A stretch of DNA of 64,000 bases from Nanobdellati archaeon (lineage in GTDB: Archaea; Nanobdellota; Nanobdellia; Woesearchaeales; GCA-2686295): the NCBI GenBank assembly GCA_014384375.1, contig JACNFY010000020.1, positions 65,222-129,221 of the forward strand, written 5' to 3'. The position numbers and the translations under genes are program-made. Under the pieces are notes generated by a model that saw only the letters and a list, made by a program, of their open reading frames with translations, had not been told where the DNA came from and ran no database searches. This document shows, in pieces, positions 1-64,000 of this stretch. Every line of letters starts with the position of its first letter. Positions within the stretch are counted from its first letter, which is position 1.

Positions 1-34
1 TTTTTCAAGGTTTTCTTTTTATCTTCCTCAAAAC

Positions 35-547
35 TCATTTTATCTTATCCCTCAAATCTTGAATAGAAATATACTCAACAGGAACATCCTTCTCAATTTC
101 AGGATGTAATTTCTGACTCATAAAATCTCTCATCAGAAAAACTCTCTTTACCTTGAACCACTTGGTATAGCATATCTCTATCATAGCGCCAGGTGCCAAC
201 CCAACCACTAGCAAAACATCTGACTCCTCACAAAACTTCTCTGGCTGGTTCCTCCAAGTACCGCAGTTAATGATGTCATCAGCAATTGTTTCATCAACGT
301 CTCTAATACCCCACTCAGTATCATCTCTTGGAACAATACCAACAACTTTCTTACCTCCAAGGTCCTTATAAGCAGAAGCAATCAACCCCTGAGCAGTACC
401 ACTAGCAGGCATAATAACAATCTCATGACTAGTTGATGCTAAGTGTTCGGCTATTTTTTCAAGAAAATACAGATACTCAGATTCTTCAACACCTAATCTC
501 TCACAAAAGTCTTTAACCCTTGTAGGGCCAACAATGCCAATTCTCAT
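35..547 (-). CDS. LOG/TIGR00725-like Rossmann-fold nucleotide-binding protein (function uncertain)
   Basis: Track ORF 35..556 starts at TTG. An in-frame ATG at 547 (MRIGIVGP...) overlaps the corA stop by 1 nt (TAATG). PASGTAQGLIASA..GGKKVVGIVP and VVGLAPGAMIE loosely fit LOG/SLOG glycine-rich motifs, so the call is tentative. Confidence 0.4.
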   Translation of the reverse strand: MRIGIVGPTRVKDFCERLGVEESEYLYFLEKIAEHLASTSHEIVIMPASGTAQGLIASAYKDLGGKKVVGIVPRDDTEWGIRDVDETIADDIINCGTWRNQPEKFCEESDVLLVVGLAPGAMIEICYTKWFKVKRVFLMRDFMSQKLHPEIEKDVPVEYISIQDLRDKIK

Positions 548-1491
548 TATAACCAATCTGTTTTTTTGAATATTGCAAAAAACATTCCTGCAACCAGAAT
601 CATCAAACCAAAGACTATGGCAAAGCCATAATCAGAGTCTGCTAACGGGATTTTTAAATTCATACCAAATAATCCTGTTATGAATGTAGGAACCATTATT
701 ATGAGTGCCAATGAAGTGAGCTTTTTCATGAAATTATTCAACTTGTGCGTTGCTACGACTGTTTGAAAATTAAACAAGTTAGATATGACCTCTCTCTGTA
801 TTTTTTCAGTGTCCAGAATATGAAGTTTGTCATAGTACAAATCAGAAAACATTTCAAGATTATGTTTCGTGAATTTCTTGAAATAACTCTTTCTCAAACC
901 AACTAAAACTTCCATGTTAGCTAACAATGCTTGATTAAAATGTGTCAAAGTAACATTATAATTATACAATTTCATCAACTGTTTGCTGGAAACATCTCCT
1001 TCTTTGCCTTCTAGAACATCAGCCAAATTAGCTATCTTATCAATGGTTAATAGGAAATCATCATTTATTTTGTCTAGAAAATAATAAAGGAATTCCCCAA
1101 TAGAGGACTTGAAAAGGAACTTTAATTTCCGTTTTCTCATCAAAGAAGCTATTTTTTCTATTGTTATGATTCGCTCTTTTTCAACAGTTATAAAAATGTT
1201 GTTTATCAAGAATATATTGACAGGAGCCGTTGTTATTTCTCCTTTATCTAAGAATGGAACCTGATATATCAATTCAAGAAATCTCCCTTGTTCTAATCTC
1301 GACCTCTCATCAGAATCAAAAAATTCTTGGAATTCCTCAAAAGGCACTTTTGTGAACTCCGCTATTCTCTGGATTTTTTCTTCTTTATTACCAACAACTC
1401 TTATCCAAATTAATTTATCCTTATCCAGCCTTTGAAAATCATAATCTGATACAACATTTTTTCCATTAAAATAAAACACTTCCATAATCAA
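547..1491 (-). CDS. corA: CorA-family Mg2+/Co2+ transporter
   Basis: 314 aa. Long cytoplasmic N-domain and two C-terminal TM helices flanking the CorA signature GMN (ITGLFGMNLKIP). Confidence 0.85.
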   Translation of the reverse strand: MIMEVFYFNGKNVVSDYDFQRLDKDKLIWIRVVGNKEEKIQRIAEFTKVPFEEFQEFFDSDERSRLEQGRFLELIYQVPFLDKGEITTAPVNIFLINNIFITVEKERIITIEKIASLMRKRKLKFLFKSSIGEFLYYFLDKINDDFLLTIDKIANLADVLEGKEGDVSSKQLMKLYNYNVTLTHFNQALLANMEVLVGLRKSYFKKFTKHNLEMFSDLYYDKLHILDTEKIQREVISNLFNFQTVVATHKLNNFMKKLTSLALIIMVPTFITGLFGMNLKIPLADSDYGFAIVFGLMILVAGMFFAIFKKTDWL

Positions 1492-1517
1492 AGAAAAATT
1501 TGTTTATTTAAAAACAT

Positions 1518-2813
1518 TTATGGTTTCCATCTAAGCATTGTTCTTGGAAAAGGTATAGCATCTTTAATATTTTCCAATCCACAAATCCATGCAACAACTC
1601 TTTCAACACCAACTCCATAACCTGCATGTGGAACAGAACCATACTTTCTCAAGTCAAAGTACCATTCATAACTCTTTATATCCTCACCTTCCTTCTTAAG
1701 TGCTTTTCTCATCTCCTCAATATCAGTACTTCTCTGACTTCCACCAACAAGCTCTCCATATCCCTCTGGAGCCAACATGTCAAAGCAAAGTGCTTCATCT
1801 GGATGCTTAGAATCAGTTGGTTTGTAAAAAGCCATAATCTCTTTAGGATAATGAGTGACAACAATAGGAGTGTCGAAATGGTCCATTAACTTATCCTCCT
1901 CTATTGTCCTCAAGTCTTTGCCAAAAGAAATATTAACTTTAGCTTTTTCCTTCAAAACCTTCAAAGCATCTCTGTATTTGATAGTCGGCCACTTCTTATC
2001 AGCAATCTTTAGTAGCTTCTTTGGGTCTCTGCCAAGAAACTTCAGCTCTTCTGCACATTCTTTAGCAACTTTTTTCACACAGTATTTTATTTCCTTCTTT
2101 GCAAATTCAGTTATATCATGCAAATCAAACCACGCCACTTCTGTCTCTGCCATCCAGAACTCTGATAGATGCCTGGAAGTCTTTGACTTCTCAGCCCTAA
2201 ATGTCGGTCCCATATTGTATATCTTCTCCAAAGCAAAGACAGCTGCTTCTGCATATAACTGCCATGACTGTGAGAGATATGTCTTGTTTCCATAGTACTT
2301 TACCTCAAATAATGTGCTTCCACCTTCACACTGGCTTGGCTGTAGGATAGGAGCGTCAAACCTGTAAAAGCCTTCTTTCTTAAAGAACTCATCTCTTGCC
2401 TGAATATAGGCACTCCTTACCTTCATAATAGCAGTCATCCTTCTGCTTCTCAACCATAGATGCCTCTTGTCAAGCAGGAATTCTGAGCTCTGATCCTTTG
2501 TGATAGGATAAGTATCTGAGAAGCCTACTATTTTAAAATCAGATACAGAAACATCATAACCTGTCGGTGCACGTTTATCTTTCTTTATCGTTCCTTTTAT
2601 CTCCATTGATGCTTCTATCTGCAATGAGTCAGCTTGTTTCCACTTCTTTTTAGAGAAATCATCTTTCTTAATGACACATTGTATTCTGCTAGTGCTATCT
2701 CTCAGAACTATGAATTTTACCTTGTTGGAACCTCTTTCTCTATAGACCCAACCTCTTATAGCAACCTTTCCCTTGCCACGTTTCATAGCTTGTTGTATCG
2801 AAATAAAACTCAT
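1518..2813 (-). CDS. asnS: asparagine--tRNA ligase
   Basis: 431 aa class IIb aaRS. N-terminal OB fold (VAIRGWVYRERGSNKVKFIVLRD). The motif-3 region GYGVGVERVVAWICGLENIKDAIPFPR is typical of AsnRS rather than AspRS. Confidence 0.85.
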   Translation of the reverse strand: MSFISIQQAMKRGKGKVAIRGWVYRERGSNKVKFIVLRDSTSRIQCVIKKDDFSKKKWKQADSLQIEASMEIKGTIKKDKRAPTGYDVSVSDFKIVGFSDTYPITKDQSSEFLLDKRHLWLRSRRMTAIMKVRSAYIQARDEFFKKEGFYRFDAPILQPSQCEGGSTLFEVKYYGNKTYLSQSWQLYAEAAVFALEKIYNMGPTFRAEKSKTSRHLSEFWMAETEVAWFDLHDITEFAKKEIKYCVKKVAKECAEELKFLGRDPKKLLKIADKKWPTIKYRDALKVLKEKAKVNISFGKDLRTIEEDKLMDHFDTPIVVTHYPKEIMAFYKPTDSKHPDEALCFDMLAPEGYGELVGGSQRSTDIEEMRKALKKEGEDIKSYEWYFDLRKYGSVPHAGYGVGVERVVAWICGLENIKDAIPFPRTMLRWKP

Positions 2814-2850
2814 GCAAGAGAAGAATAAAGACTATTTTAAAAAAGTTTGT

Positions 2851-2865
2851 AAAAAAAAGAAAAAA
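2851..2865 (-). terminator. oligo-T tract (T6-C-T8 on the minus strand), putative archaeal terminator
   Basis: Lies 9 nt downstream of the TAA stop of ORF 2874..3566. A TATA-like TTTTTTAAAATAG for asnS follows. Confidence 0.35.
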
Positions 2866-2873
2866 TTTTGTTT

Positions 2874-3566
2874 TTAACCAATCGCTACTGAAAACTGGTT
2901 TGTTCCTGTGCAGTTGACCTGCCTTGTTGCTCCTGGTGAAAGGTCTATCTCACCAAGAGGGCTGACTGTAGCGTCATCAATCGACATGTTCTCTATTGTA
3001 GGAGGATTGCCTACCACATCCGGCACTTCTAATTCTGCTTGCGTAACTCTGATTTCTTCTCCAGCACTAACAGCATCTACATGAACATGAATGTGTAAAT
3101 CTGTATAGTCAGTAATGCTTTCAGCTTCTGCATCTGTTAAAGTATATGTGTATGTTGTATAAGCAGTTCTGTCAATGCTAGTCTTTACAGATGAAGCAAT
3201 TACTGTAACACCTTGATATAAATGGAAAAAGAGTTTTTCTGGACCACCTCCATATTTAGCTGCTATCGCAGTCATACGCATTATATGGCTTGTATTTACT
3301 CCTGGGTCAGTAACATCGGTTAGATTAAATTGTATTTCTGATTCATCTACGCTTGAATTTACATAATCCGTATCGCTATTAGGAGTAACTTCGTCTACTG
3401 CTTGCCAATACTCAGTATCGCCACCTTGATTAACTACAAACCAATCTGTTGAAGATAATGTATCATCAGGTCTTCCAAATTGTGCGCTTTGGACTGTTTG
3501 CATGCTCAAGATTAAAGATAAGCAAAATACCAATATAAACACCACTATTGCTTTTTTATTCCTCAT
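2874..3566 (-). CDS. secreted protein of unknown function (Sec signal peptide)
   Basis: 230 aa. N-terminal signal peptide (KKAIVVFILVFCLSLILSMQTVQSA). Acidic Thr/Asp-rich mature part with several N-x-S/T sequons. The start overlaps the stop of the upstream Tfx-like ORF (ATGA). No family recognised. Confidence 0.5.
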   Translation of the reverse strand: MRNKKAIVVFILVFCLSLILSMQTVQSAQFGRPDDTLSSTDWFVVNQGGDTEYWQAVDEVTPNSDTDYVNSSVDESEIQFNLTDVTDPGVNTSHIMRMTAIAAKYGGGPEKLFFHLYQGVTVIASSVKTSIDRTAYTTYTYTLTDAEAESITDYTDLHIHVHVDAVSAGEEIRVTQAELEVPDVVGNPPTIENMSIDDATVSPLGEIDLSPGATRQVNCTGTNQFSVAIG

Positions 3567-3745
3567 TTTAATCCTAGTCTCTTTGCCTCTTCTAGTGTTT
3601 GTCTTGCTTCCCTTATCTTTCTTAGAGCATTTTTTTCGAAATTAGAAACAGCTGCCTGGCTTATACCAAGCTTTTTGCTAACCTCTATCTGTGTTAACTC
3701 TTTTGCTCTTAGCTCAAGAACTTCTATCTCTTTTTGTGTAAGCAT
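3563..3745 (-). CDS. Tfx-type HTH DNA-binding mini-protein
   Basis: 60 aa. LTQKEIEVLELRAKELTQIEVSKKLGISQAAVSNFEKNALRKIREARQTL matches the N-terminal HTH of archaeal Tfx (LuxR/sigma-70 region-4-like). The Tfx C-terminal domain is absent. Confidence 0.6.
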   Translation of the reverse strand: MLTQKEIEVLELRAKELTQIEVSKKLGISQAAVSNFEKNALRKIREARQTLEEAKRLGLK

Positions 3746-3848
3746 GTTATCCCTGCGTCTCTATAAGCGTTATAAGTTATATCTTTATTATAACTTGTAT
3801 TTGTTATATTTAAATTTTTCCCTAAAAAAAGACAAAATACAGAAACAA

Positions 3849-3882
3849 TCTAACCCTTCTTTCTCAAAGAAAGATTAAGCTC
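3849..3882. repeat. left copy of exact 34-bp direct repeat (duplicate of aspS 3' end)
   Basis: TCTAACCCTTCTTTCTCAAAGAAAGATTAAGCTC, identical to 5180..5213. Non-coding here: on the minus strand an in-frame stop lies 9 codons upstream. Confidence 0.9.
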
Positions 3883-3954
3883 CTTTCTCCCTAAAAACCA
3901 CAAGATTTATAAATAAACCAAAGTTATATATATTGGTAACTATGGTTAATTAAA

Positions 3955-4593
3955 ATGATTCCTTTAAGCTTGAGATTAAAAAAAGCGAGACACAAAGAAA
4001 TAGCTAGAACTCAGGATTTGATGATTGAAGAGCTTTACAAACAATTTAATGAAGCTGTTTTGCATGGCGGAACAGCTATATGGAGATGTTATCAGGGAAA
4101 TAGATTTTCAGAAGATGTTGATGTGTATATTAAGAGAGATATTAACAGGATAAATAATCTTTTTAAGAATCTTGAAAAAGCAGGATTTATAGTTGAAAAG
4201 AAAAAAATCAGTGAAAACAGTATCTTCTCAAAATTGCAATTTAATAGAGTAACAGTAAGGTTTGAAGCTTTATTCAAAACCAAAAAAGGATTTTTAAAAG
4301 AATATGAAACTATTGAAGGGAACTTTATTACAGTCTATACATTAACTCCGGAAGAATTGATAAAAGAGAAAGTTAATGCTTACTTAAAAAGATTTAAAAT
4401 AAGAGACATTTATGATATTTTCTTCTTATTAAGACATGTAAAGGATGAAGATGAAGTTTTGAAAGAACTAAAAGTATTAACTAAGAGATTTAAGCAACCA
4501 ATTGATAAAGAAGACCTGAAGGTTTTGGTTATTGAGGGCTTGGTCCCTGATGTAAAACAAATGCTAATGTATATAAACAGATGGGTGAAATAA
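3955..4593 (+). CDS. abiEii: AbiEii-family nucleotidyltransferase toxin (type IV TA system)
   Basis: 212 aa. GGTAIWRCYQGNRFSEDVDVY matches the AbiEii/DUF1814 (COG2253) signature GGTAL...R.SeDlD. Confidence 0.75.
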   Translation: MIPLSLRLKKARHKEIARTQDLMIEELYKQFNEAVLHGGTAIWRCYQGNRFSEDVDVYIKRDINRINNLFKNLEKAGFIVEKKKISENSIFSKLQFNRVTVRFEALFKTKKGFLKEYETIEGNFITVYTLTPEELIKEKVNAYLKRFKIRDIYDIFFLLRHVKDEDEVLKELKVLTKRFKQPIDKEDLKVLVIEGLVPDVKQMLMYINRWVK

Positions 4594-5171
4594 TATTGGG
4601 GAAGATAAAGTATATTAAGGATTTAGAAAGATTGTTTGAAAAAAGCCCGGTAGTAGATGTTAATTCAATAGTAAGATTAATCAGGAATAAAAAAAATGTT
4701 AAGCAGTATCAAAAACAATTAATAAGAAATCTTGTTTTAAAAGGCAGAATAAAAAAGCTAGTAAAAGGATTCTACACGATGCATAACGACCCCTCATTGG
4801 CTGTATTTTGCATCAAGCCCTCTTATCTTGGTTTACAGGATGCATTAAGTTTTCATGAACTTTGGGAACAGGAAACAATTCCAGTGATAATCACAACGAG
4901 AAAAGTAAGGCCTGGAATAAGAAAGATTCTAGGGAGTAACATCTTGATTAGGAGGATAGATAAAAAATATGTTTTCGGCATTAATTATGAAAAACAAGGA
5001 GATTTTTATTTTCCTTATTCTGATATAGAGAAGACCTTTATTGACATGATCTATTTCAAACAAGGAATAAGCCAAGAAGTGAGACAAGAGATAATCAAAA
5101 AAATCAATATGAAAAAATTAAATTCATATTTGAAAGTTTATCCGAAAAGATTCAGAAAAAGGTTTATTTGA
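4581..5171 (+). CDS. abiEi: AbiEi-family antitoxin / transcriptional regulator
   Basis: 196 aa. N-terminal winged helix ending in the AbiEi hallmark LVLKGRIKKLVKGFYTM (G.l.rv.rGlY), followed by a COG5340-like C-domain. The start overlaps the abiEii end by 13 nt. Confidence 0.65.
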   Translation: MGEIILGKIKYIKDLERLFEKSPVVDVNSIVRLIRNKKNVKQYQKQLIRNLVLKGRIKKLVKGFYTMHNDPSLAVFCIKPSYLGLQDALSFHELWEQETIPVIITTRKVRPGIRKILGSNILIRRIDKKYVFGINYEKQGDFYFPYSDIEKTFIDMIYFKQGISQEVRQEIIKKINMKKLNSYLKVYPKRFRKRFI

Positions 5172-5179
5172 AATACTGT

Positions 5180-5213
5180 TCTAACCCTTCTTTCTCAAAG
5201 AAAGATTAAGCTC
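5180..5213. repeat. right copy of exact 34-bp direct repeat (functional 3' end of aspS)
   Basis: Identical to 3849..3882. On the minus strand it encodes the aspS C-terminus ...ELNLSLRKKG plus stop. Confidence 0.9.
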
Positions 5214-6599
5214 TTTAAGCTGCTCATCGTAGATCTCTGAAGGGCTTCCCATCATCAAGTCCTTTGCATCTTTGTTCTTTGGAAAAGCAATAACATCCCT
5301 GATAGAATCACAACCAGCCATTATAGCAACAAGCCTGTCAAAACCAAAAGCAATACCTCCATGTGGAGGAGCTCCATATTTGAAAGCATTCAACAAGAAA
5401 CCAAATTTCTCCTGAACTTCCTTATCACCAATCTTCAACGCTTTAAAAATCTTCTTCTGGATGTCACCCTTATGAATCCTAATAGAACCGCCTGCAATCT
5501 CCTCACCATTCAAAACAAGGTCATAAGCTTTTGACATAGCTTCGCTCAAAAATTTATTTTTTGGCGCGCCAACAGCTTTGCTGTTGAGCGTTTCAGGGTT
5601 CTTCTCCAATAATCCCAATGAGTTATCAGCCGGCATAGTGAAAGGATGATGCACAGAAACAAGGCGTTTCTCTTCCTTGCTATATTCAAACAACGGGAAC
5701 TTGTTAACCCATAAGAAAGAGTATGTATGTCCGCCTTTCTTCAAGTGTGGTCTGTCAGTTCCGTATTTCTTCATAGCTGTCTTGTAATCCATTCTTGAAA
5801 AAGGAGTCTTTACATCAACATTCAAAACCTCTTTGAAAACATACTTCATGAGTCTCTCAAAAACATCATAGATGTCTTCTTCATCAATAAAGCTCATCTC
5901 AACATCTATCTGAGTGAACTCAGGCTGTCTGTCAGCTCTTAAATCCTCATCTCTAAAGCATTTCACGATTTGGAAATACCTGTCAAAGCCAGCCACCATG
6001 AAAAGTTGCTTGAACAACTGGGGACTCTGTGGCAAAGCATAGAATTTCCCCTTGTGGACTCTGCTCGGCACCAAGTAATCACGAGCGCCTTCAGGTGTTG
6101 ACTTAGCAATCATAGGAGTTTCTATCTCTAAAAACCCTTCTTTGTCAAAAAAATCACGGACAGCCTTGGCTGCTTTATGTCTTAAAATAATGTTTTTCTG
6201 CATAAAACCGCTTCTTAAATCAAGATATCTATAAATCAATCTTGTCTCCTCTGTTGACTTATCATCACCAATCTCCAAAGGAATAGGCTCAGACTCATTC
6301 AACACTTCAATCTTATCAGCCTTTACCTCAATCTCTCCAGTAGTCATCTCTTTGTTCACATCCTTCGCAGGTCTTGCCTGCACTTTACCTTCTACAAGAA
6401 CAACTGATTCCTTTCTTAACTGACCATACCTCTTTGCAAACTCAGGATTAAGAAAAACCTGTGTTGAACCATACCTATCTCTTAACTTCAGAAAACCTAT
6501 CTTACCAAAAGTTCTTATCTTATCAACCCAGCCGGTCAGCCTTGCTTTTTTACCAACATGCTTCTTGTTTAACTCCCCACAGGTATGCGTTCTTAACAT
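5181..6599 (-). CDS. aspS: aspartate--tRNA ligase, bacterial type, lacking the GAD insertion domain
   Basis: 472 aa. Bacterial-type N-terminus (MLRTHTCGEL..GWVDKIRTFGKIGFLKLRDRYG) and motif 3 PPHGGIAFGFDRLVAIMAG..SIRDVIAFPK. Confidence 0.85.
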   Translation of the reverse strand: MLRTHTCGELNKKHVGKKARLTGWVDKIRTFGKIGFLKLRDRYGSTQVFLNPEFAKRYGQLRKESVVLVEGKVQARPAKDVNKEMTTGEIEVKADKIEVLNESEPIPLEIGDDKSTEETRLIYRYLDLRSGFMQKNIILRHKAAKAVRDFFDKEGFLEIETPMIAKSTPEGARDYLVPSRVHKGKFYALPQSPQLFKQLFMVAGFDRYFQIVKCFRDEDLRADRQPEFTQIDVEMSFIDEEDIYDVFERLMKYVFKEVLNVDVKTPFSRMDYKTAMKKYGTDRPHLKKGGHTYSFLWVNKFPLFEYSKEEKRLVSVHHPFTMPADNSLGLLEKNPETLNSKAVGAPKNKFLSEAMSKAYDLVLNGEEIAGGSIRIHKGDIQKKIFKALKIGDKEVQEKFGFLLNAFKYGAPPHGGIAFGFDRLVAIMAGCDSIRDVIAFPKNKDAKDLMMGSPSEIYDEQLKELNLSLRKKG

Positions 6600-6638
6600 T
6601 ATTAGCTGTTTATTCGAGTTATTATTTAATTTTTTCTA

Positions 6639-7283
6639 TTATATTATCTCTACTCTATACGACGCTCTCTGCTTGAACGTCTCTGCATCTGCTTGCGTGC
6701 CAACGATTGCTCCGTAGTGCATAGGTATTGCTAGCTTTGGTTTTATTTTTCTGCATGCTTCTGCTGCTTCCATTGCAGTCATCACATAAGTGCCAGAGAC
6801 AGGAAGCAACGCAACATCTATGTTCTCAAACCCTTCCATCTCAGGAATCGTATCAGTATCGCCTGCATGATAAATTCTCTTACCGTCAATTGTCAATATA
6901 TAGCCAACCATCTGGTTTTCTTTCGGATGATAGGGCACACCAGGACTTCTGAATTTATTGATATTGTAGGCAGGCACTGCCTCGATAAGCATTCCTTCAA
7001 TCTTTATTTTCTTCCCTGGCTCTGCAAGCGCTATATGTCGGATATCCAAACCAGACAATTTACTCTGACAATTCGCGACAGTAACTATTATAGTATTCTC
7101 ATTCGACACTCTCTCAACATCACTCGGACTGCAATGATCATAGTGCTCATGTGTTATCAGCACCAAATCAGCCTTTTCATCAACATCCTCTACCTGAAAA
7201 GGGTCTATGTAGACAACCTTGCTTCCTTTTATTTTGAAACAGTCATGATTTATTCTTTCGATAGATAGTCCTTCATACTCCAT
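6639..7283 (-). CDS. MBL-fold metal-dependent hydrolase (UPF0173-like)
   Basis: Track ORF starts at GTG 7292. The ATG at 7283 is preceded by GAGGTG (7290..7295) at 6-nt spacing. HEHYDH metal-binding motif. Confidence 0.7.
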   Translation of the reverse strand: MEYEGLSIERINHDCFKIKGSKVVYIDPFQVEDVDEKADLVLITHEHYDHCSPSDVERVSNENTIIVTVANCQSKLSGLDIRHIALAEPGKKIKIEGMLIEAVPAYNINKFRSPGVPYHPKENQMVGYILTIDGKRIYHAGDTDTIPEMEGFENIDVALLPVSGTYVMTAMEAAEACRKIKPKLAIPMHYGAIVGTQADAETFKQRASYRVEII

Positions 7284-7360
7284 TTGTAACACCTCTACTA
7301 TAAGTAAGGATGCTTATTTTTATAAAAATTGTTATTTCTTCGAGAAGTATAATCAAAACA

Positions 7361-7368
7361 TTTATATA
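7361..7368 (+). promoter_or_regulatory. TATA box for the membrane-protein triplet operon
   Basis: TTTATATA lies 27-34 nt upstream of ATG 7395, with an A-rich BRE-like stretch just 5'. This implies a near-leaderless transcript. Confidence 0.45.
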
Positions 7369-7394
7369 TTAATCAGTCAATAATTTCTATTACG

Positions 7395-7955
7395 ATGGCA
7401 GAGACTGTGCTAGGCGGAACAATAGCTTTTTTGAACGAAATAGGGGTTTATGATGTTATTCTTCCATTCCTATTAGTTTTCACGATAGTTTTTGCAATCC
7501 TTGAAAAAACGAAGATTTTTGGTGTTGAAAAGGTCGGTGACCAAGAAGTAACTAGAAAAAACATGAACGCGATGACTGCATTTGTACTTGCCTTTTTTGT
7601 CATCGCATCATCAAAGCTTGTCGCTCTTATAAACACAGTGGCTAGCCAAGCATTCCTATTAGTGTTACTTGTAATTCTCTTCTTAATGCTTGCAGGAGTG
7701 CTTCAAAAAGAGGGGGAATACGAGTTGATGGGTGGTTGGAAAAAGTTTTTTATGGCAGTTGTATTTATTATTTTAGTGTTGATTTTCCTAAACGCACTTG
7801 GATGGTTACAAACAGGTTATGAATTCCTCGCAGACTATTGGAATACAGAAGCTGTTTCCGCAATAATACTTATAATACTAATTATCCTATTTATGGCTTG
7901 GATAAGCAAAAGTCCAAAAGAAGGCAAGAAAAAAGAAGAAAAAGGTGATAAATAA
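7395..7955 (+). CDS. polytopic membrane protein, paralog 1 of 3 (unknown family)
   Basis: 186 aa, about 5 TM helices. Conserved N-terminal block EIGVYDVILPFLLVFTIVFAILEKTKIFG is shared with the next ORF. Lys/Glu-rich tail. Confidence 0.6.
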   Translation: MAETVLGGTIAFLNEIGVYDVILPFLLVFTIVFAILEKTKIFGVEKVGDQEVTRKNMNAMTAFVLAFFVIASSKLVALINTVASQAFLLVLLVILFLMLAGVLQKEGEYELMGGWKKFFMAVVFIILVLIFLNALGWLQTGYEFLADYWNTEAVSAIILIILIILFMAWISKSPKEGKKKEEKGDK

Positions 7956-8581
7956 TGGTTTGGAGTTTCGAATATTCTTTATATGCGCTTGAACAAATAG
8001 GACTCGTAGATGTGATTCTACCGTTCATAATAATATTTACAATTATCTTTGCTGCTCTCCAGAAATCACATATACTTGGGAAGGACAGCAAGAAGTTCAA
8101 TGTGGTTATTGCAATGGTGATGGGCTTGGCAGTTGTCATCCCTCATGTGTTATGGGGTTCTCCTACTTTATCTGGTGGCCAATACCCCTACTTATCTAAT
8201 GGTATGCTTGATGTTGTGCAAGTAATGAATAATGCTTTACCAAATGTTTCCTTGGTAGCAATTGCTTTCATAATGATAATGTTAATACTTGGAATAATAG
8301 GAGGAGATGTTAACTTTGCAGGCACAAGCCTTGGTGGAATAGCTGTCGTCATATCTATTATTGCAGTACTAATAATATTCCTAGCGGCTGCCGATGTGTT
8401 CACCTTTCTTCCCTGGTGGCTCAACTGGATATATGATCCTTATGTAAAGGAAGTCGTTGTTGTCATATTAGTGTTTGGAATAATCATATGGTTTATCACA
8501 AAAGATGATAGAACCAGTGCAGAAAGAGGTTTCAGAGGCTTTTTCGAAGACTTAACAAAGATATTCCCTGGAAAGAAATAA
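7955..8581 (+). CDS. polytopic membrane protein, paralog 2 of 3
   Basis: 208 aa. N-terminal block QIGLVDVILPFIIIFTIIFAALQKSHILG. The start shares 1 nt with the preceding stop (TAATG). Confidence 0.6.
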   Translation: MVWSFEYSLYALEQIGLVDVILPFIIIFTIIFAALQKSHILGKDSKKFNVVIAMVMGLAVVIPHVLWGSPTLSGGQYPYLSNGMLDVVQVMNNALPNVSLVAIAFIMIMLILGIIGGDVNFAGTSLGGIAVVISIIAVLIIFLAAADVFTFLPWWLNWIYDPYVKEVVVVILVFGIIIWFITKDDRTSAERGFRGFFEDLTKIFPGKK

Positions 8582-8588
8582 AGTTAAA

Positions 8589-9179
8589 ATGGCCACTTTC
8601 CTAGATGTTGGCATACTGGAAAAATTTTCAATCATTTTTGTATTCCTATTAGTATTCACAATAATCTATGCAGTGCTTGAGTACAGTAATCCTTTTGGAG
8701 GTGGAAAAAAGGGTTTGCATGCCATAATAGCTCTTGCAGTGGCTTTCTTAATAATAATTTCAAAACCAGCTGTTATAATGATTAACTTTATGACACCTTG
8801 GTTTCTGGTTTTCTTTTTGTTCATATTCTTTATACTGTTTTCTGTGAGAATGTTCGGCACATCAGAAGCTGATACAATAGCAATCATAAAAGATGCAAGG
8901 GTTTACCCTTATTTAGTTGTCTTTGCCATTGTAATCATAATAGCTGGCTTTTCCTACACTTTTGGCCAAACGCTATTAGAGGAAGGAACAGGTCTTGAAG
9001 GAGTAAACGCTGAAAAAGGAGAAATACTACTGCCCGGAGATATAGAGGGTGGTTCTACAAAAACAACTAGTTTTAGTCAGAACGTTCTTAATACAGTAAT
9101 CCATCCTAAGGTTTTAGGGTTTATAGCGATAATGCTTGTAGGTCTATTCACGCTTATATTCCTAACAAAACTTACATAA
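8589..9179 (+). CDS. polytopic membrane protein, paralog 3 of 3 (more diverged)
   Basis: 196 aa. N-terminal block FSIIFVFLLVFTIIYAVLEYSNPFGGG, similar TM layout, 7-nt spacer from paralog 2. Confidence 0.55.
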   Translation: MATFLDVGILEKFSIIFVFLLVFTIIYAVLEYSNPFGGGKKGLHAIIALAVAFLIIISKPAVIMINFMTPWFLVFFLFIFFILFSVRMFGTSEADTIAIIKDARVYPYLVVFAIVIIIAGFSYTFGQTLLEEGTGLEGVNAEKGEILLPGDIEGGSTKTTSFSQNVLNTVIHPKVLGFIAIMLVGLFTLIFLTKLT

Positions 9180-9839
9180 TCATTTACTTTTTTTCTTTAT
9201 AGAATCAGCAACATCAGCTAGTTGATTAACTTTCTCTGTGAAAACAGGTAGAACTTTTGAGAACACCTTCTCCATGGCTTTCACTTCTGCACCTACGTTT
9301 AAGATGTTTTTATCATACTCACCTATCTTCCCAATCACTGCCTGGTGTAGCTTATCAAACTCATCCTTCAAGTTTGAGAAGTCCTGTTCTAGAGAACTTA
9401 TCTTTGACTCTGTAGCATTCTTCCACTCAACTATCTTACTAACATCCTTTACTATATCATCCCACTTCTCCTCTATTATTGACTCAACTAATTCCTCAAC
9501 TTCAGGGGATTTTTCTTGAAAAGAAGGAATATTTGCAAGTCCCTCCGGTGGTTGTTTGAAACTTGTTCGTGAATAATCTGGCTGTGAAAAAGCAGGGGTT
9601 GCGGATTGTTCCTGTGGTTCCTGTGCTCTTTCCTGTTTAATCTCTTCTGGCTTTGCATTGTTCACTGCAGGAGTCATATCTGCCTGGTTCATTGCCTCAA
9701 ATATCTGTGAAGAAGAATAACCATCCCTTTGAAGGGTTTGTATAATCCGATTATTATCAATCCCCTGACCCCTCATAGTTGATACCTGACTAACCGGTAT
9801 CTCATCTTTAGGTGGTTTCTTTTTACTAAATAGACCCAT
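9180..9839 (-). CDS. coiled-coil protein, unknown function
   Basis: 219 aa. Small N-terminal helical domain (VSQVSTMRGQGIDNNRIIQTLQRDGYSSSQIFEAMNQ), Pro/Gln-rich linker and C-terminal heptad-rich half. AGAGG lies 5 nt upstream of the ATG. Confidence 0.5.
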   Translation of the reverse strand: MGLFSKKKPPKDEIPVSQVSTMRGQGIDNNRIIQTLQRDGYSSSQIFEAMNQADMTPAVNNAKPEEIKQERAQEPQEQSATPAFSQPDYSRTSFKQPPEGLANIPSFQEKSPEVEELVESIIEEKWDDIVKDVSKIVEWKNATESKISSLEQDFSNLKDEFDKLHQAVIGKIGEYDKNILNVGAEVKAMEKVFSKVLPVFTEKVNQLADVADSIKKKSK

Positions 9840-9888
9840 TTTCGCCTCTTTTTAACATTCTTAAGATGTTAATGGTTAATAAATCTTT

Positions 9889-10296
9889 TTATTTCTCCTC
9901 TAAGTACTTATTAAATTCTTCCCTTGTAACAAAATTCATTGGTTGCCACATATCAACGTATTTCTCAACCACCTTCAACTCTGATTGCTTAACTGATTTT
10001 TTTAGTTCAGCAGACATCTCGATTAGATTCTCATTTATATCACTAACAGTTCTTTTTATATCCAATAATTCCTGATTCAAAGCTCTAAGCTCTTCTCTTA
10101 CATCCCTTTCAAAATCTAGCAGATTTTGGTCAGTCATCTGTGTTTTTTTCCTGACATTAACATATCTTTCTTCAAGCACTCTTAATCTAGAACCAAGACT
10201 CGTAACATTTCTTGAAAGATTCTCAAATGGTGAAGCCTCTTTTTTTTCTTCTACTGGCTTCTGCTGTGATTGTGTTAAAAAATCTTGTTCAGCCAT
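9889..10296 (-). CDS. coiled-coil protein, unknown function
   Basis: Track ORF starts at TTG 10305; the in-frame ATG at 10296 (MAEQDF...) is more likely. Heptad-rich (RLRVLEERYVNVRKKTQMTDQNLLDFERDVREELRALNQEL). Divergent from the ATPase gene. Confidence 0.5.
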   Translation of the reverse strand: MAEQDFLTQSQQKPVEEKKEASPFENLSRNVTSLGSRLRVLEERYVNVRKKTQMTDQNLLDFERDVREELRALNQELLDIKRTVSDINENLIEMSAELKKSVKQSELKVVEKYVDMWQPMNFVTREEFNKYLEEK

Positions 10297-10368
10297 ATTA
10301 TTCAAAAGTTTTATAAAGTTATTTTGTATAGAGAATATTGATAGATGGTAATATAAAGTTTTCGGCTT

Positions 10369-10375
10369 GAGGTGA
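10369..10375 (+). promoter_or_regulatory. Shine-Dalgarno GAGGTGA for the TTG-initiated ATPase gene
   Basis: GAGGTGA lies 4 nt upstream of TTG 10380. A TATA-like GTTTTATAAAG at 10308..10318 would give a leader of about 40 nt. Confidence 0.5.
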
Positions 10376-10379
10376 GTTT

Positions 10380-12665
10380 TTGGCAGAGAAAAACGTGTTC
10401 TCTTATGAGACTTTGAGACAAGGGGAAGACAATGTTTTGAAAGTTGACTGTGAAAAAGTAACTAGAGCTCCGTCCATAGAAGATGACGAACTTTACATGG
10501 ACAAAACAGCAGAATTTCTAATAGCGAATCCTGGCACAACCAAGATTGTCTTCACACAGAAAAGGGATTATGAATATGATTATGCTCAAACATCTATGCT
10601 AAGCGAGCTAGCTCATCTCTATAACGAGCTTGTGAAGAACAAAGAACTCTTTAGTTATGAATCTTTCAGGGGTTATGATGAAGGAGGAACCCAAGAATCC
10701 AAGTTTAACGAGATTAGGAACAGCATTTTCAACATGTTAAAAAAAGACCCTATGGGTTGCTACGTAACTCTGAAAAGAATTCACCGAAAAGAAAACATTC
10801 TTCTTGACAAAAGCGTTGATAAGAAAAGCATAGCAGCTCATAAGAAATACATCCAACTTCTAGAATACCTAATTCAGATTCTAGAGAATACAAAGCTGAT
10901 AACTGTTTTAAAACCATTCGCTGCAGGGCACAGAGTTGGATCAAGAGAGATTTACAGAAAAGTTTTCAGTCCAACGATAAAACCAGATTTCATGTTCACT
11001 AAATTAATGGCTACTTATCCAAAAGATGCTGTTGAGCTTGACAGTTATAACGTTGGAGACACAGAAGTTGTTATCTTTGAACTTCCAGACACTATACAGT
11101 ACCTTTATCATATAACTCCTCCAGAATTCAAATTGGAGGAGGAAAAATATGAGATTCTTGACTTAGCAAGAAATATCATGGCCGAGCACAAACCAGAGAA
11201 ACAAGACTTTGTAGACCCTGAAAGAATGAGGGAAGTATTCTACAATGTTGGACATGACTTGATTGAAGAACTTGCAAACTACAGAAATATAAAGGTTAGT
11301 CAGAAAGAACTTGATGAACTAACACAGATACTAATCAGATACACTGTTGGCTTTGGCTTGATAGAAGTATTGCTCAGAGATACAAAAATCCAAGATGTAA
11401 CAGTTAATAGTCCAATGGGGCAGATACCAATGTTCCTAGTTCATCAAGACTTTGGTGACTGCAAAACAAACATACTGCCAACAATTAATGACGGCGAATC
11501 ATGGGCATCAAAACTAAGACTCATATCAGGAAGACCCTTGGATGAGGCAAACCCAGTCCTTGACACAGAAATAGAGATTCCAAGAATAGCAAACTCAAGA
11601 GTAGGAGTGATTGCACCACCACTTAATCCTTCTGGTATAGCTTATGCATTCAGAAGACACAGGGACAAGCCATGGACACTTCCGTTGTTTATCAAACATA
11701 GAATGATAAACCCTATAGCTGCAGGTGTGCTTAGCTTTATAATTGATGGCAGCAGAACAATGCTTATAGCAGGAACTAGGAGTGCTGGAAAGACATCCCT
11801 TCTAGGAGCTTTGATGGTTGAGATAATGCGAAAATACAGGATAATAACTATTGAAGACACATTAGAGCTACCAACCAACTCTCTGAGAAAGATAGGCTAT
11901 AACATTCAGTCTATGAAAGTTGCTTCTGCGCTATCAAAAGGGAGCTCTGAAGTACCTGCAGATGAAGGTATAAGGACAACCCTTAGACTTGGAGATTCTT
12001 GTTTGATAGTAGGAGAAGTCAGAAGCACAGAGGCAAAAGCTCTCTACGAAGCCATGAGAATAGGTGCGCTTGCAAACGTTGTTGCTGGAACCATCCATGG
12101 TGACAGCCCCTACGGTGTTTTTGACAGAGTTGTTAATGACCTTAATGTTCCAAGAACGAGTTTCAAAGCTACTGATATAATAGTCGTAGCTAATCCGATT
12201 AAAAGCGCTGATGGACTACACAGTTGGAGAAGAGTAACACAAATCTCAGAAGTCAGAAAGCACTGGGAGGATGATCCTCTAAAGGAAGGTGGATTCATAG
12301 ACTTGCTGAAATACAATTCTAAGACTGATGAGTTGGAAGTAAGTGACGACCTTATCAACGGGGAATCTGAGATACTGAAAGCCATAGCAGGTAATGTAAA
12401 GGACTGGGCTGGCAATTGGGATGCTGTGTGGGATAACATAATCCTAAGAGCCAATATAAAGGAAGAAATAGTAAAAATAGCTGAGAAAGAAAAGAATGAT
12501 GAACTACTTGAAGCACCTTTTGTTATAAGGTGTAATGACGAGTTCCACAGAATAAGTGACAGAGTAAAAGGAAAAACCGGAAAACTTGATTCTAAAAGAA
12601 TTCTATTTGAGTGGAAAGAATGGCTAAAAAAAGAGGTCCGCAAAAACAAAAATAAGAACCTTTGA
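10380..12665 (+). CDS. type II/IV secretion-family ATPase (FlaI/ArlI/PilB-like), long form
   Basis: 761 aa. Walker A AGTRSAGKTS, Walker B region CLIVGEVRSTEAKALYEAMRIG, and the FlaI-like block GFGLIEVLLRDTKIQDVTVN. Extensions of about 230 aa (N-terminal) and about 100 aa (C-terminal) are not recognised. Confidence 0.85.
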   Translation: MAEKNVFSYETLRQGEDNVLKVDCEKVTRAPSIEDDELYMDKTAEFLIANPGTTKIVFTQKRDYEYDYAQTSMLSELAHLYNELVKNKELFSYESFRGYDEGGTQESKFNEIRNSIFNMLKKDPMGCYVTLKRIHRKENILLDKSVDKKSIAAHKKYIQLLEYLIQILENTKLITVLKPFAAGHRVGSREIYRKVFSPTIKPDFMFTKLMATYPKDAVELDSYNVGDTEVVIFELPDTIQYLYHITPPEFKLEEEKYEILDLARNIMAEHKPEKQDFVDPERMREVFYNVGHDLIEELANYRNIKVSQKELDELTQILIRYTVGFGLIEVLLRDTKIQDVTVNSPMGQIPMFLVHQDFGDCKTNILPTINDGESWASKLRLISGRPLDEANPVLDTEIEIPRIANSRVGVIAPPLNPSGIAYAFRRHRDKPWTLPLFIKHRMINPIAAGVLSFIIDGSRTMLIAGTRSAGKTSLLGALMVEIMRKYRIITIEDTLELPTNSLRKIGYNIQSMKVASALSKGSSEVPADEGIRTTLRLGDSCLIVGEVRSTEAKALYEAMRIGALANVVAGTIHGDSPYGVFDRVVNDLNVPRTSFKATDIIVVANPIKSADGLHSWRRVTQISEVRKHWEDDPLKEGGFIDLLKYNSKTDELEVSDDLINGESEILKAIAGNVKDWAGNWDAVWDNIILRANIKEEIVKIAEKEKNDELLEAPFVIRCNDEFHRISDRVKGKTGKLDSKRILFEWKEWLKKEVRKNKNKNL

Positions 12666-12702
12666 ATGCATATAACATATATACAACACAACATGAAATG
12701 CT

Positions 12703-12721
12703 CAAAAAGCTTAGCTTTTTG
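12703..12721 (+). other. intercistronic hairpin (8-bp stem CAAAAAGC/GCTTTTTG, 3-nt loop) ending in T5
   Basis: Read directly from the sequence. Lies between the ATPase stop (12665) and the first ATG of the platform gene (12724). Confidence 0.5.
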
Positions 12722-12723
12722 GC

Positions 12724-14961
12724 ATGTTACAAACTAGAGGTTTGAAACAAATGGATGACAAGGAAGTTGATGAGTTCAAAAAGAAATACACTAGCAAGCT
12801 TGAGTCAGAACTTCACGGTAAAAAGGATGAGTTGCGACCAATAACCTCTAAGGATTATGAGAGTTTCAAGAGTGAATATATCCCAAAACACTTATCATTC
12901 TATGAAAAAGCTTGTAATTTCTCAGAATCCATCTTCAAGATAAAGCCTGACAAGAAAAGGATACCTGAGTACCAAGAAGCAATAGACATATGTCATCTTA
13001 ACATAACGCCTACAGGAGCCGCAAGTTTTCCTATAGCAGTATTCATGTTTTTCCTTTTACTCGGCTTGATGATTGGCTTCATTATTCCATACTTATTTGG
13101 AGGAGACCCAAGCTATTTCCTGATAATAACATCTATACTGGCAGGTATTGGATTAATGATGCCACTCGGTAACTTACCATTCTTCTTTGCCAATAACTGG
13201 CGTATGAAAGCAAGCAATCAGATGGTTCTATGTATATTTTATATAGTCACATATATGAGACATACATCAAACTTTGAGTTGGGTGTTGACTTCGCGGCAG
13301 AACACCTGTCACCACCACTGTCTATTGATCTTAAAAAGATAATATGGAACATAGAGACTGAGAAGTTTCCTTCGATAAAAGAATCAGTTGATAACTACTT
13401 ACAGACATGGAGAAAGTGGAATCTAGAGTTCATCGAGAGCATGCACTTAATAGAGTCATCTCTTTATGAAACCTCTGAAAGCAGAAGGGTTGATGCATTA
13501 GACAAATCTTTGACTGTGATGCTTGAAGAGACTTATGAAAAGATGCTTCACTACGCCCAGAACCTGAAGTCGCCACTAACAACGCTGCACATGATGGGAA
13601 TAATACTACCAATTCTTGGATTGGTCATACTGCCATTGGTGGTTAGTTTCATGCCAGAGGTTAAATGGTACCATTTGTTCACACTCTACAATATTATATT
13701 GCCAGCTGTGGTATTCTATCTTGGAAAGATAATTCTTTCAAGGAGGCCCACTGGCTATGGAGAATCTGATATCTCAGAAACGAGCAAAGAGATAAAGAAG
13801 TATAAAAACATAAGAATGAACCTTGGAGGGTTTGAGATAAGGATAAACCCCTTATTTATAGCAGTAATAGTGACTATTGTACTTTTATTTATAGGATTTT
13901 CACCGTTAATCTTACATTGGCTTCTTCCAGATTTTGACTGCAGCATCGGTGAGACTACAACATGTATGAACACATTAAATCATCCAAATGCAAGATTTTA
14001 CCTTCTTGGTTACAGAGATGAAATAATTGAAGGCTCACCAACAGGTAATATTGTAGGGCCATACGGCTTGGGAGCAACTCTTCTAAGCTTAGGCATTCCA
14101 CTCGGAGTTGGTTTAGGGGTTGGATTATATTTCAAGCTTCGCTCTAAAAACGTTATAAAGATAAGAGAGAACGCCAAAAAACTAGAGAAAGAGTTCGCAT
14201 CTGCACTCTTCCAGTTGGGAAACAGACTTGGAGATGGTTATCCTGCAGAGATAGCTTTTAACAAAGTCTCGGATGTGATGGAAGGAACAGTGTCTGGTAA
14301 GTTCTTCGACCATGTAAGCATGAACATAAGAAAGCTAGGCTTAAGCGTAGAGCAGGCAATTTTTGACCCTGAAAGAGGTGCTATAAACTATTTCCCCTCA
14401 CCAATAATTGAGAGTTCCATGAAAGTATTAGTGGAAAGCAGTAAGAAAGGACCTATGGTAGCTAGCAATGCATTGATCAATGTTTCAAATTATATAAAAG
14501 AGATGCACAGAGTTGATGAAAGACTGAAGGACTTAATGGCAGATGTTATAAGCAGCATGAAGTCACAGATATCATTCTTAACACCAGCTATCTCAGGGAT
14601 AGTTATAGGAATAACAAGCATGATAACAGCTATTTTAGGAACACTTGGTGAAAAGCTTGGCACGTTAGCTTCACAGACTGGAGGAGCTGCAGGTGCAGGA
14701 GTATTGAACATGTTCGGGTCAGGAGTGCCAACCTTCTACTTTCAGATAGTAGTTGGTCTCTACGTTATTCAGATAGTTTTCTTATTAACCATTCTGATAA
14801 ATGGAATCGAAAACGGAGCAGATAAGTTGAATGAAAGATTCCTAATAGGCAGAAACCTCATGAAGACCGCTATAACATACTCTATTATTGCATTCATCAT
14901 AATGCTACTATTCAACATAATCGCTGGTAGCATCATGGGATCGGTGGCAACTAGTTTTTAG
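12724..14961 (+). CDS. FlaJ/TadC/PilC-like polytopic platform membrane protein, long form
   Basis: 745 aa with many TM helices and cytoplasmic helical domains (e.g. AKKLEKEFASALFQLGNRLGDGYPAEIAFNKV) resembling T2SS-F repeats. Sits directly downstream of the ATPase. Alternative start ATG 12751 is preceded by TAGAGGT. Confidence 0.6.
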   Translation: MLQTRGLKQMDDKEVDEFKKKYTSKLESELHGKKDELRPITSKDYESFKSEYIPKHLSFYEKACNFSESIFKIKPDKKRIPEYQEAIDICHLNITPTGAASFPIAVFMFFLLLGLMIGFIIPYLFGGDPSYFLIITSILAGIGLMMPLGNLPFFFANNWRMKASNQMVLCIFYIVTYMRHTSNFELGVDFAAEHLSPPLSIDLKKIIWNIETEKFPSIKESVDNYLQTWRKWNLEFIESMHLIESSLYETSESRRVDALDKSLTVMLEETYEKMLHYAQNLKSPLTTLHMMGIILPILGLVILPLVVSFMPEVKWYHLFTLYNIILPAVVFYLGKIILSRRPTGYGESDISETSKEIKKYKNIRMNLGGFEIRINPLFIAVIVTIVLLFIGFSPLILHWLLPDFDCSIGETTTCMNTLNHPNARFYLLGYRDEIIEGSPTGNIVGPYGLGATLLSLGIPLGVGLGVGLYFKLRSKNVIKIRENAKKLEKEFASALFQLGNRLGDGYPAEIAFNKVSDVMEGTVSGKFFDHVSMNIRKLGLSVEQAIFDPERGAINYFPSPIIESSMKVLVESSKKGPMVASNALINVSNYIKEMHRVDERLKDLMADVISSMKSQISFLTPAISGIVIGITSMITAILGTLGEKLGTLASQTGGAAGAGVLNMFGSGVPTFYFQIVVGLYVIQIVFLLTILINGIENGADKLNERFLIGRNLMKTAITYSIIAFIIMLLFNIIAGSIMGSVATSF

Positions 14962-14985
14962 TGTAGGAAAACTCTTAGAAATAAG

Positions 14986-15101
14986 TGGGGACGCCGGGAT
15001 TTGAACCCGGGACAACTAGATCTTCAGTCTAGTGCTCTTTCCTGCAGCTTAAGAATCCTAAAATAGATTTCTTCTGCCGTCCCAGTCTGAGCTACGTCCC
15101 C
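14986..15101 (-). tRNA. tRNA-Phe (GAA) with a ~42-nt intron in the D-loop
   Basis: Acceptor GGGGACG/CGTCCCC, D-stem GCTC/GAGC, anticodon arm CTAGA-CTGAAGA-TCTAG, T-arm CCGGG-TTCAAAT-CCCGG. The D-loop AGACTGGGA is interrupted at about 15038..15079. Confidence 0.8.
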
Positions 15102-15102
15102 A

Positions 15103-15387
15103 CTAAAGCTTTTTGATCGTTCCTTTTCTGCCTGTAGTGAGCTGTATCTCTCCTTGCCACTCATTCACATAGCCATTCTCTAACTTTATCTTGTCACCTG
15201 GCTTTACCAAGTCTACCTGATCATTCCAAAGGGTCATAGTAGTTTGGCCTGAGCTGTCTTTCACAGTAGCACTTGCAACTCTTCCAGCCTCTCCAAATTT
15301 TTGGAACTCTCTAACAGGACCTATCTCTACGACCTCTACTGAAATTTCATCAACTTGTTGTCGTGACTGTAGTTCGTTTATTTTCAT
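15103..15387 (-). CDS. single OB-fold nucleic-acid-binding protein (SSB/RPA-like)
   Basis: 94 aa. Pattern VEIGPVREF..GRVASATVKDSSGQTTMTLWNDQVD..GDKIKLENGYVNEWQGEIQL is typical of a short archaeal OB-fold. No TATA upstream, so probably co-transcribed with glyS. Confidence 0.6.
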   Translation of the reverse strand: MKINELQSRQQVDEISVEVVEIGPVREFQKFGEAGRVASATVKDSSGQTTMTLWNDQVDLVKPGDKIKLENGYVNEWQGEIQLTTGRKGTIKKL

Positions 15388-15412
15388 ATTTTTTGAGAAA
15401 AAGGAGCTCTAT

Positions 15413-16918
15413 TTAAAGTTTTTCCTTGAGATCTTTGAATTTTATTTCTCCTATAATCAAAGAGTTAATCATCTCTTTTAGTTTTTTTATTTTCATCCTT
15501 ACCTGCTTCTCTGTGTCTCGCTCCCTTATAGTCACTGCTTTGTCCTTTAGTGTATCAAAATCAACTGTTACAACGTAAGGAATCCCTTCTTCTGCAGCTC
15601 TCAGATATCTTTTGCCTATCGATGCAGTTTCGTCATACTTGCACAATCTATCCTGTCGTAACTCTTCATATATTTTCACAGATAATTTCGTTAGCTTAGG
15701 CTTTCTTAACAACGGAAACACAGCTACTTTGACAGGAGCTATATTAACAGGCAAGTGAAGTATTGTTTTCCCTTCCTTTTCTTTTTTCTTTTCATAGAAC
15801 AAATCTAAAAGTGCAAATGTCGGTCTTGCTGTTCCAAATGCAATCTCCAATACATGTGGAATCTGCTTCTTACTATTCACATCTAACGCTTCTAAGTTTG
15901 TTCCTGAAAACTTTGAATGCTGCTTCAAATCATAGTCAGTTCTATCATGAACCCCACATATTTCTATCCATCCAAAACTGTTCAGATTCACTTCTATATC
16001 CCATGCATCATCAGCATAGAATGCCTTCTCTTCAGGACCATGCTGTTTAATTCGTATTTTGCTCGCAGGTAACCCTATTTTTAGAAAAGTTTGGTATGCT
16101 AGGTATAGGATATAAGCATAAGCTTCGTTTTTCAAGAATTTCTTTTTAATTGCGTCTTTCAATGCTATTTTCTCAACTTCTTTGTTCTTCTCATTATACT
16201 TCCAAGGCAGCAATGGAAGCTTCCTGTTCTTTATCTTGTTATATCTTGGAAAATTGTTTTTCTGGTCTTTAAAGATAAAGAGTTGGGCTTCTGCTTGAGT
16301 GAATTCCCTTGTCCTGATGACATGTTGTCTTGGGCTTATCTCATTCCTATAAGCATTTCCTATCTGGAAGACTCCAAACGGAAGTTTCTTCCTGAAGTAG
16401 TCATAGTATCTTATAAACGGCAGATAAGTGGTGGTTGCTGTTTCTGGCCTGCTATAAGCCTCTGTTCCTACACCTATGTGTGTTTTCATCATAAGATCTT
16501 GAGACTTTATATCAGAGCCCAACACTGTTCCACAATTAGGACATTGAACTTTGTTATTCTTCAAGAAAGCTTTTTTGTCTTTTATCTTCTTATCTGGGAA
16601 TAATTCCTCTAGCAGTTGTTCAACTTTGAATTTTGATTTGCACTTCTTACATTCTACCATTGCATCTGTAAAGCCACCTAAATGACCGGATGCTTCCCAA
16701 ACCCGTTTTGGCATTATGGTTGGACATTCAACCTCGTAGAAATCATTTTCAGTAAATACTTCTCTAATAACATTCTCAACATTGTTTTTCAATAGTTTTC
16801 CAAGAGGCCCATAAGTATAGAAACCAGCTGCTCCACCGTATATTTCCGGCTCAGGACCCCATATGAATCCCTTCTGTTGCACAAAGGAAATCAATTCGTG
16901 TAAAAACTGTTTGCTCAT
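15413..16918 (-). CDS. glyS: glycine--tRNA ligase (archaeal/eukaryal alpha2 type)
   Basis: 501 aa. N-terminal GFIWGPEPEIYGGAAGFYTYGPLG signature, Cys4 ribbon (CKKCK...CPNCG) and a C-terminal anticodon-binding domain. Confidence 0.85.
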   Translation of the reverse strand: MSKQFLHELISFVQQKGFIWGPEPEIYGGAAGFYTYGPLGKLLKNNVENVIREVFTENDFYEVECPTIMPKRVWEASGHLGGFTDAMVECKKCKSKFKVEQLLEELFPDKKIKDKKAFLKNNKVQCPNCGTVLGSDIKSQDLMMKTHIGVGTEAYSRPETATTTYLPFIRYYDYFRKKLPFGVFQIGNAYRNEISPRQHVIRTREFTQAEAQLFIFKDQKNNFPRYNKIKNRKLPLLPWKYNEKNKEVEKIALKDAIKKKFLKNEAYAYILYLAYQTFLKIGLPASKIRIKQHGPEEKAFYADDAWDIEVNLNSFGWIEICGVHDRTDYDLKQHSKFSGTNLEALDVNSKKQIPHVLEIAFGTARPTFALLDLFYEKKKEKEGKTILHLPVNIAPVKVAVFPLLRKPKLTKLSVKIYEELRQDRLCKYDETASIGKRYLRAAEEGIPYVVTVDFDTLKDKAVTIRERDTEKQVRMKIKKLKEMINSLIIGEIKFKDLKEKL

Positions 16919-16958
16919 AGCGAAGAAAAAGGAGGTATTTCTTTAAAAACTTTGCTTT

Positions 16959-18158
16959 TTAACCTCTAAGCCAAGCAACTTCTTCTTTGTCTAACTCTAG
17001 AAAATCTGATAATTTTTCTGACTCTTTTTTGTTTTTTTTGAATATTTGGTTCATTAAAATCACATCTTCCATGGCCTTCTTAGTGCTTGTATGAGTTCTG
17101 GCAGCGATTTTCTGGGCTATTGCTTTCTTCTTGGCATTCTTCTGGTTGGCCATCCACATCCTTAATATGCGGGTTGTTGGCTTATAACTTGTGAAGCCAG
17201 GATACTTCTCCTCTTTTGAAAGAGCTATACCCACTGACAATAAGTTGTAGCAGTAAACATAGAAGCGGTAATACTGCCATCTTTTTATCCTGCCTTTGAA
17301 GACATCTGCAATCGCAAGGTTTGCGAATCCCTTAGCTAGATCAGGCACTTTGGTGTATTCTCTCGGAAGATTCTCATCTATCCAGAAGAATATCTTGTCA
17401 AGGTCTTCTTCCACTTCATCAAAAGCAGTTATTGCTACATCTGCACTAAGTGTTTTGAAAATCCTGACTAATGAATTTATTATCTTCTCTGTATGATCCC
17501 GACTATAGGCTAACTCTAAGTCCTTCTTTGTCAACTTGCCATTATATGAGAAGCTTTGAAGATCGTTAATAGCAGCTCTCAAATCTCCACCAACAGACCT
17601 TGCCAAAGATGTCAATGATTCTTCATCAGCTTTTATTTTTTCTTTTTGACAAATCTTCTTAAGATATGATAGTATGGATGTATAGGCTAGATTTCTATAC
17701 TCTAACAACTCACACTTTTTCCTTAAGGATGCAAGGTTTTTCTTGTAAGGGTCATTTGCAACAATTATTATTGGATAAACACTCTTTTCAAGAAGTGCGT
17801 TTATAGCTGCAACTCCTCCTCTATCTTCCTTTCCAGATAATCCATCCACTTCATCTATGAGTATAATCTTCTTTTTAGCAAACAATGATCGCTGGTTTAT
17901 TGCAGCTCCTAGAAAGGAATTGATGCTATTAGCGTTTCTCAAGTCAGAAGCATTGAGCTCTATGATTTCATAATTCATCTCATTAGCCAATGCATGAGCA
18001 GAAGAGGTCTTTCCAATACCTTGAGGACCGTATATAAGAAGAGGTTTATTTCCTCTCTTATATTTTTCAACGAATTCCTTCAATTTTCCAAGAGCAGTTG
18101 TTTGACCCTGTACCTCAGAGAGAGTTTTAGGAGCATATTTATTAATCCAGATAGCCAT
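16959..18158 (-). CDS. rfcL: replication factor C large subunit
   Basis: 399 aa. WINKYAPKTLSEVQGQ...LLIYGPQGIGKTS Walker A and DEVD box (ILIDEVDGL). AAA+ clamp-loader layout. Confidence 0.85.
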   Translation of the reverse strand: MAIWINKYAPKTLSEVQGQTTALGKLKEFVEKYKRGNKPLLIYGPQGIGKTSSAHALANEMNYEIIELNASDLRNANSINSFLGAAINQRSLFAKKKIILIDEVDGLSGKEDRGGVAAINALLEKSVYPIIIVANDPYKKNLASLRKKCELLEYRNLAYTSILSYLKKICQKEKIKADEESLTSLARSVGGDLRAAINDLQSFSYNGKLTKKDLELAYSRDHTEKIINSLVRIFKTLSADVAITAFDEVEEDLDKIFFWIDENLPREYTKVPDLAKGFANLAIADVFKGRIKRWQYYRFYVYCYNLLSVGIALSKEEKYPGFTSYKPTTRILRMWMANQKNAKKKAIAQKIAARTHTSTKKAMEDVILMNQIFKKNKKESEKLSDFLELDKEEVAWLRG

Positions 18159-18198
18159 GCTCTGAGAAATAGAAAGAGATTTTTAAAACTTCACTTTA

Positions 18199-18322
18199 TA
18201 CGGTTGCCGGGATGCTCAAAAACTTGTTGTTTTTGGCACGCCAAAAATCTTCGATTTTTGAGCGTTTGAACCCGGGTCGCGAGGTTGGGAACCTCGAATG
18301 CTAGCCACTATACCAAAGCCGT
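18199..18322 (-). tRNA. tRNA-Gly (CCC) with a 52-nt intron in the T-loop; imperfect acceptor stem
   Basis: Anticodon arm CGAGG-TTCCCAA-CCTCG. The T-arm CCGGG-TTCAAA[intron 18213..18264]T-CCCGG. Acceptor ACGGCTT/CAACCGT has two non-Watson-Crick pairs and the D-stem is weak. Confidence 0.6.
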
Positions 18323-18340
18323 TTAATAACTTCAGAAACC

Positions 18341-18355
18341 TTTTTATAATAAAAA
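18341..18355. promoter_or_regulatory. near-palindromic TATA element (TTTTTATAATAAAAA) shared by divergent tRNA-Gly and GTPase gene
   Basis: The centre lies about 25 nt from the tRNA 5' end (18322) on one side and about 23 nt from ATG 18371 on the other. Confidence 0.4.
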
Positions 18356-18370
18356 TCTTTCTCAATCAAT

Positions 18371-19570
18371 ATGTTAGTGGGGGTTGTTGGTAAAGCTAAT
18401 GTTGGTAAGAGTACGTTCTTCAAGGCTCTAACGTTGGCAGATGTTGAGATAGCTAACTATCCATTCGCAACTATCAAGCCCAATCATGGTGTTGGATTTG
18501 TTAGGGTTGAATGTGCTGATAAAGTGTTTAATTTAGAATGCAATCCAAAAGAAGGTTTCTGCGTTAACAACACTCGATTTGTACCTGTAGATGTTATTGA
18601 CGTAGCTGGACTTGTTCCTGGAGCTCATGAAGGTAAGGGGATGGGTAACCAGTTCTTGAATGATTTAAACCAAGCTGATGCCTTGATTCATATAATTGAT
18701 TGCTCAGGAGGAACCAATGAGAAAGGAGAGCTTGTTGATGCCGGTAGTTACGATCCTGCAAACGACGTTAAGTTCTTAGAAGAAGAACTTGATTATTGGT
18801 ATCTAGAAATATTAAAGAAAGGTTGGGAAAAGTTCGCAAAGCAGGTACAGCAGGAGCATAAAGATATTGTAAAAGCACTAGCCAAACAGTTATCTGGTGT
18901 AGGTGTTGATGAAGATATCAGCAAGGATTCAATAGATTCTCTAGGACTAAACAAAGAATCTCCTGCATCTTGGAGCAAAGATGATTTATTCAAGTTAGCT
19001 TCTAAGTTCAGAAAAATAACAAAGCCAATGATTATTGCTGCAAACAAGATCGATGTTCCTGGGGCTTTTGAAAACTATAAAAGATTGAAAAAAGAGTTCC
19101 CAAAACACATAATAGTTCCTTGTAGCTCTGAATCTGAACTCGCTTTGAAAGAAGCTGCAAAGCATAAAATGATTAACTATGTCCCTGGAAGCAACAATTT
19201 CTCAATCACTGCTGAATCTAGTCTTTCCGATAAGCAGAAAGCAGGTCTTGAATTCTTAAAGAACAATGTTTTAAAGAAATTCAATACAACAGGTGTTCAA
19301 GAGGTTCTTGAAAAAGCTGTTTTTGAACTTTTAAAGTATATCACGGTTTACCCTGTCGCTAATAATAAGTTAGAGGATAAAAATAGTAATACTCTTCCAG
19401 ATTGTTATATGGTTCCTGATGGAATTTCTGCTTTAGATTTCGCTTTTAAGATTCATACTGACATTGGAGAAAGCTTTGTTCGAGGTATTGACCTAAAAAC
19501 TAAGATGGTTATTGGGAAAGATCACATTTTAAAGAATGGTGACGTCATAGAAATAGTAACTTCAAAATAA
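18371..19570 (+). CDS. Obg-superfamily GTPase (YchF/Ygr210-like) with C-terminal TGS domain
   Basis: 399 aa. G1 GKANVGKST, G3 DVAGLV, G4 NKID, and C-terminal TGS-like ...GDVIEIVT. Confidence 0.75.
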   Translation: MLVGVVGKANVGKSTFFKALTLADVEIANYPFATIKPNHGVGFVRVECADKVFNLECNPKEGFCVNNTRFVPVDVIDVAGLVPGAHEGKGMGNQFLNDLNQADALIHIIDCSGGTNEKGELVDAGSYDPANDVKFLEEELDYWYLEILKKGWEKFAKQVQQEHKDIVKALAKQLSGVGVDEDISKDSIDSLGLNKESPASWSKDDLFKLASKFRKITKPMIIAANKIDVPGAFENYKRLKKEFPKHIIVPCSSESELALKEAAKHKMINYVPGSNNFSITAESSLSDKQKAGLEFLKNNVLKKFNTTGVQEVLEKAVFELLKYITVYPVANNKLEDKNSNTLPDCYMVPDGISALDFAFKIHTDIGESFVRGIDLKTKMVIGKDHILKNGDVIEIVTSK

Positions 19571-19573
19571 AAT

Positions 19574-20188
19574 TTATTTTTTCTCTTTTTCCTTTATCAA
19601 GCCGTACTTCATTAGAATGGTCTTGTATTTTTCAAAGTCTTCTGAGTCTTTAAATTCTTTTTTATGCTTTGCAGGTAACTTATCAACCCAAGTATGAGCA
19701 ATTTTCAGCACATCCTTTATATCTTCATCCATTTGGGTTATCTGCATTGCTTCTTCTTCGTCAAAACCTTCCACATATTCATCTTCATGCTGGGCTTTGA
19801 AAATATTTATCTTCTGCATCAATCTTGTTAACAAGTTTCCTTTTCTATCCTCTACTTCCTCTTCCATTGCTTCAAGTTCTGATTCTTCTTGTTCAAGAGC
19901 CTCTATTTCTCCTTCTAATTCTTCCAAGTTTTCTTTTTCTTCTTCTGTCAGTTCTTCCTCTAATTCTCTAAGCTTGTATCTTCTCCTCCACCTAATAATC
20001 TTCCTAAACAATGAAGGTTCCTCATACTCTACGTGGACTTGATTCTCTTGTAATTCCGGAACCTCTTCCTCCATAAGCCCTCTTAAGAACTTGACTCTGC
20101 TTGCAATAGGCACTGACTTTTTCTTCCTAATACTCTCTAGATAACGACCCATATCCTTATTAAAATCTTTTTGATCGATAGTAACCAC
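19574..20188 (-). CDS. acidic Glu-rich coiled-coil protein, unknown function
   Basis: 204 aa with a long EEELTEEEKENLEELEGEIEALEQEESELEAMEEE segment. No recognisable domain. Confidence 0.4.
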   Translation of the reverse strand: MVTIDQKDFNKDMGRYLESIRKKKSVPIASRVKFLRGLMEEEVPELQENQVHVEYEEPSLFRKIIRWRRRYKLRELEEELTEEEKENLEELEGEIEALEQEESELEAMEEEVEDRKGNLLTRLMQKINIFKAQHEDEYVEGFDEEEAMQITQMDEDIKDVLKIAHTWVDKLPAKHKKEFKDSEDFEKYKTILMKYGLIKEKEKK

Positions 20189-20282
20189 CCTGTAAAAGTT
20201 ATTTATATATCTTTATGAACTTATAATATATAAATTTTTTTATTGAAAGATGAAAAACAGATATGAACATAAAAAAACAAAG

Positions 20283-20401
20283 TGGGGACGCCCGGATTCG
20301 AACCGGGATCTGCTGGTTTGGCCTGTTGTTAGTCATCGCCGAAGCTCATCGCTCCACAACATCTGGAGCCAGCCATTCTAGCCAGGTTATACTACGCCCC
20401 C
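20283..20401 (-). tRNA. tRNA-Trp (CCA) with a 45-nt intron at the canonical 37/38 position
   Basis: Acceptor GGGGGCG/CGTCCCC (one G-U), anticodon stem GCTGG/CCAGC, loop CTCCAG[intron 20318..20362]A, T-arm CCCGG-TTCGAAT-CCGGG. Confidence 0.8.
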
Positions 20402-20429
20402 AGATTAGTAATATCAGAAAAAGGTTTGA

Positions 20430-20437
20430 TATTTAAA
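20430..20437 (-). promoter_or_regulatory. TATA box (TTTAAATA) for tRNA-Trp
   Basis: Lies 29-36 nt upstream of the mature tRNA 5' end, adjacent to the stop of the upstream surface-protein gene. Confidence 0.45.
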
Positions 20438-20440
20438 GTT

Positions 20441-22729
20441 TTATCTTCTTTTCTTTCTTTTAGTGCTCTTCTTATCCTTCCTCTTAAGAAGAGCTAATTT
20501 TCTTCTCATCTTCTTAAAGCCAACAATAGACAGAAAAAAGAATGCTACAAGTAATATAATCCAGTTTACATACCAGCACAACTTTTCATAAGCTCCGAAT
20601 AAACTGTACTTATCTCTTTTCACTACTTCAAGAGTTATCTCTGGGCTCTCTGCAGAAGCTCCTTTACTATCAGTGGCAACTATAACAACCTCTTCAGTTC
20701 CATACCACCCCTCATTTGGTGTGAAAACTATCTTCCCGTTTTCCATTGCCATATCTATGTTCTCTGGTTCTTCTAAAAATGAAAGCAATAATTCATCCTC
20801 AACATCAGGATCTGAGACAAATGAGCTTAGATCAAGCTCATACTTTTTATCCTGAGACCAGATGTAATGAGTAGCACTAGCTTCTGAGTAGTCTATTGGC
20901 TCATAGAGTCTTGGAACTCCCTTATAATTGTATATTAACCCTGCAAAAATAACTAATAAAGCTATTAATATTATGATTGATGTGAAGAAGGGCTTGGTCC
21001 TTAATTTCCATCGTAATTTTTTTAGAGAAATTGCGAGTAAGAAGAGAATTATTGCTGCTATTACTAATATTAGTGTTGCTGCTTGGCATGGTCTTTGTGC
21101 AAAGTATTGGTATGTTTTTACATAGATTGGTTTGTCTTGAAGAGAAACTACTAGTTCATGCATGTATTCTATATCTCCAAGCTTTACTGTTAGGTTAACT
21201 GGATAATCTCCGAACTCTGTCTCCTGTGTGTGCTCAGATAATAGTGTTAATGTCTTAGTCTCTCCTGGTTGCAAGGTTACTGCGCTTTGGTTGATTGTTA
21301 TCCAGAATTCCGGTCTTAAGTTGAGAGTGTACTTTTCCTCTGTTCTTCCAACATTGGTCAATTTTATTGTTGTGCTGTTCTCAGTATCTCTTCTGATTGA
21401 GTACTTTGTTTTACTAACTTTTACATAATGGCAGGTTCCTTGTGAGATTACTTTTACTTTTGTGCTGTCTGTTACTGTTATATTATTTCTAACAAGAGAT
21501 GCTTCTACATTCAAATCATATTCTGCATCCACATCCTCAGGATTCATTGTAAGTGTCACATTTTTTTCTTCACCAAAATCTAAGGTTACTCTTTTGGTAT
21601 CAAATTCTGCCCAATCAGGCAATGTCTCTAACTTTATGCTTTCTCTCTCCTCTCCATTGTTTTTCACATTTACAACCAATTGTTTTTCTTCAGTACAGAA
21701 CTCCGGATTTTTTTCTAATATATCTATCTCTAAATCATAGCAGTTTGTGATGTTCACAGAAATATTCTTTTCTTGAAATATATCTCCGTATGCTGTTTGA
21801 GATTTTAGTGTAAAATCGTAGAATCCTAGATTCATTCCTTCTTTCAGGCCGAGTATTATATCTACCTCTGCTTCTTCTTTTCCTTCTAAGCTAACATTTT
21901 GAGAGCTTAATTTGATGAATGAAGGTACTCCAACTAATTCTAGATAGTAAATATTAGGCGTCTCTACATCGTTCTCTATTTCCACTTTTATTGGTTCTGC
22001 TTCTTCTTCGCAAACCTTGTTTTCTTCTTCAACTTTTAAAGTGTAAGCATAATATTGGTTTATTAGCAGGTCATGTTGTAATCTTGAGTGAAGTTTATTC
22101 TTCTCAGCTTGTACATAGAAAACTATGGGAGTCTCTCCATAAATATTGCAAGGAAGCATCAGTGTAGCATTAATCTTTCTTATATCCCCAGATGCTATTT
22201 CTATCTCCCTATTTGAGAAGTCTATATACTCATCAAACTCCGAACTAACAAAGTATTTCTCTGTGAATGGACCGATATTCTTTATCAGTAACCTGTAATC
22301 CAAAGGCTCACAAGGATTTATCTCATTAGCTTCTGTATAAAGATTAGTTCTGAGATTCTGGCATTGACCAGCCACTATCTGCTTGACAAGACTCTCGCTA
22401 TCTCCCTTATCACTCTTTATTTTTATTTTCAGATTTTTTTTCAGTGTTTTACAAGGAGCCTTAACTGTTATCTGAATATTTTGGATATCTCCTGGTGAAA
22501 GTTCGAACTCATGCGGGTTTATTTCTACAAAGTCAAGATTTGATGATAAGCTATAAATCGTAGATTGTGTTCCTGTGTTCTTTATCTTTATAAGGTCATC
22601 TAATTCTGAGCATCTACAAAGTTTTAGAAGTTTTTTTTCTGAGTAAACACCAAACTCAGCACTTGCAAAGTTTACTAGATACAGAAATGTTATAAGAAGG
22701 ATTACTAACCTCAATATTTTTAGATTCAT
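20441..22729 (-). CDS. large surface/membrane protein with repeated beta-sandwich (CARDB/NEW3-like) domains
   Basis: 762 aa. Signal peptide, an ectodomain of about 520 aa with repetitive layout, two TM helices, a second ectodomain of about 110 aa, a third TM helix and a strongly basic tail (KKMRRKLALLKRKDKKSTKRKKRR). Confidence 0.6.
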   Translation of the reverse strand: MNLKILRLVILLITFLYLVNFASAEFGVYSEKKLLKLCRCSELDDLIKIKNTGTQSTIYSLSSNLDFVEINPHEFELSPGDIQNIQITVKAPCKTLKKNLKIKIKSDKGDSESLVKQIVAGQCQNLRTNLYTEANEINPCEPLDYRLLIKNIGPFTEKYFVSSEFDEYIDFSNREIEIASGDIRKINATLMLPCNIYGETPIVFYVQAEKNKLHSRLQHDLLINQYYAYTLKVEEENKVCEEEAEPIKVEIENDVETPNIYYLELVGVPSFIKLSSQNVSLEGKEEAEVDIILGLKEGMNLGFYDFTLKSQTAYGDIFQEKNISVNITNCYDLEIDILEKNPEFCTEEKQLVVNVKNNGEERESIKLETLPDWAEFDTKRVTLDFGEEKNVTLTMNPEDVDAEYDLNVEASLVRNNITVTDSTKVKVISQGTCHYVKVSKTKYSIRRDTENSTTIKLTNVGRTEEKYTLNLRPEFWITINQSAVTLQPGETKTLTLLSEHTQETEFGDYPVNLTVKLGDIEYMHELVVSLQDKPIYVKTYQYFAQRPCQAATLILVIAAIILFLLAISLKKLRWKLRTKPFFTSIIILIALLVIFAGLIYNYKGVPRLYEPIDYSEASATHYIWSQDKKYELDLSSFVSDPDVEDELLLSFLEEPENIDMAMENGKIVFTPNEGWYGTEEVVIVATDSKGASAESPEITLEVVKRDKYSLFGAYEKLCWYVNWIILLVAFFFLSIVGFKKMRRKLALLKRKDKKSTKRKKRR

Positions 22730-22762
22730 TGTGCATTCTTTAAAAAAAAAAGTAAAAAAAAA

Positions 22763-24019
22763 TTAGTAGTAGGTTTGTGCTCCTTCCTCGTCTTGACCTC
22801 TTAGCTTGTTGAATCCTATTATCAAGCCAATGATTATTAGGATTATTACAAGCACGACCAATGCGACTTCTAGTCCTCTCTTCAAACCTGCTGCTCCTTC
22901 TCCAGCTACTACATTAGCTGTCAAAGGTATTGCTTCTGAGTCATCTTCTGATGTTACTGTGGCCATAAACACTTTTTCTCCTGCTGCATCCTCATCTGCT
23001 TCTACATATAGGTAGACTGTCTTAGTGTCTCCTGCTGGTACAACTACCACTGAAGAAGGTGATAATCTGCTTGTTCCCCAGGTCTCGACTCCACTCACTG
23101 TTATTGTAAATGTTCTTGCTGAAGTTCCCTGGTTTTCTATCATTATGGGGAAGGCTACTTCTGATCCTGCAGAGACTTCTTGTGTTTCTGGAACTGTCAC
23201 AACTGTTTTTCCTTCAGCTGCTTGTACAACACATGAATCACCTGAGAGCACCGTTATTTGAGCTGTTTCTATTGCTGATTCATACTCATCAAACTCGACT
23301 TCTATCTCCACATCGTAGACTCCTGGACTTGCACAATCTGGAATTCTTAGCAAAAATTCCTCAAGTGTTTCTTTTTCATCAGCTTCCAACTCATCTAGGT
23401 ATTCTGAGTCTCTGACATTTAATTCTGGAATTGATACTGTAACTTTAACATCATCTAAGTCATCATCTCCAATGTTTTGGACTCTTACCATTGCAGTGAA
23501 TGCTCTTCCTGCAGCGATTGTGGATGATGGGCTGAATGAGTAGTCCTTCACTATAACTGCATCCTCTTCATCTACACCAACAACGTGCAACTGGTATACA
23601 TTCTCATATGAAAGTCCGTCTTCATCTCCGACCCTGATTCTTAGCAAAGTATATTTCTTGTCCATCCTCACAGGAACTTCTAGTTCTAATTCAATAGTAT
23701 CAACATCTCCTGTTGACATATCAAATATCCTTGATGTTGCAGAAACAAGATCTTCTTCTTTGTGAGAATATCTATATCCATAGATATCTGCTTCCACTTG
23801 CACATTAGCGACATCAGCTAATGCTTTAACCCTAACCTTTATGTCAAGGTCTTCTCCTCTCTCAACCTGTAAATTGGTTGTATGGTTTCCGATATCTAAT
23901 GTTTGATCAAACTCTTCACCATTTATCTTAATGTACAAAATTTCGAGACTTTGTGCGCTAACAAAGCTTACTGCTAATAAAGCAAGTGCCATTAGAACAA
24001 CCACCTTAGCAATATTCAT
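22763..24019 (-). CDS. acidic secreted, C-terminally anchored surface protein (S-layer candidate)
   Basis: 418 aa. Signal peptide (LALLAVSFVSAQS), D/E-rich beta-sandwich-like repeats and a C-terminal TM anchor (ALVVLVIILIIIGLIIGF). Visibly GC-richer than its surroundings. Strong SD. Confidence 0.6.
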   Translation of the reverse strand: MNIAKVVVLMALALLAVSFVSAQSLEILYIKINGEEFDQTLDIGNHTTNLQVERGEDLDIKVRVKALADVANVQVEADIYGYRYSHKEEDLVSATSRIFDMSTGDVDTIELELEVPVRMDKKYTLLRIRVGDEDGLSYENVYQLHVVGVDEEDAVIVKDYSFSPSSTIAAGRAFTAMVRVQNIGDDDLDDVKVTVSIPELNVRDSEYLDELEADEKETLEEFLLRIPDCASPGVYDVEIEVEFDEYESAIETAQITVLSGDSCVVQAAEGKTVVTVPETQEVSAGSEVAFPIMIENQGTSARTFTITVSGVETWGTSRLSPSSVVVVPAGDTKTVYLYVEADEDAAGEKVFMATVTSEDDSEAIPLTANVVAGEGAAGLKRGLEVALVVLVIILIIIGLIIGFNKLRGQDEEGAQTYY

Positions 24020-24098
24020 TTTTTATACCCCCTTAAATTCGTTTTTTAATCCAGAAATCGTTCCGACGAATTCCTGATGGAGTATAAAATCTAAGCTA

Positions 24099-24108
24099 AT
24101 ATATAAAG
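24099..24108 (-). promoter_or_regulatory. TATA box (CTTTATATAT) with ~58-nt leader and GGGGGT Shine-Dalgarno (24027..24033) for the S-layer candidate
   Basis: The TATA lies about 85 nt upstream of ATG 24019, and AAGGGGGT lies 8 nt upstream of the ATG. Long leader plus strong SD contrasts with the leaderless pattern elsewhere. Confidence 0.4.
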
Positions 24109-24212
24109 CTTTCGATTACTTATTCATTAAAGAGTAAAAACTTTTTGTCTCTATTTAAAAGTTAATTTTTATTTCACCAATATTTAAAAACATAATATTA
24201 ATCCTTAAAAAG

Positions 24213-25271
24213 ATGATAACAATAATCGGTGGCGGTCCAATAGGAGGATATTCTGCAGCTCTGTTATCAAAACATAACGATGTAACTATATACGAAGAAA
24301 AGAAAGAAGTAGGATTACCAATACAATGCACAGGCATCTTAAGTGATACAATAAACAAAATAATCCCTATAAAAAAAGATTTTGTAGCCAATAAGATTTA
24401 CTCTGCAAGGATATACGCACCAAACAAAAGATTCATTGAGATAAACCTTAAGAAGCCAAACATAATAATATATAGAAACAAATTCGATCAACACCTCTGT
24501 GATAAAGCAACAAAAAATGGTGCCAAGATATTCTACAGCCACAGATTCATTAAAAAAAATGAAGTTCTTGATATGAACACAAGAAAAAAGAAGAGAATAA
24601 ACCATGACGCGATAATAGGAGCTGACGGTCCTCTAAGCAAGGTATCCCAAGTTTACGGATTAGGAAAAAGAAAATACCTTAAAGGAGTACAAGCTCTGAT
24701 AAAGAAAAAGAACGACAACACAGTGGACTTCTATCCATACATAGGAACATATGCATGGGCGGTGCCTGAATCACAGGATGTGCTAAGAGTAGGTGTTGCT
24801 GCTGAAAAAAACACTATGAAGACATTCAAAGACTTCTCAAAAATGTACAAAGGAAAAGTCTTAGGATGGCAAGGAGGACTAATACCTATACATAACCCAA
24901 GATTACAAACATCAAAGAAAAATATTTATCTAATTGGAGACGCAGCTGCCCAAATAAAAAACACAACAGGCGGAGGACTAATACCAGGACTAATGGCTGT
25001 AGAAGAACTAAGAGAATCTATTGATGAACACAAAGACTATGAAAAACTTTGGAGGAAGAGAATCGGGAAAAACCTTTGGACTCATTATGTTGTCAGAAAA
25101 ATGATGAACAAATTCAACGAAAAAGACTGGAACAAACTAGTAAGTATTTTCAACAAAAAATCAATGAAAAACATCTTAGCAAAAGAAAGCCGAGATGAAC
25201 CAATAAAAATCCTGACAAAAGTTTTATTGAGAAATTCGTCTATCCTAATGTTTCTAAAAAAACTATTCTAA
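24213..25271 (+). CDS. geranylgeranyl reductase-family FAD-dependent oxidoreductase
   Basis: 352 aa. N-terminal IIGGGPIGG dinucleotide motif and LIGDAAAQIKNTTGGGL, typical of GGR-family enzymes. Confidence 0.75.
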   Translation: MITIIGGGPIGGYSAALLSKHNDVTIYEEKKEVGLPIQCTGILSDTINKIIPIKKDFVANKIYSARIYAPNKRFIEINLKKPNIIIYRNKFDQHLCDKATKNGAKIFYSHRFIKKNEVLDMNTRKKKRINHDAIIGADGPLSKVSQVYGLGKRKYLKGVQALIKKKNDNTVDFYPYIGTYAWAVPESQDVLRVGVAAEKNTMKTFKDFSKMYKGKVLGWQGGLIPIHNPRLQTSKKNIYLIGDAAAQIKNTTGGGLIPGLMAVEELRESIDEHKDYEKLWRKRIGKNLWTHYVVRKMMNKFNEKDWNKLVSIFNKKSMKNILAKESRDEPIKILTKVLLRNSSILMFLKKLF

Positions 25272-25951
25272 TGCGTCAACCTTCTAAAAATCATCCTAAG
25301 ACCTATCTTAATACTGTTCCAACCACTCTGTCCCTTTCCTTTTGAATAGTCAGAATATGTTATTGTAACAGGCACTTCTTTATAAGGAATCTTCTTAAGA
25401 TGTATTTCCTCAACAATCTGAGATGCGTGCTCCATCCTATCAGAAGTTATATTTATCTGCTGAGCAGCGTTCCTTGAGAAAACCCTAAAACCATTATGAG
25501 AATCAGAAAGCTTAATACCACACAAAAACCAAACAACAAGAATTCCAACTTTCAAAACAATCCTTCTCATAAAAGGAGTGTTTGAATCATGCTTTAAGAA
25601 TCTTGAGCCAAGAGCAACTCCTGCTTTTCCACTTTTAACAACTTTCAAAAGACTCTCTATATCCTCAGGATGATGCTGTCCGTCAGCATCAAAAGTCACA
25701 ATGTAATCAGCGCTTTTAGAAAGAGCATAATCAATTCCTGTCTCCAAAGAAGCTCCCTGCCCACGATTAACCAAATGCTTAAGAACAGAAACTTTCTCCT
25801 TTAAAGCAGCTTCAAAAGTTTTATCTTTAGAACCATCATCAACCACAACAATGTTTCTATAGCCATGTCTCTTCAAACCTTTGATAACTCTACCTATTGA
25901 TTTATCTTCATTATAAGCTGCAATAACCACATAAACATTGCCTTTTTTCAT
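25268..25951 (-). CDS. GT2 polyprenyl-phosphate sugar synthase-like glycosyltransferase (ArnC/GtrB-like)
   Basis: Probable start MKKGNVYVVIAAYNE at 25951, forming an ATGA overlap with the upstream stop. DDGSKD and DADGQH (DxD) motifs. The stop overlaps the convergent GGR stop. Confidence 0.75.
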   Translation of the reverse strand: MKKGNVYVVIAAYNEDKSIGRVIKGLKRHGYRNIVVVDDGSKDKTFEAALKEKVSVLKHLVNRGQGASLETGIDYALSKSADYIVTFDADGQHHPEDIESLLKVVKSGKAGVALGSRFLKHDSNTPFMRRIVLKVGILVVWFLCGIKLSDSHNGFRVFSRNAAQQINITSDRMEHASQIVEEIHLKKIPYKEVPVTITYSDYSKGKGQSGWNSIKIGLRMIFRRLTH

Positions 25952-26289
25952 CTTGTTATCAAAAACACTCCGACTATTATAAAGATAATCCCCAACCATT
26001 TATAATTGTTCATCCTCTCGTTTAGAAACTTTATTGAAAGCAATGATATCCATACATATGAAAAAGAGGTTATAGGATAAACCAATGATAGCTCAGCAAA
26101 CTTCAAAGCCCACACATAAAACACTGAGGATACCAAAAATAAAAATATTCCAAACAACAATTTATAATTCTTTATCTGCTTGAAAATATTCCTGTGAATG
26201 TCAGCAGACCCCTTCTTCAAGTAAAGAGAGCCAAAAGCACCTATGAAAGTAGCAAACAAAGTGAGTAAAATAACAGTTAATTCATCCAT
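25948..26289 (-). CDS. small 4-TM EamA/DMT half-transporter (ArnE/ArnF-like flippase subunit)
   Basis: About 113 aa from MDELTV (the track ORF extends to 26319). Four TM helices, FAELSLVYPITSFSYVW motif. Paired with a paralog immediately upstream. Confidence 0.65.
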   Translation of the reverse strand: MDELTVILLTLFATFIGAFGSLYLKKGSADIHRNIFKQIKNYKLLFGIFLFLVSSVFYVWALKFAELSLVYPITSFSYVWISLLSIKFLNERMNNYKWLGIIFIIVGVFLITR

Positions 26290-26644
26290 GATTAGCACCC
26301 CAACCAATAAAACTAACACCTGTTATTACTATAATCAAACCAATCCAATTCACTAAAAGAATGGATTCCAGAAGTACAAATGTTGAAAGCAAGAAAACCC
26401 ATACAAAACTCAAAGCTATAAAAGGATACAACACTGATAGCTCTCCATATTTTAACGCGATTATAAGAACTATAGCACCTATACCATATAAGAAGAAACC
26501 TCCAACTAAGGGAACATTCAGAATCGAAATAAAAGTATCTGAAATCTTCACAGTTCCAAGCTTTATAAAATATTGACCAAAAGAAGTCAAGAAAGTACAA
26601 ACAACAACTAGTAAAATAGCGAATAAAGGAGTTCTATTTTTCAT
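26282..26644 (-). CDS. small 4-TM EamA/DMT half-transporter (ArnE/ArnF-like flippase subunit)
   Basis: 120 aa, four TM helices, YGELSVLYPFIALSFVWVFLLS motif. Confidence 0.65.
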   Translation of the reverse strand: MKNRTPLFAILLVVVCTFLTSFGQYFIKLGTVKISDTFISILNVPLVGGFFLYGIGAIVLIIALKYGELSVLYPFIALSFVWVFLLSTFVLLESILLVNWIGLIIVITGVSFIGWGANHG

Positions 26645-26683
26645 GCTCTGTTAGAAAAAAGCAAGATTTAAATAGTTTCTCCA

Positions 26684-28366
26684 ATGAGCAATACTATGGG
26701 TGATGAGCTAAGAATTAATCTGAAAAAAGAGTTTAAACTACTAAAAAAGAACTGGAACTGGATCGTCCTAATTCTAATAATAATTCTAGGAACATACTTT
26801 AGAGTTTATCATATAGATTACCCCGCTATAGGCTATCATAACTGGAAAGAAGTTCACTACTTAACAGAAGCCAGAAATTTCGCTAAAGATGGATTCTTCA
26901 AGTACGGATTCTTTATTCCAACATATGATTACTTCCTTGGAAGAGAAGGCCCTGAAGGTGAGCATCCTGACTCCTTCCCAACAACATCAATACTTGTTGG
27001 AATTGTTTTTAAGCTGTTTGGAACCAGCCTTGTAGGCGCAAGACTTGTTAGCATAATATTTAGCTTGGGAACAATTATAGTAATGTACTTATTAGCTAAA
27101 AAGTTGTTTGGAAGAGAAGATTATGCATTAATCGTAGCTTTCATCACAGCAACATCCCCCCTGTTAATCTTCTTTGGAAGACAAGTCCAACTTGAACCAA
27201 TAGCATTATTCTTTATGGTCCTAACAGGTTATTTTTTCCTTAAATGGAAAGAAAATCCAACAATGAGAAATATTGTGTTAACATCAGCTTCATTTGCTCT
27301 TGCATTTCTGCCAAGATATGACCACTTTACAATCATCGTTCCTATTTTATTCATTTTCCCATACAAAAAACTTCTAGAAAAAAAGTTGTGGAAACAATTT
27401 GCCGTTGCAATTATAATCCTGCTTACAATCCCTGCTTGGCTTCTTTACACTAAGATAGTAGGTGACAGATTGGATACGACAATTGTTCCTGAAGGAATAC
27501 AACCAAGCTTATTGTTTAACTCTGCGTGGTGGACACCAATACAAGCGTATCTAAGAGATAACTACACAATGTTTGGAGTCTGGCTAGCAGTGATAGGACT
27601 TGTTTTTCTTATTTTCTTCTTCTATAAAAATAGAAACCAAAGCAACAGATTCCTGCTCGGATTTGCAATCAGCATAATACCATGGGTGATAATAAGTGCG
27701 AAATATTTGAAAGGACACGCTTACCATCAATATCCAGGAGCACCTATTTTTATTTTGTTTGAAGCATTCGCTATTCTAAGCATTTCTTCAACAATAGGAG
27801 GTTTTGTGAAAAAAAAATACAGACCATATATCTCATACACAATAAGCTTACTGATTCTTGCAACACTTCTTTTTGGTTTTGGTATTGTTGAAGGAGAGAT
27901 TGCTGCAAAAAACCGTGTCTTTGACACTCAATTCGTTGGTTTAGATATTGCAGGAAGATACATTCTTGAAAATTCGCAACCAACAGAGAGAATACTACAT
28001 CCTGGACATCAGATATACGGAGTGATGTGGCACTCTAACAGAAAAGGATTAAAAATACCTAAGAGTGTTGAGGAAGTGATGGAGAAAGAAGCAGAAGGTG
28101 CAAACTGGGTTTTCATCTATCAATGGGGCTTCTCAATACCACAGAAATATCCTGATGTCTGGAGTTATGTCACGCAAAACTATGAGTTGAAACAAATAGC
28201 ATTTCAAAATGTTGGACAAACAAGCACACCAATATACTTCTTGCTGAAGAGAGGTGGGAGCTTTAACGAATCAAACTTAAATGTGATGATTCAGAACAAA
28301 CCGACGTTTAGTCAGGAATATGAATTCACAAGAGGAAAACAAATAATTAACTACATAAATATTTAG
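26684..28366 (+). CDS. GT-C fold glycosyltransferase (ArnT/PMT, GT39/GT83-like)
   Basis: 560 aa. Ten or more TM helices in the N-terminal region, a first-loop acidic/aromatic motif (YHNWKEVHYLTEARNFAKDGFF) and a soluble C-terminal domain. Divergent from the GT2/EamA genes. Confidence 0.65.
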   Translation: MSNTMGDELRINLKKEFKLLKKNWNWIVLILIIILGTYFRVYHIDYPAIGYHNWKEVHYLTEARNFAKDGFFKYGFFIPTYDYFLGREGPEGEHPDSFPTTSILVGIVFKLFGTSLVGARLVSIIFSLGTIIVMYLLAKKLFGREDYALIVAFITATSPLLIFFGRQVQLEPIALFFMVLTGYFFLKWKENPTMRNIVLTSASFALAFLPRYDHFTIIVPILFIFPYKKLLEKKLWKQFAVAIIILLTIPAWLLYTKIVGDRLDTTIVPEGIQPSLLFNSAWWTPIQAYLRDNYTMFGVWLAVIGLVFLIFFFYKNRNQSNRFLLGFAISIIPWVIISAKYLKGHAYHQYPGAPIFILFEAFAILSISSTIGGFVKKKYRPYISYTISLLILATLLFGFGIVEGEIAAKNRVFDTQFVGLDIAGRYILENSQPTERILHPGHQIYGVMWHSNRKGLKIPKSVEEVMEKEAEGANWVFIYQWGFSIPQKYPDVWSYVTQNYELKQIAFQNVGQTSTPIYFLLKRGGSFNESNLNVMIQNKPTFSQEYEFTRGKQIINYINI

Positions 28367-28393
28367 ATTTTTAATTAAAAATAGTGATCTAAT

Positions 28394-29179
28394 ATGCCTG
28401 CATATGGTTATTTTCCACAAAAAAACAAGCTAAAAGATTTTCTCTTAAGGATAATTGGATTACCACATCCAGGAGGGAGGTTAAGAACAAACATTTTTCT
28501 AAGCATGTTTGTAAATAAAGGATTAACTCTCGATGCGGGTTGTGGAGAAGGGGCTGTTTGTAGAGAGCTTTCCAAAAGAGGATATAAAATGGTTGGAATT
28601 GACATAAACAGGGAAGGATTAGAATACGCTAAAGATGCAGCAAAGAAGATTAATACAAAACCAGTTTTCATATGTGGGAATATAGAGAAAATACCTTTTC
28701 CAGAAAACAAATTTGACCAAGTAGTATCTCTAGATGTTTTAGAACACGTTAACAACCACATGAAAGCTATCAAAGAGATAAGAAGAGTCTTGAAAAAAGG
28801 AGGAACATTTATTGCCTCAATGCCAACACCCTACTACTTGACAAAGTCATTACTTGGAATCAATTTCGAGAACGAACTTAAAGCTATTGGCCATTTAAGA
28901 GCAGGATATATTTACAAAGACTTTAAAAAAATACTTGAACAAAACGGCTTCAAAGTAGTTGCTCATAAGGAATACTACGGATTCTTTTCAAGATTATCCA
29001 ATGAGTTAGTTTATCTTATTCTTGGGGCAAAAAGAATTTCAAAAGCTAGAAAAAAGATGTATGGATTCAGCTTTTTATCAATTATTACATTTATAATGAT
29101 TTACTCTTTTATGAAATTAGATTTTCTTCTTCCTTTTTGTAAACAAGGACTTGTTATGGTAAAAGCGATAAAGAAGTAA
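28394..29179 (+). CDS. class I SAM-dependent methyltransferase with C-terminal membrane segment
   Basis: 261 aa. Motif I LDAGCGEGAV, post-I GIDIN, and a hydrophobic tail. Confidence 0.7.
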   Translation: MPAYGYFPQKNKLKDFLLRIIGLPHPGGRLRTNIFLSMFVNKGLTLDAGCGEGAVCRELSKRGYKMVGIDINREGLEYAKDAAKKINTKPVFICGNIEKIPFPENKFDQVVSLDVLEHVNNHMKAIKEIRRVLKKGGTFIASMPTPYYLTKSLLGINFENELKAIGHLRAGYIYKDFKKILEQNGFKVVAHKEYYGFFSRLSNELVYLILGAKRISKARKKMYGFSFLSIITFIMIYSFMKLDFLLPFCKQGLVMVKAIKK

Positions 29180-29191
29180 GAACAAAAATTC

Positions 29192-29590
29192 TTAATTTGT
29201 AATTAGTCTCGTTACTTTAAACAAAATAAATCTGATGATAAATAAACCTCCAACAACCATTGTGGTAGCTATAACGGTTGGAATTAACAAAATATCTATG
29301 AAAAACCAAGTCAAAACAATATTAAGCAAAGCTGAGATTACTTGGATAAAAGTGTACTTCAGGAATTGCCCTTTTATTAGCCTTATTAAAATGTATAAGT
29401 AGAATTTTAATAAAAAAATGACTGCTACAACTAGACTGACCGAGATTATAGTCTTTATATTAAATATGTCTATGAATAGCCAAACAAATAATATGTTAAG
29501 AATAGAAGCAATAATCCCTATAAATGTGAACTTAGAAAAATGAACTATTAATTTTTTCAAATATTCTTTTGTAAGCATTTGTTTAATCAT
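29192..29590 (-). CDS. GtrA-family membrane protein (lipid-linked sugar translocation)
   Basis: 132 aa, four TM helices. FSKFTFIGIIASILNILFVWLFIDIF and a repeated second half typical of GtrA. Confidence 0.65.
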   Translation of the reverse strand: MIKQMLTKEYLKKLIVHFSKFTFIGIIASILNILFVWLFIDIFNIKTIISVSLVVAVIFLLKFYLYILIRLIKGQFLKYTFIQVISALLNIVLTWFFIDILLIPTVIATTMVVGGLFIIRFILFKVTRLITN

Positions 29591-29599
29591 TTTAACAAC

Positions 29600-30301
29600 T
29601 TACTTCTTCAATTCTATTATGTTCAACAAACACCAATTAGGATATGCTAAAAACTTGTTTAAAAACTTGTGAAGAAAAACAACTTTAGACGGGAAAAAAA
29701 ATGTTAAGAAAGATGAAATTGGATAAGTTGGAAATAAACCTTTTCTCATCAATACTTTCAATCCTTTCTCTTTTAATAAGTCAAGATATTCATTAATTGG
29801 TCTATCACCCTTATGTCTATCAATGGTACTAGTCCTTAGAAGTTTGCCAAGAAATAGAAAAGAAATTCTTGAAGCAAAATGAGCTAGATTCGGAACAGAG
29901 ATTAATATTATACCATTCTTCTTCACTATTCTTTTAATCTCTTTTACAGCCAAATCTTGTTCTTCAAAATTAAAATGCTCAATCACATCTAAAGCCATCA
30001 CTAAATCAAAAGAATCACTCTTAAATCTCATTTTAGTAATATCCCCTCTTATCACGTTCTTCGAAGAATAATTATAATCTAAACCTACAATATCATATCC
30101 TTTCTTTTTGAATTCCTCTACAAGAACTCCTTCTCCACAACCAAGGTCTATTATTTTTTTATTCTTAGGAATCCTAGAAATATATTTTTTGATAAAAACC
30201 ATTTTCTCAACGTAGATTGAGTAAAACTTCCAGTTTTTATCCAAATGTTTGTGATACTCTCCTTTTTGAGCATATTCTCCTTTAACAACTTTCTTGGTCA
30301 T
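29600..30301 (-). CDS. class I SAM-dependent methyltransferase
   Basis: 233 aa. Motif I IIDLGCGEGVL, then VGLDYN and ALDVIEH. Confidence 0.75.
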   Translation of the reverse strand: MTKKVVKGEYAQKGEYHKHLDKNWKFYSIYVEKMVFIKKYISRIPKNKKIIDLGCGEGVLVEEFKKKGYDIVGLDYNYSSKNVIRGDITKMRFKSDSFDLVMALDVIEHFNFEEQDLAVKEIKRIVKKNGIILISVPNLAHFASRISFLFLGKLLRTSTIDRHKGDRPINEYLDLLKEKGLKVLMRKGLFPTYPISSFLTFFFPSKVVFLHKFLNKFLAYPNWCLLNIIELKK

Positions 30302-30303
30302 TT

Positions 30304-31218
30304 TTAAAGAACAATCTTTATTCCTTGTTGTAAGTTTATTTGAGACTTAAACTTTAAATCTGACTTAGCTTTAGAAACATTCGCATATGAATGCTTTACA
30401 TCTCCTGGTCTTGATTTTTCATGTATTGGTTTCAAATCTGTTCCTAAGACTTCATTCATAATTTCCACTAACTCTAAAACACTAGTTCTTTTTCCTGAAG
30501 CGACATTGTATACTTTTCCATCAGATTTCTTGCTCTTCATCGCTAACAAGTTTAATTTAATAACATCATCAACAAATATGAAATCTCTTGTTTGCTTACC
30601 ATCCCCATAAATTATTGGTTTTTTTCCTTTTTTCATCAAGGATAAGAATTTTGGAATAACTGCCGCATACTCTGAGTTTGGGTTCTGTCTAGGTCCATAA
30701 ACATTAAAGTATCTTAAAGAAGTTGTTCTTAAACCATAAACATTGTAAAACAACTTACAATATTGTTCTCCTATTATCTTGTGAGCTGCATATGGAGAAA
30801 AAGGATTCAGCTCTTGACCCTCTTTTATTGGCAGCTTGTTTGTATTCCCATAGACAGCTGACGAAGAAGCAAAAATAACTTTTCTGACACCACTATCTCT
30901 TGCTGCCAACAAAACATTGAAGGTTCCCTTAACATTCACATCATGTGTCTCTTTTGGATGATTAACTGAATACGGCACTGATGGTAAGGCTGCGTAGTGA
31001 AGCACATAATCAACATTTTTCATGATTCTCTTCAAAAATCTTAGATTTGTAACATCCCCCCTCTTAAAGTTCACTTTCTTAATGAAATGCTTTATATTAT
31101 TCTTATTTCCGGTTGAGAAATTGTCTATTCCAACAACGTTATAATCTTTTTTTAAGAGTTGTTCAGCAGTATTACTACCTATGAATCCAGCAATACCAGT
31201 TATCAGAACAGTCGTCAT
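30304..31218 (-). CDS. NAD-dependent nucleotide-sugar 4-epimerase (WbpP/TviC-like SDR)
   Basis: 304 aa. ITGIAGFIGS, SSSAVYG, SPYAAHK (YxxxK), RYFNVYGPRQ. Confidence 0.75.
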   Translation of the reverse strand: MTTVLITGIAGFIGSNTAEQLLKKDYNVVGIDNFSTGNKNNIKHFIKKVNFKRGDVTNLRFLKRIMKNVDYVLHYAALPSVPYSVNHPKETHDVNVKGTFNVLLAARDSGVRKVIFASSSAVYGNTNKLPIKEGQELNPFSPYAAHKIIGEQYCKLFYNVYGLRTTSLRYFNVYGPRQNPNSEYAAVIPKFLSLMKKGKKPIIYGDGKQTRDFIFVDDVIKLNLLAMKSKKSDGKVYNVASGKRTSVLELVEIMNEVLGTDLKPIHEKSRPGDVKHSYANVSKAKSDLKFKSQINLQQGIKIVL

Positions 31219-32171
31219 TTTATTATTTCCCTAATAGAATAATTCTCATCTCTTTTATAATATAACTTTATCATGATATCTGCTAAGAATCCAAACATTA
31301 TGAATTGTACACCGAGGACTATAAGTAAAACACTCAAGAAAAGCAAAGGTCTATTGCCAATAACTTGGCCAAAAAAGAATTTTATGATAACAAGATACAA
31401 ACCTATGATGAATCCTAAGAAACCACTAGCCAAACCTAGAGCTCCAAATAGGTGTATTGGCCTAGCAGAATATTGCATCCAGAATTTCACAACCAATAAA
31501 TCTAAAAATCCACGGAAAACTCTCAGTGGACCATATTTTGTTTTTCCAAACTTTCTATAATGATGCTTAACTTTTATCTCTCCAATTCTGAAGCCTCTTA
31601 TTGAAAGTATTAATGGTATAAACCTGTGCATCTCACCGAATAAAGTCAATCCTTCAAAACATTCCCTTTTATAAGCTTTCAAGGTGCATCCTGAATCATG
31701 AACCTTATCATCAACAATCATTTTTCTGATAAAACCTGCTATTAAAGAGAAAATCTTCTTTGAAAAACTATCCTTGCGTTTATATCTCCAACCAGAGACA
31801 CAATCATAACCATCTTTCATCTTTGCTAGTAATCTTGGAATATCCTCTGGATTGTTTTGAAGATCAGCATCAGTTGCAACAATTATTTTACCTTCTGCAT
31901 TTTTGAACCCTGCATCAAGAGCTGCTGTTTGTCCGAAATTTCTTCTAAACACTATTATTTTTACAAGTTTATCTTTCTCATGGATTCTCTTCAAAGATTC
32001 AAGAGTTCCATCTCTTGAGCCATCATCCACAAATATTATCTCATATGGTTTACCAATTCGCTTAAGAACTTCAGATAGTTTCTTGTATAGTAAAAAAACA
32101 TTTTTATCCTCATTATAAGCAGGTATAACAATTGATATTTCAGGCTCGTTCATTTTTATACCACTCCACAA
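31215..32171 (-). CDS. GT2 polyprenyl-phosphate glycosyltransferase with C-terminal TM helices (GtrB/DPM-like)
   Basis: 318 aa. ISIVIPAYNE...FVDDGSRDGT, DADLQN, two C-terminal TM helices. Alternative start MNEPEIS at 32153. Confidence 0.8.
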   Translation of the reverse strand: MWSGIKMNEPEISIVIPAYNEDKNVFLLYKKLSEVLKRIGKPYEIIFVDDGSRDGTLESLKRIHEKDKLVKIIVFRRNFGQTAALDAGFKNAEGKIIVATDADLQNNPEDIPRLLAKMKDGYDCVSGWRYKRKDSFSKKIFSLIAGFIRKMIVDDKVHDSGCTLKAYKRECFEGLTLFGEMHRFIPLILSIRGFRIGEIKVKHHYRKFGKTKYGPLRVFRGFLDLLVVKFWMQYSARPIHLFGALGLASGFLGFIIGLYLVIIKFFFGQVIGNRPLLFLSVLLIVLGVQFIMFGFLADIMIKLYYKRDENYSIREIIK

Positions 32172-33093
32172 ACATCTTAATTCCTTCCTCTATTTTAATC
32201 TTTGGTTTATAACCTAGTAACCTTTTTGCTTTACTTATATCTGCGTATGTTATAGGCACATCACCTTGTGGCATTTCTTTCTGTTCTATTATCGCCTTTC
32301 TTCCAACAGCATCTTCTACAACTTCTATGAACCTCTTCAACTTTACAGGTTTAGAATCGCCAAGATTTATTATCTCAAACCCAAATTCTTTATTGAGAGC
32401 AGAGAGTACCCCTTCTACAATATCACCAACATAAGTGTAATCTCTTGCAGAAGAGCCATCCCCATACATCTGTATTGGTAAACCATGATATATCCTGGCT
32501 GTGAATTTGTATGGTGCCATGTCGGGTCTTCCTCTTGGACCATAAACTGTGAAGAATCTTAGAGCTACTGTGTTTAAATTGTATAAGTAATGATAATTAT
32601 TGCAAAAAAGCTCTCCTGCTCTTTTAGTAACAGCGTAAGGGCTAACCTGCTTAATAACCCTGTCTGATTCTGAGAATGGAACTTTTCTGTTAACCCCATA
32701 AACACTTGATGACGAGCCAAAAACAAAATTTTTTATCTTGAAATGACGTGACAGATCTAAAAGATTAAGTGTTCCCTTAATGTTTACAGATTCATATATG
32801 TGTGGATTCTTTATAGAAGGTCGTACACCTGCTCTTGCTGCTAAATGAACAACTGAATCAATTTTGTGCTTTGAGAAAATCTTAAAGAGCTCATTATAAT
32901 GGGTTATGTCAACCTTATAAAACTTAAAGCTCTTGTTTCTAAGATTATGAGTGATGTTCTTTCTCTTGAATTTAGGGTCATAGTAGGCGTTAAGATTGTC
33001 AACACAGATTATTCTCTCACCCTCCGATAGAAGTTTATCACAGACATGACTACCTATGAATCCCGCTCCGCCCGTAACTAAAATCGTTCTCAT
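32140..33093 (-). CDS. NAD-dependent epimerase, UDP-glucuronate 4-epimerase-like
   Basis: 317 aa. VTGGAGFIGSH, the DNLNAYYDPKFK signature of GlcA/GalA epimerases, SPYAVTK, RFFTVYGPRGRPDMA. Confidence 0.7.
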   Translation of the reverse strand: MRTILVTGGAGFIGSHVCDKLLSEGERIICVDNLNAYYDPKFKRKNITHNLRNKSFKFYKVDITHYNELFKIFSKHKIDSVVHLAARAGVRPSIKNPHIYESVNIKGTLNLLDLSRHFKIKNFVFGSSSSVYGVNRKVPFSESDRVIKQVSPYAVTKRAGELFCNNYHYLYNLNTVALRFFTVYGPRGRPDMAPYKFTARIYHGLPIQMYGDGSSARDYTYVGDIVEGVLSALNKEFGFEIINLGDSKPVKLKRFIEVVEDAVGRKAIIEQKEMPQGDVPITYADISKAKRLLGYKPKIKIEEGIKMFVEWYKNERA

Positions 33094-33153
33094 GAGGAGC
33101 AGGATATTAAAATGATTTATAAAACTATTTCCTAGAAGAAAAAATAAGGTCTC

Positions 33154-33681
33154 TCACTTAATAACTTCAAGAAGATAATGTATTTCTGATGAAGGAAAAA
33201 CCCAGCAAAAAAATCTTTGATAAAAAAGAGGAAATAAATTAATAATAAAATCAAAAGGTAAGGAATAAAACTTTGAATTCATAAAAGACTTACCTGAGAA
33301 AAAAAATATTCTTTTCCTTATAATTTTAAACTTTGCTTTTGAATAATAGCCTTTCTCAGAAAAATAATCAAACGTTTTGTAAGTGAAAAATCTCTTATGT
33401 TGCGGATCATTAAAAGCTCCTTGACCTGAAAAATAAGGAGCTATCACTTTTAATCTTCCTTGAGGCTTTAATAATCTATTAATTTCTTCTAAGACAGCGA
33501 ATAAATCTTCAACATGTTCCAAAAAATGTTTGCAGAAAACTTCATCAAAATGATTTTTTTTAAAAGGATAAGGAAATTTATCCAAATCATGAACAACATC
33601 AACTCCAGGTAACTTTGCAACATCAACATTCAAGTATTCTTCAAGTATGTTTCTGCCACATCCTAAATGTAGTTTATTCAT
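33154..33681 (-). CDS. SAM-dependent methyltransferase (Methyltransf_11-like)
   Basis: 175 aa. LHLGCGRN, HFLEHVED. The start overlaps the aglB stop by 8 nt. Confidence 0.65.
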   Translation of the reverse strand: MNKLHLGCGRNILEEYLNVDVAKLPGVDVVHDLDKFPYPFKKNHFDEVFCKHFLEHVEDLFAVLEEINRLLKPQGRLKVIAPYFSGQGAFNDPQHKRFFTYKTFDYFSEKGYYSKAKFKIIRKRIFFFSGKSFMNSKFYSLPFDFIINLFPLFYQRFFCWVFPSSEIHYLLEVIK

Positions 33682-36541
33682 TTTCTAAAATCGGATTCCA
33701 ATCAACCTTCCAAACAAGAATTCTACTTCCAGACACAGAGGTTAAGTCACTAAACTTTTCGAAATGAGTTGTATATCTTCCGTCCAAGTAGAATAACCTT
33801 GTGAACAAAGACTGTGAAAGAGAGGGATGTGTCACTAAAGCTCTGTTAGTCACTCTATCATAGACTAAATCTAATGCAATATCTCCTCCACCAGCATCAT
33901 ATTTTCTAAAGTCTTCATCAGCTATTATAACATTTCTGGGTTTTGTTTCTTGTTGAGCAACAGCTAATCCTGTATTTCTGTCAATAAATGAAAGAATAAA
34001 TCTTGTATCAACAGGGTCTGAAAGGTTTATGATGGCTTTGCTAATTCTAACATTCTGCCCAAGATTACTTTGACCAATTCCTAAACTAACATCACATTCA
34101 GCAATTTCAGAAGTGTTTTTACAGCCCCTCATATTTGGTGTAGCATAATTCGGCCAAGGAGCAATCCAATTATTAACCTGCTGGTCAGATGTTAGTGATT
34201 GAACCTCATAATAGTAATTACTTGCTGCTTCTTCAGTAATATTAAACCTGTCAGTTAACAAATTGATAGCTTCCTGATAATCAGCTTTCTTCACATTGTT
34301 ATATATGAATGATCTGTCAAAATTCCAACTTCCAAAGTGGGACCAAACACCGGCCTTGCCAACCATGTCGCCAGAAGTTATGAAAAAGGCTTCAGAAGGG
34401 TCACAATGAGTGTACATAGTTACATTATTAATAGCATCATCGTCAAAACCTTTTTCCTTCAAATATAAAGCGACCTCATCTTGTTCCATCATAATAATAT
34501 CATAAACTATGTCAACCGAAATCTCAGTATCATCATACTTCTTATTAATCTCGTCAAAAGCATTATTTGCACCACAATCAAGCATTCTCAATATTCCGAT
34601 CGCTTGCTCCTCATCATCATTCATCAAAATCTTCCCTACCCAATGAGCTTGAGGTCTATTTTGGCTTCCACCATCAAAAGTTACTGATCTATCAGCGATA
34701 GATTTAAACCAATGACCAAAATCCCACCAAGAAGTTATTATTGCATCCTCAGATGAGTTATTTTTAATTTTTGTTAAAGTATTCCACCAAGCATCATTCA
34801 TACTGGGAATTTCTCCTTTGGCTGTTCTATCAGCTCCCTTGATAGGGTTAACTAGCAACAATAACAACAGAGCAATTAAGACTGCTGAAATAATTCTTTT
34901 ATTAACCTTAAATTCTCTGGCAACTAAATCTGAAAGTATAGACTGAATTGTCCCCAAAGCAATACCAAAAGCAATACCAAAAGCAGGCACCATTAGTAGA
35001 ACAAATCTAGTTCCCTTCGTACTGGCATATATAGTTCCAACAAACCATATAGTGAGGAACAAGGCGTATTTTACATCTACTTTCCTCTTATCTTTAAGAA
35101 GTAAAAGCAATCCTATAATTAGTGGCAGTAAAAATATAATTATATATTTTATTGGCGAAAATCCAATAAAAGTCTTTGTTATCAATAATAGGTAAACAAT
35201 AGACCCTAAGCCTAAAAGGATGAAATCTCTTTTGTTGATATTATCTCTTTTTATCATTGTGAGAATAACTCCTAAACCCGCTATGAAAAAGAAAAACTTT
35301 CCTCCAATTTGACCGATAATAGAACTTATAGATGCTGGATTAAGTTCAGCGACTGTTGTATAAACGTTGGGCCAAAGATTTGGTTTGGCTACTTGTTTTA
35401 GAACTTTAAAAGAAATCGGTCCTTTGATAAATTGCTCAAAATTTGCAAAGTTCAAGAACAAGGAAACAAATATTCCAGAGAAAACAACAAATAGTATCAA
35501 AACAGTTATCGAATTACGTAACTCTTTAGTCCATAAATTTCTAAAAGACTTTGTCTGAACAACAGATTTTACCACTAGATATGCTGTGTATGCTAAGACA
35601 ACAACGAGTAAAAAATCAAATATATACCACCAACCAGACCAAGCAAAACTGTACAAACCAATAAAGAAACCGGCAAGTGCTAATAGAGGTATTTGTTTCT
35701 TCCAATTATCTGATTCAAAGGCTTCGATAAAAACCCATGCAATTAGAAGAGGAAACAAAACATTGTAAGCATCTGTATCTGCAAAGCCGCCAGCTGTTCT
35801 TCCAAGGAAGGCAGAATGGACAGCCACAATCATTGCAGCAATAAATCCTCCAAAATAACCCACTCTTCTCTTAGCTAAGAAAAAAGCAGGTATCACTGAA
35901 AGAGCAGATAAAAGTATTGGCACAAAGAAAACATTCTTCATCAAACTATTATTGGTGAAGATACTCATAAACTTATGAAAATAGGCTTCAAAAATTGGAT
36001 GGAAAGTAGTTCTTGTAAAACTACCAAGTGGAGCTATTACATGAGTGTTAAATGATCTTCCATTAACTAAGATATCTCCTACATATCCATGGTCTATAAA
36101 ATTTCTTGCCTGCATAAAATAAACATAAGGGTCAATAGCTAACAAATAGGTCTGACCAGATTCATCCTTAAAACGAGACTTCAGATCAAAAGATATTGCA
36201 CGAATCTGAGAATTCAAGCCAGAGCCTTGCTGGTTAAAAAAATCTGCTACTTGCTCATCTATCAATCTGTTTTTGTTCGGTGCTGGCAGATTTGGATATT
36301 GTTGATTTATCTGGTTAGCAACCTGTGCTCTGACAGAATTATAAATATTATTATACGCCCAATCATCTGTTACAGGCAAATAATAAGAATACATCCTAAA
36401 ATGAATAGAGAAATACATAGCTATTAGTATTAACAAAATAGACAGCCAAACCTTATTCTTTCCAAAACTTATTTTTTTGAACAAAGATTTAACTGTTGAT
36501 AAATCAAAAGAGAACTCATCATCAGTTTTTCTCTTAGCCAT
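33674..36541 (-). CDS. aglB: archaeal oligosaccharyltransferase AglB/STT3
   Basis: WWDFGHW (the WWDYG motif), about 13 N-terminal TM helices and a large C-terminal domain. Track ORF starts at TTG 36598; ATG 36541 is preceded by AAGGGGGGT 4 nt upstream and is preferred. Confidence 0.9.
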   Translation of the reverse strand: MAKRKTDDEFSFDLSTVKSLFKKISFGKNKVWLSILLILIAMYFSIHFRMYSYYLPVTDDWAYNNIYNSVRAQVANQINQQYPNLPAPNKNRLIDEQVADFFNQQGSGLNSQIRAISFDLKSRFKDESGQTYLLAIDPYVYFMQARNFIDHGYVGDILVNGRSFNTHVIAPLGSFTRTTFHPIFEAYFHKFMSIFTNNSLMKNVFFVPILLSALSVIPAFFLAKRRVGYFGGFIAAMIVAVHSAFLGRTAGGFADTDAYNVLFPLLIAWVFIEAFESDNWKKQIPLLALAGFFIGLYSFAWSGWWYIFDFLLVVVLAYTAYLVVKSVVQTKSFRNLWTKELRNSITVLILFVVFSGIFVSLFLNFANFEQFIKGPISFKVLKQVAKPNLWPNVYTTVAELNPASISSIIGQIGGKFFFFIAGLGVILTMIKRDNINKRDFILLGLGSIVYLLLITKTFIGFSPIKYIIIFLLPLIIGLLLLLKDKRKVDVKYALFLTIWFVGTIYASTKGTRFVLLMVPAFGIAFGIALGTIQSILSDLVAREFKVNKRIISAVLIALLLLLLVNPIKGADRTAKGEIPSMNDAWWNTLTKIKNNSSEDAIITSWWDFGHWFKSIADRSVTFDGGSQNRPQAHWVGKILMNDDEEQAIGILRMLDCGANNAFDEINKKYDDTEISVDIVYDIIMMEQDEVALYLKEKGFDDDAINNVTMYTHCDPSEAFFITSGDMVGKAGVWSHFGSWNFDRSFIYNNVKKADYQEAINLLTDRFNITEEAASNYYYEVQSLTSDQQVNNWIAPWPNYATPNMRGCKNTSEIAECDVSLGIGQSNLGQNVRISKAIINLSDPVDTRFILSFIDRNTGLAVAQQETKPRNVIIADEDFRKYDAGGGDIALDLVYDRVTNRALVTHPSLSQSLFTRLFYLDGRYTTHFEKFSDLTSVSGSRILVWKVDWNPILENE

Positions 36542-36594
36542 GAAACCCCCCTTCGTGCTAGAAGTTATAATGAGACGTTTATATAATTTTTGCT

Positions 36595-38322
36595 TCAATC
36601 TTTTGCAATATTTTCACTGTCCCACATATCTTGAGGATTATCATTTCTTGCTATTAAAAAATTGTTCATCACTAGATAATCTATTCCTGTACCCATCATA
36701 CATCTATATGCTTCCTCAGGAGTACACACAATTGGCTCTCCTCTGATATTAAATGATGTGTTGATTAATATGGGAACTCCGCTTAGTTTCTCAAACTCTT
36801 TGATAAGAGCATAATATTTCTTGTTTTGTTCTTTTTTAATTGTTTGTAATCTTCCACTACCATCTATATGTGTCACCGACGGAATTAGTTTCCTTTTGTT
36901 TTTCTTCACAGGATAAACAAATAACATATAAGGGACTTCTCTGTCAACTTCAAAATATTCCTTTGCATCTTCCCAAGTTACTACAGGAGCAAAAGGTCTG
37001 AACATCTCTCTATGTTTCACCTTTGCATTAAGTATGTCTTTCATATTCGGATTCAAAGGATTTGCTAAAATGCTTCTATTACCAAGAGCTCTTGGACCCC
37101 ACTCCATTCTTCCCTGAAACCATCCAACAACATCATCTTTCAAAATAAGTTTAGCTGTTTTCCTTATTATTTCAGACTCTGTAAACTCAACATATTTTAT
37201 CTTTCTAGAATCCAGAAATCCTTTTATCTCAACTCTTGAAAATCCGGAGCCAAAATATACATCTTTCAAAACTTGCTTTCTCTTATTCCTAAGAATAGTA
37301 TTGTAAGCGTAAAACGCTGCACCCATAGCTGCTCCTGCATCGCTTGCTGCAGGTTGTATGAACATTTTTTTGAAAGCGGTGTTTTTTGAAATTTTCCCGT
37401 TTGCAACACTGTTAAGAGCCACTCCACCAGCCATGCAAAGATTCTTTACTCCAGTTTCCTTATACAAATTATTTAGTATCTTGAATATTACTTCCTCAGT
37501 TATTTTCTGCAAGGAACAAGCCATATCCTTATATACTTGGTCAATCTTTGACTCTTTCTTTCTTACAGGACCGAATTCCTTTATGAACTTCTTACTTGGC
37601 ATTCTCATCTTGTAATGAAAGTCAAAATAAGACATATCCAACTGAAAGCTTCCATCACTCGCTATCCTAATTACTTTTTTCAACTGCTCATAATAAGTTG
37701 GTTTTCCATAAGCAGCTAACCCCATCACTTTGTACTCATCATTATTCACTTTAAAACCCAGATAAGCTGTAATCGTACTGTATAACAATCCAAGTGAATG
37801 TGGAAAAACAATTTCTTTTGTTATTGTAATATTATTATCTTTTGCATAACCAATACTAGCTGTTGTCCATTCGCCAACACCATCAATAGTAAATATCGAG
37901 GCTTCTTTAAATGGAGAAACTAAGTAAGCTGATGCAGCGTGAGCTAGGTGATGTTCTATAAAGAGAATTTCTCCTTTGTATTTCAAATGCTTTTTCAGCA
38001 TTGAAGGAAATCTAAGTTTTTCATGCAACCATGAAGGCATTGCTTTGTAGAAAGACCAAAAACCACGAGGAAAAACCTCTAAGTATTGGCTTAGTAAGCG
38101 CTCGAATTTCAATAAAGGCTTTTCATAGAAAGCAACATAATCAACATCCTTAATTGTTATTCCTGCCTCTTTCAAGCTGTATAGAGAAGCTTCCTTTGGG
38201 AAGGAATTATCATGCTTCTTTCTTGAGAAGCGTTCCTGTTCTGCAGCAGCAATTATTATGCCATCCTTCAACAAACAAGCAGCACTGTCATGATAATAGC
38301 ACGAAATTCCTAAAATGTACAT
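36595..38322 (-). CDS. NodU/CmcH-family carbamoyltransferase
   Basis: 575 aa. N-terminal ILGISCYYHDSAACLLKDG..AAEQERFSRKKHD and a C-terminal carbamoyltransferase domain (INTSFNIRGEPIV). Confidence 0.85.
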   Translation of the reverse strand: MYILGISCYYHDSAACLLKDGIIIAAAEQERFSRKKHDNSFPKEASLYSLKEAGITIKDVDYVAFYEKPLLKFERLLSQYLEVFPRGFWSFYKAMPSWLHEKLRFPSMLKKHLKYKGEILFIEHHLAHAASAYLVSPFKEASIFTIDGVGEWTTASIGYAKDNNITITKEIVFPHSLGLLYSTITAYLGFKVNNDEYKVMGLAAYGKPTYYEQLKKVIRIASDGSFQLDMSYFDFHYKMRMPSKKFIKEFGPVRKKESKIDQVYKDMACSLQKITEEVIFKILNNLYKETGVKNLCMAGGVALNSVANGKISKNTAFKKMFIQPAASDAGAAMGAAFYAYNTILRNKRKQVLKDVYFGSGFSRVEIKGFLDSRKIKYVEFTESEIIRKTAKLILKDDVVGWFQGRMEWGPRALGNRSILANPLNPNMKDILNAKVKHREMFRPFAPVVTWEDAKEYFEVDREVPYMLFVYPVKKNKRKLIPSVTHIDGSGRLQTIKKEQNKKYYALIKEFEKLSGVPILINTSFNIRGEPIVCTPEEAYRCMMGTGIDYLVMNNFLIARNDNPQDMWDSENIAKD

Positions 38323-38335
38323 TTGCTATCCTCCA

Positions 38336-38581
38336 TTAAAACATCCTATAATATTTCTCGAGTTTTTGGGTTGTTAAATTTTTATCAAGCCAATACGATT
38401 CTTTTTCTTTGATTCTTAAATTCAGAAAATGTTTTCCGACAATTTTAGAGAACAAAGAAGTTAATCCTACACCAATAAAAAACACAGGAACTAAAATAAT
38501 AAAATTTATTATTGATGTTATGAACTCGCTAAACTTCATAAGAAAGTTTTTAAACAAAGAAAAAATTTTTTTCACATCCAT
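38336..38581 (-). CDS. small membrane protein (possibly SxtJ/SxtK-like carbamoyltransferase partner)
   Basis: Start re-set to ATG 38581 (MDVKKIF...) because the track start at 38653 leaves only 5 bp to the divergent ATG 38659. One or two TM helices. The family guess is weak. Confidence 0.35.
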   Translation of the reverse strand: MDVKKIFSLFKNFLMKFSEFITSIINFIILVPVFFIGVGLTSLFSKIVGKHFLNLRIKEKESYWLDKNLTTQKLEKYYRMF

Positions 38582-38658
38582 ATTCTTGTATAGAAAAAGG
38601 AGTAACTTATAAATATTTTTAGAAAAAGTTTTAAAACAGGTTTGATTTATCATATTTT

Positions 38659-38994
38659 ATGGAACCAATACAACTTATTGCAGTACTATTCGCTTTATTT
38701 GCTTATAGCAGAGCTATTCTGCAATTTAAAGATAAGAAAATCACTGGAAAAGAATTTCTTTTCTGGAGTATAATTTGGATCTCAATGATAATCGTAGCAC
38801 TGATACCAGGCATTACTAGTTGGTTCTCAAACCTATTTGGGATTCGCAGACCTATTGATTTAGGCATATATGTTAGCATAATCATACTATTTTACTTGAT
38901 CTTCAGAATGTATGTCAAGCTTGAGGGTGTGGAGCAAAACATAACTAAGGTCGTTCGAAATATGGCAATGAAAAAGGAAAAAAGAAAGAAATGA
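38659..38994 (+). CDS. DUF2304-like small membrane protein
   Basis: 111 aa, three TM helices. The N-terminal pattern IQLIAVLFALFAYSRAILQFKDKKITGKEFLFWSIIW resembles DUF2304 proteins that accompany glycosyltransferases. Confidence 0.45.
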   Translation: MEPIQLIAVLFALFAYSRAILQFKDKKITGKEFLFWSIIWISMIIVALIPGITSWFSNLFGIRRPIDLGIYVSIIILFYLIFRMYVKLEGVEQNITKVVRNMAMKKEKRKK

Positions 38995-39000
38995 TTCTCT

Positions 39001-40113
39001 ATGACTCTTCTTATTGATATTATAAGAGTGATTGACAAATACTTCAATGGTTTATTGTGTTTAATCATAGGATTCCTATCAAAATTGTTTTATTCTAAAC
39101 AACCCAAAAAACCTACAAAGATTGCTTTCATCAAATTATGGGCGATAGGAGACTCTGTAACAACACTCCCTCTTATAAAATCAGTGAAAGAAAAATACAA
39201 GAAAACATCTGTTATTGTGATTGCTAAAAAAAGAAATTTCAGTGTTTACAAAAACCAGAAATTCATTGATTGTATAGTTCTTTTAGAGGGAAGGAATGTT
39301 CTTAAAATCCTAGGATTGTTTAGAAAATTTGATTTGGTTTTTGACCTTGAACCATATCTAAATTTCTCTGCTTTGCTTGCATGGTATATAGGAAAAACAA
39401 GAATAGGATTCTCTGATCAAACAAGATCTACTTTATACAATGAAACAAGTGCTTTTCCAAGGAACAAACACATAGTTGATATATATATGGGTCTTGGAGA
39501 ATTGGTTGGGATTAAAAAGAGAATAACCAATCTACTCAAACTAAAGGTGAGAGAAAAAGACAAGAAAAAAGCAGACTCTTTCTTGAAACAGAGTTATATA
39601 AAAAAATTTGACTTATTAGTTGGCATATGTCCAGGTGCAGCAGAGTCTGTCAGAGAAAGGATGTGGCCAAAAGAAAGATTTGTAACATTAGCTGATAAAA
39701 TTGTGAAAAAATATGGTGCAAAAATAGTATTCATAGGTTCACCTAAAGAAAGCAAGTTAATAGAACAAATAAAAAATAAAATGACTGAACCATCGATAAA
39801 TGTTGCTGGCAAATTAACTCTAGAGCAAACCTTTAGTTTAATTGAAAAATGTAAAATATTTATAAGTAATGATACAGGACCAATGCACATAGCTGCTGCA
39901 CAGGGATGTAAAGTTATTGGCTTATTCGGACCTAACACTCCGAAAAGGTGGGCTCCATTTGGAAAAGGCAATATTTCATTATATCATAAGACTGAATGCA
40001 GTCCTTGCATAGTAAACGAGAAAGGAATAATGCCCAAATGCTTTAACAGAGAGTTCCAGAAATGCATGAAACTCATAACTGTTGAAGAGGTTGAAAAACA
40101 TTTGAAAAAGTAA
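39001..40113 (+). CDS. GT9 glycosyltransferase (heptosyltransferase family)
   Basis: 370 aa. LWAIGDSVTTLPLIKSVK near the N-terminus and FISNDTGPMHIAAAQGCKVIGLFGPNTPKRWAP, the GT9 C-terminal signature. Confidence 0.8.
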   Translation: MTLLIDIIRVIDKYFNGLLCLIIGFLSKLFYSKQPKKPTKIAFIKLWAIGDSVTTLPLIKSVKEKYKKTSVIVIAKKRNFSVYKNQKFIDCIVLLEGRNVLKILGLFRKFDLVFDLEPYLNFSALLAWYIGKTRIGFSDQTRSTLYNETSAFPRNKHIVDIYMGLGELVGIKKRITNLLKLKVREKDKKKADSFLKQSYIKKFDLLVGICPGAAESVRERMWPKERFVTLADKIVKKYGAKIVFIGSPKESKLIEQIKNKMTEPSINVAGKLTLEQTFSLIEKCKIFISNDTGPMHIAAAQGCKVIGLFGPNTPKRWAPFGKGNISLYHKTECSPCIVNEKGIMPKCFNREFQKCMKLITVEEVEKHLKK

Positions 40114-40114
40114 A

Positions 40115-41026
40115 ATGAGATGCGTTGTAACTGGTGGAGCAGGATTCATAGGAAGCAATCTTGCATTGGAATTAGAAAGGCTAAGAAATCAAGTCATAGT
40201 TATAGATACTTTTCTAAAAGGCAATAGAAAAAACTTGGAAGGTTTCAAAGGAGAAATTATAGAAGGAGATGAATCAAAGCTCTCAGATATCAAAGAAAAA
40301 ATTGACGTGATATTCCACTTAGGAGCAATAACTGATACAACAATCACTAATAAGGAAGAGATGTTCAGAAATAATGTTGATGACTTTAAGCTTGTACTTG
40401 ACTTCTGCAAAAAGAATAACTGCAAGCTAATCTATGCATCTTCTGCAGCGATTTATGGAGATGGAGAATCACCTATGAAAGAAGATGATGAACCAAGATC
40501 TCTAAATGCATATGCTGAGTCAAAGCTTGAGATGGAGAAAATGGCAAAGCAAGCATTTAAAGGCAACACATTGGTTGGCTTAAGATACTTCAATGTTTTT
40601 GGTCCGAGAGAGCATTTCAAGGGAAAGATGGCCAGCATGATATATAAGTTAGCCAGACAGATGAGAGCAGGCAAGAATCCGAGGATCTTCAAATATGGAG
40701 AGCAAAAAAGAGATCATGTCTATGTTAAGGATGTTGTGAAAGCGACTATCAAAGCTTTAACATATCCAGACTTTGGAGTGTTTAACGTGGGTACTGGAAA
40801 AGCCACTAGTTTCAATGAAATCATAAAATTTTTAAACGAAGCGCTTGGTACAAGTTATGAGCCAGAATACTTTGACAATCCTTACAAAAGAGCATACCAA
40901 GATTTGACAATGGCCGACATGTCAAAAAGCGAAAAAAATCTTGGCTTCAAAGCAGAGTACACTGTTAAAGAAGGAATAAAGGATTATATTAACTGGTTAA
41001 ACAACACAGGGTGGTATGGTGAATAA
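40115..41026 (+). CDS. hldD: ADP-L-glycero-D-manno-heptose 6-epimerase
   Basis: 303 aa. VTGGAGFIGSN, LRYFNVFGPREHFKGKMASM and YKRAYQDLTMADMS parallel E. coli HldD [20 protein letters not shown] and LKGRYQAFTQADLT (recalled from memory). Confidence 0.85.
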   Translation: MRCVVTGGAGFIGSNLALELERLRNQVIVIDTFLKGNRKNLEGFKGEIIEGDESKLSDIKEKIDVIFHLGAITDTTITNKEEMFRNNVDDFKLVLDFCKKNNCKLIYASSAAIYGDGESPMKEDDEPRSLNAYAESKLEMEKMAKQAFKGNTLVGLRYFNVFGPREHFKGKMASMIYKLARQMRAGKNPRIFKYGEQKRDHVYVKDVVKATIKALTYPDFGVFNVGTGKATSFNEIIKFLNEALGTSYEPEYFDNPYKRAYQDLTMADMSKSEKNLGFKAEYTVKEGIKDYINWLNNTGWYGE

Positions 41027-41582
41027 GGAAATAAAGAAACAATTCGGGGAACACATAGAAGCTGTGAAGAAGAATTATCATCTAATGGATAAAATAGAGC
41101 TGGCAGCAAATACTGTTGTTGAATCTCTAAAAAACAGTGGAAAACTACTTGTATGCGGAAATGGTGGAAGCGCTGCAGATTCTCAACACATAACTGCAGA
41201 ATTGGTTGGAAAATATGAAAAAAATAGAAGAGCTTTGGCTGCTATTGCCTTAACAACTGACACAAGTATGCTCACAGCTTGGAGCAATGACGATTGCTTT
41301 GAAAATGTATTTGCAAAACAGGTAGAGGGATTAGGAAAGAAAGATGATGTATTGATTGGGATTAGTACTTCTGGAAACTCTGAGAATGTTATCAGAGCAT
41401 TAAAAGTAGCAAAAAAGCTTGGCTTGAAAACAATTTCTTTTCTTGGCAGGGATGGTGGAAGAACAAAAGGAATGACGGATATTGAGTTAATAGTTAACTC
41501 AAACAGAACTTCAAGGATACAAGAAGTGCACGAACTTTGTTATCATATAATGTGCGGACTTATAGAGGACAATTTTAGTTAA
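41016..41582 (+). CDS. gmhA: phosphoheptose isomerase (SIS domain)
   Basis: 188 aa. CGNGGSAADSQHITAELVGKY and ISTSGNSENV, typical of GmhA. Confidence 0.85.
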   Translation: MVNKEIKKQFGEHIEAVKKNYHLMDKIELAANTVVESLKNSGKLLVCGNGGSAADSQHITAELVGKYEKNRRALAAIALTTDTSMLTAWSNDDCFENVFAKQVEGLGKKDDVLIGISTSGNSENVIRALKVAKKLGLKTISFLGRDGGRTKGMTDIELIVNSNRTSRIQEVHELCYHIMCGLIEDNFS

Positions 41583-41613
41583 CTATTTATATACACAAAA
41601 GTTTCTAGGCGGA

Positions 41614-43032
41614 ATGAAAGAGCGACTTATCCAGATTATCAACAATTTCAAACGAAAAAGAATTCTTGTCATAGGAGACATTATGCTGGATAAATACATC
41701 TACGGCGATGTATCCAGAATAAGTCCAGAAGCCCCTGTACAAATAGTTAGAGCAAGAAAGGAATCATACAAACTTGGTGGCTCTGGAAACGTTGTAAATA
41801 ACATAACAAGCCTTGGTGCTAAAGCAACTATTATTGGAGAGGTTGGAAAAGACAAAGAAAAAGACATCTTGATAAGACTTTTACGTGAAAAGAAAATAAA
41901 GTCTAGACTAATAAGCACGAAGAAACCAACCATTACAAAGATAAGGGTTGTTGGCAGGAGTCAGCAACTGATAAGGATAGATTATGAGGACGATAAAAAT
42001 AATAATGTTAAAGAAATCATAAAAAAAGTCAAGAGAGAAACAAGAAGCTGTGATGCAATTATAATATCTGATTATGCAAAAGGGTCTATTTCAACAGCTC
42101 TTATGAAGAAAGTGCTTGTTATTGCAAAAGGTAAATCCATAATTGTTGATCCAAAACCAAGTCACAACGTGGATTACAGTGGAGCAACACTAATAACACC
42201 TAATGAAAAAGAATCTTATATTATGAGTGGCTTAGATAAGGGGGAAAAAATATTTGAGGTCATAAAAAAACTTGAGCAGAAAATGAAAACAAAGATTCTT
42301 GTCACCAGAGGAAAAGATGGTATGGCTTTTATCAAAAAGAATGAACTCATAGAGGTGCCAACTATAGCAGAAGAGGTTTATGACGTGACAGGCGCGGGTG
42401 ATACTGTAATTGCAGTTCTTGCGCTTTCAATAGCTTCCGGTGCAAATCTTGAAGAGGCTACTGTAATTGCGAACCACTGTGCAGGAATAGTGGTTACTAA
42501 GTTTGGAACTGCAACTGTTTCAGCAAGAGAACTGTTATCAGCTATTGAAAAGGAGAACAGGAAGCTTAAGAGCCAAGAAGAAATAATAGAAATCAGAAAG
42601 GAGTTGAAGAAGCAAGGAAAAAAAGTAGTATTTACAAATGGTTGCTTTGACATACTACATACAGGGCATGTGAGGTTGCTAGAAAAAACCAGGGCTTTAG
42701 GAGATGTTGTCATACTTGGTTTGAACAGTGATTCTTCTGTTAGAAAGATAAAAGGTCCGACAAGACCAATTATTAAAGAATCCGAGAGAGCAGAGATACT
42801 CTCAGCCTTGGAATGCATTGACTACATTGTGTTCTTTGATGAGAGAACACCTGTAAACATCATTAAAAAACTTAAACCAGACATTCATGTCAAAGGAGGG
42901 GATTACACTAATAAGCCAATGCCTGAAAGAAAGGTTATTGAAGGATATGGAGGTAAAGTTGTTCTAATACCTTTATTCAAAGACTTCTCAACAACAAGCG
43001 TAATCGAGAAAATAAAGAATGAAAAAGCTTAA
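41614..43032 (+). CDS. hldE: bifunctional heptose 7-phosphate kinase / heptose 1-phosphate adenylyltransferase
   Basis: 472 aa. N-terminal PfkB-type kinase (VTGAGDTV) plus a C-terminal cytidylyltransferase fold with an intact motif (TNGCFDILHTGHVRLL). TATA CTATTTATATAC lies about 25 nt upstream. Confidence 0.85.
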   Translation: MKERLIQIINNFKRKRILVIGDIMLDKYIYGDVSRISPEAPVQIVRARKESYKLGGSGNVVNNITSLGAKATIIGEVGKDKEKDILIRLLREKKIKSRLISTKKPTITKIRVVGRSQQLIRIDYEDDKNNNVKEIIKKVKRETRSCDAIIISDYAKGSISTALMKKVLVIAKGKSIIVDPKPSHNVDYSGATLITPNEKESYIMSGLDKGEKIFEVIKKLEQKMKTKILVTRGKDGMAFIKKNELIEVPTIAEEVYDVTGAGDTVIAVLALSIASGANLEEATVIANHCAGIVVTKFGTATVSARELLSAIEKENRKLKSQEEIIEIRKELKKQGKKVVFTNGCFDILHTGHVRLLEKTRALGDVVILGLNSDSSVRKIKGPTRPIIKESERAEILSALECIDYIVFFDERTPVNIIKKLKPDIHVKGGDYTNKPMPERKVIEGYGGKVVLIPLFKDFSTTSVIEKIKNEKA

Positions 43033-44245
43033 AGTTCTCTTAGTTTCTGAATATTTTCCTCCAAAAACTTTTGGTGGAGGTGAGATAAGCGCTTATCATT
43101 TGGCGAAATCACTTGCAGAAGAAGGAGTTAGTGTTTTTGTATTGACTTCTTATTTTAAAGGTTTGAAAAGATTTGGAGAAAAGGATGGTATAAAAATCTT
43201 AAGAACACTCAAAACAGGCAATAACCCTAACTCTATAACCGAGAATTTGAAAAGAAAACTTTACTTTCAAAAATCATTGAAGAAAGATATCTTCAAAATT
43301 GATAATAAAGAAAATTTTGATGTTATACACTTCCTAAACACTACATCAATCCCGAGTTTCAAGATTAAGAAAAAAACAATTGCAACCATTAATGGTTATA
43401 CAAATTTTTGTCCTAAAAGAAACCTTTTCTATAAAGAAAGAGAAGTGTGCTCTGGATGTAATTTTCCAAAGTTCTTAGGATGTATTGTTAACTCAGAAAA
43501 TGTTGGCAAGATAAAAATATCAAGTTACTTAAGGTTTAATCCTTTATTCTGGCTTCTCCTGTATTTTAACTATCTAAAAAAAAATAAAACGTTGAAGCAT
43601 ATTGATAAGTTTATCTCGATATCTGACTTTATCACCAAACAGCTTGAAAAAAATGGTGTTAAGAGAAAAAACATAGAGAAAATCTACAATATCCAAAACA
43701 TAAAAGAGTCAGGGGAAAAATTTGACATAAAAGAAAAAGGAGTTATCGTAACATACATAGGCGCTCTGGAAAAACTTAAAGGGGTGGATATATTAATAAA
43801 AGCATTCAACAAAATTCATGGTGATGCTAAGCTTCTTATATTTGGGGAGGGGTCCCAAATAGAATACTTGGAATCAATCGCTAACAAGAATGTTAGGTTT
43901 TATGGAAGTATTGATTACAGTTATATACCGTCTATCTATACACAGTCAGACATAATAGTCCAGCCAGCCTTGTGGCCTGAACCTTTCTCCAGAATAATGC
44001 TAGAAGCGACCTATTTTGGAAAACCGATAATTGCTACTGATAATGGAGGTAATTCTGAGGGAGTTATTGATGAAAAGAATGGTTTTCTTATCAATAATGA
44101 AGAACAGCTAAAACAAAAACTAGAGAAGCTCATTAAACACAAAACACTAAGAGAAAAAATGGCTTTGGAGAGCAAAAGGTTGTTTAAGGAAAAATTTTCA
44201 AAAAAAGTTATACTAAGCAAATACAAAAAAATTCTAAATTATTAA
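43019..44245 (+). CDS. GT4 (GT-B, Glycos_transf_1) glycosyltransferase
   Basis: 408 aa. EPFSRIMLEATYFGKPIIATDNGGNSEGV (E-x7-E region). Confidence 0.8.
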   Translation: MKKLKVLLVSEYFPPKTFGGGEISAYHLAKSLAEEGVSVFVLTSYFKGLKRFGEKDGIKILRTLKTGNNPNSITENLKRKLYFQKSLKKDIFKIDNKENFDVIHFLNTTSIPSFKIKKKTIATINGYTNFCPKRNLFYKEREVCSGCNFPKFLGCIVNSENVGKIKISSYLRFNPLFWLLLYFNYLKKNKTLKHIDKFISISDFITKQLEKNGVKRKNIEKIYNIQNIKESGEKFDIKEKGVIVTYIGALEKLKGVDILIKAFNKIHGDAKLLIFGEGSQIEYLESIANKNVRFYGSIDYSYIPSIYTQSDIIVQPALWPEPFSRIMLEATYFGKPIIATDNGGNSEGVIDEKNGFLINNEEQLKQKLEKLIKHKTLREKMALESKRLFKEKFSKKVILSKYKKILNY

Positions 44246-44937
44246 TCCTTGAAAGTCTTTCTTGCTTTTTTAATATCATCTGGAAAATCAATATCTACAA
44301 ATCGTTTGTTTTTGATATCATGAGCAGTGACTTTTTGCCCACTCATAATCAGATTATCAATAACATCTATGAAGCTAGTCTTAATATCTTTCTTTGCAAT
44401 CTTATCAAGCATAGTCATAAGTTTTTGCATACCTTCTTTTGAAAACTTTGCAATACCTATGAATTCACCATTTTCCCCTTTTATATCCTCTTTTGTTATT
44501 CTCTCAACTAAACCATTTTTCTCGATCACCTTTTCAGCTTCCTCTCTTAAATCATTCTTCTTTACTGCCAAACAAACATCTCCTTTTTGCTTCACTAAAT
44601 CGCTGATAATATTTGAATCAAATAAAACATCTGAATAGAGGAATATAAATCCTTCTTTCAATTCTTCTTTAGCTATCCACAATGTCAGAGCCATACCTGA
44701 CACATTATAGAACGGGTTGAATATGGTTTTAATCTTTTTTTTTTGACAGAATTTCTCGACTTTGTTTGCACAGAAACCAGTTATTACAGAAACATCTTGA
44801 ATTGAAGCGTTTCTTAATAATTTAATCTGATACTCGAGAATTGTTTGTTTATTTACCTCTAAGAGACATTGTGGTGTATTCTTTGTTAAAGGAAGCAGTC
44901 TTGTAGCTTTGCCTGCTGCTAATATAATTGCTTTCAT
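44242..44937 (-). CDS. LicC/COG1213-like nucleotidyltransferase (phospho-alcohol or phosphonate cytidylyltransferase candidate)
   Basis: 231 aa. MKAIILAAGKATRLLPLTKNTPQCLL, NPFYNVSGMALTLW, LYSDVLF. Own TATA (AAATTTATAAAC) about 28 nt upstream. Confidence 0.65.
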   Translation of the reverse strand: MKAIILAAGKATRLLPLTKNTPQCLLEVNKQTILEYQIKLLRNASIQDVSVITGFCANKVEKFCQKKKIKTIFNPFYNVSGMALTLWIAKEELKEGFIFLYSDVLFDSNIISDLVKQKGDVCLAVKKNDLREEAEKVIEKNGLVERITKEDIKGENGEFIGIAKFSKEGMQKLMTMLDKIAKKDIKTSFIDVIDNLIMSGQKVTAHDIKNKRFVDIDFPDDIKKARKTFKD

Positions 44938-44988
44938 ATTAAATAGTTGGTTTTATTGTTTATAAATTTGTTGTTTGAATAAAAATAA

Positions 44989-45738
44989 TTATTTCATTAA
45001 ACTCTCTATTGTTCCTTCAATCACGAGCGCTCTTGGCATAATCATATTAGCTACGTTAGCAAATGTTGGGTTATTGTAACCTCTTTTTGGATCAGAATAT
45101 CTTTTTTGTATATCTAATAATCTTTCTTCAATAGATACTCTTTTTCCATTGACATTAGTTAAATCTGCATATAATGCTATCTGTTGATTTAATGTTAAAG
45201 GCAAAGCCAACTCATTTATTGATAGAGGAATGTTGGTATCTGATAGCTCTGTTCTTAAGTATTCTATTCTTTCTTTAAATGAATCTATCATGTCAGGATA
45301 TAAGGTTTGTTCTGGAAAATTCAATCCTCCCAATTCTTCAAAAAGCCCATGGTCTGACAGTATAAGAGAGGCTATTTTCTTTAATGTTTCTTTACGTTCT
45401 GATTTTGTTCCTTCACTTACTAAACCAAGCTCAGTATCTCCTGCTGTTAACACTAAATAAGCAGTTCCAATTTCATGAAACTTGCTTCCTTCATAGATCT
45501 TTGAGAAATCGTGCACATAGCCCTCTACTCTGATAATCTCAGGGTCTATTTGCTCTTTTAGGGATGGGTGTTTTTTTATTATTTCTTTTGATATATCCCA
45601 ACCTATTCTGCCAGAATCAATTAAATGCTGAGAGAATCCTTCTCCTTCTATAATGTAACCTTTATCTCTATTATTTTTAACTTCTGATTCAATAAGTGCC
45701 TTTGCATCACTTTCTGCTATTAATTTAATTTCTCTCAT
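44989..45738 (-). CDS. HD-domain metal-dependent phosphohydrolase-like protein
   Basis: 249 aa. H...HD pattern (FSQHL ... GYVHDFSK). Own TATA about 28 nt upstream. Substrate unknown. Confidence 0.45.
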   Translation of the reverse strand: MREIKLIAESDAKALIESEVKNNRDKGYIIEGEGFSQHLIDSGRIGWDISKEIIKKHPSLKEQIDPEIIRVEGYVHDFSKIYEGSKFHEIGTAYLVLTAGDTELGLVSEGTKSERKETLKKIASLILSDHGLFEELGGLNFPEQTLYPDMIDSFKERIEYLRTELSDTNIPLSINELALPLTLNQQIALYADLTNVNGKRVSIEERLLDIQKRYSDPKRGYNNPTFANVANMIMPRALVIEGTIESLMK

Positions 45739-45808
45739 AGTATTCAGACATAGTAATAAGTATTTAAAACTTTTGATTTAGTTACTACTTTATAGTAATT
45801 ATTTTTGT

Positions 45809-46663
45809 TCATAGTTCTGTTTTGAGTATTTTTTTTCTTACGTAAGCACTAGAACGATCAATCAACATCACTCCAACTATCATTATTATGAGTATTGTTA
45901 AAACCTCTTTATTGCGGAATAATCTCATACTGGTTAATAGTTCCATACCAATACCTCCAGCACCAACCAAACCAAGAACAGTTGCTGCTCTGAAATTATT
46001 CTCTAAGTAATATAGCATATAGTTAATAAATAAAGGTTTTACTTGTGGTAAAATTCCTCTTACAATCACTTGAACTTTATTAGCACCTGTTGAAATAATT
46101 GCTTTTATTATTTCAGGATCTACTGTTTCAATAGACTCTGAAAAATATCTTCCAAGCGCTCCAATAACATGTACTGTTAAGGCTAACACTCCTGGAAAAG
46201 GTCCAAGTCCAACCATTGAAACAAATATCAGCCCCCATACTATTTCGTTTATTCCTCTGCAAATATCAAAAATTGTTCTTACACTATGATAAACTAATTT
46301 GTTGTGCATTACATTACGTGCTGCAAGAAAAGACAATGGAAGAGCTATTAAAGCTCCTAAAGTCGAACCAACAATTGCCATCTGTAAAGTTTCCAATGCT
46401 TTCAAAAGAAAGGTTCCCAAATTGCTTATATCTGGTGGGAACATTCGACGTACAAAATCAATCATGAAGGGAACTCCTTCTGCAAACTTAACAGGACTGG
46501 TATTTGTTCCGGTCAAAGCCCAGTAATAGATTATAACTATAAGTATACCTATAAAAAATCCTTTGTATCTTTTCATGAATAGTTTCTTAGTTCTGATTTC
46601 CTTAATTTTAGAATCCTGCTTTTCCATAAAGATACCAATCTTTTGTTTTTCCATAAATGTCAA
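45809..46663 (-). CDS. phnE: phosphonate ABC transporter permease
   Basis: 284 aa, six TM helices, PhnE-like blocks (LKALETLQMAIVGSTLGALIALPLSFLAARN). Start uncertain: in-frame Met codons at 46663, 46654, 46627 and 46576. Confidence 0.8.
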   Translation of the reverse strand: MTFMEKQKIGIFMEKQDSKIKEIRTKKLFMKRYKGFFIGILIVIIYYWALTGTNTSPVKFAEGVPFMIDFVRRMFPPDISNLGTFLLKALETLQMAIVGSTLGALIALPLSFLAARNVMHNKLVYHSVRTIFDICRGINEIVWGLIFVSMVGLGPFPGVLALTVHVIGALGRYFSESIETVDPEIIKAIISTGANKVQVIVRGILPQVKPLFINYMLYYLENNFRAATVLGLVGAGGIGMELLTSMRLFRNKEVLTILIIMIVGVMLIDRSSAYVRKKILKTEL

Positions 46664-47381
46664 CTATGTCTTTTTCTGTAAGATTTTCAGGTTTATCATC
46701 AAAAACAATTTTTCCATCTCTCATTCCAATTATTCTTGATCCATACTTTTTGGCGAAATTTAAAAAATGAAGACTTGTTACAAGAGTTATTCCCTTTTCA
46801 ACACAAATATTTTTTAACAGGTCCATAATTTCTTTCATTAGCTTTGGATCCAAATTAGACACGGGTTCATCAGCAAGTATAACACTTGGTTGTTGTGATA
46901 ACACTCTTGCTATAGCAACTCTTTGTTTTTGTCCTCCGCTTAAATTCATTGTATGTTCATACATATATTCATGCAAACCGACTCTACTAATGCACTCTTT
47001 TGCGATATCATGATCTTCTTTTGAGAATTTTCCAAAGATTGTTTTCCAATGATTGTTATAACTAAGACGACCATTCAAAACATTATGAAAAACTGTTTCT
47101 CTCTCAAGAATATTAAAATTTTGAAAAATCATACCTATGTTTGCCCTTATTTTCTCAGCTTTTTTTTGGTGGCAATTAGAAATATTTTGATTATCAATAA
47201 GAACACTTCCAGAAGTGGATTCTATTAATCTATTTATGCATTTGAGTAAAGTTGATTTTCCAGAACCACTAGAACCAATGATAACTACATTCTCTCCTTT
47301 CTTTATGTGAAGATTGATATTTTTAACAGCATTCTCAGTTCTATTTTTATAAATGTGATTCAGTTTTTTTATCTTTATCAT
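46608..47381 (-). CDS. phnC: phosphonate ABC transporter ATP-binding protein
   Basis: 257 aa. Walker A GSSGSGKST, signature LSGGQKQR, ILADEPVSNLDP. The PhnC-like C-terminus binds no extra domain. Confidence 0.85.
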   Translation of the reverse strand: MIKIKKLNHIYKNRTENAVKNINLHIKKGENVVIIGSSGSGKSTLLKCINRLIESTSGSVLIDNQNISNCHQKKAEKIRANIGMIFQNFNILERETVFHNVLNGRLSYNNHWKTIFGKFSKEDHDIAKECISRVGLHEYMYEHTMNLSGGQKQRVAIARVLSQQPSVILADEPVSNLDPKLMKEIMDLLKNICVEKGITLVTSLHFLNFAKKYGSRIIGMRDGKIVFDDKPENLTEKDIVDIYGKTKDWYLYGKAGF

Positions 47382-47411
47382 TTTTCTTATTATAATAAAA
47401 AAATAAAAAAA

Positions 47412-48323
47412 TTATTTGTTAGCTGCCTCTGCAGTGCTAACATCCATTCCAAGAATCTCTGCTGTATCCCTGATAACATCATAATCGCTATCAGATACTT
47501 TTTGATACTTGGAAATTCCTCCCCATCCATCAACTTGATGAATAGTTTGCTGATCCATGTTAAGTAAAGCATCCTGTATGGCTTTCTTAAGCTCTTCTGG
47601 TAGATTACCTCTAACAACAATCGGGGAACCAGGTATTGGCTCCGATTCATAGATAATGATGTTAGCTTCAGGGTCAATTTCTCCAGCATCTATCATTCTT
47701 TGGTATACATTATCACCAGTTGCCCCTGCATCCACTTTACCATTAGCAATAGCATACATGACCGCATTATGGGTTCCGGCATAGTAGCTTGTGCTGAAGT
47801 CATTGTCAGGATCTATACCATTCTCTATCAATATCTTTCTTGGTATCAAATTGCCTGATGTTGAAGCAGGATCTACAAATGCGAAGGTTTTCCCTTTTAA
47901 ATCTTCTAGGGTTTCAATACCAGAGTCAACATTCGTAACTATAACAGACTTATAGGTTGCGCTTCCTGTGCTTTCCTTAACACCATTAACAATCGCTTCT
48001 GCACCTGCAACATTTGATGCAATAACATATGAAAATGGTCCGAACCAAGCCATATCAATATGTTCTGATCTCATTGCTTCAATAGCAGCAGTGTAGTCGC
48101 TTGTAACCAATATCTCAACAGGTATACCTAACGCTGCAGATAGATATTCTTTCACAGGTTCATAAGCTCTTATCATTTCCTGCGAATCATCAGCAGGAAT
48201 AAGACCCATCTTCAAAACAGAGAATTCTTCTTCTCCATATGTCTTTGTTTCTTCTACTTCTGACTGACATCCAGCTAAAACAACTATGAACATCAGAAGA
48301 AGTCCTAAAATTATTTTCTTCAT
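47412..48323 (-). CDS. phnD: phosphonate/phosphite-family ABC substrate-binding lipoprotein
   Basis: 303 aa. Lipobox LAGC, and PhnD-type blocks (DMAWFGPFSYV, FVDPASTSGNLIP, YAGTHNAV). ATGA overlap with the upstream nucleotidyltransferase gene. Confidence 0.8.
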   Translation of the reverse strand: MKKIILGLLLMFIVVLAGCQSEVEETKTYGEEEFSVLKMGLIPADDSQEMIRAYEPVKEYLSAALGIPVEILVTSDYTAAIEAMRSEHIDMAWFGPFSYVIASNVAGAEAIVNGVKESTGSATYKSVIVTNVDSGIETLEDLKGKTFAFVDPASTSGNLIPRKILIENGIDPDNDFSTSYYAGTHNAVMYAIANGKVDAGATGDNVYQRMIDAGEIDPEANIIIYESEPIPGSPIVVRGNLPEELKKAIQDALLNMDQQTIHQVDGWGGISKYQKVSDSDYDVIRDTAEILGMDVSTAEAANK

Positions 48324-49123
48324 TCATCAACACCTCCAATATCAGATGGTATTTCTCCACCTATTTTTTTAAAGTCTTGAACAGTATCAAATTCTTTCCA
48401 CCCTTTCTGGATTAAAACACTATGAATCTCTTCTCCTTTATCGATCATCTCCTGGAAAATATCAGTTATGTATGATTTTTGCCACTCATTTGTATTCTGA
48501 TAGGTATCTATCATTTTCAAGATTGAATTTAATCTGTCAAAATGCTTTAGAAATATTCTTATTCCTTCAGGCGTAAATTTCCATAAACCAATGAATTCTC
48601 CTTGCTTATTCTTGGGAGTGTTGTTTGTGAATATATGTTTGCCAATTTTGAGCATCTTATTGTTTGTGTCTGTTATAACGTTCTCTGCTTCTTCAATAGG
48701 GTGATCTGTTCTTCCTTCATAGTATTCTTGCCAATCAGTATCCACTATAGCTGCTATTGTTTTTTTAGAATTGATAAGCTTCTTTATCACCCAATCTTCA
48801 TATAGTATATCAGAATAGCTTATTACAATATCCTCATTTTCTTTCTCTGCTTTTTCAAGATGTTTTCGCGCAAACATCAACGAGTGAAGTATATTGTTAT
48901 CTGTGTAAGCAGTATTTTCATAATAGGTTATATCTGGAAAATTAATCTTTTCTTTTGCGTAACCCCTTACAATTGCAATATCATCTACATCATTATTTTC
49001 GAATACTTGAAGAATGTTCTCCATTATAGACTTGTCGCCTATCTTTAGCATACACTTCGGTAGATTATTAGTTATCGGTCTTAACCTACTACATATCCCT
49101 GCAGCTATCACTATTCCTTTCAT
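48320..49123 (-). CDS. LicC/COG1213-like nucleotidyltransferase
   Basis: 267 aa. MKGIVIAAGICSRLRPITNNLPKCML, YYENTAYTDNNILHSL, ISYSDILY. ATGA overlaps at both ends. Confidence 0.65.
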   Translation of the reverse strand: MKGIVIAAGICSRLRPITNNLPKCMLKIGDKSIMENILQVFENNDVDDIAIVRGYAKEKINFPDITYYENTAYTDNNILHSLMFARKHLEKAEKENEDIVISYSDILYEDWVIKKLINSKKTIAAIVDTDWQEYYEGRTDHPIEEAENVITDTNNKMLKIGKHIFTNNTPKNKQGEFIGLWKFTPEGIRIFLKHFDRLNSILKMIDTYQNTNEWQKSYITDIFQEMIDKGEEIHSVLIQKGWKEFDTVQDFKKIGGEIPSDIGGVDE

Positions 49124-49659
49124 TTTGTTTCTCTGCTTATACCTAATATTTTTTTCAAAATATTCTCTCTTGATAATCTCTCGTAGAATGGAGGCTGTAT
49201 AACCTCTCCTCCAATTTTTTTTATATACTCACTTCCAGGAATTTTCTTCCAATCAGTTCCATGTATTAGAATAAGCTTTGCATTTGGGAATTGTTCATGA
49301 ATCTTTTTCAGATTATCTACTGAATCTTTGCTGTCTTGTGTCATAACCATATCAACACACCTAAGAGAAGATATGATTGCTGTCCTTTCCTTTAAGTTGG
49401 CAACGGGTGCTCCTTTGTATGATTTTATAACTTCATCTTTTAGAACGCCACATATATGAAAATCTCCTAATTTGTTTGCATGTTCTAACAATCTAAGCTG
49501 ACCATAGTTAAATAAGTCTGCTGTTGTAAAAGAATAAACAATTTTTTTTATTTTTTCTTTCTCTATACTCACGATATCCCCTTCTTTTATCCCAGAATTC
49601 TTGGGGATAGTAACACAGAGTTGACCATTTGATTTATTTAACCACACAATCTTTTTCAT
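49120..49659 (-). CDS. AbrB/SpoVT-like DNA-binding domain fused to a degenerate cytidylyltransferase-like domain (putative regulator)
   Basis: 179 aa. N-terminus SNGQLCVTIPKNSGIKEGDIVSIEKE is AbrB-like. The remainder is TagD-like, but HxGH is replaced by NYGQ (FTTADLFNYGQLRLLEHANKLGD). Confidence 0.5.
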   Translation of the reverse strand: MKKIVWLNKSNGQLCVTIPKNSGIKEGDIVSIEKEKIKKIVYSFTTADLFNYGQLRLLEHANKLGDFHICGVLKDEVIKSYKGAPVANLKERTAIISSLRCVDMVMTQDSKDSVDNLKKIHEQFPNAKLILIHGTDWKKIPGSEYIKKIGGEVIQPPFYERLSRENILKKILGISRETK

Positions 49660-49660
49660 T

Positions 49661-49679
49661 CTACTAGTATTACTAGTAG
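49661..49679. promoter_or_regulatory. perfect 19-bp palindrome CTACTAGTATTACTAGTAG (two TACTAGTA units), putative operator
   Basis: Read directly from the sequence. Lies between the TATA-like box (49681..49692) and ATG 49659, over the expected transcription start. Confidence 0.55.
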
Positions 49680-49680
49680 G

Positions 49681-49692
49681 ATATTTATAAAG
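49681..49692 (-). promoter_or_regulatory. TATA box (CTTTATAAATAT on the minus strand) for the regulator-NTase-phnDCE operon
   Basis: The centre lies about 27 nt upstream of ATG 49659, the same spacing as other first-gene promoters in this window. Confidence 0.45.
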
Positions 49693-49780
49693 TTTTCTAT
49701 TTAAATCCTAAAAAACTACAAGAGTGCAAAGATTTAAATATGTTCAATCAGTCTGCTTTGAAGAACATAAGAGATTCAAA

Positions 49781-50395
49781 ATGAACAAAAAAATAAAGGT
49801 TTTTTTGAAAAATCCTCTCTTAGGAATACCATATGCTTGGGATGTTTTTATGATAGTTCTAAATAGGGGGTTATATTTTTGCTCAATCAAAACTGGTCGA
49901 AGAACAAAGATGCAAACTCATTTCAGATGCTATAATTACGGAAAGAAAAAACAAGTCAAAATTGGTTATCATTGTAAATTAAATTGTCTTATTCTTTGCG
50001 AAGAGAATGGAAGGGTAGAATTAGGAAATCATGTGTCAATAGGTAAAAACACATTGATTGAATGCACAAACAACATAAAAATCGGCTCATGCACCAGGAT
50101 ATCACAAAATGTTGTTATTAGAGACAATAACTCTCATCCAATACAAATATCAAAAAGAAAAAAACAATCATTGAAAGGGATTGCAGATATTAACGAGTCT
50201 GATAGTAAACCAGTAATTATAGAAGATGATGTTTGGATAGGATGGGGAGCAACCATCACTAAAGGTGTTAGAATAGGAAGAGGATCTATTGTTGCAGAAA
50301 GAGCTCTTGTGACAAAGGACGTGCCTGAATATTGTATTGTTGGTGGTGTTCCTGCAAACGTTATCAGGAAATTAAGTGAAAACGAAAGAAAGTAG
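49781..50395 (+). CDS. hexapeptide-repeat (LbH) O-acetyltransferase
   Basis: Track ORF starts at GTG 49724; ATG 49781 (MNKKIKVF...) is more likely. C-terminal hexapeptide turns (IGWGATITKGVRIGRGSIVAERALV...VGGVPANVI). Confidence 0.7.
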   Translation: MNKKIKVFLKNPLLGIPYAWDVFMIVLNRGLYFCSIKTGRRTKMQTHFRCYNYGKKKQVKIGYHCKLNCLILCEENGRVELGNHVSIGKNTLIECTNNIKIGSCTRISQNVVIRDNNSHPIQISKRKKQSLKGIADINESDSKPVIIEDDVWIGWGATITKGVRIGRGSIVAERALVTKDVPEYCIVGGVPANVIRKLSENERK

Positions 50396-50400
50396 ATATC

Positions 50401-51561
50401 CTACTTTATATTTAGGTATTCAAAAACTCTTTTAGAAGAATTTCCATCATGATATTTGTTAAATTTATCTCTTATTTTCTTTACAAATTTTTTGTTAATT
50501 TCAAAATCCTCTTTTTTTAAACAATATATAATCTCTTCTTCAGTTCTACAAACAATCGGTTTAAATTCTTCTTGAACATCAAAATAAACCCCTCTTTTTT
50601 CTACATATCCCTCATAATCGTAAGCATACAATAATAGAGGTTTTAGCAAAAGAGAGAAATCAAAAATAACGCCTGAATAATCGGTTATTACTACATCAAT
50701 ACAAGGTAATAACTCTTGAATATCATCAACTTGCGGGGTGATGTTCTTTATGTTTGTCAACTGAGGATTTATCAGGGATGTTTCAAGTGCGTGTGCCTTC
50801 ATAATGAGCACATAATTCTTCTCTTCTAAAAGCTTGTTTAACATTATTAAACCATGCTCAGAAAAAGATGGTTTTTTTGCATAATCCCTATAAGTAGGAG
50901 CATAGAGGATTATCTTCTTATATTTCTTTAAATTAAGTTTTTCTCTCAGATTAACTGTACTAAGTTCATCATCAAAAAGAACGTCATTCCTAGGGTATCC
51001 TGTAATTATAGACTTGCATCTATAACTTCTTTCAGAAATTCTTTTCGAATATTCACAAGTATTTAGTATTAGTCTATATTTTGTATATTGTTTCTTAAGC
51101 AGCCACTTTAAAATTGGATTGGAATTCTTATAATAATAGTTATCAAACCCAATTTTTTTAATTACTGTACCGTGCCAAGTCATTATTATGTTAAAACGAC
51201 CGTTTAGATTACTTAAGTTAATAGTTGTTATGCAATCAGTTTCAACAAAAATGTATTTTGCTCTGAGAATCGACCACCAGTTTCTTAATCGAAAATCATG
51301 TTTCTTAACACCTTCTATGACTTTTTCCTTCTTTTCCTCATTGCTTATGAACATCATAACATCGTAATTCGGAAGATACTTCTTTGCATAGAGGTATAAA
51401 TACTTCGGATTCTCTCTCAAGCCTTTACCGGCTATTGTCTGAAACAAAAGAAGTTTTTCGTTCTTAGGTATTATATAACTTAATAGAAACATAACTACCT
51501 CAAAAACAAATAACTTGATTATTGATATAAGAGATATCGTATTTCGCGCCATCTTACACAA
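50401..51561 (-). CDS. TagB/TagF-family CDP-alcohol (glycerol/ribitol) phosphotransferase
   Basis: 386 aa. LYAPTYRDY, MKAHALE, and VITDYSGVIFDFSLLLKPLLLYAYDYEGYVEKRGVYFDV, typical of the Glyphos_transf family. Confidence 0.8.
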   Translation of the reverse strand: MCKMARNTISLISIIKLFVFEVVMFLLSYIIPKNEKLLLFQTIAGKGLRENPKYLYLYAKKYLPNYDVMMFISNEEKKEKVIEGVKKHDFRLRNWWSILRAKYIFVETDCITTINLSNLNGRFNIIMTWHGTVIKKIGFDNYYYKNSNPILKWLLKKQYTKYRLILNTCEYSKRISERSYRCKSIITGYPRNDVLFDDELSTVNLREKLNLKKYKKIILYAPTYRDYAKKPSFSEHGLIMLNKLLEEKNYVLIMKAHALETSLINPQLTNIKNITPQVDDIQELLPCIDVVITDYSGVIFDFSLLLKPLLLYAYDYEGYVEKRGVYFDVQEEFKPIVCRTEEEIIYCLKKEDFEINKKFVKKIRDKFNKYHDGNSSKRVFEYLNIK

Positions 51562-52620
51562 CTACATCTCAATTGTTTTTAATCCTACAAGCTTATAGTA
51601 AATGAACATAAAGAAATTTATCAAAGATAACAACAGCTTAAAAACAGGGTTTTTTACAAAAGTTTCACCATAAACCTTATAACTCAAGTATCTCAAAACT
51701 TTTCTGTCAGGTAGTTTTCTCTGTACTTGTACATTTTTTCTTTTCTTTCTCAAAGTGCCTATATGTGTAATGAGCCACCAATAACTTTTAACTCTTATAG
51801 GAATCTTCCTTGGTTCAAAAACATTTATCAGAATGGTTGAGAGAAGTACTGGAATAAGCAACCTAACAATGTTTTTTATTTCAAGAAATGTAAACACATT
51901 GATAAGTTTGTTTCTCTCACCCAAGTATATGAAGTACTTGTTTATTTTCTTGCTACTCTTTTTTGTTAGATTGTGATAATGGTTAACAATTGACTTAGTT
52001 GATAAAAGATTTCTATATCCTTTCATTTTTAGAATCCATCCAAGATAGAAATCCTCTGCATAGATAAAATAATCCTTGTCAAAAGGCATCTTAACTAAAT
52101 CTCTTCTATAGATAAACGAAACTCCTCTTATAGGAAAGAGCTCAACAAAATCAGTTTCTTTCAAAGGCTTATCATATTTATATCTTACAGGATAACCAAG
52201 TAATGAATGAGCCACCCCTGTCGTTTTGTAATTAACATCTTCCTTTACATTATTCCTTATTTCATTAGATGAGACAGAGCCAACATCATCAGAACTTTCA
52301 ATACCTCTCACAAGTTCTGTTAACCACTCTTTCTCAACTGTCGTATCGTTGTTCAATATAACAACATACTTTGATTTAGAATTTTCAACACCGACATTGT
52401 TTCCTCCAGCATAGCCTTCGTTATTCTTATTACAAAATATCTTTACCTTCTTGTTTTTACCAAACTCTTTCCTTAACATTTCGACTGAATTATCTGTACT
52501 CCCATTATCAACTATCACTATATTAAAATCTTTGAAGAGTTGCTTCAGAACAGATTTAACACAATCAACTGTAAAATCAGCTTGATTCCAATTTAGAATT
52601 ATCACAGAGACCTTTACCAT
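51562..52620 (-). CDS. GT2 glycosyltransferase with C-terminal hydrophobic region
   Basis: 352 aa. VSVIILNWNQADFT...VIVDNGSTDNS and NNDT (DxD-like). Confidence 0.75.
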   Translation of the reverse strand: MVKVSVIILNWNQADFTVDCVKSVLKQLFKDFNIVIVDNGSTDNSVEMLRKEFGKNKKVKIFCNKNNEGYAGGNNVGVENSKSKYVVILNNDTTVEKEWLTELVRGIESSDDVGSVSSNEIRNNVKEDVNYKTTGVAHSLLGYPVRYKYDKPLKETDFVELFPIRGVSFIYRRDLVKMPFDKDYFIYAEDFYLGWILKMKGYRNLLSTKSIVNHYHNLTKKSSKKINKYFIYLGERNKLINVFTFLEIKNIVRLLIPVLLSTILINVFEPRKIPIRVKSYWWLITHIGTLRKKRKNVQVQRKLPDRKVLRYLSYKVYGETFVKNPVFKLLLSLINFFMFIYYKLVGLKTIEM

Positions 52621-53618
52621 TATTTTTCAACCCAACTTGGAGGAAGATTCTTTGTAAGTTCGATGTTTTTGAATTTCTTGCTTTTCTTGCTTCCTATCTT
52701 TTTAGCCCAATCAGCCATTCGTTGAACTCCTTCTTCTAAAGAAAATTTTGTTTTATAACCAAGTACTTTTTTAACTTTGTTATGAGAAGAATATGCGTGT
52801 ACAACCTCATTCCTTGCAGGTAAATGCTTTGTTTTTTGGTTGGAACTCATTGCTTTCTTAACAGTTTCTGCTAAATAATTCACTGTATATGGTTTGTCTG
52901 CACCAATATTAAACACTTGATTATAAGCCTTCTTGATTTTTATAGACTTTGCTATTATAGGAGCAACATCTCCTATGTATGAGAAAGCTCTTGTCTGTTT
53001 CCCTTCACCAAAAATAGTTAATGGCTTGTTCTGCATTATCTGATTCATAAATATGCCAACAACATTCCTGTATTTATCTCCAAGATTTTGCTTCTCACCA
53101 TAAACGTTATGTGGTCTAAAAATGATATAGTTAAGCCCAAACATCTCATATGCTGACTTCAAGTCAAGCTCCACAGCATACTTTGAGATTCCATAAGGAT
53201 CTTCTGGTTGAGGAGTTGTCTCTTCTTTCATTGGAAGTTGGTTTGTTCCATAAACAGCAATTGAAGAAGTAAACACAAAGCACTTAACATTGTATCTAAT
53301 TGATTCATTGATAAGATTTATGCTTCCTAACAAATTGTTTCTGTAATTAAATATTCTGATAAAATGAGAAAGACCCTCTGCAGCATAAGCTCCTAAGTGA
53401 AAAACATAATCAAACTTATACTTCTTGAACAACTCTCTTATCAATTTAAAATTCAAAATGCTGCCTTTTACAAACACTGCTTTATTAGGAACATTTTCTT
53501 CAAAGCCTCCGCTAAGGTCATCAAGCACAACTGTTTTATAGCCTAATTTAATGAGTTCTTCTGCTAGATGAGCACCCATAAATCCTGCTCCACCAGTGAC
53601 TAGAACTGTTGATTTCAT
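52620..53618 (-). CDS. NAD-dependent nucleotide-sugar epimerase/dehydratase (extended SDR)
   Basis: 332 aa. VTGGAGFMGAH, TSSIAVYG, DPYGISK (YxxxK). TATA about 28 nt upstream. Confidence 0.7.
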   Translation of the reverse strand: MKSTVLVTGGAGFMGAHLAEELIKLGYKTVVLDDLSGGFEENVPNKAVFVKGSILNFKLIRELFKKYKFDYVFHLGAYAAEGLSHFIRIFNYRNNLLGSINLINESIRYNVKCFVFTSSIAVYGTNQLPMKEETTPQPEDPYGISKYAVELDLKSAYEMFGLNYIIFRPHNVYGEKQNLGDKYRNVVGIFMNQIMQNKPLTIFGEGKQTRAFSYIGDVAPIIAKSIKIKKAYNQVFNIGADKPYTVNYLAETVKKAMSSNQKTKHLPARNEVVHAYSSHNKVKKVLGYKTKFSLEEGVQRMADWAKKIGSKKSKKFKNIELTKNLPPSWVEK

Positions 53619-53659
53619 TGCAATAAATCGAATAATAGAAGTATTTTTAAAATTATCTA

Positions 53660-54697
53660 TTATGAAATTATCTTATAATAATACAGAAGTTTTCTAATCT
53701 CTTCTTTTGTAAGCTGGCGAATATTGTTAGAATCATACTCTTCATAAGCTCTTTTTGAACGATACTCAGAAATATATTGTGGTGTTATAATACTCTGGCG
53801 AAAAACAAACATGTCATCCAGTTCATCAATATGCTCTGCTTCTTCTTTTGTGATTAAGCACTCACTTATTTTTTCTCCAGGCCTGACACCTATCTTCTTT
53901 GTTTTGATATTTTGTGGTTTATAACCAAACTTAGGAGCTAGTTCTTCAATCATAACTTTTGCAAGGTCAATAATTCTTAAACTTTTCATCTTCAAAATAA
54001 ATATTTCATCACCTTCCATGATGGAAATAGCCTTCAATACCAAACCAACAGCCTCTGACATTGACATAAAGAATCTTGTCATCTTCTCAGAAGTTATGGT
54101 TACAGGACCTCCTTCCTTTATCTGTTTCTTGAAAATAGGAATAACTGAACCATTAGAATTTAAGACATTCCCAAACCTAACACAAGAGAACTTTGTCTTA
54201 TAATCGCCATACCCTGCTGTAGTGGTTAGTTTCTCACTCAATAATTTTGTTGCTCCCATAGTGTTTATAGGATTCACTGCTTTATCAGTACTTATAGACA
54301 AAAACTTTTCTACATTCTCCTTACGAGCAACATCAACTAAATTCTGGGTTCCTATGACATTTGTATTAACTGCTTCAAACGGATTATACTCGCAAAGAGG
54401 CACATGTTTCAAAGCAGCTGCATGAAACACTATATCTGCTCCTTTCATTGCTCTTTCAACACGATTCCTATCTCGGATATCGCCAACTAAATGTCTTGTT
54501 AATTTACTTAGGATATCCTGTCTCATATGAAAATGGGCTGATTCATTATTATCAAATATTCTCACTCTCTTTGGTTTGTATTTTAGAAGCTGTTTTACTA
54601 TTTCAGTACCAATTGAACCACAACCACCTGTAACTAGAATATCTTTTCCATGAAAAATTCTTTTTAATTTATTTTCTGAATCTTTTCTTCTTTTCAT
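53660..54697 (-). CDS. UDP-N-acetylglucosamine 4,6-dehydratase (PseB/LegB/CapD-type)
   Basis: Track start TTG 54715; ATG 54697 has a TATA about 28 nt upstream. VTGGCGSIGTE, FHAAALKHVPLCEYNP, STDKAVNPINTMGATK, IGVRPGEK parallel H. pylori FlaA1 (recalled from memory). Confidence 0.8.
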   Translation of the reverse strand: MKRRKDSENKLKRIFHGKDILVTGGCGSIGTEIVKQLLKYKPKRVRIFDNNESAHFHMRQDILSKLTRHLVGDIRDRNRVERAMKGADIVFHAAALKHVPLCEYNPFEAVNTNVIGTQNLVDVARKENVEKFLSISTDKAVNPINTMGATKLLSEKLTTTAGYGDYKTKFSCVRFGNVLNSNGSVIPIFKKQIKEGGPVTITSEKMTRFFMSMSEAVGLVLKAISIMEGDEIFILKMKSLRIIDLAKVMIEELAPKFGYKPQNIKTKKIGVRPGEKISECLITKEEAEHIDELDDMFVFRQSIITPQYISEYRSKRAYEEYDSNNIRQLTKEEIRKLLYYYKIIS

Positions 54698-54740
54698 TGA
54701 AAAAGCGGAAAACAAGTTATATTTAAATAACTATCGTGGA

Positions 54741-55841
54741 TTAGCAATAGAATTTTATTATTGAATTTTTCACGTTAATAACTTCTTTCCTTGTCATTCC
54801 AACAAACATAGGAAGAATTAATGTTGTTTTGCTTATCTTCTCAGCAACTGGAAAATCACCTTTCCTGTAACCAAAAGATTTTTTATAAAATGGTTGCAAG
54901 TGGATAGGCGGATAAAAATAAGCTTTACTTTGAATTCCTTCTTTTAACAAATGCTCTATTAACCTGTCTCTATCCTTCTCAGAAACTTGAATTGGAAACA
55001 CAAACCAAGTGTGTGTATTAAATTTATCAACAACAGGCGACTTTACTTGTGGTATTTCTGATAGTTCATTCATGTACATAGCAACCACTTTTCTTCTTTG
55101 ATTTATGAGAAAATCAATCTTTTTTAATTGTGAAATTCCCAAAGCTGCCTGCATATCAGTAATCCTGTAATTATATCCTAATTGCTCGTGTGTTAACCAC
55201 TGCATGCTTTCGCCTCTTCCTTGATTTCTCATACTTCTACAAGCTTCTGCTGTCTTTTTATTATTTGTAACAATCATACCACCTTCTCCAGTTGTTATCT
55301 GTTTATTTGGATAGAATGCAAATACAGCTGCGTCTCCAAATGTTCCTACTTTCTTATTTTTGTAAGTGGAGTTAAGAGATTCACAAGCATCTTCAATAAC
55401 TTTCAGATTGTGTTTCTTAGCTATGTTTATTATTTTACTCATATCACAGCTCTGGCCAAAGACATGAACTGGTAAAATAGCTTTTGTTCTTGAAGTTATT
55501 TTATCTTCAATTAAATTCGGATTTAGGTTAAACGTGTCTTCATCAACATCTGCAAAGATTGGTTTAGCCTTCTCAAACAACATACAGTTTGCAGAAGCAA
55601 CAAAAGAAAAAGGAGAAGTTATCACCTCATCACCTTCTTTAATTCCTAGAGATCTTACACAAAGGTGCAATCCTGAAGTTCCAGAGTTAACTGCAACTGC
55701 ATATTTAGTTCCAATTATCTTTGCAAAAAATCTTTCGAATTCATTGATTTTAGGACCTAAACTAAGTCTGCCAGATTTTAGAACTCTTTCAACTTCTTTA
55801 ATGTCTTTTTTGTCAATGTAAGGTTTTGCTAAAGGAATCAT
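54741..55841 (-). CDS. DegT/DnrJ/EryC1-family PLP-dependent sugar aminotransferase
   Basis: 366 aa. MIPLAKPYIDKKDIKEV...NSGTSGLHL and FYPNKQITTGEGG (the lysine region). Confidence 0.85.
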   Translation of the reverse strand: MIPLAKPYIDKKDIKEVERVLKSGRLSLGPKINEFERFFAKIIGTKYAVAVNSGTSGLHLCVRSLGIKEGDEVITSPFSFVASANCMLFEKAKPIFADVDEDTFNLNPNLIEDKITSRTKAILPVHVFGQSCDMSKIINIAKKHNLKVIEDACESLNSTYKNKKVGTFGDAAVFAFYPNKQITTGEGGMIVTNNKKTAEACRSMRNQGRGESMQWLTHEQLGYNYRITDMQAALGISQLKKIDFLINQRRKVVAMYMNELSEIPQVKSPVVDKFNTHTWFVFPIQVSEKDRDRLIEHLLKEGIQSKAYFYPPIHLQPFYKKSFGYRKGDFPVAEKISKTTLILPMFVGMTRKEVINVKNSIIKFYC

Positions 55842-56665
55842 TTCTTGCTCGCCTCAAACATGTTCTCAACTAACATAGCAATAGTCACAGGTCCAACTCC
55901 TCCTGGAACAGGAGTTATAAATGATGCTTTCTTGCTTACAGATTTGAAATCAATATCTCCATAAATCTTCTCGTCAATTTTCTTTATACCGATGTCAATA
56001 GCAACTACTCCTCTTTTCACATGTCTCCCTTTCACTAAGCCAGGATTTCCAGTAGCCGATATGATTATATCTGCTTTCTTTGTGTAATCATACAAGTTTT
56101 TTGTTTTTGTATGACAAACAGTAACTGTAGCGTTTCTTTTCATTAACATTAATGCTAATGGTCTTCCAACCAAGTCGCTATTATTTATTATACATACATT
56201 CTTGCCTGCAACCTTAATCTTGTATTCATAAAGTAGTTTTACTATTCCTTTTGGCGTACATGGTCCTGCTTCATCATCGTAGAGTATTTGACCTAAGGTA
56301 TTTGGATTCAAAAAGTCAACATCTTTTTCAGGAATAATCTCTCTCAACACTTTTGCTTTGTCAATTCCTCTCGGCAAGGGTAATTGAACTAGAATACCCT
56401 TAACTTTTCTAGATGAATTTAAGTGCCTAATCAAAGAAAGTAATTTTGAAGTTGTAGTTTTCTTAAAAAAATATTTCTCCATAATTATTCCTGCTCTTTG
56501 GCAAGCTTGTTCTTTTAGTCTGACATATAAGTGTGAAGCAGGATCCTTATCAACTAGTATGACTGCCAGAACTGGCTTAGCCTTTAGCTTTGAGATTTTT
56601 CTTTCATACTTATCAATGACTTTCTTTGCAAAAGCTCTGCCGTCTAATAACTTGTCAGTTTTCAT
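55838..56665 (-). CDS. folD: bifunctional 5,10-methylene-THF dehydrogenase / 5,10-methenyl-THF cyclohydrolase
   Basis: 275 aa. LLDGRAFAKKV...LAVILVDKDPASHLYVRLKEQ, VGRPLALML, TPVPGGVGPVT. The stop overlaps the aminotransferase start by 4 nt. Confidence 0.85.
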   Translation of the reverse strand: MKTDKLLDGRAFAKKVIDKYERKISKLKAKPVLAVILVDKDPASHLYVRLKEQACQRAGIIMEKYFFKKTTTSKLLSLIRHLNSSRKVKGILVQLPLPRGIDKAKVLREIIPEKDVDFLNPNTLGQILYDDEAGPCTPKGIVKLLYEYKIKVAGKNVCIINNSDLVGRPLALMLMKRNATVTVCHTKTKNLYDYTKKADIIISATGNPGLVKGRHVKRGVVAIDIGIKKIDEKIYGDIDFKSVSKKASFITPVPGGVGPVTIAMLVENMFEASKK

Positions 56666-56692
56666 CTAGAATGGCTACTGATGTTAGATTTA

Positions 56693-57250
56693 TTAATATT
56701 TGCATTTAATAATTCTTTTCTCTGTTATAATAATATCAACAGGAACATCATGTGAGTCAATAGGTAACCCTTTTAATATCTGAAATTCAAATGCTAAACC
56801 AATCTTTAACACATCATAATTCTCTTCTAGAAATTTATCATAATAACCTTTACCATAACCTATCCTGTGTCCTGATTCATCAAAAACTATGCCTGGAACA
56901 ATTACTATATCGGGATTAGTATCTTCCTGAGTAGGATTAATTGGTTCTAAAATTCCAAAAGTTCCTCTTTTTAATTTATTGAATCCTAAGAAGCGGGTTT
57001 GTTTTATCTCATCTCCGTCCACATATGGAATAAAAACTTTTTTACTTTCACTAATTTCTTTTATCAAAACGTGTGTTTGCACTTCGTTATCAATGGAAAC
57101 ATAACAATGAACTTTTCTTGAATCAACGAATTCTTCAAGGTCGAATAATATTTTCTTTATTCTATTACTTTTACTAGCCACTAAATCCTTACTCAAACTA
57201 TCTCTTTTTACCAATATTTCCTTTCTAAGAGTTTGCTTTGATTGTTTCAT
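56693..57250 (-). CDS. 5-formyltetrahydrofolate cyclo-ligase
   Basis: 185 aa. [12 protein letters not shown]..., ILEP, VPGIVFDESGHRIGYGKGYYDKFL, typical of MTHFS. Confidence 0.8.
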   Translation of the reverse strand: MKQSKQTLRKEILVKRDSLSKDLVASKSNRIKKILFDLEEFVDSRKVHCYVSIDNEVQTHVLIKEISESKKVFIPYVDGDEIKQTRFLGFNKLKRGTFGILEPINPTQEDTNPDIVIVPGIVFDESGHRIGYGKGYYDKFLEENYDVLKIGLAFEFQILKGLPIDSHDVPVDIIITEKRIIKCKY

Positions 57251-57923
57251 ATTCTTCTAGAATAATTTTTGATCCGCTTATCTCAATATATGGCAAATCT
57301 CTTACACCTGGAAAAAATGTTGCTCTTACTCTTAGCTTTATTTCTTCATCATCCATGTCTGGTGTAATTCTGCACAGTTCCTGAAATTCTTTTCTAGTAT
57401 AAGGTTTACGAACCCATTGCTCATTTGATTTTGGTAAATTCCGTCTTTTCAAAATAAGTTCGAATACTTCTTGAAAAAGTTTTACAAGATAATCCATAGT
57501 TCTGTCCTTTAGCTTCGCAACATTATCGTCTTCATACATTGGAAATGTTAAAACTTTGACTATCTTTCCTGAGTCAACTCTTGAAATCATGTGATGACAA
57601 GTCACACCATACTCTCTATCCTTGTTGTAGATTGCAAAATTATAGCAACCTATCCCTGGATATTTTGGCGGAGCAGGATGAAAATTCAAAGAGATTTTTG
57701 CTTTTTGCAACAATTCTTCTGGTAAAATCCAAGATGATAAAAAAGAAAGTATATAATCTCCTTTCCATTCTATCTTTGGGAAAGTATCTCCAAATTCTCC
57801 TTCAAAAATTAATAACTCATCTTTTTCTGATAGATTAGTTTTCACATAATCTTGCATCTCTCTGCATATATCTGATGTCTTTGTTAGAAGTAATATTTTC
57901 ATTTTTAGTAAATTACCTTTCAA
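57225..57923 (-). CDS. formyltransferase-fold protein (sugar N-formyltransferase candidate 1)
   Basis: 232 aa. [39 protein letters not shown] fits the Formyl_trans_N catalytic core (N.H...D). No Fmt-type C-terminal tRNA-binding domain. Confidence 0.7.
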
Positions 57924-58318
57924 TTTAACTTCTTTATAACTTTTGCAGGGGCTCCTACTGCGACAACGTTGTCAGGTATGTCTTTAGTTACAAGGCTAAG
58001 TGCTCCAATTAAAGAGTTTTCTCCAACAGTTACTCCAGGCATTACAACTGAATGACTGCCTATTCTACAGTTCTTCTTCAAAACCACTTTTCCTTGCTTG
58101 TTATCAATTGTAGAAACAGAATATATAGAACAATGAGAACCAATCTGAACATTTTCTTCTATTATAATTCCTTTTTTCGCATTAATATATGTGAATGCTC
58201 CAATGTCAGTATTTCTTCCTAATTTTAAGCCTTCTTTGTTCTGAACCATCCAATTCCATTTTGTTAATTCTCCTTCTTTAACTTTTGGAAATTTCCAATC
58301 TTTAAAGCGTTCTTCCAT
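57920..58318 (-). CDS. hexapeptide-repeat (LbH) acyltransferase
   Basis: 132 aa. IGSHCSIY..., [35 protein letters not shown]. Confidence 0.7.
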
Positions 58319-58328
58319 TTTTTATCCC

Positions 58329-59492
58329 TCAGTATGTTATCTTCTTTTGTAACAATTTTTTGTTAAGTCTTATCTTTGCTAATCTCTTAGCAATTTTTTT
58401 GCCTGCCATACCGTTGCCATAAGGACTTCTACACAGCTTCATTTTTCTCTGAAAATTTTTTGACAACGCTTTTTTTATAGCCTTCAATACCTCTTTTGTC
58501 TTGTGATCAACATCCATAACATTATTTGCCCTCTCTCTATCATCTTGTCTAATGCCTATATTGACAACAGGCAATTTGAATGATGCTGATTCCATTATCC
58601 CACTACTAGAATTACCAACCATGACCTTAGCGTATTTCATAAGACTCAAGTAATCTTTGTGAGGCAGACTTGCATATGCTTTTATTATTCGTTTTTTATC
58701 AAATTCTTTTAGTTTTTTTATGATTTTTCTACCGCCTGCATCTGAGTTAGGATATATCGCTATTGTCTGCATTCCTACTTGTTTAATTGCATTGAGTGTT
58801 TCTTCTATTTGTCTTTGAGCATCATCCGGTTGGGTAGATACTGAGTGTTGCACTAGAAGTATATAGCCTTTTTCAGTATCTATTTCAAATTTTTTTTCAA
58901 CTTCTTTCCTTGACAAAAGCTTAACGTTTAGAATTGTGTCTAAACCAGGCGCTCCAACAACAAATATGTTTTTAGGTTCCTCTCCCAACTTTCTAATTCT
59001 CTCTGCGCTTTTCTTTGTTACAGGAAAATGTATGTGTGCAAACTTTGTTATTGAGTGCCTTACAGATTCATCTAATCCTGCTCTTGCACTGTCTCCTCCA
59101 TGTATGTGGGCTATCGGTATGTTCATGTAAGCTGCAGCAATAACACCAGCTAAGGATTCTATTCTGTCCCCAAGCACAAGGAGAACATCTGGTTTTATTT
59201 CTTTCAATGCATTGCTAATACCAATTATCCCTTTACCTATTGCCTGTGCCATTGAGAATCCTGTATCTTGCTCAGGGTTCATAACTGTTTTCTTATCAAC
59301 CTTGAATTTATCTTTTTTTATATCGTTGATAGTATAACCAAATTCTTTTGATAAATGCATCCCCGTTACTATGAGCTTCAACTCTAGTTTTGAATGCTTT
59401 TTTACAGCAGCCATCACAGGCTTAAGCAAACCATACTCTGCTCGCGTACCTGTTAAGACACAGATTTTCCTTTTTTTAGTTCTGCTCGCCAT
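58329..59492 (-). CDS. neuC: hydrolysing UDP-sugar 2-epimerase (NeuC/LegG type)
   Basis: 387 aa. KICVLTGTRAEYGLLKPVM, LGDRIE, HIHGGD, typical of NeuC-type epimerases. Confidence 0.8.
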   Translation of the reverse strand: MASRTKKRKICVLTGTRAEYGLLKPVMAAVKKHSKLELKLIVTGMHLSKEFGYTINDIKKDKFKVDKKTVMNPEQDTGFSMAQAIGKGIIGISNALKEIKPDVLLVLGDRIESLAGVIAAAYMNIPIAHIHGGDSARAGLDESVRHSITKFAHIHFPVTKKSAERIRKLGEEPKNIFVVGAPGLDTILNVKLLSRKEVEKKFEIDTEKGYILLVQHSVSTQPDDAQRQIEETLNAIKQVGMQTIAIYPNSDAGGRKIIKKLKEFDKKRIIKAYASLPHKDYLSLMKYAKVMVGNSSSGIMESASFKLPVVNIGIRQDDRERANNVMDVDHKTKEVLKAIKKALSKNFQRKMKLCRSPYGNGMAGKKIAKRLAKIRLNKKLLQKKITY

Positions 59493-60223
59493 ATTATTAA
59501 TTTCTCCTCTCCTAATCTTATATATGCTCCTTTATAAGGCTTTGACAGGGCTTTAATTTTCCTATATATTTGCTCTGCAGATTCCTTCTCTAAATTTATC
59601 TCATTATCTTTTAGTGATGGTTTTTGAAAAACTGTTGCTTTTGAATCATCTTGTGAAATCATTGGTGCTTTTCCTTGAACAAGCAATGGCAAATATTTTC
59701 TTATTAGTTTTCTTCCAACATTAATTACTTTTTCATAAACATCAACTGCATAGTCTGTTTCAGCTATATCAAACTTTTCCTGACCTATAATAGGTCCATC
59801 ATCCAACCCTTCAGTTAAATGAAACATTGTTAAACCTGATTTTTTGAAACCATACAAAATTGAGTTTATTATTGGCGCAGGTCCTCTTCCAACAGGCAGT
59901 AAAGTTGGGTGAAAACCCACAAACATTTTTGGAATTCCTAACATTTCCTTGTCTATTATTTGCCTCCAACCACACATCACAACAATATCAGGAGATAATT
60001 TTTTTAACAACTCTTTTTCATTGTTTATTCTTTCAACCTCAAAAACCTTTATTCCAAACTCATACCATTTTTTATTATCAAGACCATCATACATAACAGT
60101 TTTTGAATCCCTGCTGAGAGTTATTATAGAATCTATATTAACCCCTTTAATCTTGGTAGATTCTTTTAACATTTCATAGCCAAGTTTATTGGCAGATAGC
60201 CAAACTATTTTCATTTTTACCAA
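59453..60223 (-). CDS. formyltransferase (sugar N-formyltransferase candidate 2)
   Basis: 256 aa. VGFHPTLLPVGRGPAPIINSIL..GLTMFHLTEGLDDGPIIGQ resembles ArnA-N/WbkC/VioF-type enzymes. Alternative start MKIVWLS at 60214. Confidence 0.75.
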   Translation of the reverse strand: MVKMKIVWLSANKLGYEMLKESTKIKGVNIDSIITLSRDSKTVMYDGLDNKKWYEFGIKVFEVERINNEKELLKKLSPDIVVMCGWRQIIDKEMLGIPKMFVGFHPTLLPVGRGPAPIINSILYGFKKSGLTMFHLTEGLDDGPIIGQEKFDIAETDYAVDVYEKVINVGRKLIRKYLPLLVQGKAPMISQDDSKATVFQKPSLKDNEINLEKESAEQIYRKIKALSKPYKGAYIRLGEEKLIIWRAELKKGKSVS

Positions 60224-60861
60224 AAACTACGCACTATCTGAAATGCTTCTGCATACTCAGTGCATATTTCAATCCCCCTCTTATTAGCCCATATCTTAAG
60301 TCCTTTTTTACTTCTAGGATGAGAATATTTCTTAACTTCAGATTTATATTGAGAAAAAGCTTCAACTTTCTTATCTATATAAGGAGTTATGTCAACATAT
60401 AAATTAGGTATGAATGCTTTGTTATTCCATTCTGTTGAAGAAGGGGTTTCAAAACAGAGCACTTTTGTTTTCTTTCTTACAGGCCTTGTGGCAACCATGA
60501 CCGCTTGGAAGATTATACCATGATCCTTATTCACATCTCCTTCAAAATGAGTGTATATTACATCTGGAGAAATATCTTCTATGACCTCTCCAATAATTTT
60601 GTTAAATTCTCCGTGAGGAATAGTGTTAAGCTTGACTGTTGGTAAATCGCAGAAAACTCTTTTTTTGACACAGAGTATATTATCAACTTTTTTAGCTTCT
60701 TTTAATTTAGTTACTTTATACTTCTTCGACCATTCTGGCTCATATGATGTTGTAACAATACAAATATAAACTTCATCACCATTTTTCTTGTGTTTAAGGA
60801 TTGTACCTCCAACTCCCAAGACTTCATCATCCGGATGTGCTGCTATTACTAATATTCTCAT
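60217..60861 (-). CDS. PIG-L/LmbE-family N-acetyl-sugar deacetylase
   Basis: 214 aa. ILVIAAHPDDEVLGVGGT and HxDH-type metal site (NKDH). Confidence 0.8.
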   Translation of the reverse strand: MRILVIAAHPDDEVLGVGGTILKHKKNGDEVYICIVTTSYEPEWSKKYKVTKLKEAKKVDNILCVKKRVFCDLPTVKLNTIPHGEFNKIIGEVIEDISPDVIYTHFEGDVNKDHGIIFQAVMVATRPVRKKTKVLCFETPSSTEWNNKAFIPNLYVDITPYIDKKVEAFSQYKSEVKKYSHPRSKKGLKIWANKRGIEICTEYAEAFQIVRSFW

Positions 60862-61907
60862 TTTAAGTCCTCAAAGGAAATTAGCTCATCTTTATTAAAG
60901 TTCCTTAAGGCTATTTTCCCTATAACCTCATCTATTCTCTCAGGCATAATGCCTATGCCTGGTCTCTTTATTATAATATCTTCTCCTTTTATCACATTTC
61001 CTTTCTTTATGTCATTCTTTGCAACTAAACTTTTTCTTATGGTTTTACTCATTGAAAACTCTGAGGGTGCAAGCTCTTTCTTTTCAGAGCCTCTTATCTC
61101 CTCAATAAGTCGTATCTGTCTAACCATTTCTTTTAGTTCATTTGGTTCAAGAGAGGCCTTATGATCAGGTCCTTCCATTGTTCTATCAAGAGTGAAATGT
61201 TTCTCAATAACCACTGCACCCATAGCCGCAGCAACTAATGGAACAAGCAAACCTTCTGTGTGGTCAGAGTAACCTACCAAACAACTCAGTTTTTTTCTCA
61301 TAGTTTCCATTGCTCTAAGATTAACCTCTTCAAAAGGAGTAGGATAATTTGTTGTACAGTGTAGAAATACAAAGTTATCGTTTCCTGCATTCCTTATGGC
61401 TTCAACAGCTTTTTTCACTTCATCCATTGTAGACATACCAGTAGAGATTATCATCGGCTTATTTTTTTTCGCCATCTTAACTAAATACGGAATATTATTT
61501 AGTTCTCCAGAACCCGCCTTAAAAATTTCTACACCCAATTCATCAAGAAAATCAATTGCGTCCTCATCAAAAGGAGTTGACATAAATATTAATCCCTTCT
61601 TCTCAGAATAATTCTTTAGAGGTTTATGAAATTCCTCCTTTAATTCAAGCCTTTTCAACATATCAAACTGTGTTTCTTCCTTACCTATATTCTTTGTTTG
61701 GTACTCTGCTTGTTTTGCATCTCTTGTTGCAAGTTTTTCAGCTTTGAAAGTTTGAAATTTTACTGCATCCACTCTTGCTTCTGCAGCTGCATCTATAAGC
61801 CTTCTTGCAATTTTTATATCACCACTGTGATTAACGCCTGCTTCAGCTATAATAAAACAAGCGTGTTTCTCTCCTATGATTTTGTTTCCTATTTTTATTT
61901 CAGTCAT
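60858..61907 (-). CDS. neuB: nonulosonic (sialic/legionaminic) acid synthase, NeuB family
   Basis: 349 aa. CFIIAEAGVNHSGDIKIARRLIDAAAEARVDAVKFQTF, YSDHT, and a C-terminal SAF domain. Confidence 0.85.
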   Translation of the reverse strand: MTEIKIGNKIIGEKHACFIIAEAGVNHSGDIKIARRLIDAAAEARVDAVKFQTFKAEKLATRDAKQAEYQTKNIGKEETQFDMLKRLELKEEFHKPLKNYSEKKGLIFMSTPFDEDAIDFLDELGVEIFKAGSGELNNIPYLVKMAKKNKPMIISTGMSTMDEVKKAVEAIRNAGNDNFVFLHCTTNYPTPFEEVNLRAMETMRKKLSCLVGYSDHTEGLLVPLVAAAMGAVVIEKHFTLDRTMEGPDHKASLEPNELKEMVRQIRLIEEIRGSEKKELAPSEFSMSKTIRKSLVAKNDIKKGNVIKGEDIIIKRPGIGIMPERIDEVIGKIALRNFNKDELISFEDLK

Positions 61908-62266
61908 TTTTTTACAACAATATATTTTATGCCTTCTTTAGTGAACTCAAGTTTATGAACTTGCTTTGCAGGGATATGAATAATATCGCCTTTGCTAATT
62001 GTTATTTTTTTCTTGCGGTCAATAACCAATTCACCCTCTCCATCAAATACATAATAGACATCATCTTCATCTTCATGTACTTCTTCCTCTCCTTTAAAAC
62101 CCGCAGGCAGATTAATGAAAAACATTTTAGGTTCTGCCTTAGCAGCAGATAGTTCTCCATCTTTAACGAGTCTGACAAAAATGCGTTTTATCATCTCTGA
62201 ATCAAATATTGATGAGTTTGTTGACTCTATTGAGGTATTAAATTCCTCAAGCCAGTTTTCTACCAT
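61904..62266 (-). CDS. cupin-fold protein
   Basis: 120 aa. HEDEDDVYYVFDGEG...GDIIHIPAKQVHKL (cupin motifs 1 and 2). Confidence 0.55.
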   Translation of the reverse strand: MVENWLEEFNTSIESTNSSIFDSEMIKRIFVRLVKDGELSAAKAEPKMFFINLPAGFKGEEEVHEDEDDVYYVFDGEGELVIDRKKKITISKGDIIHIPAKQVHKLEFTKEGIKYIVVKK

Positions 62267-63084
62267 ACTGTAAAACCTCCATCAACAACTAAATTATGTC
62301 CTGTAACATATGATGATGCGTCAGATGCTAGGAATACTAAAGCGCCATTGACCTCATCAACATTAGCCTTCCTTCCAAGCGGTACCTTGTCTGAATAGTT
62401 CTTCACAAATTTCTTATCTTCTTTTGGATTGTATATTCCTCCTGGTGATATGCAGTTAACACGTATATTGTACTCTCCATAGTAAGCTGCTAGATATCTT
62501 GTAAAGTTAATAAGCCCTCCTTTCGCAGCATTATACACTCCATGCGAATATATCCTTTTTATCTTAGGAGAGTTCTTGACATAAACTTTATGCAGATTTG
62601 TTCCTTCATATATTCTCTGATCATTTCCTACAAGACCATAATGAGATGCTATGTTTATTATGGAACCGCTTTTCTGTTTTTTCATCACAGGTACAAAAGT
62701 CTGTATTGTTAGGAAAGGAATACTCAAGTTTCCAAGCATACCTTTATCCCATCCTTCTAAAGAGACATCCTCAAATGGAAGATAGAAATCATCTCCTTTT
62801 GCTGTTGTTGAGTTTACAAGTATGTCTACTCTTTTAGAGTCCTTAACAATGTAATCCTTCAGCTTAACTAACTCTTTCTTACTTGTTGCATCAACTTTTA
62901 CTAGCTGAAAATTCACATTATATTTCTTTCTAAGCTTTTTTGTTTCTGAAGATTCTTTTACATTCACATCACAACTGTATACTTTTGTTCCATATTCGAG
63001 CAATGCTTTACAGAACTGCTTACCTAATTGTCCATTACCTCCAAACACAATCGCAACCTTATTTTTTAGATTAAATAATTCCAT
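62260..63084 (-). CDS. short-chain dehydrogenase/reductase (classical SDR)
   Basis: 274 aa. FGGNGQLGK, NIAS, YNAAK (YxxxK). Confidence 0.7.
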   Translation of the reverse strand: MELFNLKNKVAIVFGGNGQLGKQFCKALLEYGTKVYSCDVNVKESSETKKLRKKYNVNFQLVKVDATSKKELVKLKDYIVKDSKRVDILVNSTTAKGDDFYLPFEDVSLEGWDKGMLGNLSIPFLTIQTFVPVMKKQKSGSIINIASHYGLVGNDQRIYEGTNLHKVYVKNSPKIKRIYSHGVYNAAKGGLINFTRYLAAYYGEYNIRVNCISPGGIYNPKEDKKFVKNYSDKVPLGRKANVDEVNGALVFLASDASSYVTGHNLVVDGGFTVW

Positions 63085-63093
63085 TTTTGCACC

Positions 63094-64000
63094 TCAACTT
63101 ATTTTAATCCATTTCTTTGACTTTGTTGATTCCTCTGCAGCTTCAATTATTCTCATGACTTCTACTCCTTCCTCAAAGCTGCATTGAATTGTTTTTCTTC
63201 TTTTTATGAAGTCAACAAATCCTTTCATCTCATCAAGATAATTTTTCTCCCAATCGTTTACTCCACCTTTAAGCAATACTTTTTCCTCGCTTTCAAGAGT
63301 TGTGAAACTCACTTTTGCTTCAGAGAAATCGTATTCTATTTTTCCTTTTGAACCTATTATTACTCCTGTCCTAGATAGTTTTGGATTCAGATAATCAAGC
63401 TCGATTTGGCCTGTTACATTGTCTTCTGATTTGAATAAGATAATTGCGTGGTCATCAACATCAATTTTCAAATCTGATATTTTTTCTACTACACCACACA
63501 CTTCATTTATCCTACCAAACAAGTAATTGGCTAAGTCAATTTCATGTGAAAGTGTTCTTATAACTCCTCCTCCTAAACTCTTTTTAGAGTAATACTCTTT
63601 CCTGTAATCAGCGTATGGGTGCCATGTAGGGAGATATTGACCACAATACAAATTTGCTTTATAGATTTTCCCAATCTTTCCTTCATCAATAAACTTCTTA
63701 ACAGTCTTGATTATGATATTATATCTTAGGTTATAGCCTACCATGACTTTAGAAACATCCAAACCTTTAAGCTCATCTGTTTGCTCCAAACTGTTGGAAA
63801 CAGGTTTCTCTACAAATACAGTAAGTTCCTTTTCTAAAGTTTTTTTCAATGTTGAAATGTGAAGACTTGTGGGGTTAGATATGATTACTCCATCAAGCTT
63901 TAATGAGAAAAACTCTTTCTCATCAAAAACCTCTTTTATGGAATTCAACTCTTCAGGAAGTTCCTTCATGGTGCCTTTCTTTGTCCTCAAAGCATAAACT
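63094..64000 (-). CDS. Gfo/Idh/MocA-family oxidoreductase (5' end beyond the window)
   Basis: DGVIISNPTSLH...VFVEKP motif. The reading frame stays open to position 64000 and the Rossmann N-terminus is missing, so the gene is partial. Confidence 0.65.
   Translation of the reverse strand, partial: VYALRTKKGTMKELPEELNSIKEVFDEKEFFSLKLDGVIISNPTSLHISTLKKTLEKELTVFVEKPVSNSLEQTDELKGLDVSKVMVGYNLRYNIIIKTVKKFIDEGKIGKIYKANLYCGQYLPTWHPYADYRKEYYSKKSLGGGVIRTLSHEIDLANYLFGRINEVCGVVEKISDLKIDVDDHAIILFKSEDNVTGQIELDYLNPKLSRTGVIIGSKGKIEYDFSEAKVSFTTLESEEKVLLKGGVNDWEKNYLDEMKGFVDFIKRRKTIQCSFEEGVEVMRIIEAAEESTKSKKWIKIS

Follow-up and report, generated by a model that had tools for sequence, protein, structure and literature searches.

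A promoter-to-stop AbiE-type cassette inserted at the 3′ end of aspS in a DPANN archaeon, with a 34-bp duplication of its target

Few defence or addiction systems are enriched in DPANN archaea, and AbiE is one of them (PMC12988326). Its described forms include AbiE of Streptococcus agalactiae and Lactococcus and MenAT of M. tuberculosis (Dy et al. 2014, PMC3985639; bioRxiv 10.64898/2026.01.19.700257), and in the characterized systems abiEi comes first and overlaps abiEii by 4 nt (PMC3985639). Here we analysed a cassette of this type in a 64,000-nt stretch of archaeal DNA, which as a whole we call the window. Like those systems, the cassette combines a DUF1814/PF08843 nucleotidyltransferase of the Pol-beta type, with motifs I–IV intact, with a tightly coupled partner that matches AbiEi profiles and a promoter inverted repeat suited to antitoxin autoregulation, all within a compact, horizontally spreading module. 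It departs from them in its toxin-then-antitoxin order, in its archaeal BRE/TATA promoter and in its proteins: at 212 aa the toxin is short, and it is far removed from characterized members, and the antitoxin falls below Pfam thresholds.

The cassette lies between direct repeats of a housekeeping gene's 3′ end, with the gene left intact and a single copy at the empty site, as in integrative elements that target the 3′ end of a protein-coding gene. Examples are ICESt1 and ICESt3, which insert at fda, and SGI1, which inserts at trmE. The likeness extends to CIMEs, which have no recombinase and are still flanked by both repeats. Unlike these elements, the cassette has no integrase found nearby and no att site common to its relatives, its content is always the toxin–antitoxin pair alone, and in relatives the length and sequence of the repeat vary by site.

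Campbell-type pop-in and pop-out needs no dedicated recombinase: its repeats have the length of the shared segment and can be of any target sequence, the two copies differ as donor and recipient differ, and recombination between them reverses the integration. Most known cases are laboratory constructs or plasmid- or IS-mediated cointegrates, and the 34 bp in the window would be a very short homology for it. Casposons, some of which insert at gene 3′ ends, have terminal inverted repeats and unusually long target duplications, fixed at 14–15 bp, and each spacer integration at a CRISPR array duplicates a repeat of ~24–48 bp; in the window no Cas1 is evident, and the cassette has no terminal inverted repeats. 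The fixed short duplication of IS elements, transposons and MITEs is not matched either, with 34 bp in the window and 0 to >100 bp in relatives. Integron gene cassettes are small, trimmed and often single-operon, pass through circular intermediates and commonly carry toxin–antitoxin pairs, but the cassette described here comes with no IntI, attI or attC array, has its own promoter and is flanked by native target sequence rather than a cassette-borne attC. Our literature search found no account of a natural family of promoter-to-stop toxin–antitoxin cassettes with short host gene ends as handles.

The AbiE cassette and its promoter

The inserted DNA (3883..5179, + strand) is a minimal AbiE cassette of 1,297 bp, comprising promoter, toxin and antitoxin, and is missing from the orthologous aspS–tfx interval of a congeneric contig (L169, below). 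At 28.9% GC it is poorer in G and C than the window (34.4%) and aspS (39.8%), and it is present in a single copy within the window. Only two real ORFs lie between the repeat copies (3883–5179). A first-pass annotation, made from the sequence alone, had likewise placed an AbiEii-like and an AbiEi-like gene alone in 1.3 kb, and profile searches with both families bore out its assignment of the pair to AbiE.

The first gene (3955..4593, + strand) encodes a predicted AbiEii-type nucleotidyltransferase toxin of 212 aa. Its product matched Pfam PF08843 (AbiEii) with an E-value of 1.4e-17 (64.9 bits, cutoff 22.5) and 27 PADLOC AbiEii models (best E 7.5e-21), and a profile search recovered the DUF1814 chains 4o8s and 4ok0 from the PDB (E 1e-7). 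Motifs I–IV, defined as hGG/S..R..DhD for I–II, KLxAaxxR for III and +DxxD for IV (PMC3985639), were invariant across 34 homologues (GG38–39, R50, D54xD56, K139VNAYLKR146 and R150DIYD154), with a motif I–II spacing of 14 residues compared to 15 in PMC3985639. The toxin-first lineage with an archaeal promoter numbers more than 1,500 homologues, the best 120 of which are 62–75% identical. A phage collection contained no relative, and the best one in a plasmid collection was a Campylobacter AbiEii, ~31% identical, whose gene is preceded by a small ORF.

The second gene (4581..5171, + strand) encodes a predicted AbiEi-like antitoxin or regulator, of 196 aa if read from ATG 4581 and 191 aa from TTG 4596. 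The ORF was matched by 18 PADLOC AbiEi models over residues 20–186 (best E 4.3e-19). The window protein had no Pfam match of its own; among 30 antitoxin homologues, 15 showed a weak match to AbiEi_4 (best E 0.0013) and two matched AbiEi_1. A PDB search with the antitoxin profile returned nothing significant, and a single-sequence structure prediction with a pLDDT of 36 was left unused. In this family the AbiEi N-terminus, MGKxKY, aligns at L6 of the ATG-started ORF, which corresponds to TTG 4596, 2 nt past the toxin stop; on this alignment TTG 4596 is the more likely start, making doubtful the 13-nt gene overlap that the first-pass annotation had read from ATG 4581. The toxin-first order that it also reported stood: all 59 related loci having both genes share this order with the window, the antitoxin always being directly downstream, and it is a trait of the whole family.

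Ahead of the toxin gene lie a promoter and candidate operator (3892..3943, + strand), made up of an A-rich BRE-like stretch, the TATA box TTTATAAATA (3906–3915) and the palindrome AAAGTTA-N10-TAACTAT (3920–3943). This block was the best-conserved non-coding part of 52 related loci (consensus ATTTATAAATAAAC.AAAGTTATATATAT...TAACTTT.GTT); in these loci the palindrome, as AAAGTTA-N10-TAACTTT, recurs downstream of the TATA box and ahead of the toxin start, and conservation fades ~10–15 nt upstream of the TATA box. The palindrome at 3920–3943 is likely the AbiEi operator, a role we predict because AbiEi autoregulates through inverted repeats (PMC3985639; PMC7319586). By analogy with characterized members, AbiEii would stop growth by transferring nucleotides to tRNA and AbiEi would neutralize it and repress the promoter via the palindrome, and the module may serve as an addiction or phage-defence unit, as the family suggests.

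From the left repeat it is ~8–17 nt to the first family-conserved sequence, and from the antitoxin stop it is 8 nt to the right repeat. We found neither terminal inverted repeats at the cassette ends (3883.. and ..5179) nor a conserved end motif. A 13-of-14 match between the left end of the cassette (3884–3897) and native intergenic DNA (3815–3828) was within the range of chance for this AT-rich region.

Precise insertion at the end of aspS

The flanking repeat is an exact 34-mer, TCTAACCCTTCTTTCTCAAAGAAAGATTAAGCTC, that occurs twice in the window, at 3849–3882 and 5180–5213; a third copy with at most three mismatches was absent from the window, and shuffled sequences predicted 0 copies. Outside the two copies the sequence is unlike from the first base, and a repeat search reached 37 nt only with a mismatch. 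The repeat contains a central 7-3-7 palindrome (−4.2 kcal/mol, z = −2.3). An integron core-site-like GTTAGAT at the repeat end was dropped as too degenerate for meaning. On the minus strand, the right copy (5180..5213) supplies aspS with its functional 3′ end, namely 10 codons (ELNLSLRKKG), the TAG stop and 1 nt. The left copy (3849..3882) is a non-coding duplicate of that end that adjoins the native aspS–tfx intergenic region and has, in the aspS frame, a TAA nine codons upstream.

The target gene aspS (5181..6599, − strand) encodes a bacterial-type AspRS of 472 aa without the GAD insertion domain (NCBIfam PRK00476, E 1e-206 in two stretches; Pfam tRNA-synt_2 and OB fold). The cassette is positioned 1 nt downstream of its stop codon and aspS is intact, with its C-terminus, KELNLSLRKKG*, kept in an 82%-identical AspRS (P0122). 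On the far side of the cassette lies the original downstream neighbour of aspS, a Tfx-like HTH gene (3563..3745, − strand; 60 aa; TIGR00721 tfx, N-terminal part, E 6.5e-11).

The empty site was found in L169, a contig from a congeneric Woesearchaeota whose AspRS is 82% identical to that of the window. There, aspS is followed by one repeat segment, 105 nt and then a 60-aa Tfx-like gene, the two Tfx-like proteins being identical at 56 of 60 residues (counted from the printed sequences), and once the cassette and one repeat are subtracted the contig is collinear with the window without indels. Its AspRS also ends in the same C-terminus. The comparison thus identifies the cassette as a precise insertion flanked by two copies of a 34-bp piece of the native target. 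The closest species-representative genomes, L009 (AspRS 74% identical) and L010 (61%), were useless as empty sites; they keep the upstream synteny and differ in the downstream genes and the AspRS C-terminus. The first-pass annotation had anticipated much of this, namely an exact 34-bp direct repeat with dissimilar flanks, its right copy the in-frame aspS end and its left copy non-coding, an insertion that duplicates native sequence at the aspS 3′ end, and an empty site with the aspS stop about 100 bp from the Tfx-like gene; we recovered the repeat at the same coordinates, and L169 supplied the site.

Both junctions were also seen in independent assemblies, the right one in the SPAdes contig L002 and the left one in L006, from another sample, at 99.96–100% identity, and index counts gave several long contigs (20–200 kb) for each of aspS, AbiEii and AbiEi. 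Logan contigs (k=31) from several runs end exactly within the 34-bp repeat. One of them, L007, joins aspS to tfx via a single repeat at 100% identity, and another, L003, is the cassette alone with the repeat at either end; L007 could be an excision product, with L003 as its counterpart, but this is only suggestive, as a k=31 de Bruijn assembly renders filled, empty and circular forms indistinguishable across a 34-bp repeat. Taken together, we are highly confident of the identity of the cassette and of its precise insertion with a duplicated target. A DPANN (Woesearchaeota-like) archaeon has here gained a self-contained AbiE-type toxin–antitoxin, or abortive-infection, module.

Related cassettes and a proposed route of integration

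Homologous cassettes occur at ~60 other DPANN loci, at different sites. Boundary-hugging direct repeats are present at ~15–25% of these and most have no flanking repeat. In a set of 46 non-redundant related loci, we compared the windows adjoining the two cassette ends, using mismatched pairs as a control: a flanking repeat score of at least 14 was reached at 7 of 46 loci and in 0.8% of control pairs, and a score of at least 16 at 5 of 46 loci and in 0.1% of control pairs. The repeats at related loci range from 13 to >100 bp, each with a different sequence that duplicates a nearby gene end or intergenic stretch; at several loci they hug the cassette, the left one ending 60–96 nt ahead of the toxin ATG and the right one starting 0–12 nt after the antitoxin stop. 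The 34-mer of the window, allowing up to nine mismatches, was found beside no other cassette, its sole occurrence being the native aspS end in L169, and no related cassette lies beside aspS. A second empty site, sought for the L159 cassette via the neighbouring GluRS, was not found; relatives at 80–83% identity were without synteny, and a 100% match was the same filled locus. Short Logan contigs, ~1.4 kb long, from other members of the family were not bounded by repeats and end inside the conserved operator or arbitrarily.

tRNA-synthetase genes near cassettes comprised aspS in the window, metG at L118 and gltX near L159. We rejected an enrichment of such genes beside cassettes, as three in ~46 loci is, by rough estimate, the chance level for genomes of ~1,000 genes.

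At four loci (L111, L123, L149 and L159) frame and stop position are preserved between the paired repeat copies, and most of their differences are synonymous. In a codon test on the imperfect repeats, with region boundaries partly picked by eye, 67 of 80 codons specified the same amino acid compared to 54 expected for equal random substitutions, a value reached in 0 of 20,000 simulations. The imperfect coding repeats thus look like gene ends of two lineages: decay of a dead copy in situ would not give a synonymous bias, and an orthologue fragment from a donor lineage would. The cassettes of a recently moved pair, L144 and L160, are 93.5% alike over 1,313 nt and lie in unrelated surroundings. 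On both sides the similarity ends sharply, at the same points in the two loci, and no repeat of at least 10 nt flanks either cassette.

We favour integration of the Campbell type because the repeats vary by site and their copies look like two-lineage gene ends. A circular copy of the cassette would carry one copy of the aspS end, which would recombine with the chromosomal aspS end through host homologous recombination in a single crossover, and the resulting 34-bp repeats would allow pop-out, giving back an empty site and a circle whose junction would read ..AATACTGT + 34-mer + CTTTCTCC... Between events the repeats are target segments of arbitrary length and sequence, as such integration requires. 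Since the window copies are identical, the donor would have been of the same species or population; the same identity also counts against the proposal, as the orthologue signature is not applicable to them. Other observations argue against it as well: 34 bp is about the lower limit for efficient homologous recombination, the acquisition of the first new host gene end is unexplained by the model, the sharp common ends of L144 and L160 without a repeat fit an end-specific mechanism better, and most related loci have no flanking repeat. We infer that the cassette integrated without a dedicated recombinase, by host homologous recombination, with a confidence that stops at or just short of the halfway mark, and hold the account as a whole, from AbiE cassette through precise insertion to Campbell-type homologous integration, to be evenly balanced.

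An unlikely alternative is a CIME-like satellite, with the 34-mer as attL and attR of an aspS-targeting tyrosine recombinase, whose gene would lie in another part of the genome or on a helper element, and the cassette moved in trans. Several observations would suit this reading: the repeats are identical and span the end of an essential gene, the empty site is intact with one copy, the repeat has a central palindrome, the junctions lack microhomology, as for a clean enzymatic cut, and L144 and L160 have sharp cassette ends in common. No integrase lies within the cassette, however, and no integrase, transposase or Cas1 was evident in the 64-kb window when ORFs of at least 150 aa were judged by reading their translations and seven ORFs were profile-searched. 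Nothing beyond the minimal cassette is present, not even a leftover of other element genes; the 34-mer and the cassette family are both missing from a viral contig collection, and an exact scan of JGI metagenome contigs for the 34-mer returned nothing. Because the repeats of relatives are unrelated or absent and their sites unrelated, a single integrase specificity cannot account for the family, and the orthologue-type substitutions in imperfect repeats also speak against it. On these grounds the first-pass reading of the repeat as an att site was not upheld. The same annotation had regarded relatives carrying both genes without the repeat as evidence against its proposal, and most related loci are of this kind, which counts against a family-wide att mechanism and leaves the target duplication at this locus unaffected.

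A second alternative, which we also consider improbable, is a long target-site duplication made de novo, in which a trans-acting transposase-like or casposase/Cas1-like enzyme cuts with a 34-nt stagger, a linear cassette is joined and the gaps are repaired. It would account for the first appearance of repeats at a new site, for repeats that hug both cassette ends at several loci and for a window repeat that is perfect and of target origin, and the palindrome centred in the repeat resembles the situation in Cas1–Cas2 duplication of CRISPR repeats. But the lengths, 13 to >100 bp across loci, are unlike the fixed lengths given by known transposases and casposases, and neither terminal inverted repeats nor a Cas1 or transposase evident in the window accompany the cassette. 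Moreover, a duplication is absent at most loci, including the recently moved L144 and L160, and in-situ decay of its copies would not predict the synonymous-biased divergence.

It is very unlikely that the cassette is the decayed remnant of a larger provirus or plasmid whose integrase and other genes were deleted to leave an addictive toxin–antitoxin pair between att sites. Such modules are typically the last to survive in decaying elements, and a repeat-flanked insert of low GC content would be expected, but the deletions would have had to trim both sides to ~8–17 nt of the conserved cassette while sparing both repeats. The same minimal unit is found in many unrelated contexts, with no relatives in viral contigs or phages and no close ones in plasmids, and an insert trimmed from promoter to stop argues against a decayed larger element. 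Finally, an assembly artefact, in which a small circle or DNA of another strain was mis-joined via the shared 34-mer, would draw on the collapse of k=31 assemblies at the repeat, the circular-looking L003 and the cassette-free L007, but can be dismissed as exceedingly improbable given the two SPAdes contigs from another sample that span the junctions into unique sequence on either side and the several long contigs per gene.

AbiE modules as possible mobile units in DPANN archaea

The locus is a clean case, with a filled site, a congener's empty site, a perfect 34-bp repeat, a minimal cassette and no recombinase evident. Taken with the related loci, it suggests that a toxin–antitoxin pair can spread and persist with no more than the recombination machinery of the host and some tens of bases from one of its genes. 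If confirmed, this would help to account for the patchy distribution of such modules, and a gene-end duplication hugging a cassette would be a simple sequence signature of recent insertions.

More tentatively, the recombinase-free, promoter-to-stop AbiE cassettes of DPANN archaea may make up a large family of elements that are mobile by themselves, circulating as small circles and inserting beside or into the ends of housekeeping genes, either via a captured homology handle from a host gene or via an end-specific activity that leaves long, variable duplications; we regard this as possible but doubtful. If true, such cassettes would constitute a new minimal class of selfish element whose sole cargo is its own addiction module. 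The mechanism of the AbiE family is being actively studied, and its toxin-first lineage with an archaeal promoter is an uncharacterized branch.

Insertion at the end of aspS

The 34-mer TCTAACCCTTCTTTCTCAAAGAAAGATTAAGCTC is present in exact copies at 3849–3882 and 5180–5213, and similarity between the copies ceases beyond either end of the repeat. On the minus strand, the right copy (GAG CTT AAT CTT TCT TTG AGA AAG AAG GGT TAG A) comprises the final ten codons, the stop and one further base of a 472-amino-acid ORF (aspS, 5181–6599) that encodes a bacterial-type aspartyl-tRNA synthetase (AspRS) without the GAD insertion domain (NCBIfam PRK00476, E = 1e-206). The left copy does not code for protein; read in that frame, it has a TAA nine codons upstream. 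A search of the window for a third copy with up to three mismatches found none, which is also the chance expectation. Between the copies lie an AbiE toxin gene and its antitoxin gene and no further real ORFs, and the first-pass annotation had described both the repeat and this content accurately.

We traced the same genes in other samples by exact-protein look-up. Two SPAdes contigs from ERZ24794654, at 99.96–100% identity, read through both junctions (L002 spans aspS–repeat–AbiEi and L006 spans AbiEii–repeat–tfx), ruling out an assembly artefact. The look-up indexes count several 20–200 kb contigs bearing each of the genes. Logan k = 31 contigs from four runs (L001, L003, L004 and L005) either end 30 nt inside the repeat or hold nothing but the cassette and a terminal repeat copy on each side, as expected of a de Bruijn graph with k = 31 at a real 34-bp repeat. 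One further Logan contig (L007, SRR12347143) has the empty configuration with 100% identity to both flanks; it is only suggestive of a filled/empty polymorphism because the empty, filled and circular forms have all k-mers in common at k = 31.

The empty site predicted by the first-pass annotation was found in a relative. The source is a Woesearchaeota-like DPANN archaeon, and the AspRS proteins nearest to its own carry Woesearchaeota annotation. The closest of all (P0122, 82% identical) is encoded on a 107-kb JGI contig, L169, on which aspS is followed by 105 nt and then a 60-amino-acid HTH gene, 56/60 identical to the Tfx-like gene at 3563–3745 of the window. When the window sequence minus the cassette and one repeat copy was aligned to L169, the two were collinear with zero indels at the junction. 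The AspRS C terminus, KELNLSLRKKG and then the stop, is identical in both, and L169 holds a single copy of the 34-bp segment with five substitutions. The cassette (3883–5179; 1,297 bp; GC 28.9% versus 34.4% for the window and 39.8% for aspS) therefore entered 1 nt past the aspS stop and is flanked on each side by 34 bp of target sequence, and the proposed insertion with duplication of native target sequence holds.

Two neighbouring features were also observed. The Tfx-like gene encodes only the 60-amino-acid N-terminal HTH part (profile positions 7–62) of the 137–145-amino-acid Tfx/EnfR-type regulators, a short form kept in the congener L169. Within aspS, a 48-nt in-frame insertion (5544–5591, minus strand) encodes 16 residues, TLNSKAVGAPKNKFLS (residues 337–352), that are missing from P0122; the other listed close AspRS relatives have 447–467 residues versus 472 in the window. 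The insert is strongly palindromic, with a hairpin (CAACAGC-AAA-GCTGTTG), of which GGCGCGCC has its sole occurrence in the 64 kb here, and a 7-nt terminal inverted repeat (CGCTCAA...TTGAGCG); its DNA fold has an energy of −16.6 kcal/mol (z = −4.7). The insert has the look of a very small palindromic element that landed in frame, and it recalls the Rickettsia palindromic elements.

A toxin-first AbiE module

The toxin gene (3955–4593; 212 amino acids) matches Pfam AbiEii (E = 1.4e-17) and many PADLOC AbiEii models, and its product has every motif defining AbiEii as set out in PMC3985639: GG38-39, R50, D54-x-D56, K139VNAYLKR146 and R150DIYD154. These motif residues are invariant among 34 toxin homologues. 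The antitoxin gene, called at 4581–5171 (196 amino acids), matches PADLOC AbiEi models with E values down to 4e-19 and has no match in Pfam. The earlier assignment to AbiE stands, for the toxin by its motifs and for the antitoxin at profile level. By analogy with the family, the toxin is predicted to arrest growth as a nucleotidyltransferase acting on tRNA, and its partner is predicted to neutralise it and to act as repressor of the promoter.

The toxin has 1,553 matches, the best 120 of which are 62–75% identical and 210–236 amino acids long (mostly 211–212), pointing to a very large and tight family. Named sources among the best 120 are Woesearchaeota or Nanoarchaeota, in agreement with the reported enrichment of AbiE in DPANN (PMC12988326). 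The plasmid collection yielded at best a 31%-identical match, and the phage collection gave none.

The toxin-first order remarked on at first pass is true of the window and of 59/59 related loci having both genes, and is opposite to that of characterised AbiE systems (PMC3985639). The 13-nt gene overlap reported with it is doubtful: it arises with the antitoxin called from ATG 4581, whereas the family's antitoxin N terminus (MGKxKY...) aligns at TTG 4596, 2 nt past the toxin stop, and in most relatives the two genes are 0 to +2 nt apart. The overlap is probably an ORF-calling artefact.

Upstream of the toxin gene, a block common to 52 loci (consensus ATTTATAAATAAAC.AAAGTTATATATAT...TAACTTT.GTT) consists of an archaeal TATA box followed by the palindrome AAAGTTA-N10-TAACTTT. 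This palindrome, at 3920–3943 in the window and at the same position in L089–L168, lies between the TATA box and the toxin start and is the obvious candidate for an AbiEi operator. Assemblies of other samples at k = 31 break inside it because it is so highly conserved, and two contigs (L175 and L177) begin at TAAAC.AAAGTTATATATATTAGTAACTTT. Across the 52 loci, conservation stops about 10–15 nt upstream of the TATA box. The left repeat of the window lies no more than about 8–17 nt from the conserved block, and its right repeat begins just 8 nt past the antitoxin stop. The inserted DNA comprises the minimal functional module with nothing added. Neither terminal inverted repeats on the cassette nor microhomology at its junctions were found.

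Flanking repeats and discrete ends in related cassettes

We examined 80 related loci from metagenomes for the repeat as a family trait, using as controls the upstream region of one locus paired with the downstream region of another. Exact flanking repeats of at least 19 bp were present at 3/31 full-size loci versus 0/930 control pairs, blastn-short matches of at least 30 bits at 9/59 loci versus 0.4% of controls, and scores of at least 14 in narrow windows beside the cassette ends at 7/46 non-redundant loci versus 0.8% of controls. Flanking direct repeats are much commoner at related cassettes than in controls; most related loci have none. Among the clearest cases, the left copy mostly ends 60–96 nt before the toxin ATG, and in about half the right copy begins 0–12 nt past the antitoxin stop. 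Repeat lengths run from 13 to over 100 bp, and each sequence is different, copying DNA that adjoins its cassette: the 3′ end of an upstream ORF (L111 and L123), the 5′ start of metG (L118), the promoter and first 24 codons of the downstream gene (L159) or intergenic DNA (L093). The window's 34-mer adjoins no cassette but its own, and none of the other cassettes adjoins aspS.

Among imperfect repeats that are coding, the dead copy retains the character of a gene end. That of L111 stays in frame for about 20 codons to a stop at the same position (TAA versus TAG) and includes a Leu TTA/CTT double change. Synonymous changes account for three of five changed codons in L123 (the remaining two being V/A and I/V), four of seven in L149 and both of those within 24 codons in L159. 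Over these four loci, with region limits in L111 and L149 extended by eye past the blastn match, 67/80 codons specify the same residue, compared to a mean of 54 when an equal number of substitutions was placed at random under a null model that ignores transition bias. In 20,000 simulations the value of 67 was never reached, and the loci were also significant individually (P 0.0007 to 0.035). A duplicate left to decay in place should gain mostly non-synonymous, frame-blind changes, so the observed pattern means that the copies diverged inside functional genes and, therefore, that one copy came with the cassette from another lineage's orthologue.

Two further cassettes (L144:2141–3453 and L160:130–1442) are 93.5% identical over 1,313 bp in wholly unrelated flanks. 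Their homology has a sharp onset at TGGAACCGCAAAG, 13 nt upstream of the TATA box, and stops sharply at ...GGGGAGAAAA, within the antitoxin C-terminal tail, with the last 2–11 codons and stop supplied by the local flank. Ends supplied in this way would explain the variable antitoxin lengths (190–217 amino acids) in the family. No repeat of at least 10 bp was found at either site; the cassette is therefore a discrete unit also able to move without leaving a duplication. The shared sharp ends hint at an end-specific process.

As read by eye from translations, some related cassettes have other toxin–antitoxin or mobile genes for neighbours: one lies between two PIN-domain (VapC-like) paralogues (L157:2547–5040), one beside a HicAB-like pair (L159:5212–5666) and one near a DNA methyltransferase and an IS1182-like transposase (L160:2287–5237). 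tRNA-synthetase genes also occur nearby: in the window aspS adjoins the cassette and asnS (1518–2813) is two genes off, and elsewhere we found metG (L118:2898–4742) and, one gene off, gltX (L159:7888–9543). This proximity catches the eye because tRNA is what AbiEii/MenT toxins act on; three instances in about 46 loci, however, are about as many as chance would produce where a genome has some 1,000 genes.

Possible routes of integration and standing of the family

Integration by homologous recombination is, in our estimate, close to an even proposition for the window cassette. In the simplest geometry, a circle carrying the cassette and a gene-end fragment would join the recipient's homologous gene end by a single crossover, and the resulting repeats could later recombine, freeing the circle and restoring the empty site. 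As the window copies are identical, the donor would have been of the same species, or the event too recent to tell. We hold this mechanism to that level because most related loci are without a repeat, because L144 and L160 moved without duplication and share sharp ends, and because it leaves the first capture of a new host gene end unexplained.

A site-specific recombinase acting in trans is unlikely, as one integrase with one att site does not fit repeats that all differ in sequence and site. No integrase, transposase or Cas1 was seen in the 64 kb, with translations read by eye and seven ORFs profile-searched, and the att-type integration proposed at first pass is not supported. Duplication of the target by a staggered cut is equally unlikely, and a transposase with a fixed stagger does not fit repeats of 13 to over 100 bp. 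By eye, 24000–64000 is mostly a large cell-surface glycosylation region, with an AglB-like oligosaccharyltransferase (33674–36598), ADP-heptose pathway genes, a NeuB-like sialic acid synthase, many glycosyltransferases and epimerases and a phosphonate-type ABC transporter; none of the genes there was read as belonging to a mobile element.

Among known systems, the cassette is an AbiE relative with reversed gene order, distant from everything characterised. As an insertion it resembles integrase-less derivatives of elements that target the 3′ ends of housekeeping genes, but neither of the features that define them was found: a cognate integrase in the 64 kb or an att site shared with related cassettes. 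Its behaviour matches that expected if Campbell-type pop-in/pop-out integration took place in nature. In literature on AbiE, toxin–antitoxin systems, DPANN, direct repeats and target duplication, we found no description of such cassettes. The variation on these known systems consists of an archaeal AbiE lineage with the toxin gene first and of a recombinase-less cassette set between the copies of a duplicated gene end. The locus itself records a tidy but small event, and it matters as the clearest instance of a pattern that runs through the family.

Follow-up and report, generated by a model that had tools for sequence, protein, structure and literature searches.

In the phosphonyl-tailoring (Pnt) pathway, nucleotidyltransferases (NTases) of the LicC-fold PF12804 and PF01467 families convert small phosphonates into CMP conjugates, activated for decoration of the cell surface; PntC makes CMP-AEP, and both families are enriched at and fused to the PEP mutase Ppm (Rice et al., 2019; PMC6697681). 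The archaeal methylphosphonate cluster of the Nitrosopumilus type combines Ppm, Ppd, Pdh, and MpnS with nucleotidyltransferase and sulfatase-like genes (PMC9381506). Salvaged choline is handled by the Lic pathway, which consists of the permease LicB, the kinase LicA, the cytidylyltransferase LicC, and the transferase LicD. The locus analyzed here shares features with all three, and no description of its importer-NTase arrangement was found in the literature searched. In contrast to the Pnt pathway, the PEP mutase, decarboxylase, and aminotransferase are absent and a PhnDCE importer substitutes for them, the cassette occurs in an archaeal (DPANN) host, and each importer is accompanied by two or three distinct NTases. 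The importer likewise replaces the biosynthetic genes of the Nitrosopumilus type in the window and in 13 or more further loci, and the hosts are DPANN archaea rather than Thaumarchaeota. The salvage-activate-decorate logic of the Lic pathway is common to the cassette. However, import by the cassette relies on an ABC transporter whose binding protein is of the PhnD family, a kinase is neither present in it nor needed for a cargo arriving with its phosphorus, and none of LicA, LicB, and LicD turned up among the ORFs of ≥150 aa scanned in the window. These observations are best explained, with moderate confidence, by a Pnt pathway that runs on imported substrate.

The cassette occupies positions 44242-49692 of the window (the whole 64-kb stretch of DNA that was analyzed), where ORF1, NT1, phnD, phnC, phnE, an HD-like ORF, and NT2 lie on the minus strand. 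ORF1 (49120..49659) codes for a conserved AbrB/MazE-like N-terminus of ~37 aa fused to a PF01467 cytidylyltransferase-like domain (2.3e-8). NT1 (48320..49123) codes for a PntC/LicC-fold nucleotidyltransferase of the type known from archaeal Ppm/MpnS clusters, with PF00483/PF12804 matches. Its ends overlap ORF1 and phnD (47412..48323) through ATGA stop/start junctions at 49120-49123 and 48320-48323, respectively. PhnD is a substrate-binding lipoprotein (lipobox LAGC), PhnC (46608..47381) an ABC ATPase, and PhnE (45809..46663 as the maximal ORF) a permease that likely starts at the ATG at 46627 or 46654, overlapping the end of phnC. All three exceed the NCBIfam equivalog cut-offs (TIGR03431, 280.6 bits against 261; TIGR02315, 318 against 266; TIGR01097, 296 against 217). 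An HD-motif ORF (44989..45738) and NT2 (44242..44937), a full-length LicC-like nucleotidyltransferase with PF12804/PF00483 matches, complete the cluster. A minus-strand gene for a TagF-type (Glyphos_transf) CDP-alcohol phosphotransferase (50401..51561; PF04464 at 5e-73) ends 742 bp from ORF1, and the surroundings form a glycosylation island with AglB/STT3, PMT_2, GT2/GT4/GT9, NeuB, and heptose pathway genes. No PEP mutase, phosphonopyruvate decarboxylase, or PhnG/H/I/J was found in the 64-kb window. A PfkB kinase domain (41614-43032) is HldE-like and belongs to the heptose pathway; no choline- or ethanolamine-type kinase was seen in the window.

The strongest evidence comes from genomic context: the neighbours of NT1 orthologues are PhnDCE, the full set of phosphonate pathway genes (PEP mutase, decarboxylase, Fe-ADH, methylphosphonate synthase), or the two combined. 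Among 23 genome loci with NT1 orthologues of ≥47% identity, 11 carry PhnDCE only, 6 carry Ppm/Ppd only, 3 carry both (L014, L017, and L027), and 3 have neither within the flank. As in the Nitrosopumilus type, the biosynthetic versions contain a CyTase-Ppm fusion, Ppd, Fe-ADH, and an MpnS homologue (6b9s at 6e-93 versus 3e-65 for HEPD); they are represented by six sister loci (L010, L011, L017, L021, L022, and L027) whose NT1 orthologues are 63-71% identical to that of the window, and sulfatase-family and glycosyltransferase genes recur near the sister loci. Where Ppm is present, it lies no more than about 4 kb from NT1, whereas none occurs within 10 kb or more in 11 NT1-selected loci, 3 PhnD-selected loci, and the window. 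The distribution of the importer is complementary to that of the phosphonate biosynthesis genes. Cassette-type PhnDCE (63-86% identical) was flanked by NTases in 21 of 21 independent, mostly DPANN, loci (the window, L001, L003, L006-L009, L012-L017, L019, L023, L025-L027, and L090-L092), with NT2 as its constant partner. This count is biased, as 18 loci were reached via NT1 and the PhnD-centred sample was only three, all of which showed the linkage. The gene order is shuffled (NT1-DCE-NT2, DCE-NT2-NT1, ORF1-DCE-NT2-Ppm-NT1), and a linkage that recurs in about 20 other loci despite such rearrangements is beyond chance. The C-P lyase core genes PhnG/H/I/J were absent from the window and from 1.54 Mb of related loci. 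TagF-family genes recur near the cassettes of L003-5, L011, L013, and L017, and some bacterial Ppm clusters have them too; a CDP-OH_P_transf or sulfatase-family enzyme is the candidate transferase in other loci.

The best solved relatives of both NT1 and NT2 are LicC (1jyk) and PntC (6pd1). NT2 resembles LicC, the phosphocholine enzyme, across its full length (1jyk, 6e-21). The structure model of NT1 (pLDDT 86.7) gave PntC-AEPT as the top Foldseek matches (6pd2/6pd1, 4.7e-17, TMq about 0.7), and the margin was small (E 1e-17 for PntC versus 1e-14 for generic sugar-1-P NTases). Similar to the Pnt pathway, bacterial relatives of NT1 (25-34% identity) adjoin or are fused to PEP mutase in 53 of 53 loci, the only relatives found outside NT1's own clade; they directly follow or fuse to PEP mutase, and Ppd and a PntC-AEPT-type gene come next. 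A rough NJ tree did not separate the NT1 sequences by context: those found with PhnDCE, with Ppm, or with both were interleaved at 61-73% identity. NT1 and NT2 both fell outside the Tde-PntC/AEPT clade. The context and structure match of NT1, the LicC likeness of NT2, and the relatives of ORF1 support the conclusion that these NTases do not group with sugar-1-phosphate enzymes.

PhnD is closest in sequence to PtxB (1.3e-51). The transporter belongs to the same family (TC 3.A.1.9) as PtxABC and the PhnCDE that E. coli encodes together with C-P lyase, and the phosphonate-head motifs ASTSG and GTH are kept. In contrast to those systems, the cassette has no catabolic partner (C-P lyase or PtxD), and the tail-recognising residues differ, with Ser233 in place of Asp205 (E. 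coli) or Tyr208 (PtxB) and Asn205 in place of Glu177. A capping Tyr and its Asp partner define phosphite binders (PMC5700983), whereas Ser233 (in IPGSPI) and Ala44 occupy these positions here. The loss of the phosphite cap is shown, and IPGSPI is unvaried in 17 of 17 cassette PhnDs. Asp204-Asn205 lies at the columns of E. coli T176-E177, and Asp204, Asn205, and Ser233 fit no characterised specificity class; Ser is the commonest residue at the cap column among uncharacterised relatives (57 of 128). The cargo remains unresolved and is inferred only, a two-carbon compound (2-aminoethyl- or 2-hydroxyethylphosphonate) being most likely and methylphosphonate possible.

A TATA-like box, TTTATAAATAT (49681..49692, minus strand), begins 32 nt 5' of the ORF1 ATG, implying a leaderless or near-leaderless transcript. 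In the window, 11 first genes have such a box at a distance of 28-34 nt, among them the HD ORF (30 nt) and NT2 (29 nt). Between box and start codon lies a perfect 19-bp palindrome, CTACTAGTAATACTAGTAG (49661..49679), with the core ACTAGT-N3-ACTAGT. It occurs once in the window and is kept in 12 of 12 loci with an ORF1 orthologue, once each at the same place, whereas the remaining 80 loci all lack it; L092 has a version with 1 mismatch. The palindrome is a candidate operator. The 30-nt spacer between phnD and phnC (47382..47411, minus strand) is T-rich, with T7-A-T7 followed by TTATAATA. It may function as a terminator of the archaeal type or as a promoter within the operon, which leaves it uncertain whether one transcript extends as far as phnE. 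Of 16 related cassettes, 7 have a SAM methyltransferase gene at this junction, its nearest characterised relative being the Plasmodium phosphoethanolamine N-methyltransferase (weak match, E 6e-7).

ORF1, which heads the operon behind the palindrome, is probably a regulator or enzyme-repressor, although its DNA binding is inferred from the palindrome alone. Its best PDB matches are human ethanolamine-phosphate cytidylyltransferase (ECT; 3elb, 2.4e-12) and the Fom1 CyTase domain (5x3d, 4.2e-11), not TagD. By analogy with enzyme-repressors such as NadR and BirA, ORF1 would join a nucleotidyltransferase-fold domain to a DNA-binding domain at the head of the pathway that it would control; its DNA-binding part would, however, be an AbrB/MazE-like half-barrel and not a helix-turn-helix. 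Likeness to the HEP cytidylyltransferase domain of Fom1, from fosfomycin biosynthesis, is shared by ORF1 and by the PF01467 genes that immediately precede phnD in L090-L092, and B12-radical-SAM genes of the Fom3 family type recur nearby. In contrast to Fom1, the ORF1-type protein stands alone or has the AbrB-like domain, rather than Ppm, as its fusion partner; the window copy has a degenerate HxGH motif (NYGQ, both histidines lost), and epoxidase and antibiotic-type genes are absent. The HD ORF was rejected as a cassette member, although it lies inside the cassette here, as its homologues occur in unrelated contexts and are also found in the L012 MAG on a contig other than that of the cassette. 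The ORF itself had no Pfam, NCBIfam, or PDB match, and only 2 of 21 homologues matched PF01966, weakly.

The sequence-only reading had proposed that a Phn importer and LicC/PntC-type NTases serve decoration rather than phosphorus acquisition. This core was supported, and the tests proposed with it were passed: the linkage is present in other genomes, the relationships of the NTases came out in its favour, and PhnD, although nearest to PtxB, does not support a phosphite binder. Its gene content for the minus-strand cluster held on coordinates and family matches, as did the TATA at 49681..49692, the separate TATA-like boxes of the HD gene and NT2, the ATGA overlaps at the first two junctions, the surrounding glycosylation island, the TagF-type gene some 700 bp from the cluster, and the lack of PEP mutase and C-P lyase in the window; the claimed lack of catabolic genes held for the C-P lyase core in the DNA examined. 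A single operon from this TATA held only in part, continuity being uncertain at the phnD/phnC junction, and the statement that the window has no kinase was not strictly true in view of the PfkB domain. For the AbrB/cytidylyltransferase-like ORF1, the second half held and the first reached only a sub-threshold match (PF04014, E 0.08); the account also missed that ORF1 looks like a regulator. The HD-domain hydrolase is present as a gene but not part of the system, and its HD identity is weakly backed.

Taken together, phosphonates are likely scavenged ready-made for surface decoration and not as food, with cargo, nucleotide, transferase, and acceptor inferred. The lipoprotein PhnD would capture a small phosphonate outside the cell, and PhnC and PhnE would bring it inside. 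In the cytoplasm, NT1 and NT2, with the PF01467 enzyme in relatives, may join it with CTP to give a CMP-phosphonate; no kinase would be needed because the cargo already carries its phosphorus group. A CDP-alcohol-type transferase would then attach the phosphonyl group to a glycan or lipid of the cell surface that is built by the surrounding island. The neighbouring TagF-like enzyme is a putative candidate for this step, which has not been shown, and direct evidence for a ligand, product, or acceptor is lacking. ORF1 probably binds the palindrome over the transcription start, which would tune the operon to ligand supply.

The most serious alternative, which we consider unlikely, keeps the same import-cytidylylation-transfer logic with a phosphate-ester cargo, which could be glycerol phosphate or a head group of host lipids (phosphoethanolamine or phosphocholine), giving a phosphocholine-, phosphoethanolamine-, or glycerophosphate-type decoration. 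It is favoured by LicC and ECT, the characterised enzymes closest to NT2 and ORF1, respectively, which act on phosphate esters and count against the phosphonate reading, by the methyltransferase inserted in 7 cassettes, with its weak match to the Plasmodium enzyme, by the nearby TagF-type glycerophosphotransferase, and by GpxB, a PhnD-family protein that binds glycerol-1/3-phosphate (PMC12718374). However, GpxB is a weak match (9lf9, 3.7e-17) compared with PtxB, and its Arg223 is Asn here. NT1 orthologues and the ORF1/operator module occur within Ppm/Ppd/Fe-ADH/MpnS clusters, the transporter itself lies inside such a cluster in three loci, and Lic partners were not among the scanned ORFs. Ordinary phosphorus scavenging, with PhnDCE merely placed or co-expressed with a phosphate-hungry glycan or teichoic-like island and the NTases acting on unrelated internal substrates, is very unlikely. 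In its favour, phosphate and phosphate esters are also among the substrates of E. coli PhnCDE, the transporter proteins fit generic equivalog models, and the T-rich spacer permits separate expression. Against this stand the tie of this PhnDCE subtype to NT2 or PF01467 genes in every locus, the ATGA coupling of NT1 and phnD, the shared operator-controlled promoter, and the distribution complementary to Ppm/MpnS; moreover, no C-P cleaving genes occur in any locus, so an imported phosphonate could not yield phosphate. Also unlikely, though slightly less so, is recycling, in which the cassette is an accessory of a normal Pnt pathway encoded elsewhere and recaptures phosphonate made and shed by the same cell: it is compatible with the three mixed loci and with our view of only 64 kb, which cannot exclude a PEP mutase or catabolic gene elsewhere in the genome, but Ppm keeps close to NT1 wherever it occurs, and the genomes of DPANN archaea are small, with generally limited biosynthetic capacity.

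For the import-fed Pnt pathway, the presence of two or three different NTases per importer remains unexplained. If this reading is true, uptake would replace synthesis as the source of phosphonate for tailoring in a small DPANN archaeon.

The window comes from a DPANN archaeon. The three transporter proteins of the cassette all scored above the curated cut-offs of the family equivalog models and thus met the criterion for the PhnCDE family (TC 3.A.1.9): PhnD (47412-48323, minus strand; TIGR03431, 280.6 bits, cut-off 261.1), PhnC (46608-47381, minus; TIGR02315, 318.4 bits, cut-off 266.1), and PhnE (45809-46663, minus; TIGR01097, 295.8 bits, cut-off 216.7). On the same strand lie ORF1 (49120-49659, 179 aa), a PF01467 cytidylyltransferase-like protein with a tentatively AbrB-like N-terminus, and two LicC/PntC-like nucleotidyltransferases, NT1 (48320-49123, 267 aa; PF00483/PF12804) and NT2 (44242-44937, 231 aa; PF12804/PF00483). 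The TATA-like element TTTATAAATAT begins 32 nt 5' of the ORF1 ATG, and 11 first genes of the window, including NT2 and the HD ORF discussed below, have such a motif 28-34 nt upstream, consistent with leaderless archaeal transcripts. A sequence-only reading had described a single operon through phnE in which ORF1 and NT1, and likewise NT1 and phnD, overlap by ATGA. Both overlaps are present in the sequence. The operon claim held only in part, since the 30-nt gap between phnD and phnC (47382-47411) consists of a T7-A-T7 spacer and then an A/T box, so that transcription through to phnE is plausible but not certain. At the far end, the 3' end of NT2 overlaps that of a convergent GT4 gene (43019-44245, plus strand) by 4 nt (44242-44245), leaving no room for separate terminators.

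The same reading had counted an HD-domain hydrolase in the salvage cluster, and this part of the claim failed. The HD ORF (44989-45738, minus, 249 aa) carries an HD dipeptide but had no Pfam, NCBIfam, or PDB match, and it was missing from every other cassette examined. Only two of the 21 family members show a weak PF01966 match, and homologs lie among housekeeping genes in two other genomes, one of which is a MAG that bears a cassette on a different contig (L012). A role as a PhnZ- or FomD-like pathway hydrolase was rejected because there were no matches and the 21 homologs occur in unrelated contexts. The HD ORF is probably an unrelated gene with its own promoter between phnE and NT2; a loose association cannot be excluded, as different, weakly HD-like proteins occur near two other cassettes (L006, L091).

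NT2 matched Streptococcus pneumoniae LicC over its full length (residues 1-229; 1jyk, 6e-21), followed by the PntC domain of T. denticola PntC-AEPT (6pd1, 7e-13). The sequence match of NT1 to LicC was confined to the N-terminal 100 residues (7.5e-11), where the GxGxR-type nucleotide loop reads AAGICSRLRP. An AlphaFold model of NT1 made from 34 orthologs (pLDDT 86.7) had PntC-AEPT as its top Foldseek matches (4.7e-17, TMq ~0.7; LicC TMq 0.72), and the lead over generic sugar-1-phosphate nucleotidyltransferases (~1e-14) was small. By fold, NT1 and NT2 both belong with the PntC/LicC family. Substrate specificity could not be read from the columns of LicC D105/D192 and Tde-PntC E104/E196, and this approach was dropped because the MAFFT and HMMER alignments differed by one residue at both. 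PntC makes CMP-2-aminoethylphosphonate (CMP-AEP), and the PF12804 and PF01467 families are fused to ~60% of PEP mutases (Rice et al., PMC6697681). Genomic association with PEP mutase (Ppm) is the criterion by which a LicC-like gene is named PntC. This association is absent for NT1 in the window. It is seen for NT1 orthologs in 9 loci, and 53/53 of the bacterial relatives show it; NT2 orthologs are tied to PhnDCE and not to Ppm. The cassette also differs from the Lic pathway (LicABCD): the LicC-like NT2 is present, but no LicB permease, LicA choline kinase, or LicD transferase was found among the Pfam-scanned window ORFs of ≥150 aa.

The linkage of importer and nucleotidyltransferases recurs in other genomes, as the sequence-only reading required. 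The NT1 family is large and tightly conserved (2049 proteins at E ≤1e-5, the best 120 at 60-73% identity), and three metagenome contexts (L001, L003, L006) carry NT1, PhnD, PhnC, PhnE, and an NT2 ortholog together in varying order. A scan with the NT1 alignment, taking one genome per species, yielded 80 loci, which were annotated by tblastn. NT1 was at least 47% identical in 23 of them. The majority came from DPANN or unclassified archaeal MAGs; one was from Armatimonadota and another from Acidobacteriota. PhnDCE occurred without Ppm or phosphonopyruvate decarboxylase (Ppd) in 11 of these 23, together with NT2 where the contig was long enough; 3 had PhnDCE with PEP mutase and decarboxylase, 6 had PEP mutase and decarboxylase without PhnDCE, and 3 had neither PhnDCE nor PEP mutase within the available flank. 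Cassette-type PhnDs (≥60% identity) form more than 100 clusters. In the reverse test, meant to be free of bias, three of them were picked via PhnD alone (L090-L092; contigs of 1.0, 0.28, and 0.84 Mb). A PF01467 gene was directly upstream of phnD in all three and an NT2 ortholog followed phnE in two, and no NT1, Ppm, Ppd, or methylphosphonate synthase (MpnS) was found within 10 kb. Altogether, none of the 21 independent loci with this PhnDCE subtype (PhnD 63-79% identical, PhnE up to 86%) is without a nucleotidyltransferase of these kinds in its gene string. Several contigs with DPANN-type cassettes (among L007, L009, L010, L014, L016, and L027) are labeled 'uncultured Methanosarcinales archaeon'; besides the Armatimonadota and Acidobacteriota labels, one PhnD is labeled Patescibacteria. 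These labels might reflect mis-binning or mis-classification, or else horizontal spread of the cassette; PhnE identity across loci reaches 86%.

The sister loci tie the nucleotidyltransferases to phosphonate biosynthesis. In those of biosynthetic type, Ppm is fused to PF01467 or PF12804 and is accompanied by a TPP decarboxylase, an Fe-alcohol dehydrogenase (Fe-ADH), and, directly after NT1, a cupin protein of ~410-450 aa that matched Nitrosopumilus maritimus MpnS (6b9s, 6e-93) better than HEPD (6b9r, 3e-65). The Phe and Ile (F162/I184) that we take to be the MpnS signature are kept in 6 of 7 cupin proteins. NT1 from one biosynthetic locus (L010) is 71% identical to the window NT1, as near as any importer-linked copy, and copies from the two contexts intermix in a rough NJ tree. 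The other NT1 relatives that the scan returned come from bacteria (25-34% identity; Bacillales, Cytophagales, Gemmatimonadota, and others). All of them lie directly after PEP mutase or are fused to it; the decarboxylase comes next and then, in most cases, a PntC-aminotransferase fusion. In locus L017 the order is ORF1-PhnD-PhnC-PhnE-NT2-(CyTase-Ppm)-NT1-MpnS, where CyTase is a cytidylyltransferase; in this locus the transporter genes lie inside a phosphonate cluster. A published survey placed phnCDE within catabolism (PMC9381506). In the window, tblastn found no PEP mutase or phosphonopyruvate decarboxylase. Most simply, the phosphonate activated by the nucleotidyltransferases would be supplied by the importer, in place of de novo synthesis or in addition to it.

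A separate observation concerns MpnS itself. Ppm/Ppd/Fe-ADH clusters of DPANN or unclassified archaeal MAGs contain homologs of it (L022 10777-12132, L010, L011, L017, L021, and L027, with a divergent copy in L014), and the same survey listed no archaea other than Thaumarchaeota and Crenarchaeota as having MpnS (PMC9381506). MpnS requires O2, which is worth noting for lineages usually considered anaerobic.

The binding protein was compared with characterized relatives. PhnD keeps the head-binding residues, as DPASTSGNL and AGTHNAV align with GDPNSTSGFL and AGHETNA of Escherichia coli PhnD (Ser-Thr-Ser loop and His). Its nearest solved relatives are the phosphite binders PtxB (5o2j, 1.3e-51; 5lv1; 5jvb), which outranked HtxB, E. 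coli PhnD (8e-26), and the glycerol-phosphate binder GpxB (9lf9, 3.7e-17). Phosphite specificity needs a strictly conserved capping Tyr (Te_PtxB Y208) hydrogen-bonded to Asp22 of lobe 1 (PMC5700983). In the alignment these columns hold Ser233 and Ala44 in the window PhnD, and a phosphite importer was therefore rejected although PtxB is the closest solved protein. In E. coli PhnD, Glu177 and Asp205 coordinate the amine of 2-AEP, and in GpxB, where the cap column is Thr247, Arg223 and Thr247 bind the glycerol hydroxyls (PMC12718374). The cap column is Asp205 in E. coli (IPGDPIVW, against IPGSPIVV in the window), and the Glu177/Arg223 column is Asn205 in the window, with an invariant Asp204 one column earlier. 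The window protein thus differs from the E. coli type in lacking both amine-binding residues (Asn205, Ser233); relative to GpxB the changes are Arg223 to Asn205 and Thr247 to the similar Ser233, according to a weak match aligned transitively through E. coli E177/D205. The 17 cassette PhnDs compared share IPGSPI, PADD, and Asp204 without exception, and a lipobox in all 17 indicates a lipid-anchored extracytoplasmic receptor. Inferred from sequence alone, PhnD is likely not of the phosphite type, with a more open, polar tail pocket holding one acidic residue. This pocket would fit a small substituted phosphonate, but it matches no characterized class. Ser is the commonest state at the cap column among 128 diverse PhnD relatives, so the pocket survey was uninformative on the ligand. 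The comparison that the sequence-only reading called for thus argued against a phosphite binder, yet did not identify the ligand.

ORF1 is a candidate regulator of the cassette. Its best solved relatives are human ethanolamine-phosphate cytidylyltransferase (ECT; 2.4e-12) and the cytidylyltransferase domain of Fom1 (5x3d, 4.2e-11), the enzyme activating 2-hydroxyethylphosphonate (HEP) in fosfomycin biosynthesis, with TagD behind (9e-7). Orthologs are 63-77% identical, and the 37 N-terminal residues (NKSNGQLCVTIPKNSGIKEGDIV), which precede the PF01467 domain, are almost invariant. This segment matched MazE/AbrB PF04014 only below threshold (E 0.08-0.1), and in a profile search of the PDB only cradle-loop-barrel peptides appeared, again sub-threshold (E 0.15). 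A perfect 19-bp palindrome, CTACTAGTAATACTAGTAG (49661-49679), is located downstream of the TATA-like box and ahead of the ORF1 start; its core ACTAGT-N3-ACTAGT occurs once in the window (chance expectation 0.19 with one mismatch allowed). The palindrome is found once each, at the equivalent position, in 12/12 loci with an ORF1 ortholog: the window, L003 (8808-8822), L007 (172-186), L008 (8686-8700), L010 (12964-12978), L012 (9448-9462), L014 (19474-19488), L016 (9388-9402), L017 (4857-4871), L023 (9464-9478), L025 (4781-4795), and, with one mismatch, L092 (~9010-9030). The core was not found in the other 80 loci, all of which lack an ORF1 ortholog. Importer operons such as that of the window begin with this module, and so do biosynthetic ones (L010: ORF1, CyTase-Ppm, Ppd, Fe-ADH). 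The catalytic HxGH of PF01467 (residues ~47-54) is NYGQ in the window ORF1 and HYGH or HYGQ in orthologs (intact in L016, for example), and the window protein may be catalytically dead and serve only in regulation, although this is read from residues only. Because of the N-terminal segment, the conserved palindrome, the position of the module, and the degenerate HxGH, ORF1 is likely an operon regulator, perhaps an enzyme-repressor in relatives and a pure regulator in the window, with DNA binding inferred. The palindrome is a candidate operator for this AbrB-like/cytidylyltransferase-fold protein.

A TagD/TagF CDP-glycerol system fed by a glycerol-phosphate importer was considered and rejected. 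TagD is a more distant relative of ORF1 than ECT and Fom1 are, and the window ORF1 has no HxGH; on the importer side, the GpxB Arg is missing from PhnD and similarity to GpxB is low. Of the two parts of the teichoic-acid CDP-glycerol route, the window has a TagF-family gene (50401-51561; PF04464, 4.9e-73), its donor substrate undetermined, but ORF1 does not qualify as a TagD (TIGR01518, 31.5 bits, cut-off 165).

Pfam scans placed the cassette in a surface-glycosylation island with AglB/STT3 (33674-36598), PMT_2, GT2, GT4, and GT9 glycosyltransferases, a carbamoyltransferase, DegT, NeuB, formyltransferases, several methyltransferases, the TagF-type gene, and a heptose pathway including an HldE-like PfkB kinase/adenylyltransferase. 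A complete-looking ADP-heptose-type module inside this archaeal island (39001-43032) comprises a heptosyltransferase of the GT9 family, an NAD epimerase, a SIS isomerase, and an HldE-like fusion of a PfkB kinase with a PF01467 adenylyltransferase. Elsewhere in the window, an AbiEii-type nucleotidyltransferase toxin gene (PF08843, 1.4e-17) followed by an overlapping unannotated 196-aa ORF (3955-5171) could represent a type IV toxin-antitoxin pair among housekeeping genes. Rfam detected two tRNAs (20283-20401 and 14994-15049), while ARAGORN reported none in the window; the 119-nt length of the former suggests that it is likely an intron-containing archaeal tRNA.

The neighbors of 26 loci were clustered and representatives were Pfam-scanned. 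Recurrent families were SAM methyltransferases (15 loci), CDP-alcohol phosphatidyltransferases (9), GT2 (9), B12-radical-SAM enzymes (7), sulfatase/phosphodiesterase-family proteins (6), an unknown ~270-aa protein (6), and HIT proteins (5). Published neighborhoods for the production of phosphonates and methylphosphonate (MPn) carry the same kinds of accessory genes (PMC9381506). TagF-type enzymes occur in at least 5 archaeal loci, window included, and in some bacterial Ppm clusters. These enzymes and the CDP-alcohol phosphotransferases perform suitable chemistry, in which an activated phosphoryl or phosphonyl group is transferred and CMP released; the TagF-type gene is the sole candidate transferase in the window, an assignment made by inference. 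Of 16 cassettes, 7 have a SAM methyltransferase gene right at the junction of phnD and phnC (L001 9773-10504, L012, L013, L015, L016, L025, and L026), its nearest characterized relatives being phosphoethanolamine N-methyltransferases at weak similarity (E 6e-7). The window has only the T7-A-T7 spacer at this position and a related methyltransferase 16 kb off (28394-29179).

Two of these families deserve separate mention. The ~270-aa protein without a Pfam match occurs in six cassette or biosynthetic loci (L014 7984-8853, L001, L009, L010, L011, and L013), often beside a HIT-family protein, and counts as a pathway component without an assigned role. B12-binding radical-SAM enzymes adjoin cassettes and Ppm (L022 13466-14722, L003, L006, L008, L009, L016, L023, and L090-L092). 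Fom3, which methylates CMP-HEP, belongs to this enzyme class, and by analogy the recurrent genes hint, tentatively, at C-methylated phosphonate head groups.

Taken together, we lean towards importer-fed activation of a phosphonate for surface decoration, the salvage-and-activate route that had been proposed, with both the cargo and the formation of a CMP-phosphonate inferred. The rival that survives best keeps the same import-activate-decorate logic with a phosphate ester as cargo, and it remains possible. The cargo hints touch both kinds of compound: the PF01467 partners resemble HEP- and phosphoethanolamine/AEP-activating enzymes, NT2 resembles phosphocholine and AEP enzymes, and NT1 travels with MpnS and also with clusters ending at HEP (e.g., L018). 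Recapture of a phosphonate by the cell producing it is unlikely; a few loci hold importer and PEP mutase together, and the more numerous other importer loci have no Ppm within at least 10 kb. Plain phosphorus scavenging by PhnDCE is very unlikely; C-P lyase core genes (PhnG/H/I/J) were found neither in the window (by tblastn) nor in 91 loci totaling 1.54 Mb, and the reported absence of C-P lyase and PEP mutase genes from the window held. Within the preferred reading of phosphonate import and activation, a broad importer could serve several transferases, each for a different common phosphonate (MPn, HEP, or AEP), but this is speculative and the keeping of two or three transferases is unexplained.

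In our judgment it is rather more probable than the alternatives that the cassette follows the activate-and-decorate logic of Pnt (phosphonyl tailoring) and Lic systems with an ABC importer instead of C-P bond synthesis; the arrangement is found widely among DPANN archaea and is accompanied by a candidate regulator of its own. No description of an importer-nucleotidyltransferase coupling to phosphonate- or phosphocholine-type tailoring, or of phosphonate tailoring in DPANN archaea, was found in the literature searched, which is weak evidence given the incomplete coverage. A bolder reading could equally prove right or wrong: DPANN archaea unable to make C-P bonds would import free phosphonates (AEP, HEP, and/or MPn) released by neighbors or hosts, convert them to CMP conjugates, and attach them to glycans or lipids of their own surface for display, under a new AbrB-cytidylyltransferase-fold regulator binding ACTAGT-N3-ACTAGT.

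If this is true, phosphonates pass intact between organisms, and part of the environmental pool of phosphonate esters would be second-hand, including the methylphosphonate esters behind aerobic methane. Metagenomic phnD/C/E would not always be a marker of catabolism, and phnD counts would have to be reread. The cassette is an easy experimental entry, as it might take no more than a single binding protein and two or three small soluble enzymes to show which phosphonates nature exchanges, and the conserved operator with its AbrB-nucleotidyltransferase-fold protein is a candidate phosphonate-responsive archaeal regulator. Phosphonate genes are now sorted into those of producers (PEP mutase) and consumers (transporters and C-P cleavage). 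The cassette would add a third category, that of cells decorating their surface with imported phosphonates left unbroken, and would extend phosphonate surface chemistry to ultra-small, scavenging-dependent symbiotic archaea.

Follow-up and report, generated by a model that had tools for sequence, protein, structure and literature searches.

Organisation of the operon

We analysed a 64,000-nucleotide stretch of DNA from a Nanobdellati archaeon, referred to here as the window. Its archaeal assignment in the initial annotation agrees with an intron-containing tRNA, an AglB/STT3 oligosaccharyltransferase (with many glycosyltransferases in the same 64 kb) and proteins labelled Nanoarchaeota/DPANN at NCBI. 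Positions 53660-64000 hold an uninterrupted run of 13 open reading frames on the minus strand, assigned with Pfam and NCBIfam. The operon genes gave family-match E-values of 1e-12 to 1e-130, and the family assignments are therefore beyond chance. The run, in its order, and the three genes that follow it are:

63094..64000, minus strand, Gfo/Idh/MocA oxidoreductase, 3' part (Pfam GFO_IDH_MocA_C3, E=5e-21)
62260..63084, minus strand, short-chain dehydrogenase, adh_short SDR (Pfam adh_short_C2, E=5e-49)
61904..62266, minus strand, small cupin, 120 aa (Pfam Cupin_2, E=6e-12)
60858..61907, minus strand, NeuB/LegI-type nonulosonate synthase, NeuB+SAF (TIGR03569)
60217..60861, minus strand, PIG-L/LmbE-family de-N-acetylase (Pfam PIG-L, 85.5 bits vs cut-off 28.2)
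59453..60214 (maximal ORF to 60223), minus strand, FT2, ArnA-N/Fmt-like, 253 aa (Pfam Formyl_trans_N and partial Formyl_trans_C)
58329..59492, minus strand, NeuC/LegG-type hydrolysing UDP-sugar 2-epimerase, Epimerase_2 (TIGR03568)
57920..58318, minus strand, short left-handed beta-helix acyltransferase (LbH), 132 aa (Pfam Hexapep)
57225..57902 (maximal ORF to 57923), minus strand, FT1, canonical sugar N-formyltransferase, 225 aa (Pfam Formyl_trans_N)
56693..57250, minus strand, 5-formyl-THF cyclo-ligase, MTHFS, 5-FTHF_cyc-lig (TIGR02727, 161.5 bits vs cut-off 84.9)
55838..56665, minus strand, FolD, methylene-THF dehydrogenase/methenyl-THF cyclohydrolase (Pfam THF_DHG_CYH N and C domains, 200.5 and 113.4 bits)
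54741..55841, minus strand, DegT-family PLP aminotransferase, C4 position (Pfam DegT, E=6e-130)
53660..54697 (maximal ORF to 54715), minus strand, UDP-GlcNAc 4,6-dehydratase, Polysacc_synt_2 (PF02719, E=6e-107)
52620..53618, minus strand, GalE/LegB-like extended SDR, directly downstream of the dehydratase (Pfam Epimerase)
51562-52620, minus strand, GT2 glycosyltransferase (Pfam)
50401-51561, minus strand, CDP-glycerol-type phosphotransferase, Glyphos_transf (Pfam)

Computed from the maximal ORFs, neighbouring genes of the 13-gene run overlap by up to 40 nt (FT2/NeuC, -40 nt) and lie up to 27 nt apart (MTHFS/FolD, +27 nt), in full agreement with the initial annotation, whose labels for all 13 genes also match Pfam and NCBIfam. 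In public gene calls, FT2, FT1 and the dehydratase begin at ATGs further downstream and are 253, 225 and 345 aa long. The co-directional run continues to 50401, where the abutting GT2 and phosphotransferase genes (junctions -1 and 0 nt) are probably the downstream end of the transcription unit. The GalE/LegB-like SDR scores 124 bits with TIGR04180 (LegB), below cut-off, matches GalE (4zrm) and, at second rank, Pal (6bwl) in the PDB, and has a syntenic counterpart with 81% identity in the related cluster L066; it is a candidate 4-epimerase or second LegB-type dehydratase.

Profile search found no cytidylyltransferase in the cluster region at 49.7-64 kb, the remaining window being partly scanned, in line with the earlier remark that the window holds no NeuA. 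That annotation had suggested extending the contig past 64000, and the public contig (GCA_016783785.1; locus L001), from which we read the continuation of the sequence, encodes a NeuA-type CMP-sugar synthetase one gene beyond the end of the window. The complete Gfo/Idh/MocA gene there encodes 326 aa (L001 6314-7294) and would reach about window position 64074. The NeuA-GFO-SDR trio has the same gene order as ElaB-ElaA-ElaC. By this analogy, the Gfo/Idh/MocA protein, in an ElaA-like position, is a candidate C8 oxidase of the CMP-nonulosonate, and the adjacent SDR, in a PtmA/ElaC-like position, a candidate 8-keto reductase; the best NCBIfam model of the latter is PRK09186 (178 bits, below cut-off) and its top PDB match 6uh2 (140 bits). 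The cupin had no counterpart in any related locus in tblastn searches.

Deacetylase and N-acyltransferases

FT1 carries the N-x-H...D triad, with N73, H75 and D110 invariant in 120/120 homologues, and its AlphaFold2 model (pLDDT 94) best matches the 4-N-formyltransferases Rv3404c, WbtJ and VioF. In cluster L066, with the order NeuC-FT1-MTHFS-SHMT-FolD-DegT-dehydratase, FT1 stands in place of LbH as the sole N-acyltransferase. We propose that FT1 is a 4-N (future N7) formyltransferase. The same amine is the proposed target of LbH as an acetyltransferase; this protein corresponds to the C-terminal part only of the NeuD/PglD family (TIGR03570, 71.8 bits, below cut-off) and shares 57-74% identity with its counterparts in most related cassettes. 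LbH and FT1 would then compete for one amine, which counts against the proposed route.

We propose that the PIG-L protein, whose translation shows an AHPDDE motif, takes off the 2-N-acetyl group (future N5); the deacetylase role put forward in the initial annotation agrees with published Halorubrum and Kuenenia chemistry. The gene shares a locus with FT2, mostly as its direct neighbour, in nearly all of the 59 FT2-related loci examined, and even at identities as low as 30% the two stay adjacent or almost so in essentially every related locus; FT2 is the proposed N5 formyltransferase working with it. In alignment to Fmt and ArnA, however, FT2 reads GFHPTLLP where N-x-H is expected, so the Asn found in every characterised N10-formyl-THF transferase is replaced by Gly, which counts against formylation by this enzyme. 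The complete N/H/D triad is thus present in FT1 and broken in FT2, a loss that the initial annotation had itself named as grounds against its reading. Its description of both enzymes as lacking the C-domain does not hold for FT2, in which a Formyl_trans_C match covers positions 5-51 of 100, about half of the domain. Since the triad Asn is absent, the activity of FT2 and the nature of its acyl group are predictions.

It is accordingly conceivable, if unlikely, that FT1 alone formylates, while FT2, together with PIG-L, adds another acyl group, binds 10-formyl-THF or hydrolyses it, or provides a scaffold for the deacetylase, leaving N5 free or otherwise acylated. Almost all of the 120 closest FT2 homologues have Gly, Ala or Ser at the Asn position, a family-wide change, and Planctomycetes have FT2-like/PIG-L pairs as well, with no nonulosonate genes in the neighbourhood. 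A deacetylase product can moreover remain unacylated: CMP-nonulosonate of Kuenenia, whose Leg-type cluster encodes both a deacetylase and a formyltransferase, bears one formyl group beside one free amine (bioRxiv 10.64898/2026.04.20.719630). Against this, six cassettes with FT2 and no FT1 (L008, L009, L010, L017, L018, L035) still hold MTHFS and FolD, whether or not SHMT accompanies them, which is difficult to reconcile with an FT2 that makes no use of a folate one-carbon unit. Residues His102 and Asp138 and an SLLP-type folate loop are invariant in the FT2 family, and the AlphaFold2 model (pLDDT 93.7) has an ArnA-N/Fmt-like fold with 2bln (ArnA-N) as its best match at TM 0.89. Furthermore, Halorubrum glycoproteins bear 5-N-formyl-Leg, and the Halorubrum cluster includes a co-transcribed predicted formyltransferase of ~317 aa (PMC6137143), a parallel to FT2 if that enzyme is likewise of the Asn-less type.

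Legionaminic- or pseudaminic-type sugar

The initial annotation read the gene set as legionaminic, and NeuC and NeuB bear this out. NeuC exceeds its cut-off (TIGR03568, 459.8 bits vs 235.9), NeuB passes the NeuB_NnaB model (TIGR03569, 473.7 bits vs 399.65) and fails PseI (311.8 vs 340.25), with N. meningitidis NeuB as its closest PDB entry (223 bits), and the NCBIfam models for PseG, PseH and PseF found no match among the operon proteins. The early steps would by themselves suggest a pseudaminic-type or other L-series product, with the PF02719 dehydratase and the downstream SDR acting like Pen/Pal or PseB. The dehydratase prefers PseB (314.5 bits) to LegB (69.7) and the aminotransferase PseC (354.7 bits) to LegC (302.3), a preference that would count against the legionaminic reading. 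In the PDB, Pen of the pseudaminic pathway (6bwc, 283 bits) ranks ahead of PseB (231) and PglF (195) for the dehydratase, and Pal appears at second rank for the SDR. All four of these PseB/PseC/LegB/LegC-type scores are nevertheless below model cut-offs, and the dehydratase has STDKA and MGATK motifs, the former keeping the T-D-K motif absent from Pen. PglF-type PF02719 dehydratases are also reportedly employed in the UDP-linked Leg route of Legionella. We therefore regard a pseudaminic-type product as quite improbable and retain the legionaminic-type assignment.

The folate module

MTHFS passes the TIGR02727 cut-off, and FolD reaches up to 311 bits with NCBIfam models, below equivalog cut-offs. 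The link between folate genes and formyltransferases drawn in the initial annotation is strengthened by the related loci, in which folate genes recur in DPANN clusters, both those with FT2 only and those with FT1 only, and Pfam confirms the fusions MTHFS::FolD (L035) and LbH::SHMT::FolD (L038). As housekeeping genes, FolD and MTHFS are widespread, and bacteria and methanogens, which make up most cassette carriers, mostly have no folate genes inside it; it is nonetheless very improbable that the pair belongs to a genome-wide folate network and lies in the sugar operon by chance, given the fusions, the tight junctions in the window (-26 to +27 nt), the insertion site between NeuC/LbH/FT1 and DegT, which at least 10 independent DPANN loci share despite differences in their other genes, and the enrichment of in-cluster folate genes (8/11 DPANN loci vs 1/20 other classified loci; Fisher p=1.7e-4).

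The source of the one-carbon unit appears to differ from that first suggested. Related loci often add SHMT, sometimes with FolC and a vitamin transporter, and SHMT lies between MTHFS and FolD in relatives; a self-contained folinate salvage unit, as the initial annotation had it, is not the best reading of this arrangement. SHMT and the fusions in relatives make a serine-derived formyl supply likelier than pure folinate salvage, and by analogy serine is the likely C1 source, with MTHFS as a repair or entry step. Neither SHMT nor Fhs, nor any other enzyme that would supply methylene-THF or activate formate, turned up in the window or the 7 kb beyond it, which counts against the proposed formyl supply; the operon here lost SHMT or never had it.

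Proposed pathway and relation to known systems

Taken as a whole, the genes probably constitute the DPANN operon core for a CMP-activated, N-formylated legionaminic-acid-type nonulosonic acid of a surface glycan. In the pathway that we propose from family assignment and synteny, the PF02719 dehydratase and DegT would convert UDP-GlcNAc to UDP-4-amino-4,6-dideoxy-GlcNAc, whose 4-amino group (future N7) would receive acetyl from LbH or formyl from FT1. PIG-L would strip the original 2-N-acetyl group and FT2 would re-acylate that nitrogen (future N5) with formyl. NeuC would then hydrolyse and 2-epimerise the UDP-sugar, NeuB would condense the sugar with PEP, and the NeuA-type synthetase past the window end would give the CMP-sugar, while the GFO and SDR pair may invert C8. 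The predicted products are Leg5Fo7Ac and/or Leg5Fo7Fo, or their 8-epimers, the configuration likewise being predicted. FolD and MTHFS would keep the N10-formyl-THF pool charged for FT1 and FT2, FolD by oxidising 5,10-methylene-THF and opening 5,10-methenyl-THF, and MTHFS by bringing 5-formyl-THF back to the methenyl level.

N-formyl legionaminic acid and clusters combining a deacetylase with a formyltransferase are already known. The cassette NeuB-PIG-L-FT2-NeuC-LbH-DegT-dehydratase is conserved at 45-74% identity across some 30 species of archaea and bacteria. The layout of two formyltransferases and PIG-L, first taken to be unusual, is present too in cultured Halorussus and Dissulfurispira, where an Asn-less long formyltransferase accompanies PIG-L and a canonical short one. 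New here are the Asn-less enzyme and the presence of a folate module inside the operon. To our knowledge, an archaeon of this kind makes no formyl-Met-tRNA and probably carries out little de novo purine synthesis; general DPANN biology thus suggests that it has probably no other need for 10-formyl-THF, which may be why the folate genes lie inside the sugar operon. A small symbiotic-type (DPANN) archaeon would hence devote one long operon to a legionaminic-acid-like surface sugar, probably formyl-bearing, together with the enzymes for its formyl donor, and a sugar operon with its own folate enzymes, recurrent in related archaea, appears to be undescribed so far.

The operon and its surroundings

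The minus-strand run is unbroken from 64000 to 53660 and, in the ORF list, is prolonged to 50401. Pfam and NCBIfam gave the family assignments of the initial annotation: Gfo/Idh/MocA oxidoreductase (GFO, cut by the window end), short-chain dehydrogenase (SDR), cupin, NeuB with a SAF domain, PIG-L deacetylase, formyltransferase FT2, NeuC, a left-handed beta-helix acyltransferase of 132 aa (LbH), formyltransferase FT1, 5-formyl-THF cyclo-ligase (MTHFS), FolD, DegT aminotransferase and Polysacc_synt_2 dehydratase. Junctions range from -40 nt (FT2/NeuC) to +27 nt (MTHFS/FolD), as had been described, and curated NCBIfam cut-offs were passed by NeuB, NeuC and MTHFS. The same operon is present in several independent metagenome assemblies; contig JADHVY010000003.1 (GCA_016783785.1) holds it and reaches 7.3 kb past the window end. 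The operon is real and its first reading was mostly correct. An archaeal source is indicated by an intron-bearing tRNA and a 974-aa STT3/AglB gene, and the contig's proteins are labelled Nanoarchaeota/DPANN by NCBI. The absence of tRNA from the window according to ARAGORN was discarded, as Rfam finds the intron-containing gene.

Features of the window, with coordinates and strand.
1518-2813 and 5181-6599, minus: a pair of class II tRNA synthetase paralogues (Asp/Asn/Lys type), less than 5 kb apart
14994-15049, minus: partial tRNA match (Rfam)
20283-20401, minus: tRNA with intron (Rfam, 119-nt match over the full model)
33674-36598, minus: STT3/AglB, 974 aa; with the directly following NodU/CmcH-type carbamoyltransferase, 33674-38322
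39001-43032, plus: heptose-type gene set (GT9 heptosyltransferase, HldD-like epimerase, GmhA-like SIS protein, HldE-like PfkB-cytidylyltransferase fusion)
44242-49123, minus: phosphonate-type ABC transporter (binding protein, ATPase, permease) within the glycan island, flanked by two small NTP-transferase genes, one on each side
57225-57902, minus: FT1
59453-60214, minus: FT2
61904-62266, minus: cupin, 120 aa

The cupin gene lies between the SDR and NeuB genes, overlapping both by a few bases, and no counterpart was found in any related locus. A carbamoyltransferase also flanks the related cluster on the Woesearchaeota-type contig L066; together with the one beside the window AglB, this hints at a carbamoylated glycan.

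A cassette spread over archaea and bacteria

Scanning one genome per GTDB species with an FT2 alignment returned 59 loci, 33 of which hold an FT2 homologue at least 48% identical. These 33 belong to Woesearchaeota, Nanoarchaeia, Iainarchaeum, Hadarchaeota, Methanosarcinales, Methanomicrobiales, several CPR phyla, Margulisiibacteriota, WOR-3, Omnitrophota, one Desulfotomaculaceae MAG and one alphaproteobacterial MAG. In tblastn with the window proteins, the block NeuB, PIG-L, FT2, NeuC, LbH, DegT and dehydratase recurs at 45-74% identity. We read it as a widely transferred cassette of seven genes, present in DPANN, methanogens, CPR and other bacteria, whose product is very probably N5-formyl legionaminic acid. 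The window operon itself looks like a merger of two modules, since its NeuB-to-LbH half is closest to the related locus L008 and its FT1-to-SDR half to L066 (68-81% identity). Fusions of NeuB with the CMP-nonulosonate synthetase NeuA (NeuA::NeuB) occur in L066 (7109-8869, 586 aa) and in a further related locus, L010 (7634-9361, 575 aa).

Two kinds of formyltransferase-fold protein

The initial annotation had made the Asn-x-His...Asp catalytic triad the test of both formyltransferases. FT1, which the public gene call makes 225 aa long, retains N-x-H and D when aligned to ArnA, and N73, H75 and D110 are invariant in 120/120 best homologues. Its AlphaFold2 model (pLDDT 94.0) is nearest to the 4-N-formyltransferases Rv3404c, Francisella WbtJ, VioF and WbkC (TM about 0.75). 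With PseJ and the Holden-type sugar N-formyltransferases (VioF, WbtJ, Rv3404c, WbkC, WlaRD, ArnA-N), FT1 has in common the predicted fold as well as the triad. No solved formyltransferase gives FT1 a sequence score above 36 bits, and PseJ, a solved formyltransferase of a pseudaminic pathway, gives 29 bits. Homologues of FT1 were found in nonulosonate clusters: they adjoin NeuC and NeuB in Dissulfurispira thermophila and a Chthoniobacter MAG, and in L066 the order is NeuA::NeuB, NeuC, FT1, MTHFS, SHMT, FolD, DegT, dehydratase. The L066 cluster has no LbH, PIG-L or FT2, which leaves FT1 as the sole enzyme there able to acylate the 4-amino group. Like PseJ of Anoxybacillus kamchatkensis (PDB 6ci2/6ci4), FT1 would formylate the 4-amino group of UDP-4-amino-4,6-dideoxy-HexNAc, a nonulosonate precursor.

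FT2 (253 aa) aligns over its whole length to Fmt and ArnA and did not bear out the expected triad: GFHPTLLP replaces N-x-H-(G/A)-S-L-L-P, with His and Asp kept, to give Gly100-x-His102...Asp138. The loss of the catalytic Asn is family-wide. Of the 120 best homologues (56-70% identical), nearly all have Gly, Ala or Ser at its position, and Gly also stands there in the Dissulfurispira and Halorussus counterparts, which are 30% identical. In the AlphaFold2 model (pLDDT 93.7), the structural match to the formyltransferase domain of ArnA (2bln) reaches a TM of 0.89. Hence FT2 has the ArnA-N/Fmt fold in common with the Holden-type enzymes but differs from them in the Asn-to-Gly replacement and in its PIG-L neighbour. 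Both proteins match Formyl_trans_N of Pfam; FT2 in addition keeps about half of the Fmt C-terminal domain (partial Formyl_trans_C match), so the claim that both proteins lack this domain holds for FT1 and fails for FT2. By alignment and predicted structure, FT1 and FT2 are different kinds of formyltransferase-fold protein. Formyl transfer to an amino sugar is predicted for both, a prediction on which their synteny with folate genes and the product chemistry published for other organisms bear.

The deacetylase gene adjoins or lies near FT2 in almost every related locus, including distant Planctomycete loci devoid of nonulosonate genes. The window PIG-L scored 85.5 bits on PF02585 (cut-off 28.2), carries the H-P-D-D motif as AAHPDDE at residues 7-13 of the translation, and has BshB/LmbE-type deacetylases as its best solved relatives. 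In Planctomycetota and other bacteria (L040-L063), FT2-like proteins (30-40% identical) and PIG-L are still paired in loci that lack NeuB and NeuC, so that other amino sugars may also be substrates of the acetyl-to-formyl (or other acyl) swap.

Legionaminic or pseudaminic sugar

Of the UDP-diNAcBac route to legionaminic acid, the dehydratase (PF02719, 357.7 bits) and the C4 aminotransferase (DegT, 434 bits) are present by Pfam. The hydrolase is NeuC and not PseG (TIGR03568, 459.8 bits, cut-off 235.9), and neither the PseG model nor the PseH model matched; for PseG, proteins of the cluster and of the upstream extension were covered. NeuB scored 473.7 bits on TIGR03569 (cut-off 399.65), a model that does not separate LegI from NeuB, and 311.8 bits on the PseI model, below its cut-off of 340.25. 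NeuC, the NeuB-type synthase and the lack of PseG/PseH matches argue for the legionaminic branch, and to this extent the proposed legionaminic logic stands. In NCBIfam, PseB and PseC are the top-scoring models for the dehydratase and the aminotransferase respectively, both below cut-off. The nearest solved dehydratase is Pen of Bacillus thuringiensis, from which the T-D-K motif retained in the window enzyme is absent. The SYK versus SMK motif was set aside as a discriminator of the two branches; the window enzyme reads MGATK, yet the inverting CapE and FnlA also have Met there. Given the PseB/PseC-best scores, Pen as the nearest dehydratase and the undiscriminating motif, the D-glycero-D-galacto configuration of the product is tentative, with the legionaminic branch favoured.

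No NeuA lies inside the cluster, as had been reported for the window; extending the contig revealed a 251-aa CTP_transf_3 cytidylyltransferase directly upstream of the GFO gene, a candidate CMP-nonulosonate synthetase for the pathway. It matches only KdsB-type cytidylyltransferase models of NCBIfam, all below cut-off. Further upstream on the public contig that carries the operon past the window end (L001, 1799-5565) are a second NeuB-like gene, a radical-SAM/SPASM gene and a 526-aa BFO_1060-type glycosyltransferase, which may constitute a further tailoring or transfer module. This NeuB-like protein is divergent (317 aa, without a SAF domain, 127 bits on the NeuB model).

In the order of its cytidylyltransferase, Gfo/Idh/MocA and SDR genes the operon agrees with ElaB-ElaA-ElaC as described for KL49, a cassette by which Acinetobacter baumannii KL49 and Vibrio vulnificus produce CMP-Leg5,7Ac2 and invert its C8 (PMC13656337). 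The same three families in the same order are found in the window operon, the Ela cassette and PtmB/PtmF/PtmA of Campylobacter. By this analogy the window GFO/SDR pair may epimerise C8 of the nonulosonate. The likeness is one of family and order: among PDB sequence matches of the window SDR and GFO there was no entry named ElaA or ElaC, only generic SDR and inositol-dehydrogenase relatives. Unlike in the Ela cassette, a cupin gene follows the SDR, and the substrate would bear formyl instead of two acetyl groups.

Known N-formyl nonulosonate systems

N-formyl nonulosonates and the idea of a deacetylase acting with a formyltransferase are already known from two systems. In Halorubrum sp. PV6, 5-N-formyl-legionaminic acid caps N-glycans of the organism and of its virus, and the cluster (LegC-LegB-LegF-LegG-formyltransferase-NeuD...LegI) includes a co-transcribed predicted formyltransferase adjoining a NeuD homologue (PMC6137143). 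Like the window operon, this cluster is archaeal and lies near N-glycosylation genes including AglB; common to both are dehydratase, aminotransferase, NeuC, NeuB, NeuA, a NeuD-like LbH and a predicted formyltransferase. The Halorubrum paper does not name a deacetylase, a second formyltransferase or gene 1052. A plasmid of Halorussus caseinilyticus carries DegT, dehydratase, ..., NeuA, SDR, GFO, a canonical 240-aa formyltransferase, an Asn-less 314-aa formyltransferase, NeuB, PIG-L and NeuC, and so resembles the window in its PIG-L, in its pair of a long Asn-less and a short canonical formyltransferase and in NeuA-SDR-GFO. Identity between the haloarchaeal proteins and their window counterparts is only 30-47%, and FolD, MTHFS and SHMT were neither reported nor seen in the haloarchaeal clusters, in contrast to the window operon.

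In the legionaminic-type cluster of Ca. Kuenenia stuttgartiensis, a deacetylase and a formyltransferase are set between leg genes; a 2026 preprint links them to CMP-nonulosonates with one formyl group and one free amine, and formylation and deacetylation take place at the level of the CMP-nonulosonate pool (bioRxiv 10.64898/2026.04.20.719630). This system differs from the window operon in being bacterial, in its product with one free amine, and in that a single formyltransferase and no folate genes are mentioned. Literature searches on DPANN or Woesearchaeota with folate, SHMT or legionaminic acid returned nothing on this arrangement, the "folD" search being swamped by the word "fold". In the literature searched we found no report of the in-cluster DPANN folate module, of the fusions, or of the family-wide Asn loss in a PIG-L-partnered enzyme.

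Folate genes inside the cluster

MTHFS scored 161.5 bits on TIGR02727 (cut-off 84.9). Both Pfam domains of FolD were above cut-off (200.5 and 113.4 bits), and the protein was below cut-off on every NCBIfam equivalog model (best 310.7 against 437).

In-cluster folate genes in the related loci, with taxa from record titles.
Named DPANN: 8/11 loci
Unclassified archaeal MAGs: 1/2 loci
Other archaea: 0/6 loci
Bacteria: 1/14 loci

Named DPANN loci were enriched over the other classified loci (8/11 against 1/20; Fisher p=1.7e-4), and the window's own contig and L066 also have in-cluster folate genes. These genes accompany FT2-only cassettes and the FT1-only cluster alike, and their usual site is between NeuC/LbH and DegT. 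Pfam confirmed two fusions, MTHFS::FolD in a Woesearchaeota locus (L035, 12076-13629, 517 aa) and LbH::SHMT::FolD in an alphaproteobacterial MAG (L038, 12011-14659, 882 aa). Chance co-location of the folate genes was rejected on account of the DPANN enrichment, the shared insertion site and the two fusions. The enrichment, the presence in both cluster types and the fusions provide strong comparative evidence that the formyltransferases would use a one-carbon unit which is bound to folate and generated in situ.

SHMT produces methylene-THF along with 5-formyl-THF, a side product that inhibits it; the latter is recycled by MTHFS, and FolD yields 10-formyl-THF. SHMT is found in six relatives (L008, L013, L017, L032, L038 and L066), and L008 and L032 also have a FolC-like Mur ligase and a Vut_1 vitamin transporter. 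This gene content suggests that the usual carbon source is serine, via SHMT and FolD, and MTHFS would put 5-formyl-THF back into the pool. The initial annotation had seen a self-contained unit of folinate salvage and formylation. The tie of folate genes to formyltransferases stands, while the SHMT of the relatives points to serine as the usual source. No SHMT, FolC or Vut gene was found in the window or 7 kb beyond it, and folinate uptake is a possible C1 source in this organism. The window operon differs in its missing SHMT from the canonical bacterial SHMT-FolD-MTHFS trio, with which the DPANN genes otherwise have the enzyme families in common. The canonical trio serves translation initiation and purine synthesis, whereas here and in the relatives the folate genes lie within a surface-sugar pathway and are in some cases fused to its genes.

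Implications

Our data allow a wider reading, which we put forward as tentative and less likely than not: the folate genes of DPANN (FolD, MTHFS, often SHMT, sometimes FolC and a Vut-type transporter) would have been kept or acquired mainly as surface-sugar accessories supplying the formyl group of a legionaminic-like sugar, and PIG-L/FT2 would be a mechanistically distinct, Asn-less acetyl-to-formyl swap that spread horizontally between archaea and bacteria. If this is true, the C1 or central-metabolism readings of these genes in DPANN reconstructions are misassigned. The cassette holds an uncharacterised Fmt-like family that is devoid of the supposedly essential Asn and has a PIG-L partner in nearly all loci; the enzymology of FT2 is testable, and Halorussus caseinilyticus DT72 and Dissulfurispira thermophila are cultured carriers of both formyltransferase types and PIG-L. 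Sugars akin to sialic acid terminate the surface glycans of archaea and bacteria, where viruses and partner cells recognise them, and it is through the cell surface that the ultrasmall, host-dependent DPANN meet their host. With its own cofactor-charging genes, the DPANN cassette would clearly exemplify the recruitment of a vitamin-dependent C1 pathway to a glycan operon, and would offer a concrete explanation for the persistence of "bacterial" folate enzymes in genome-reduced archaea.
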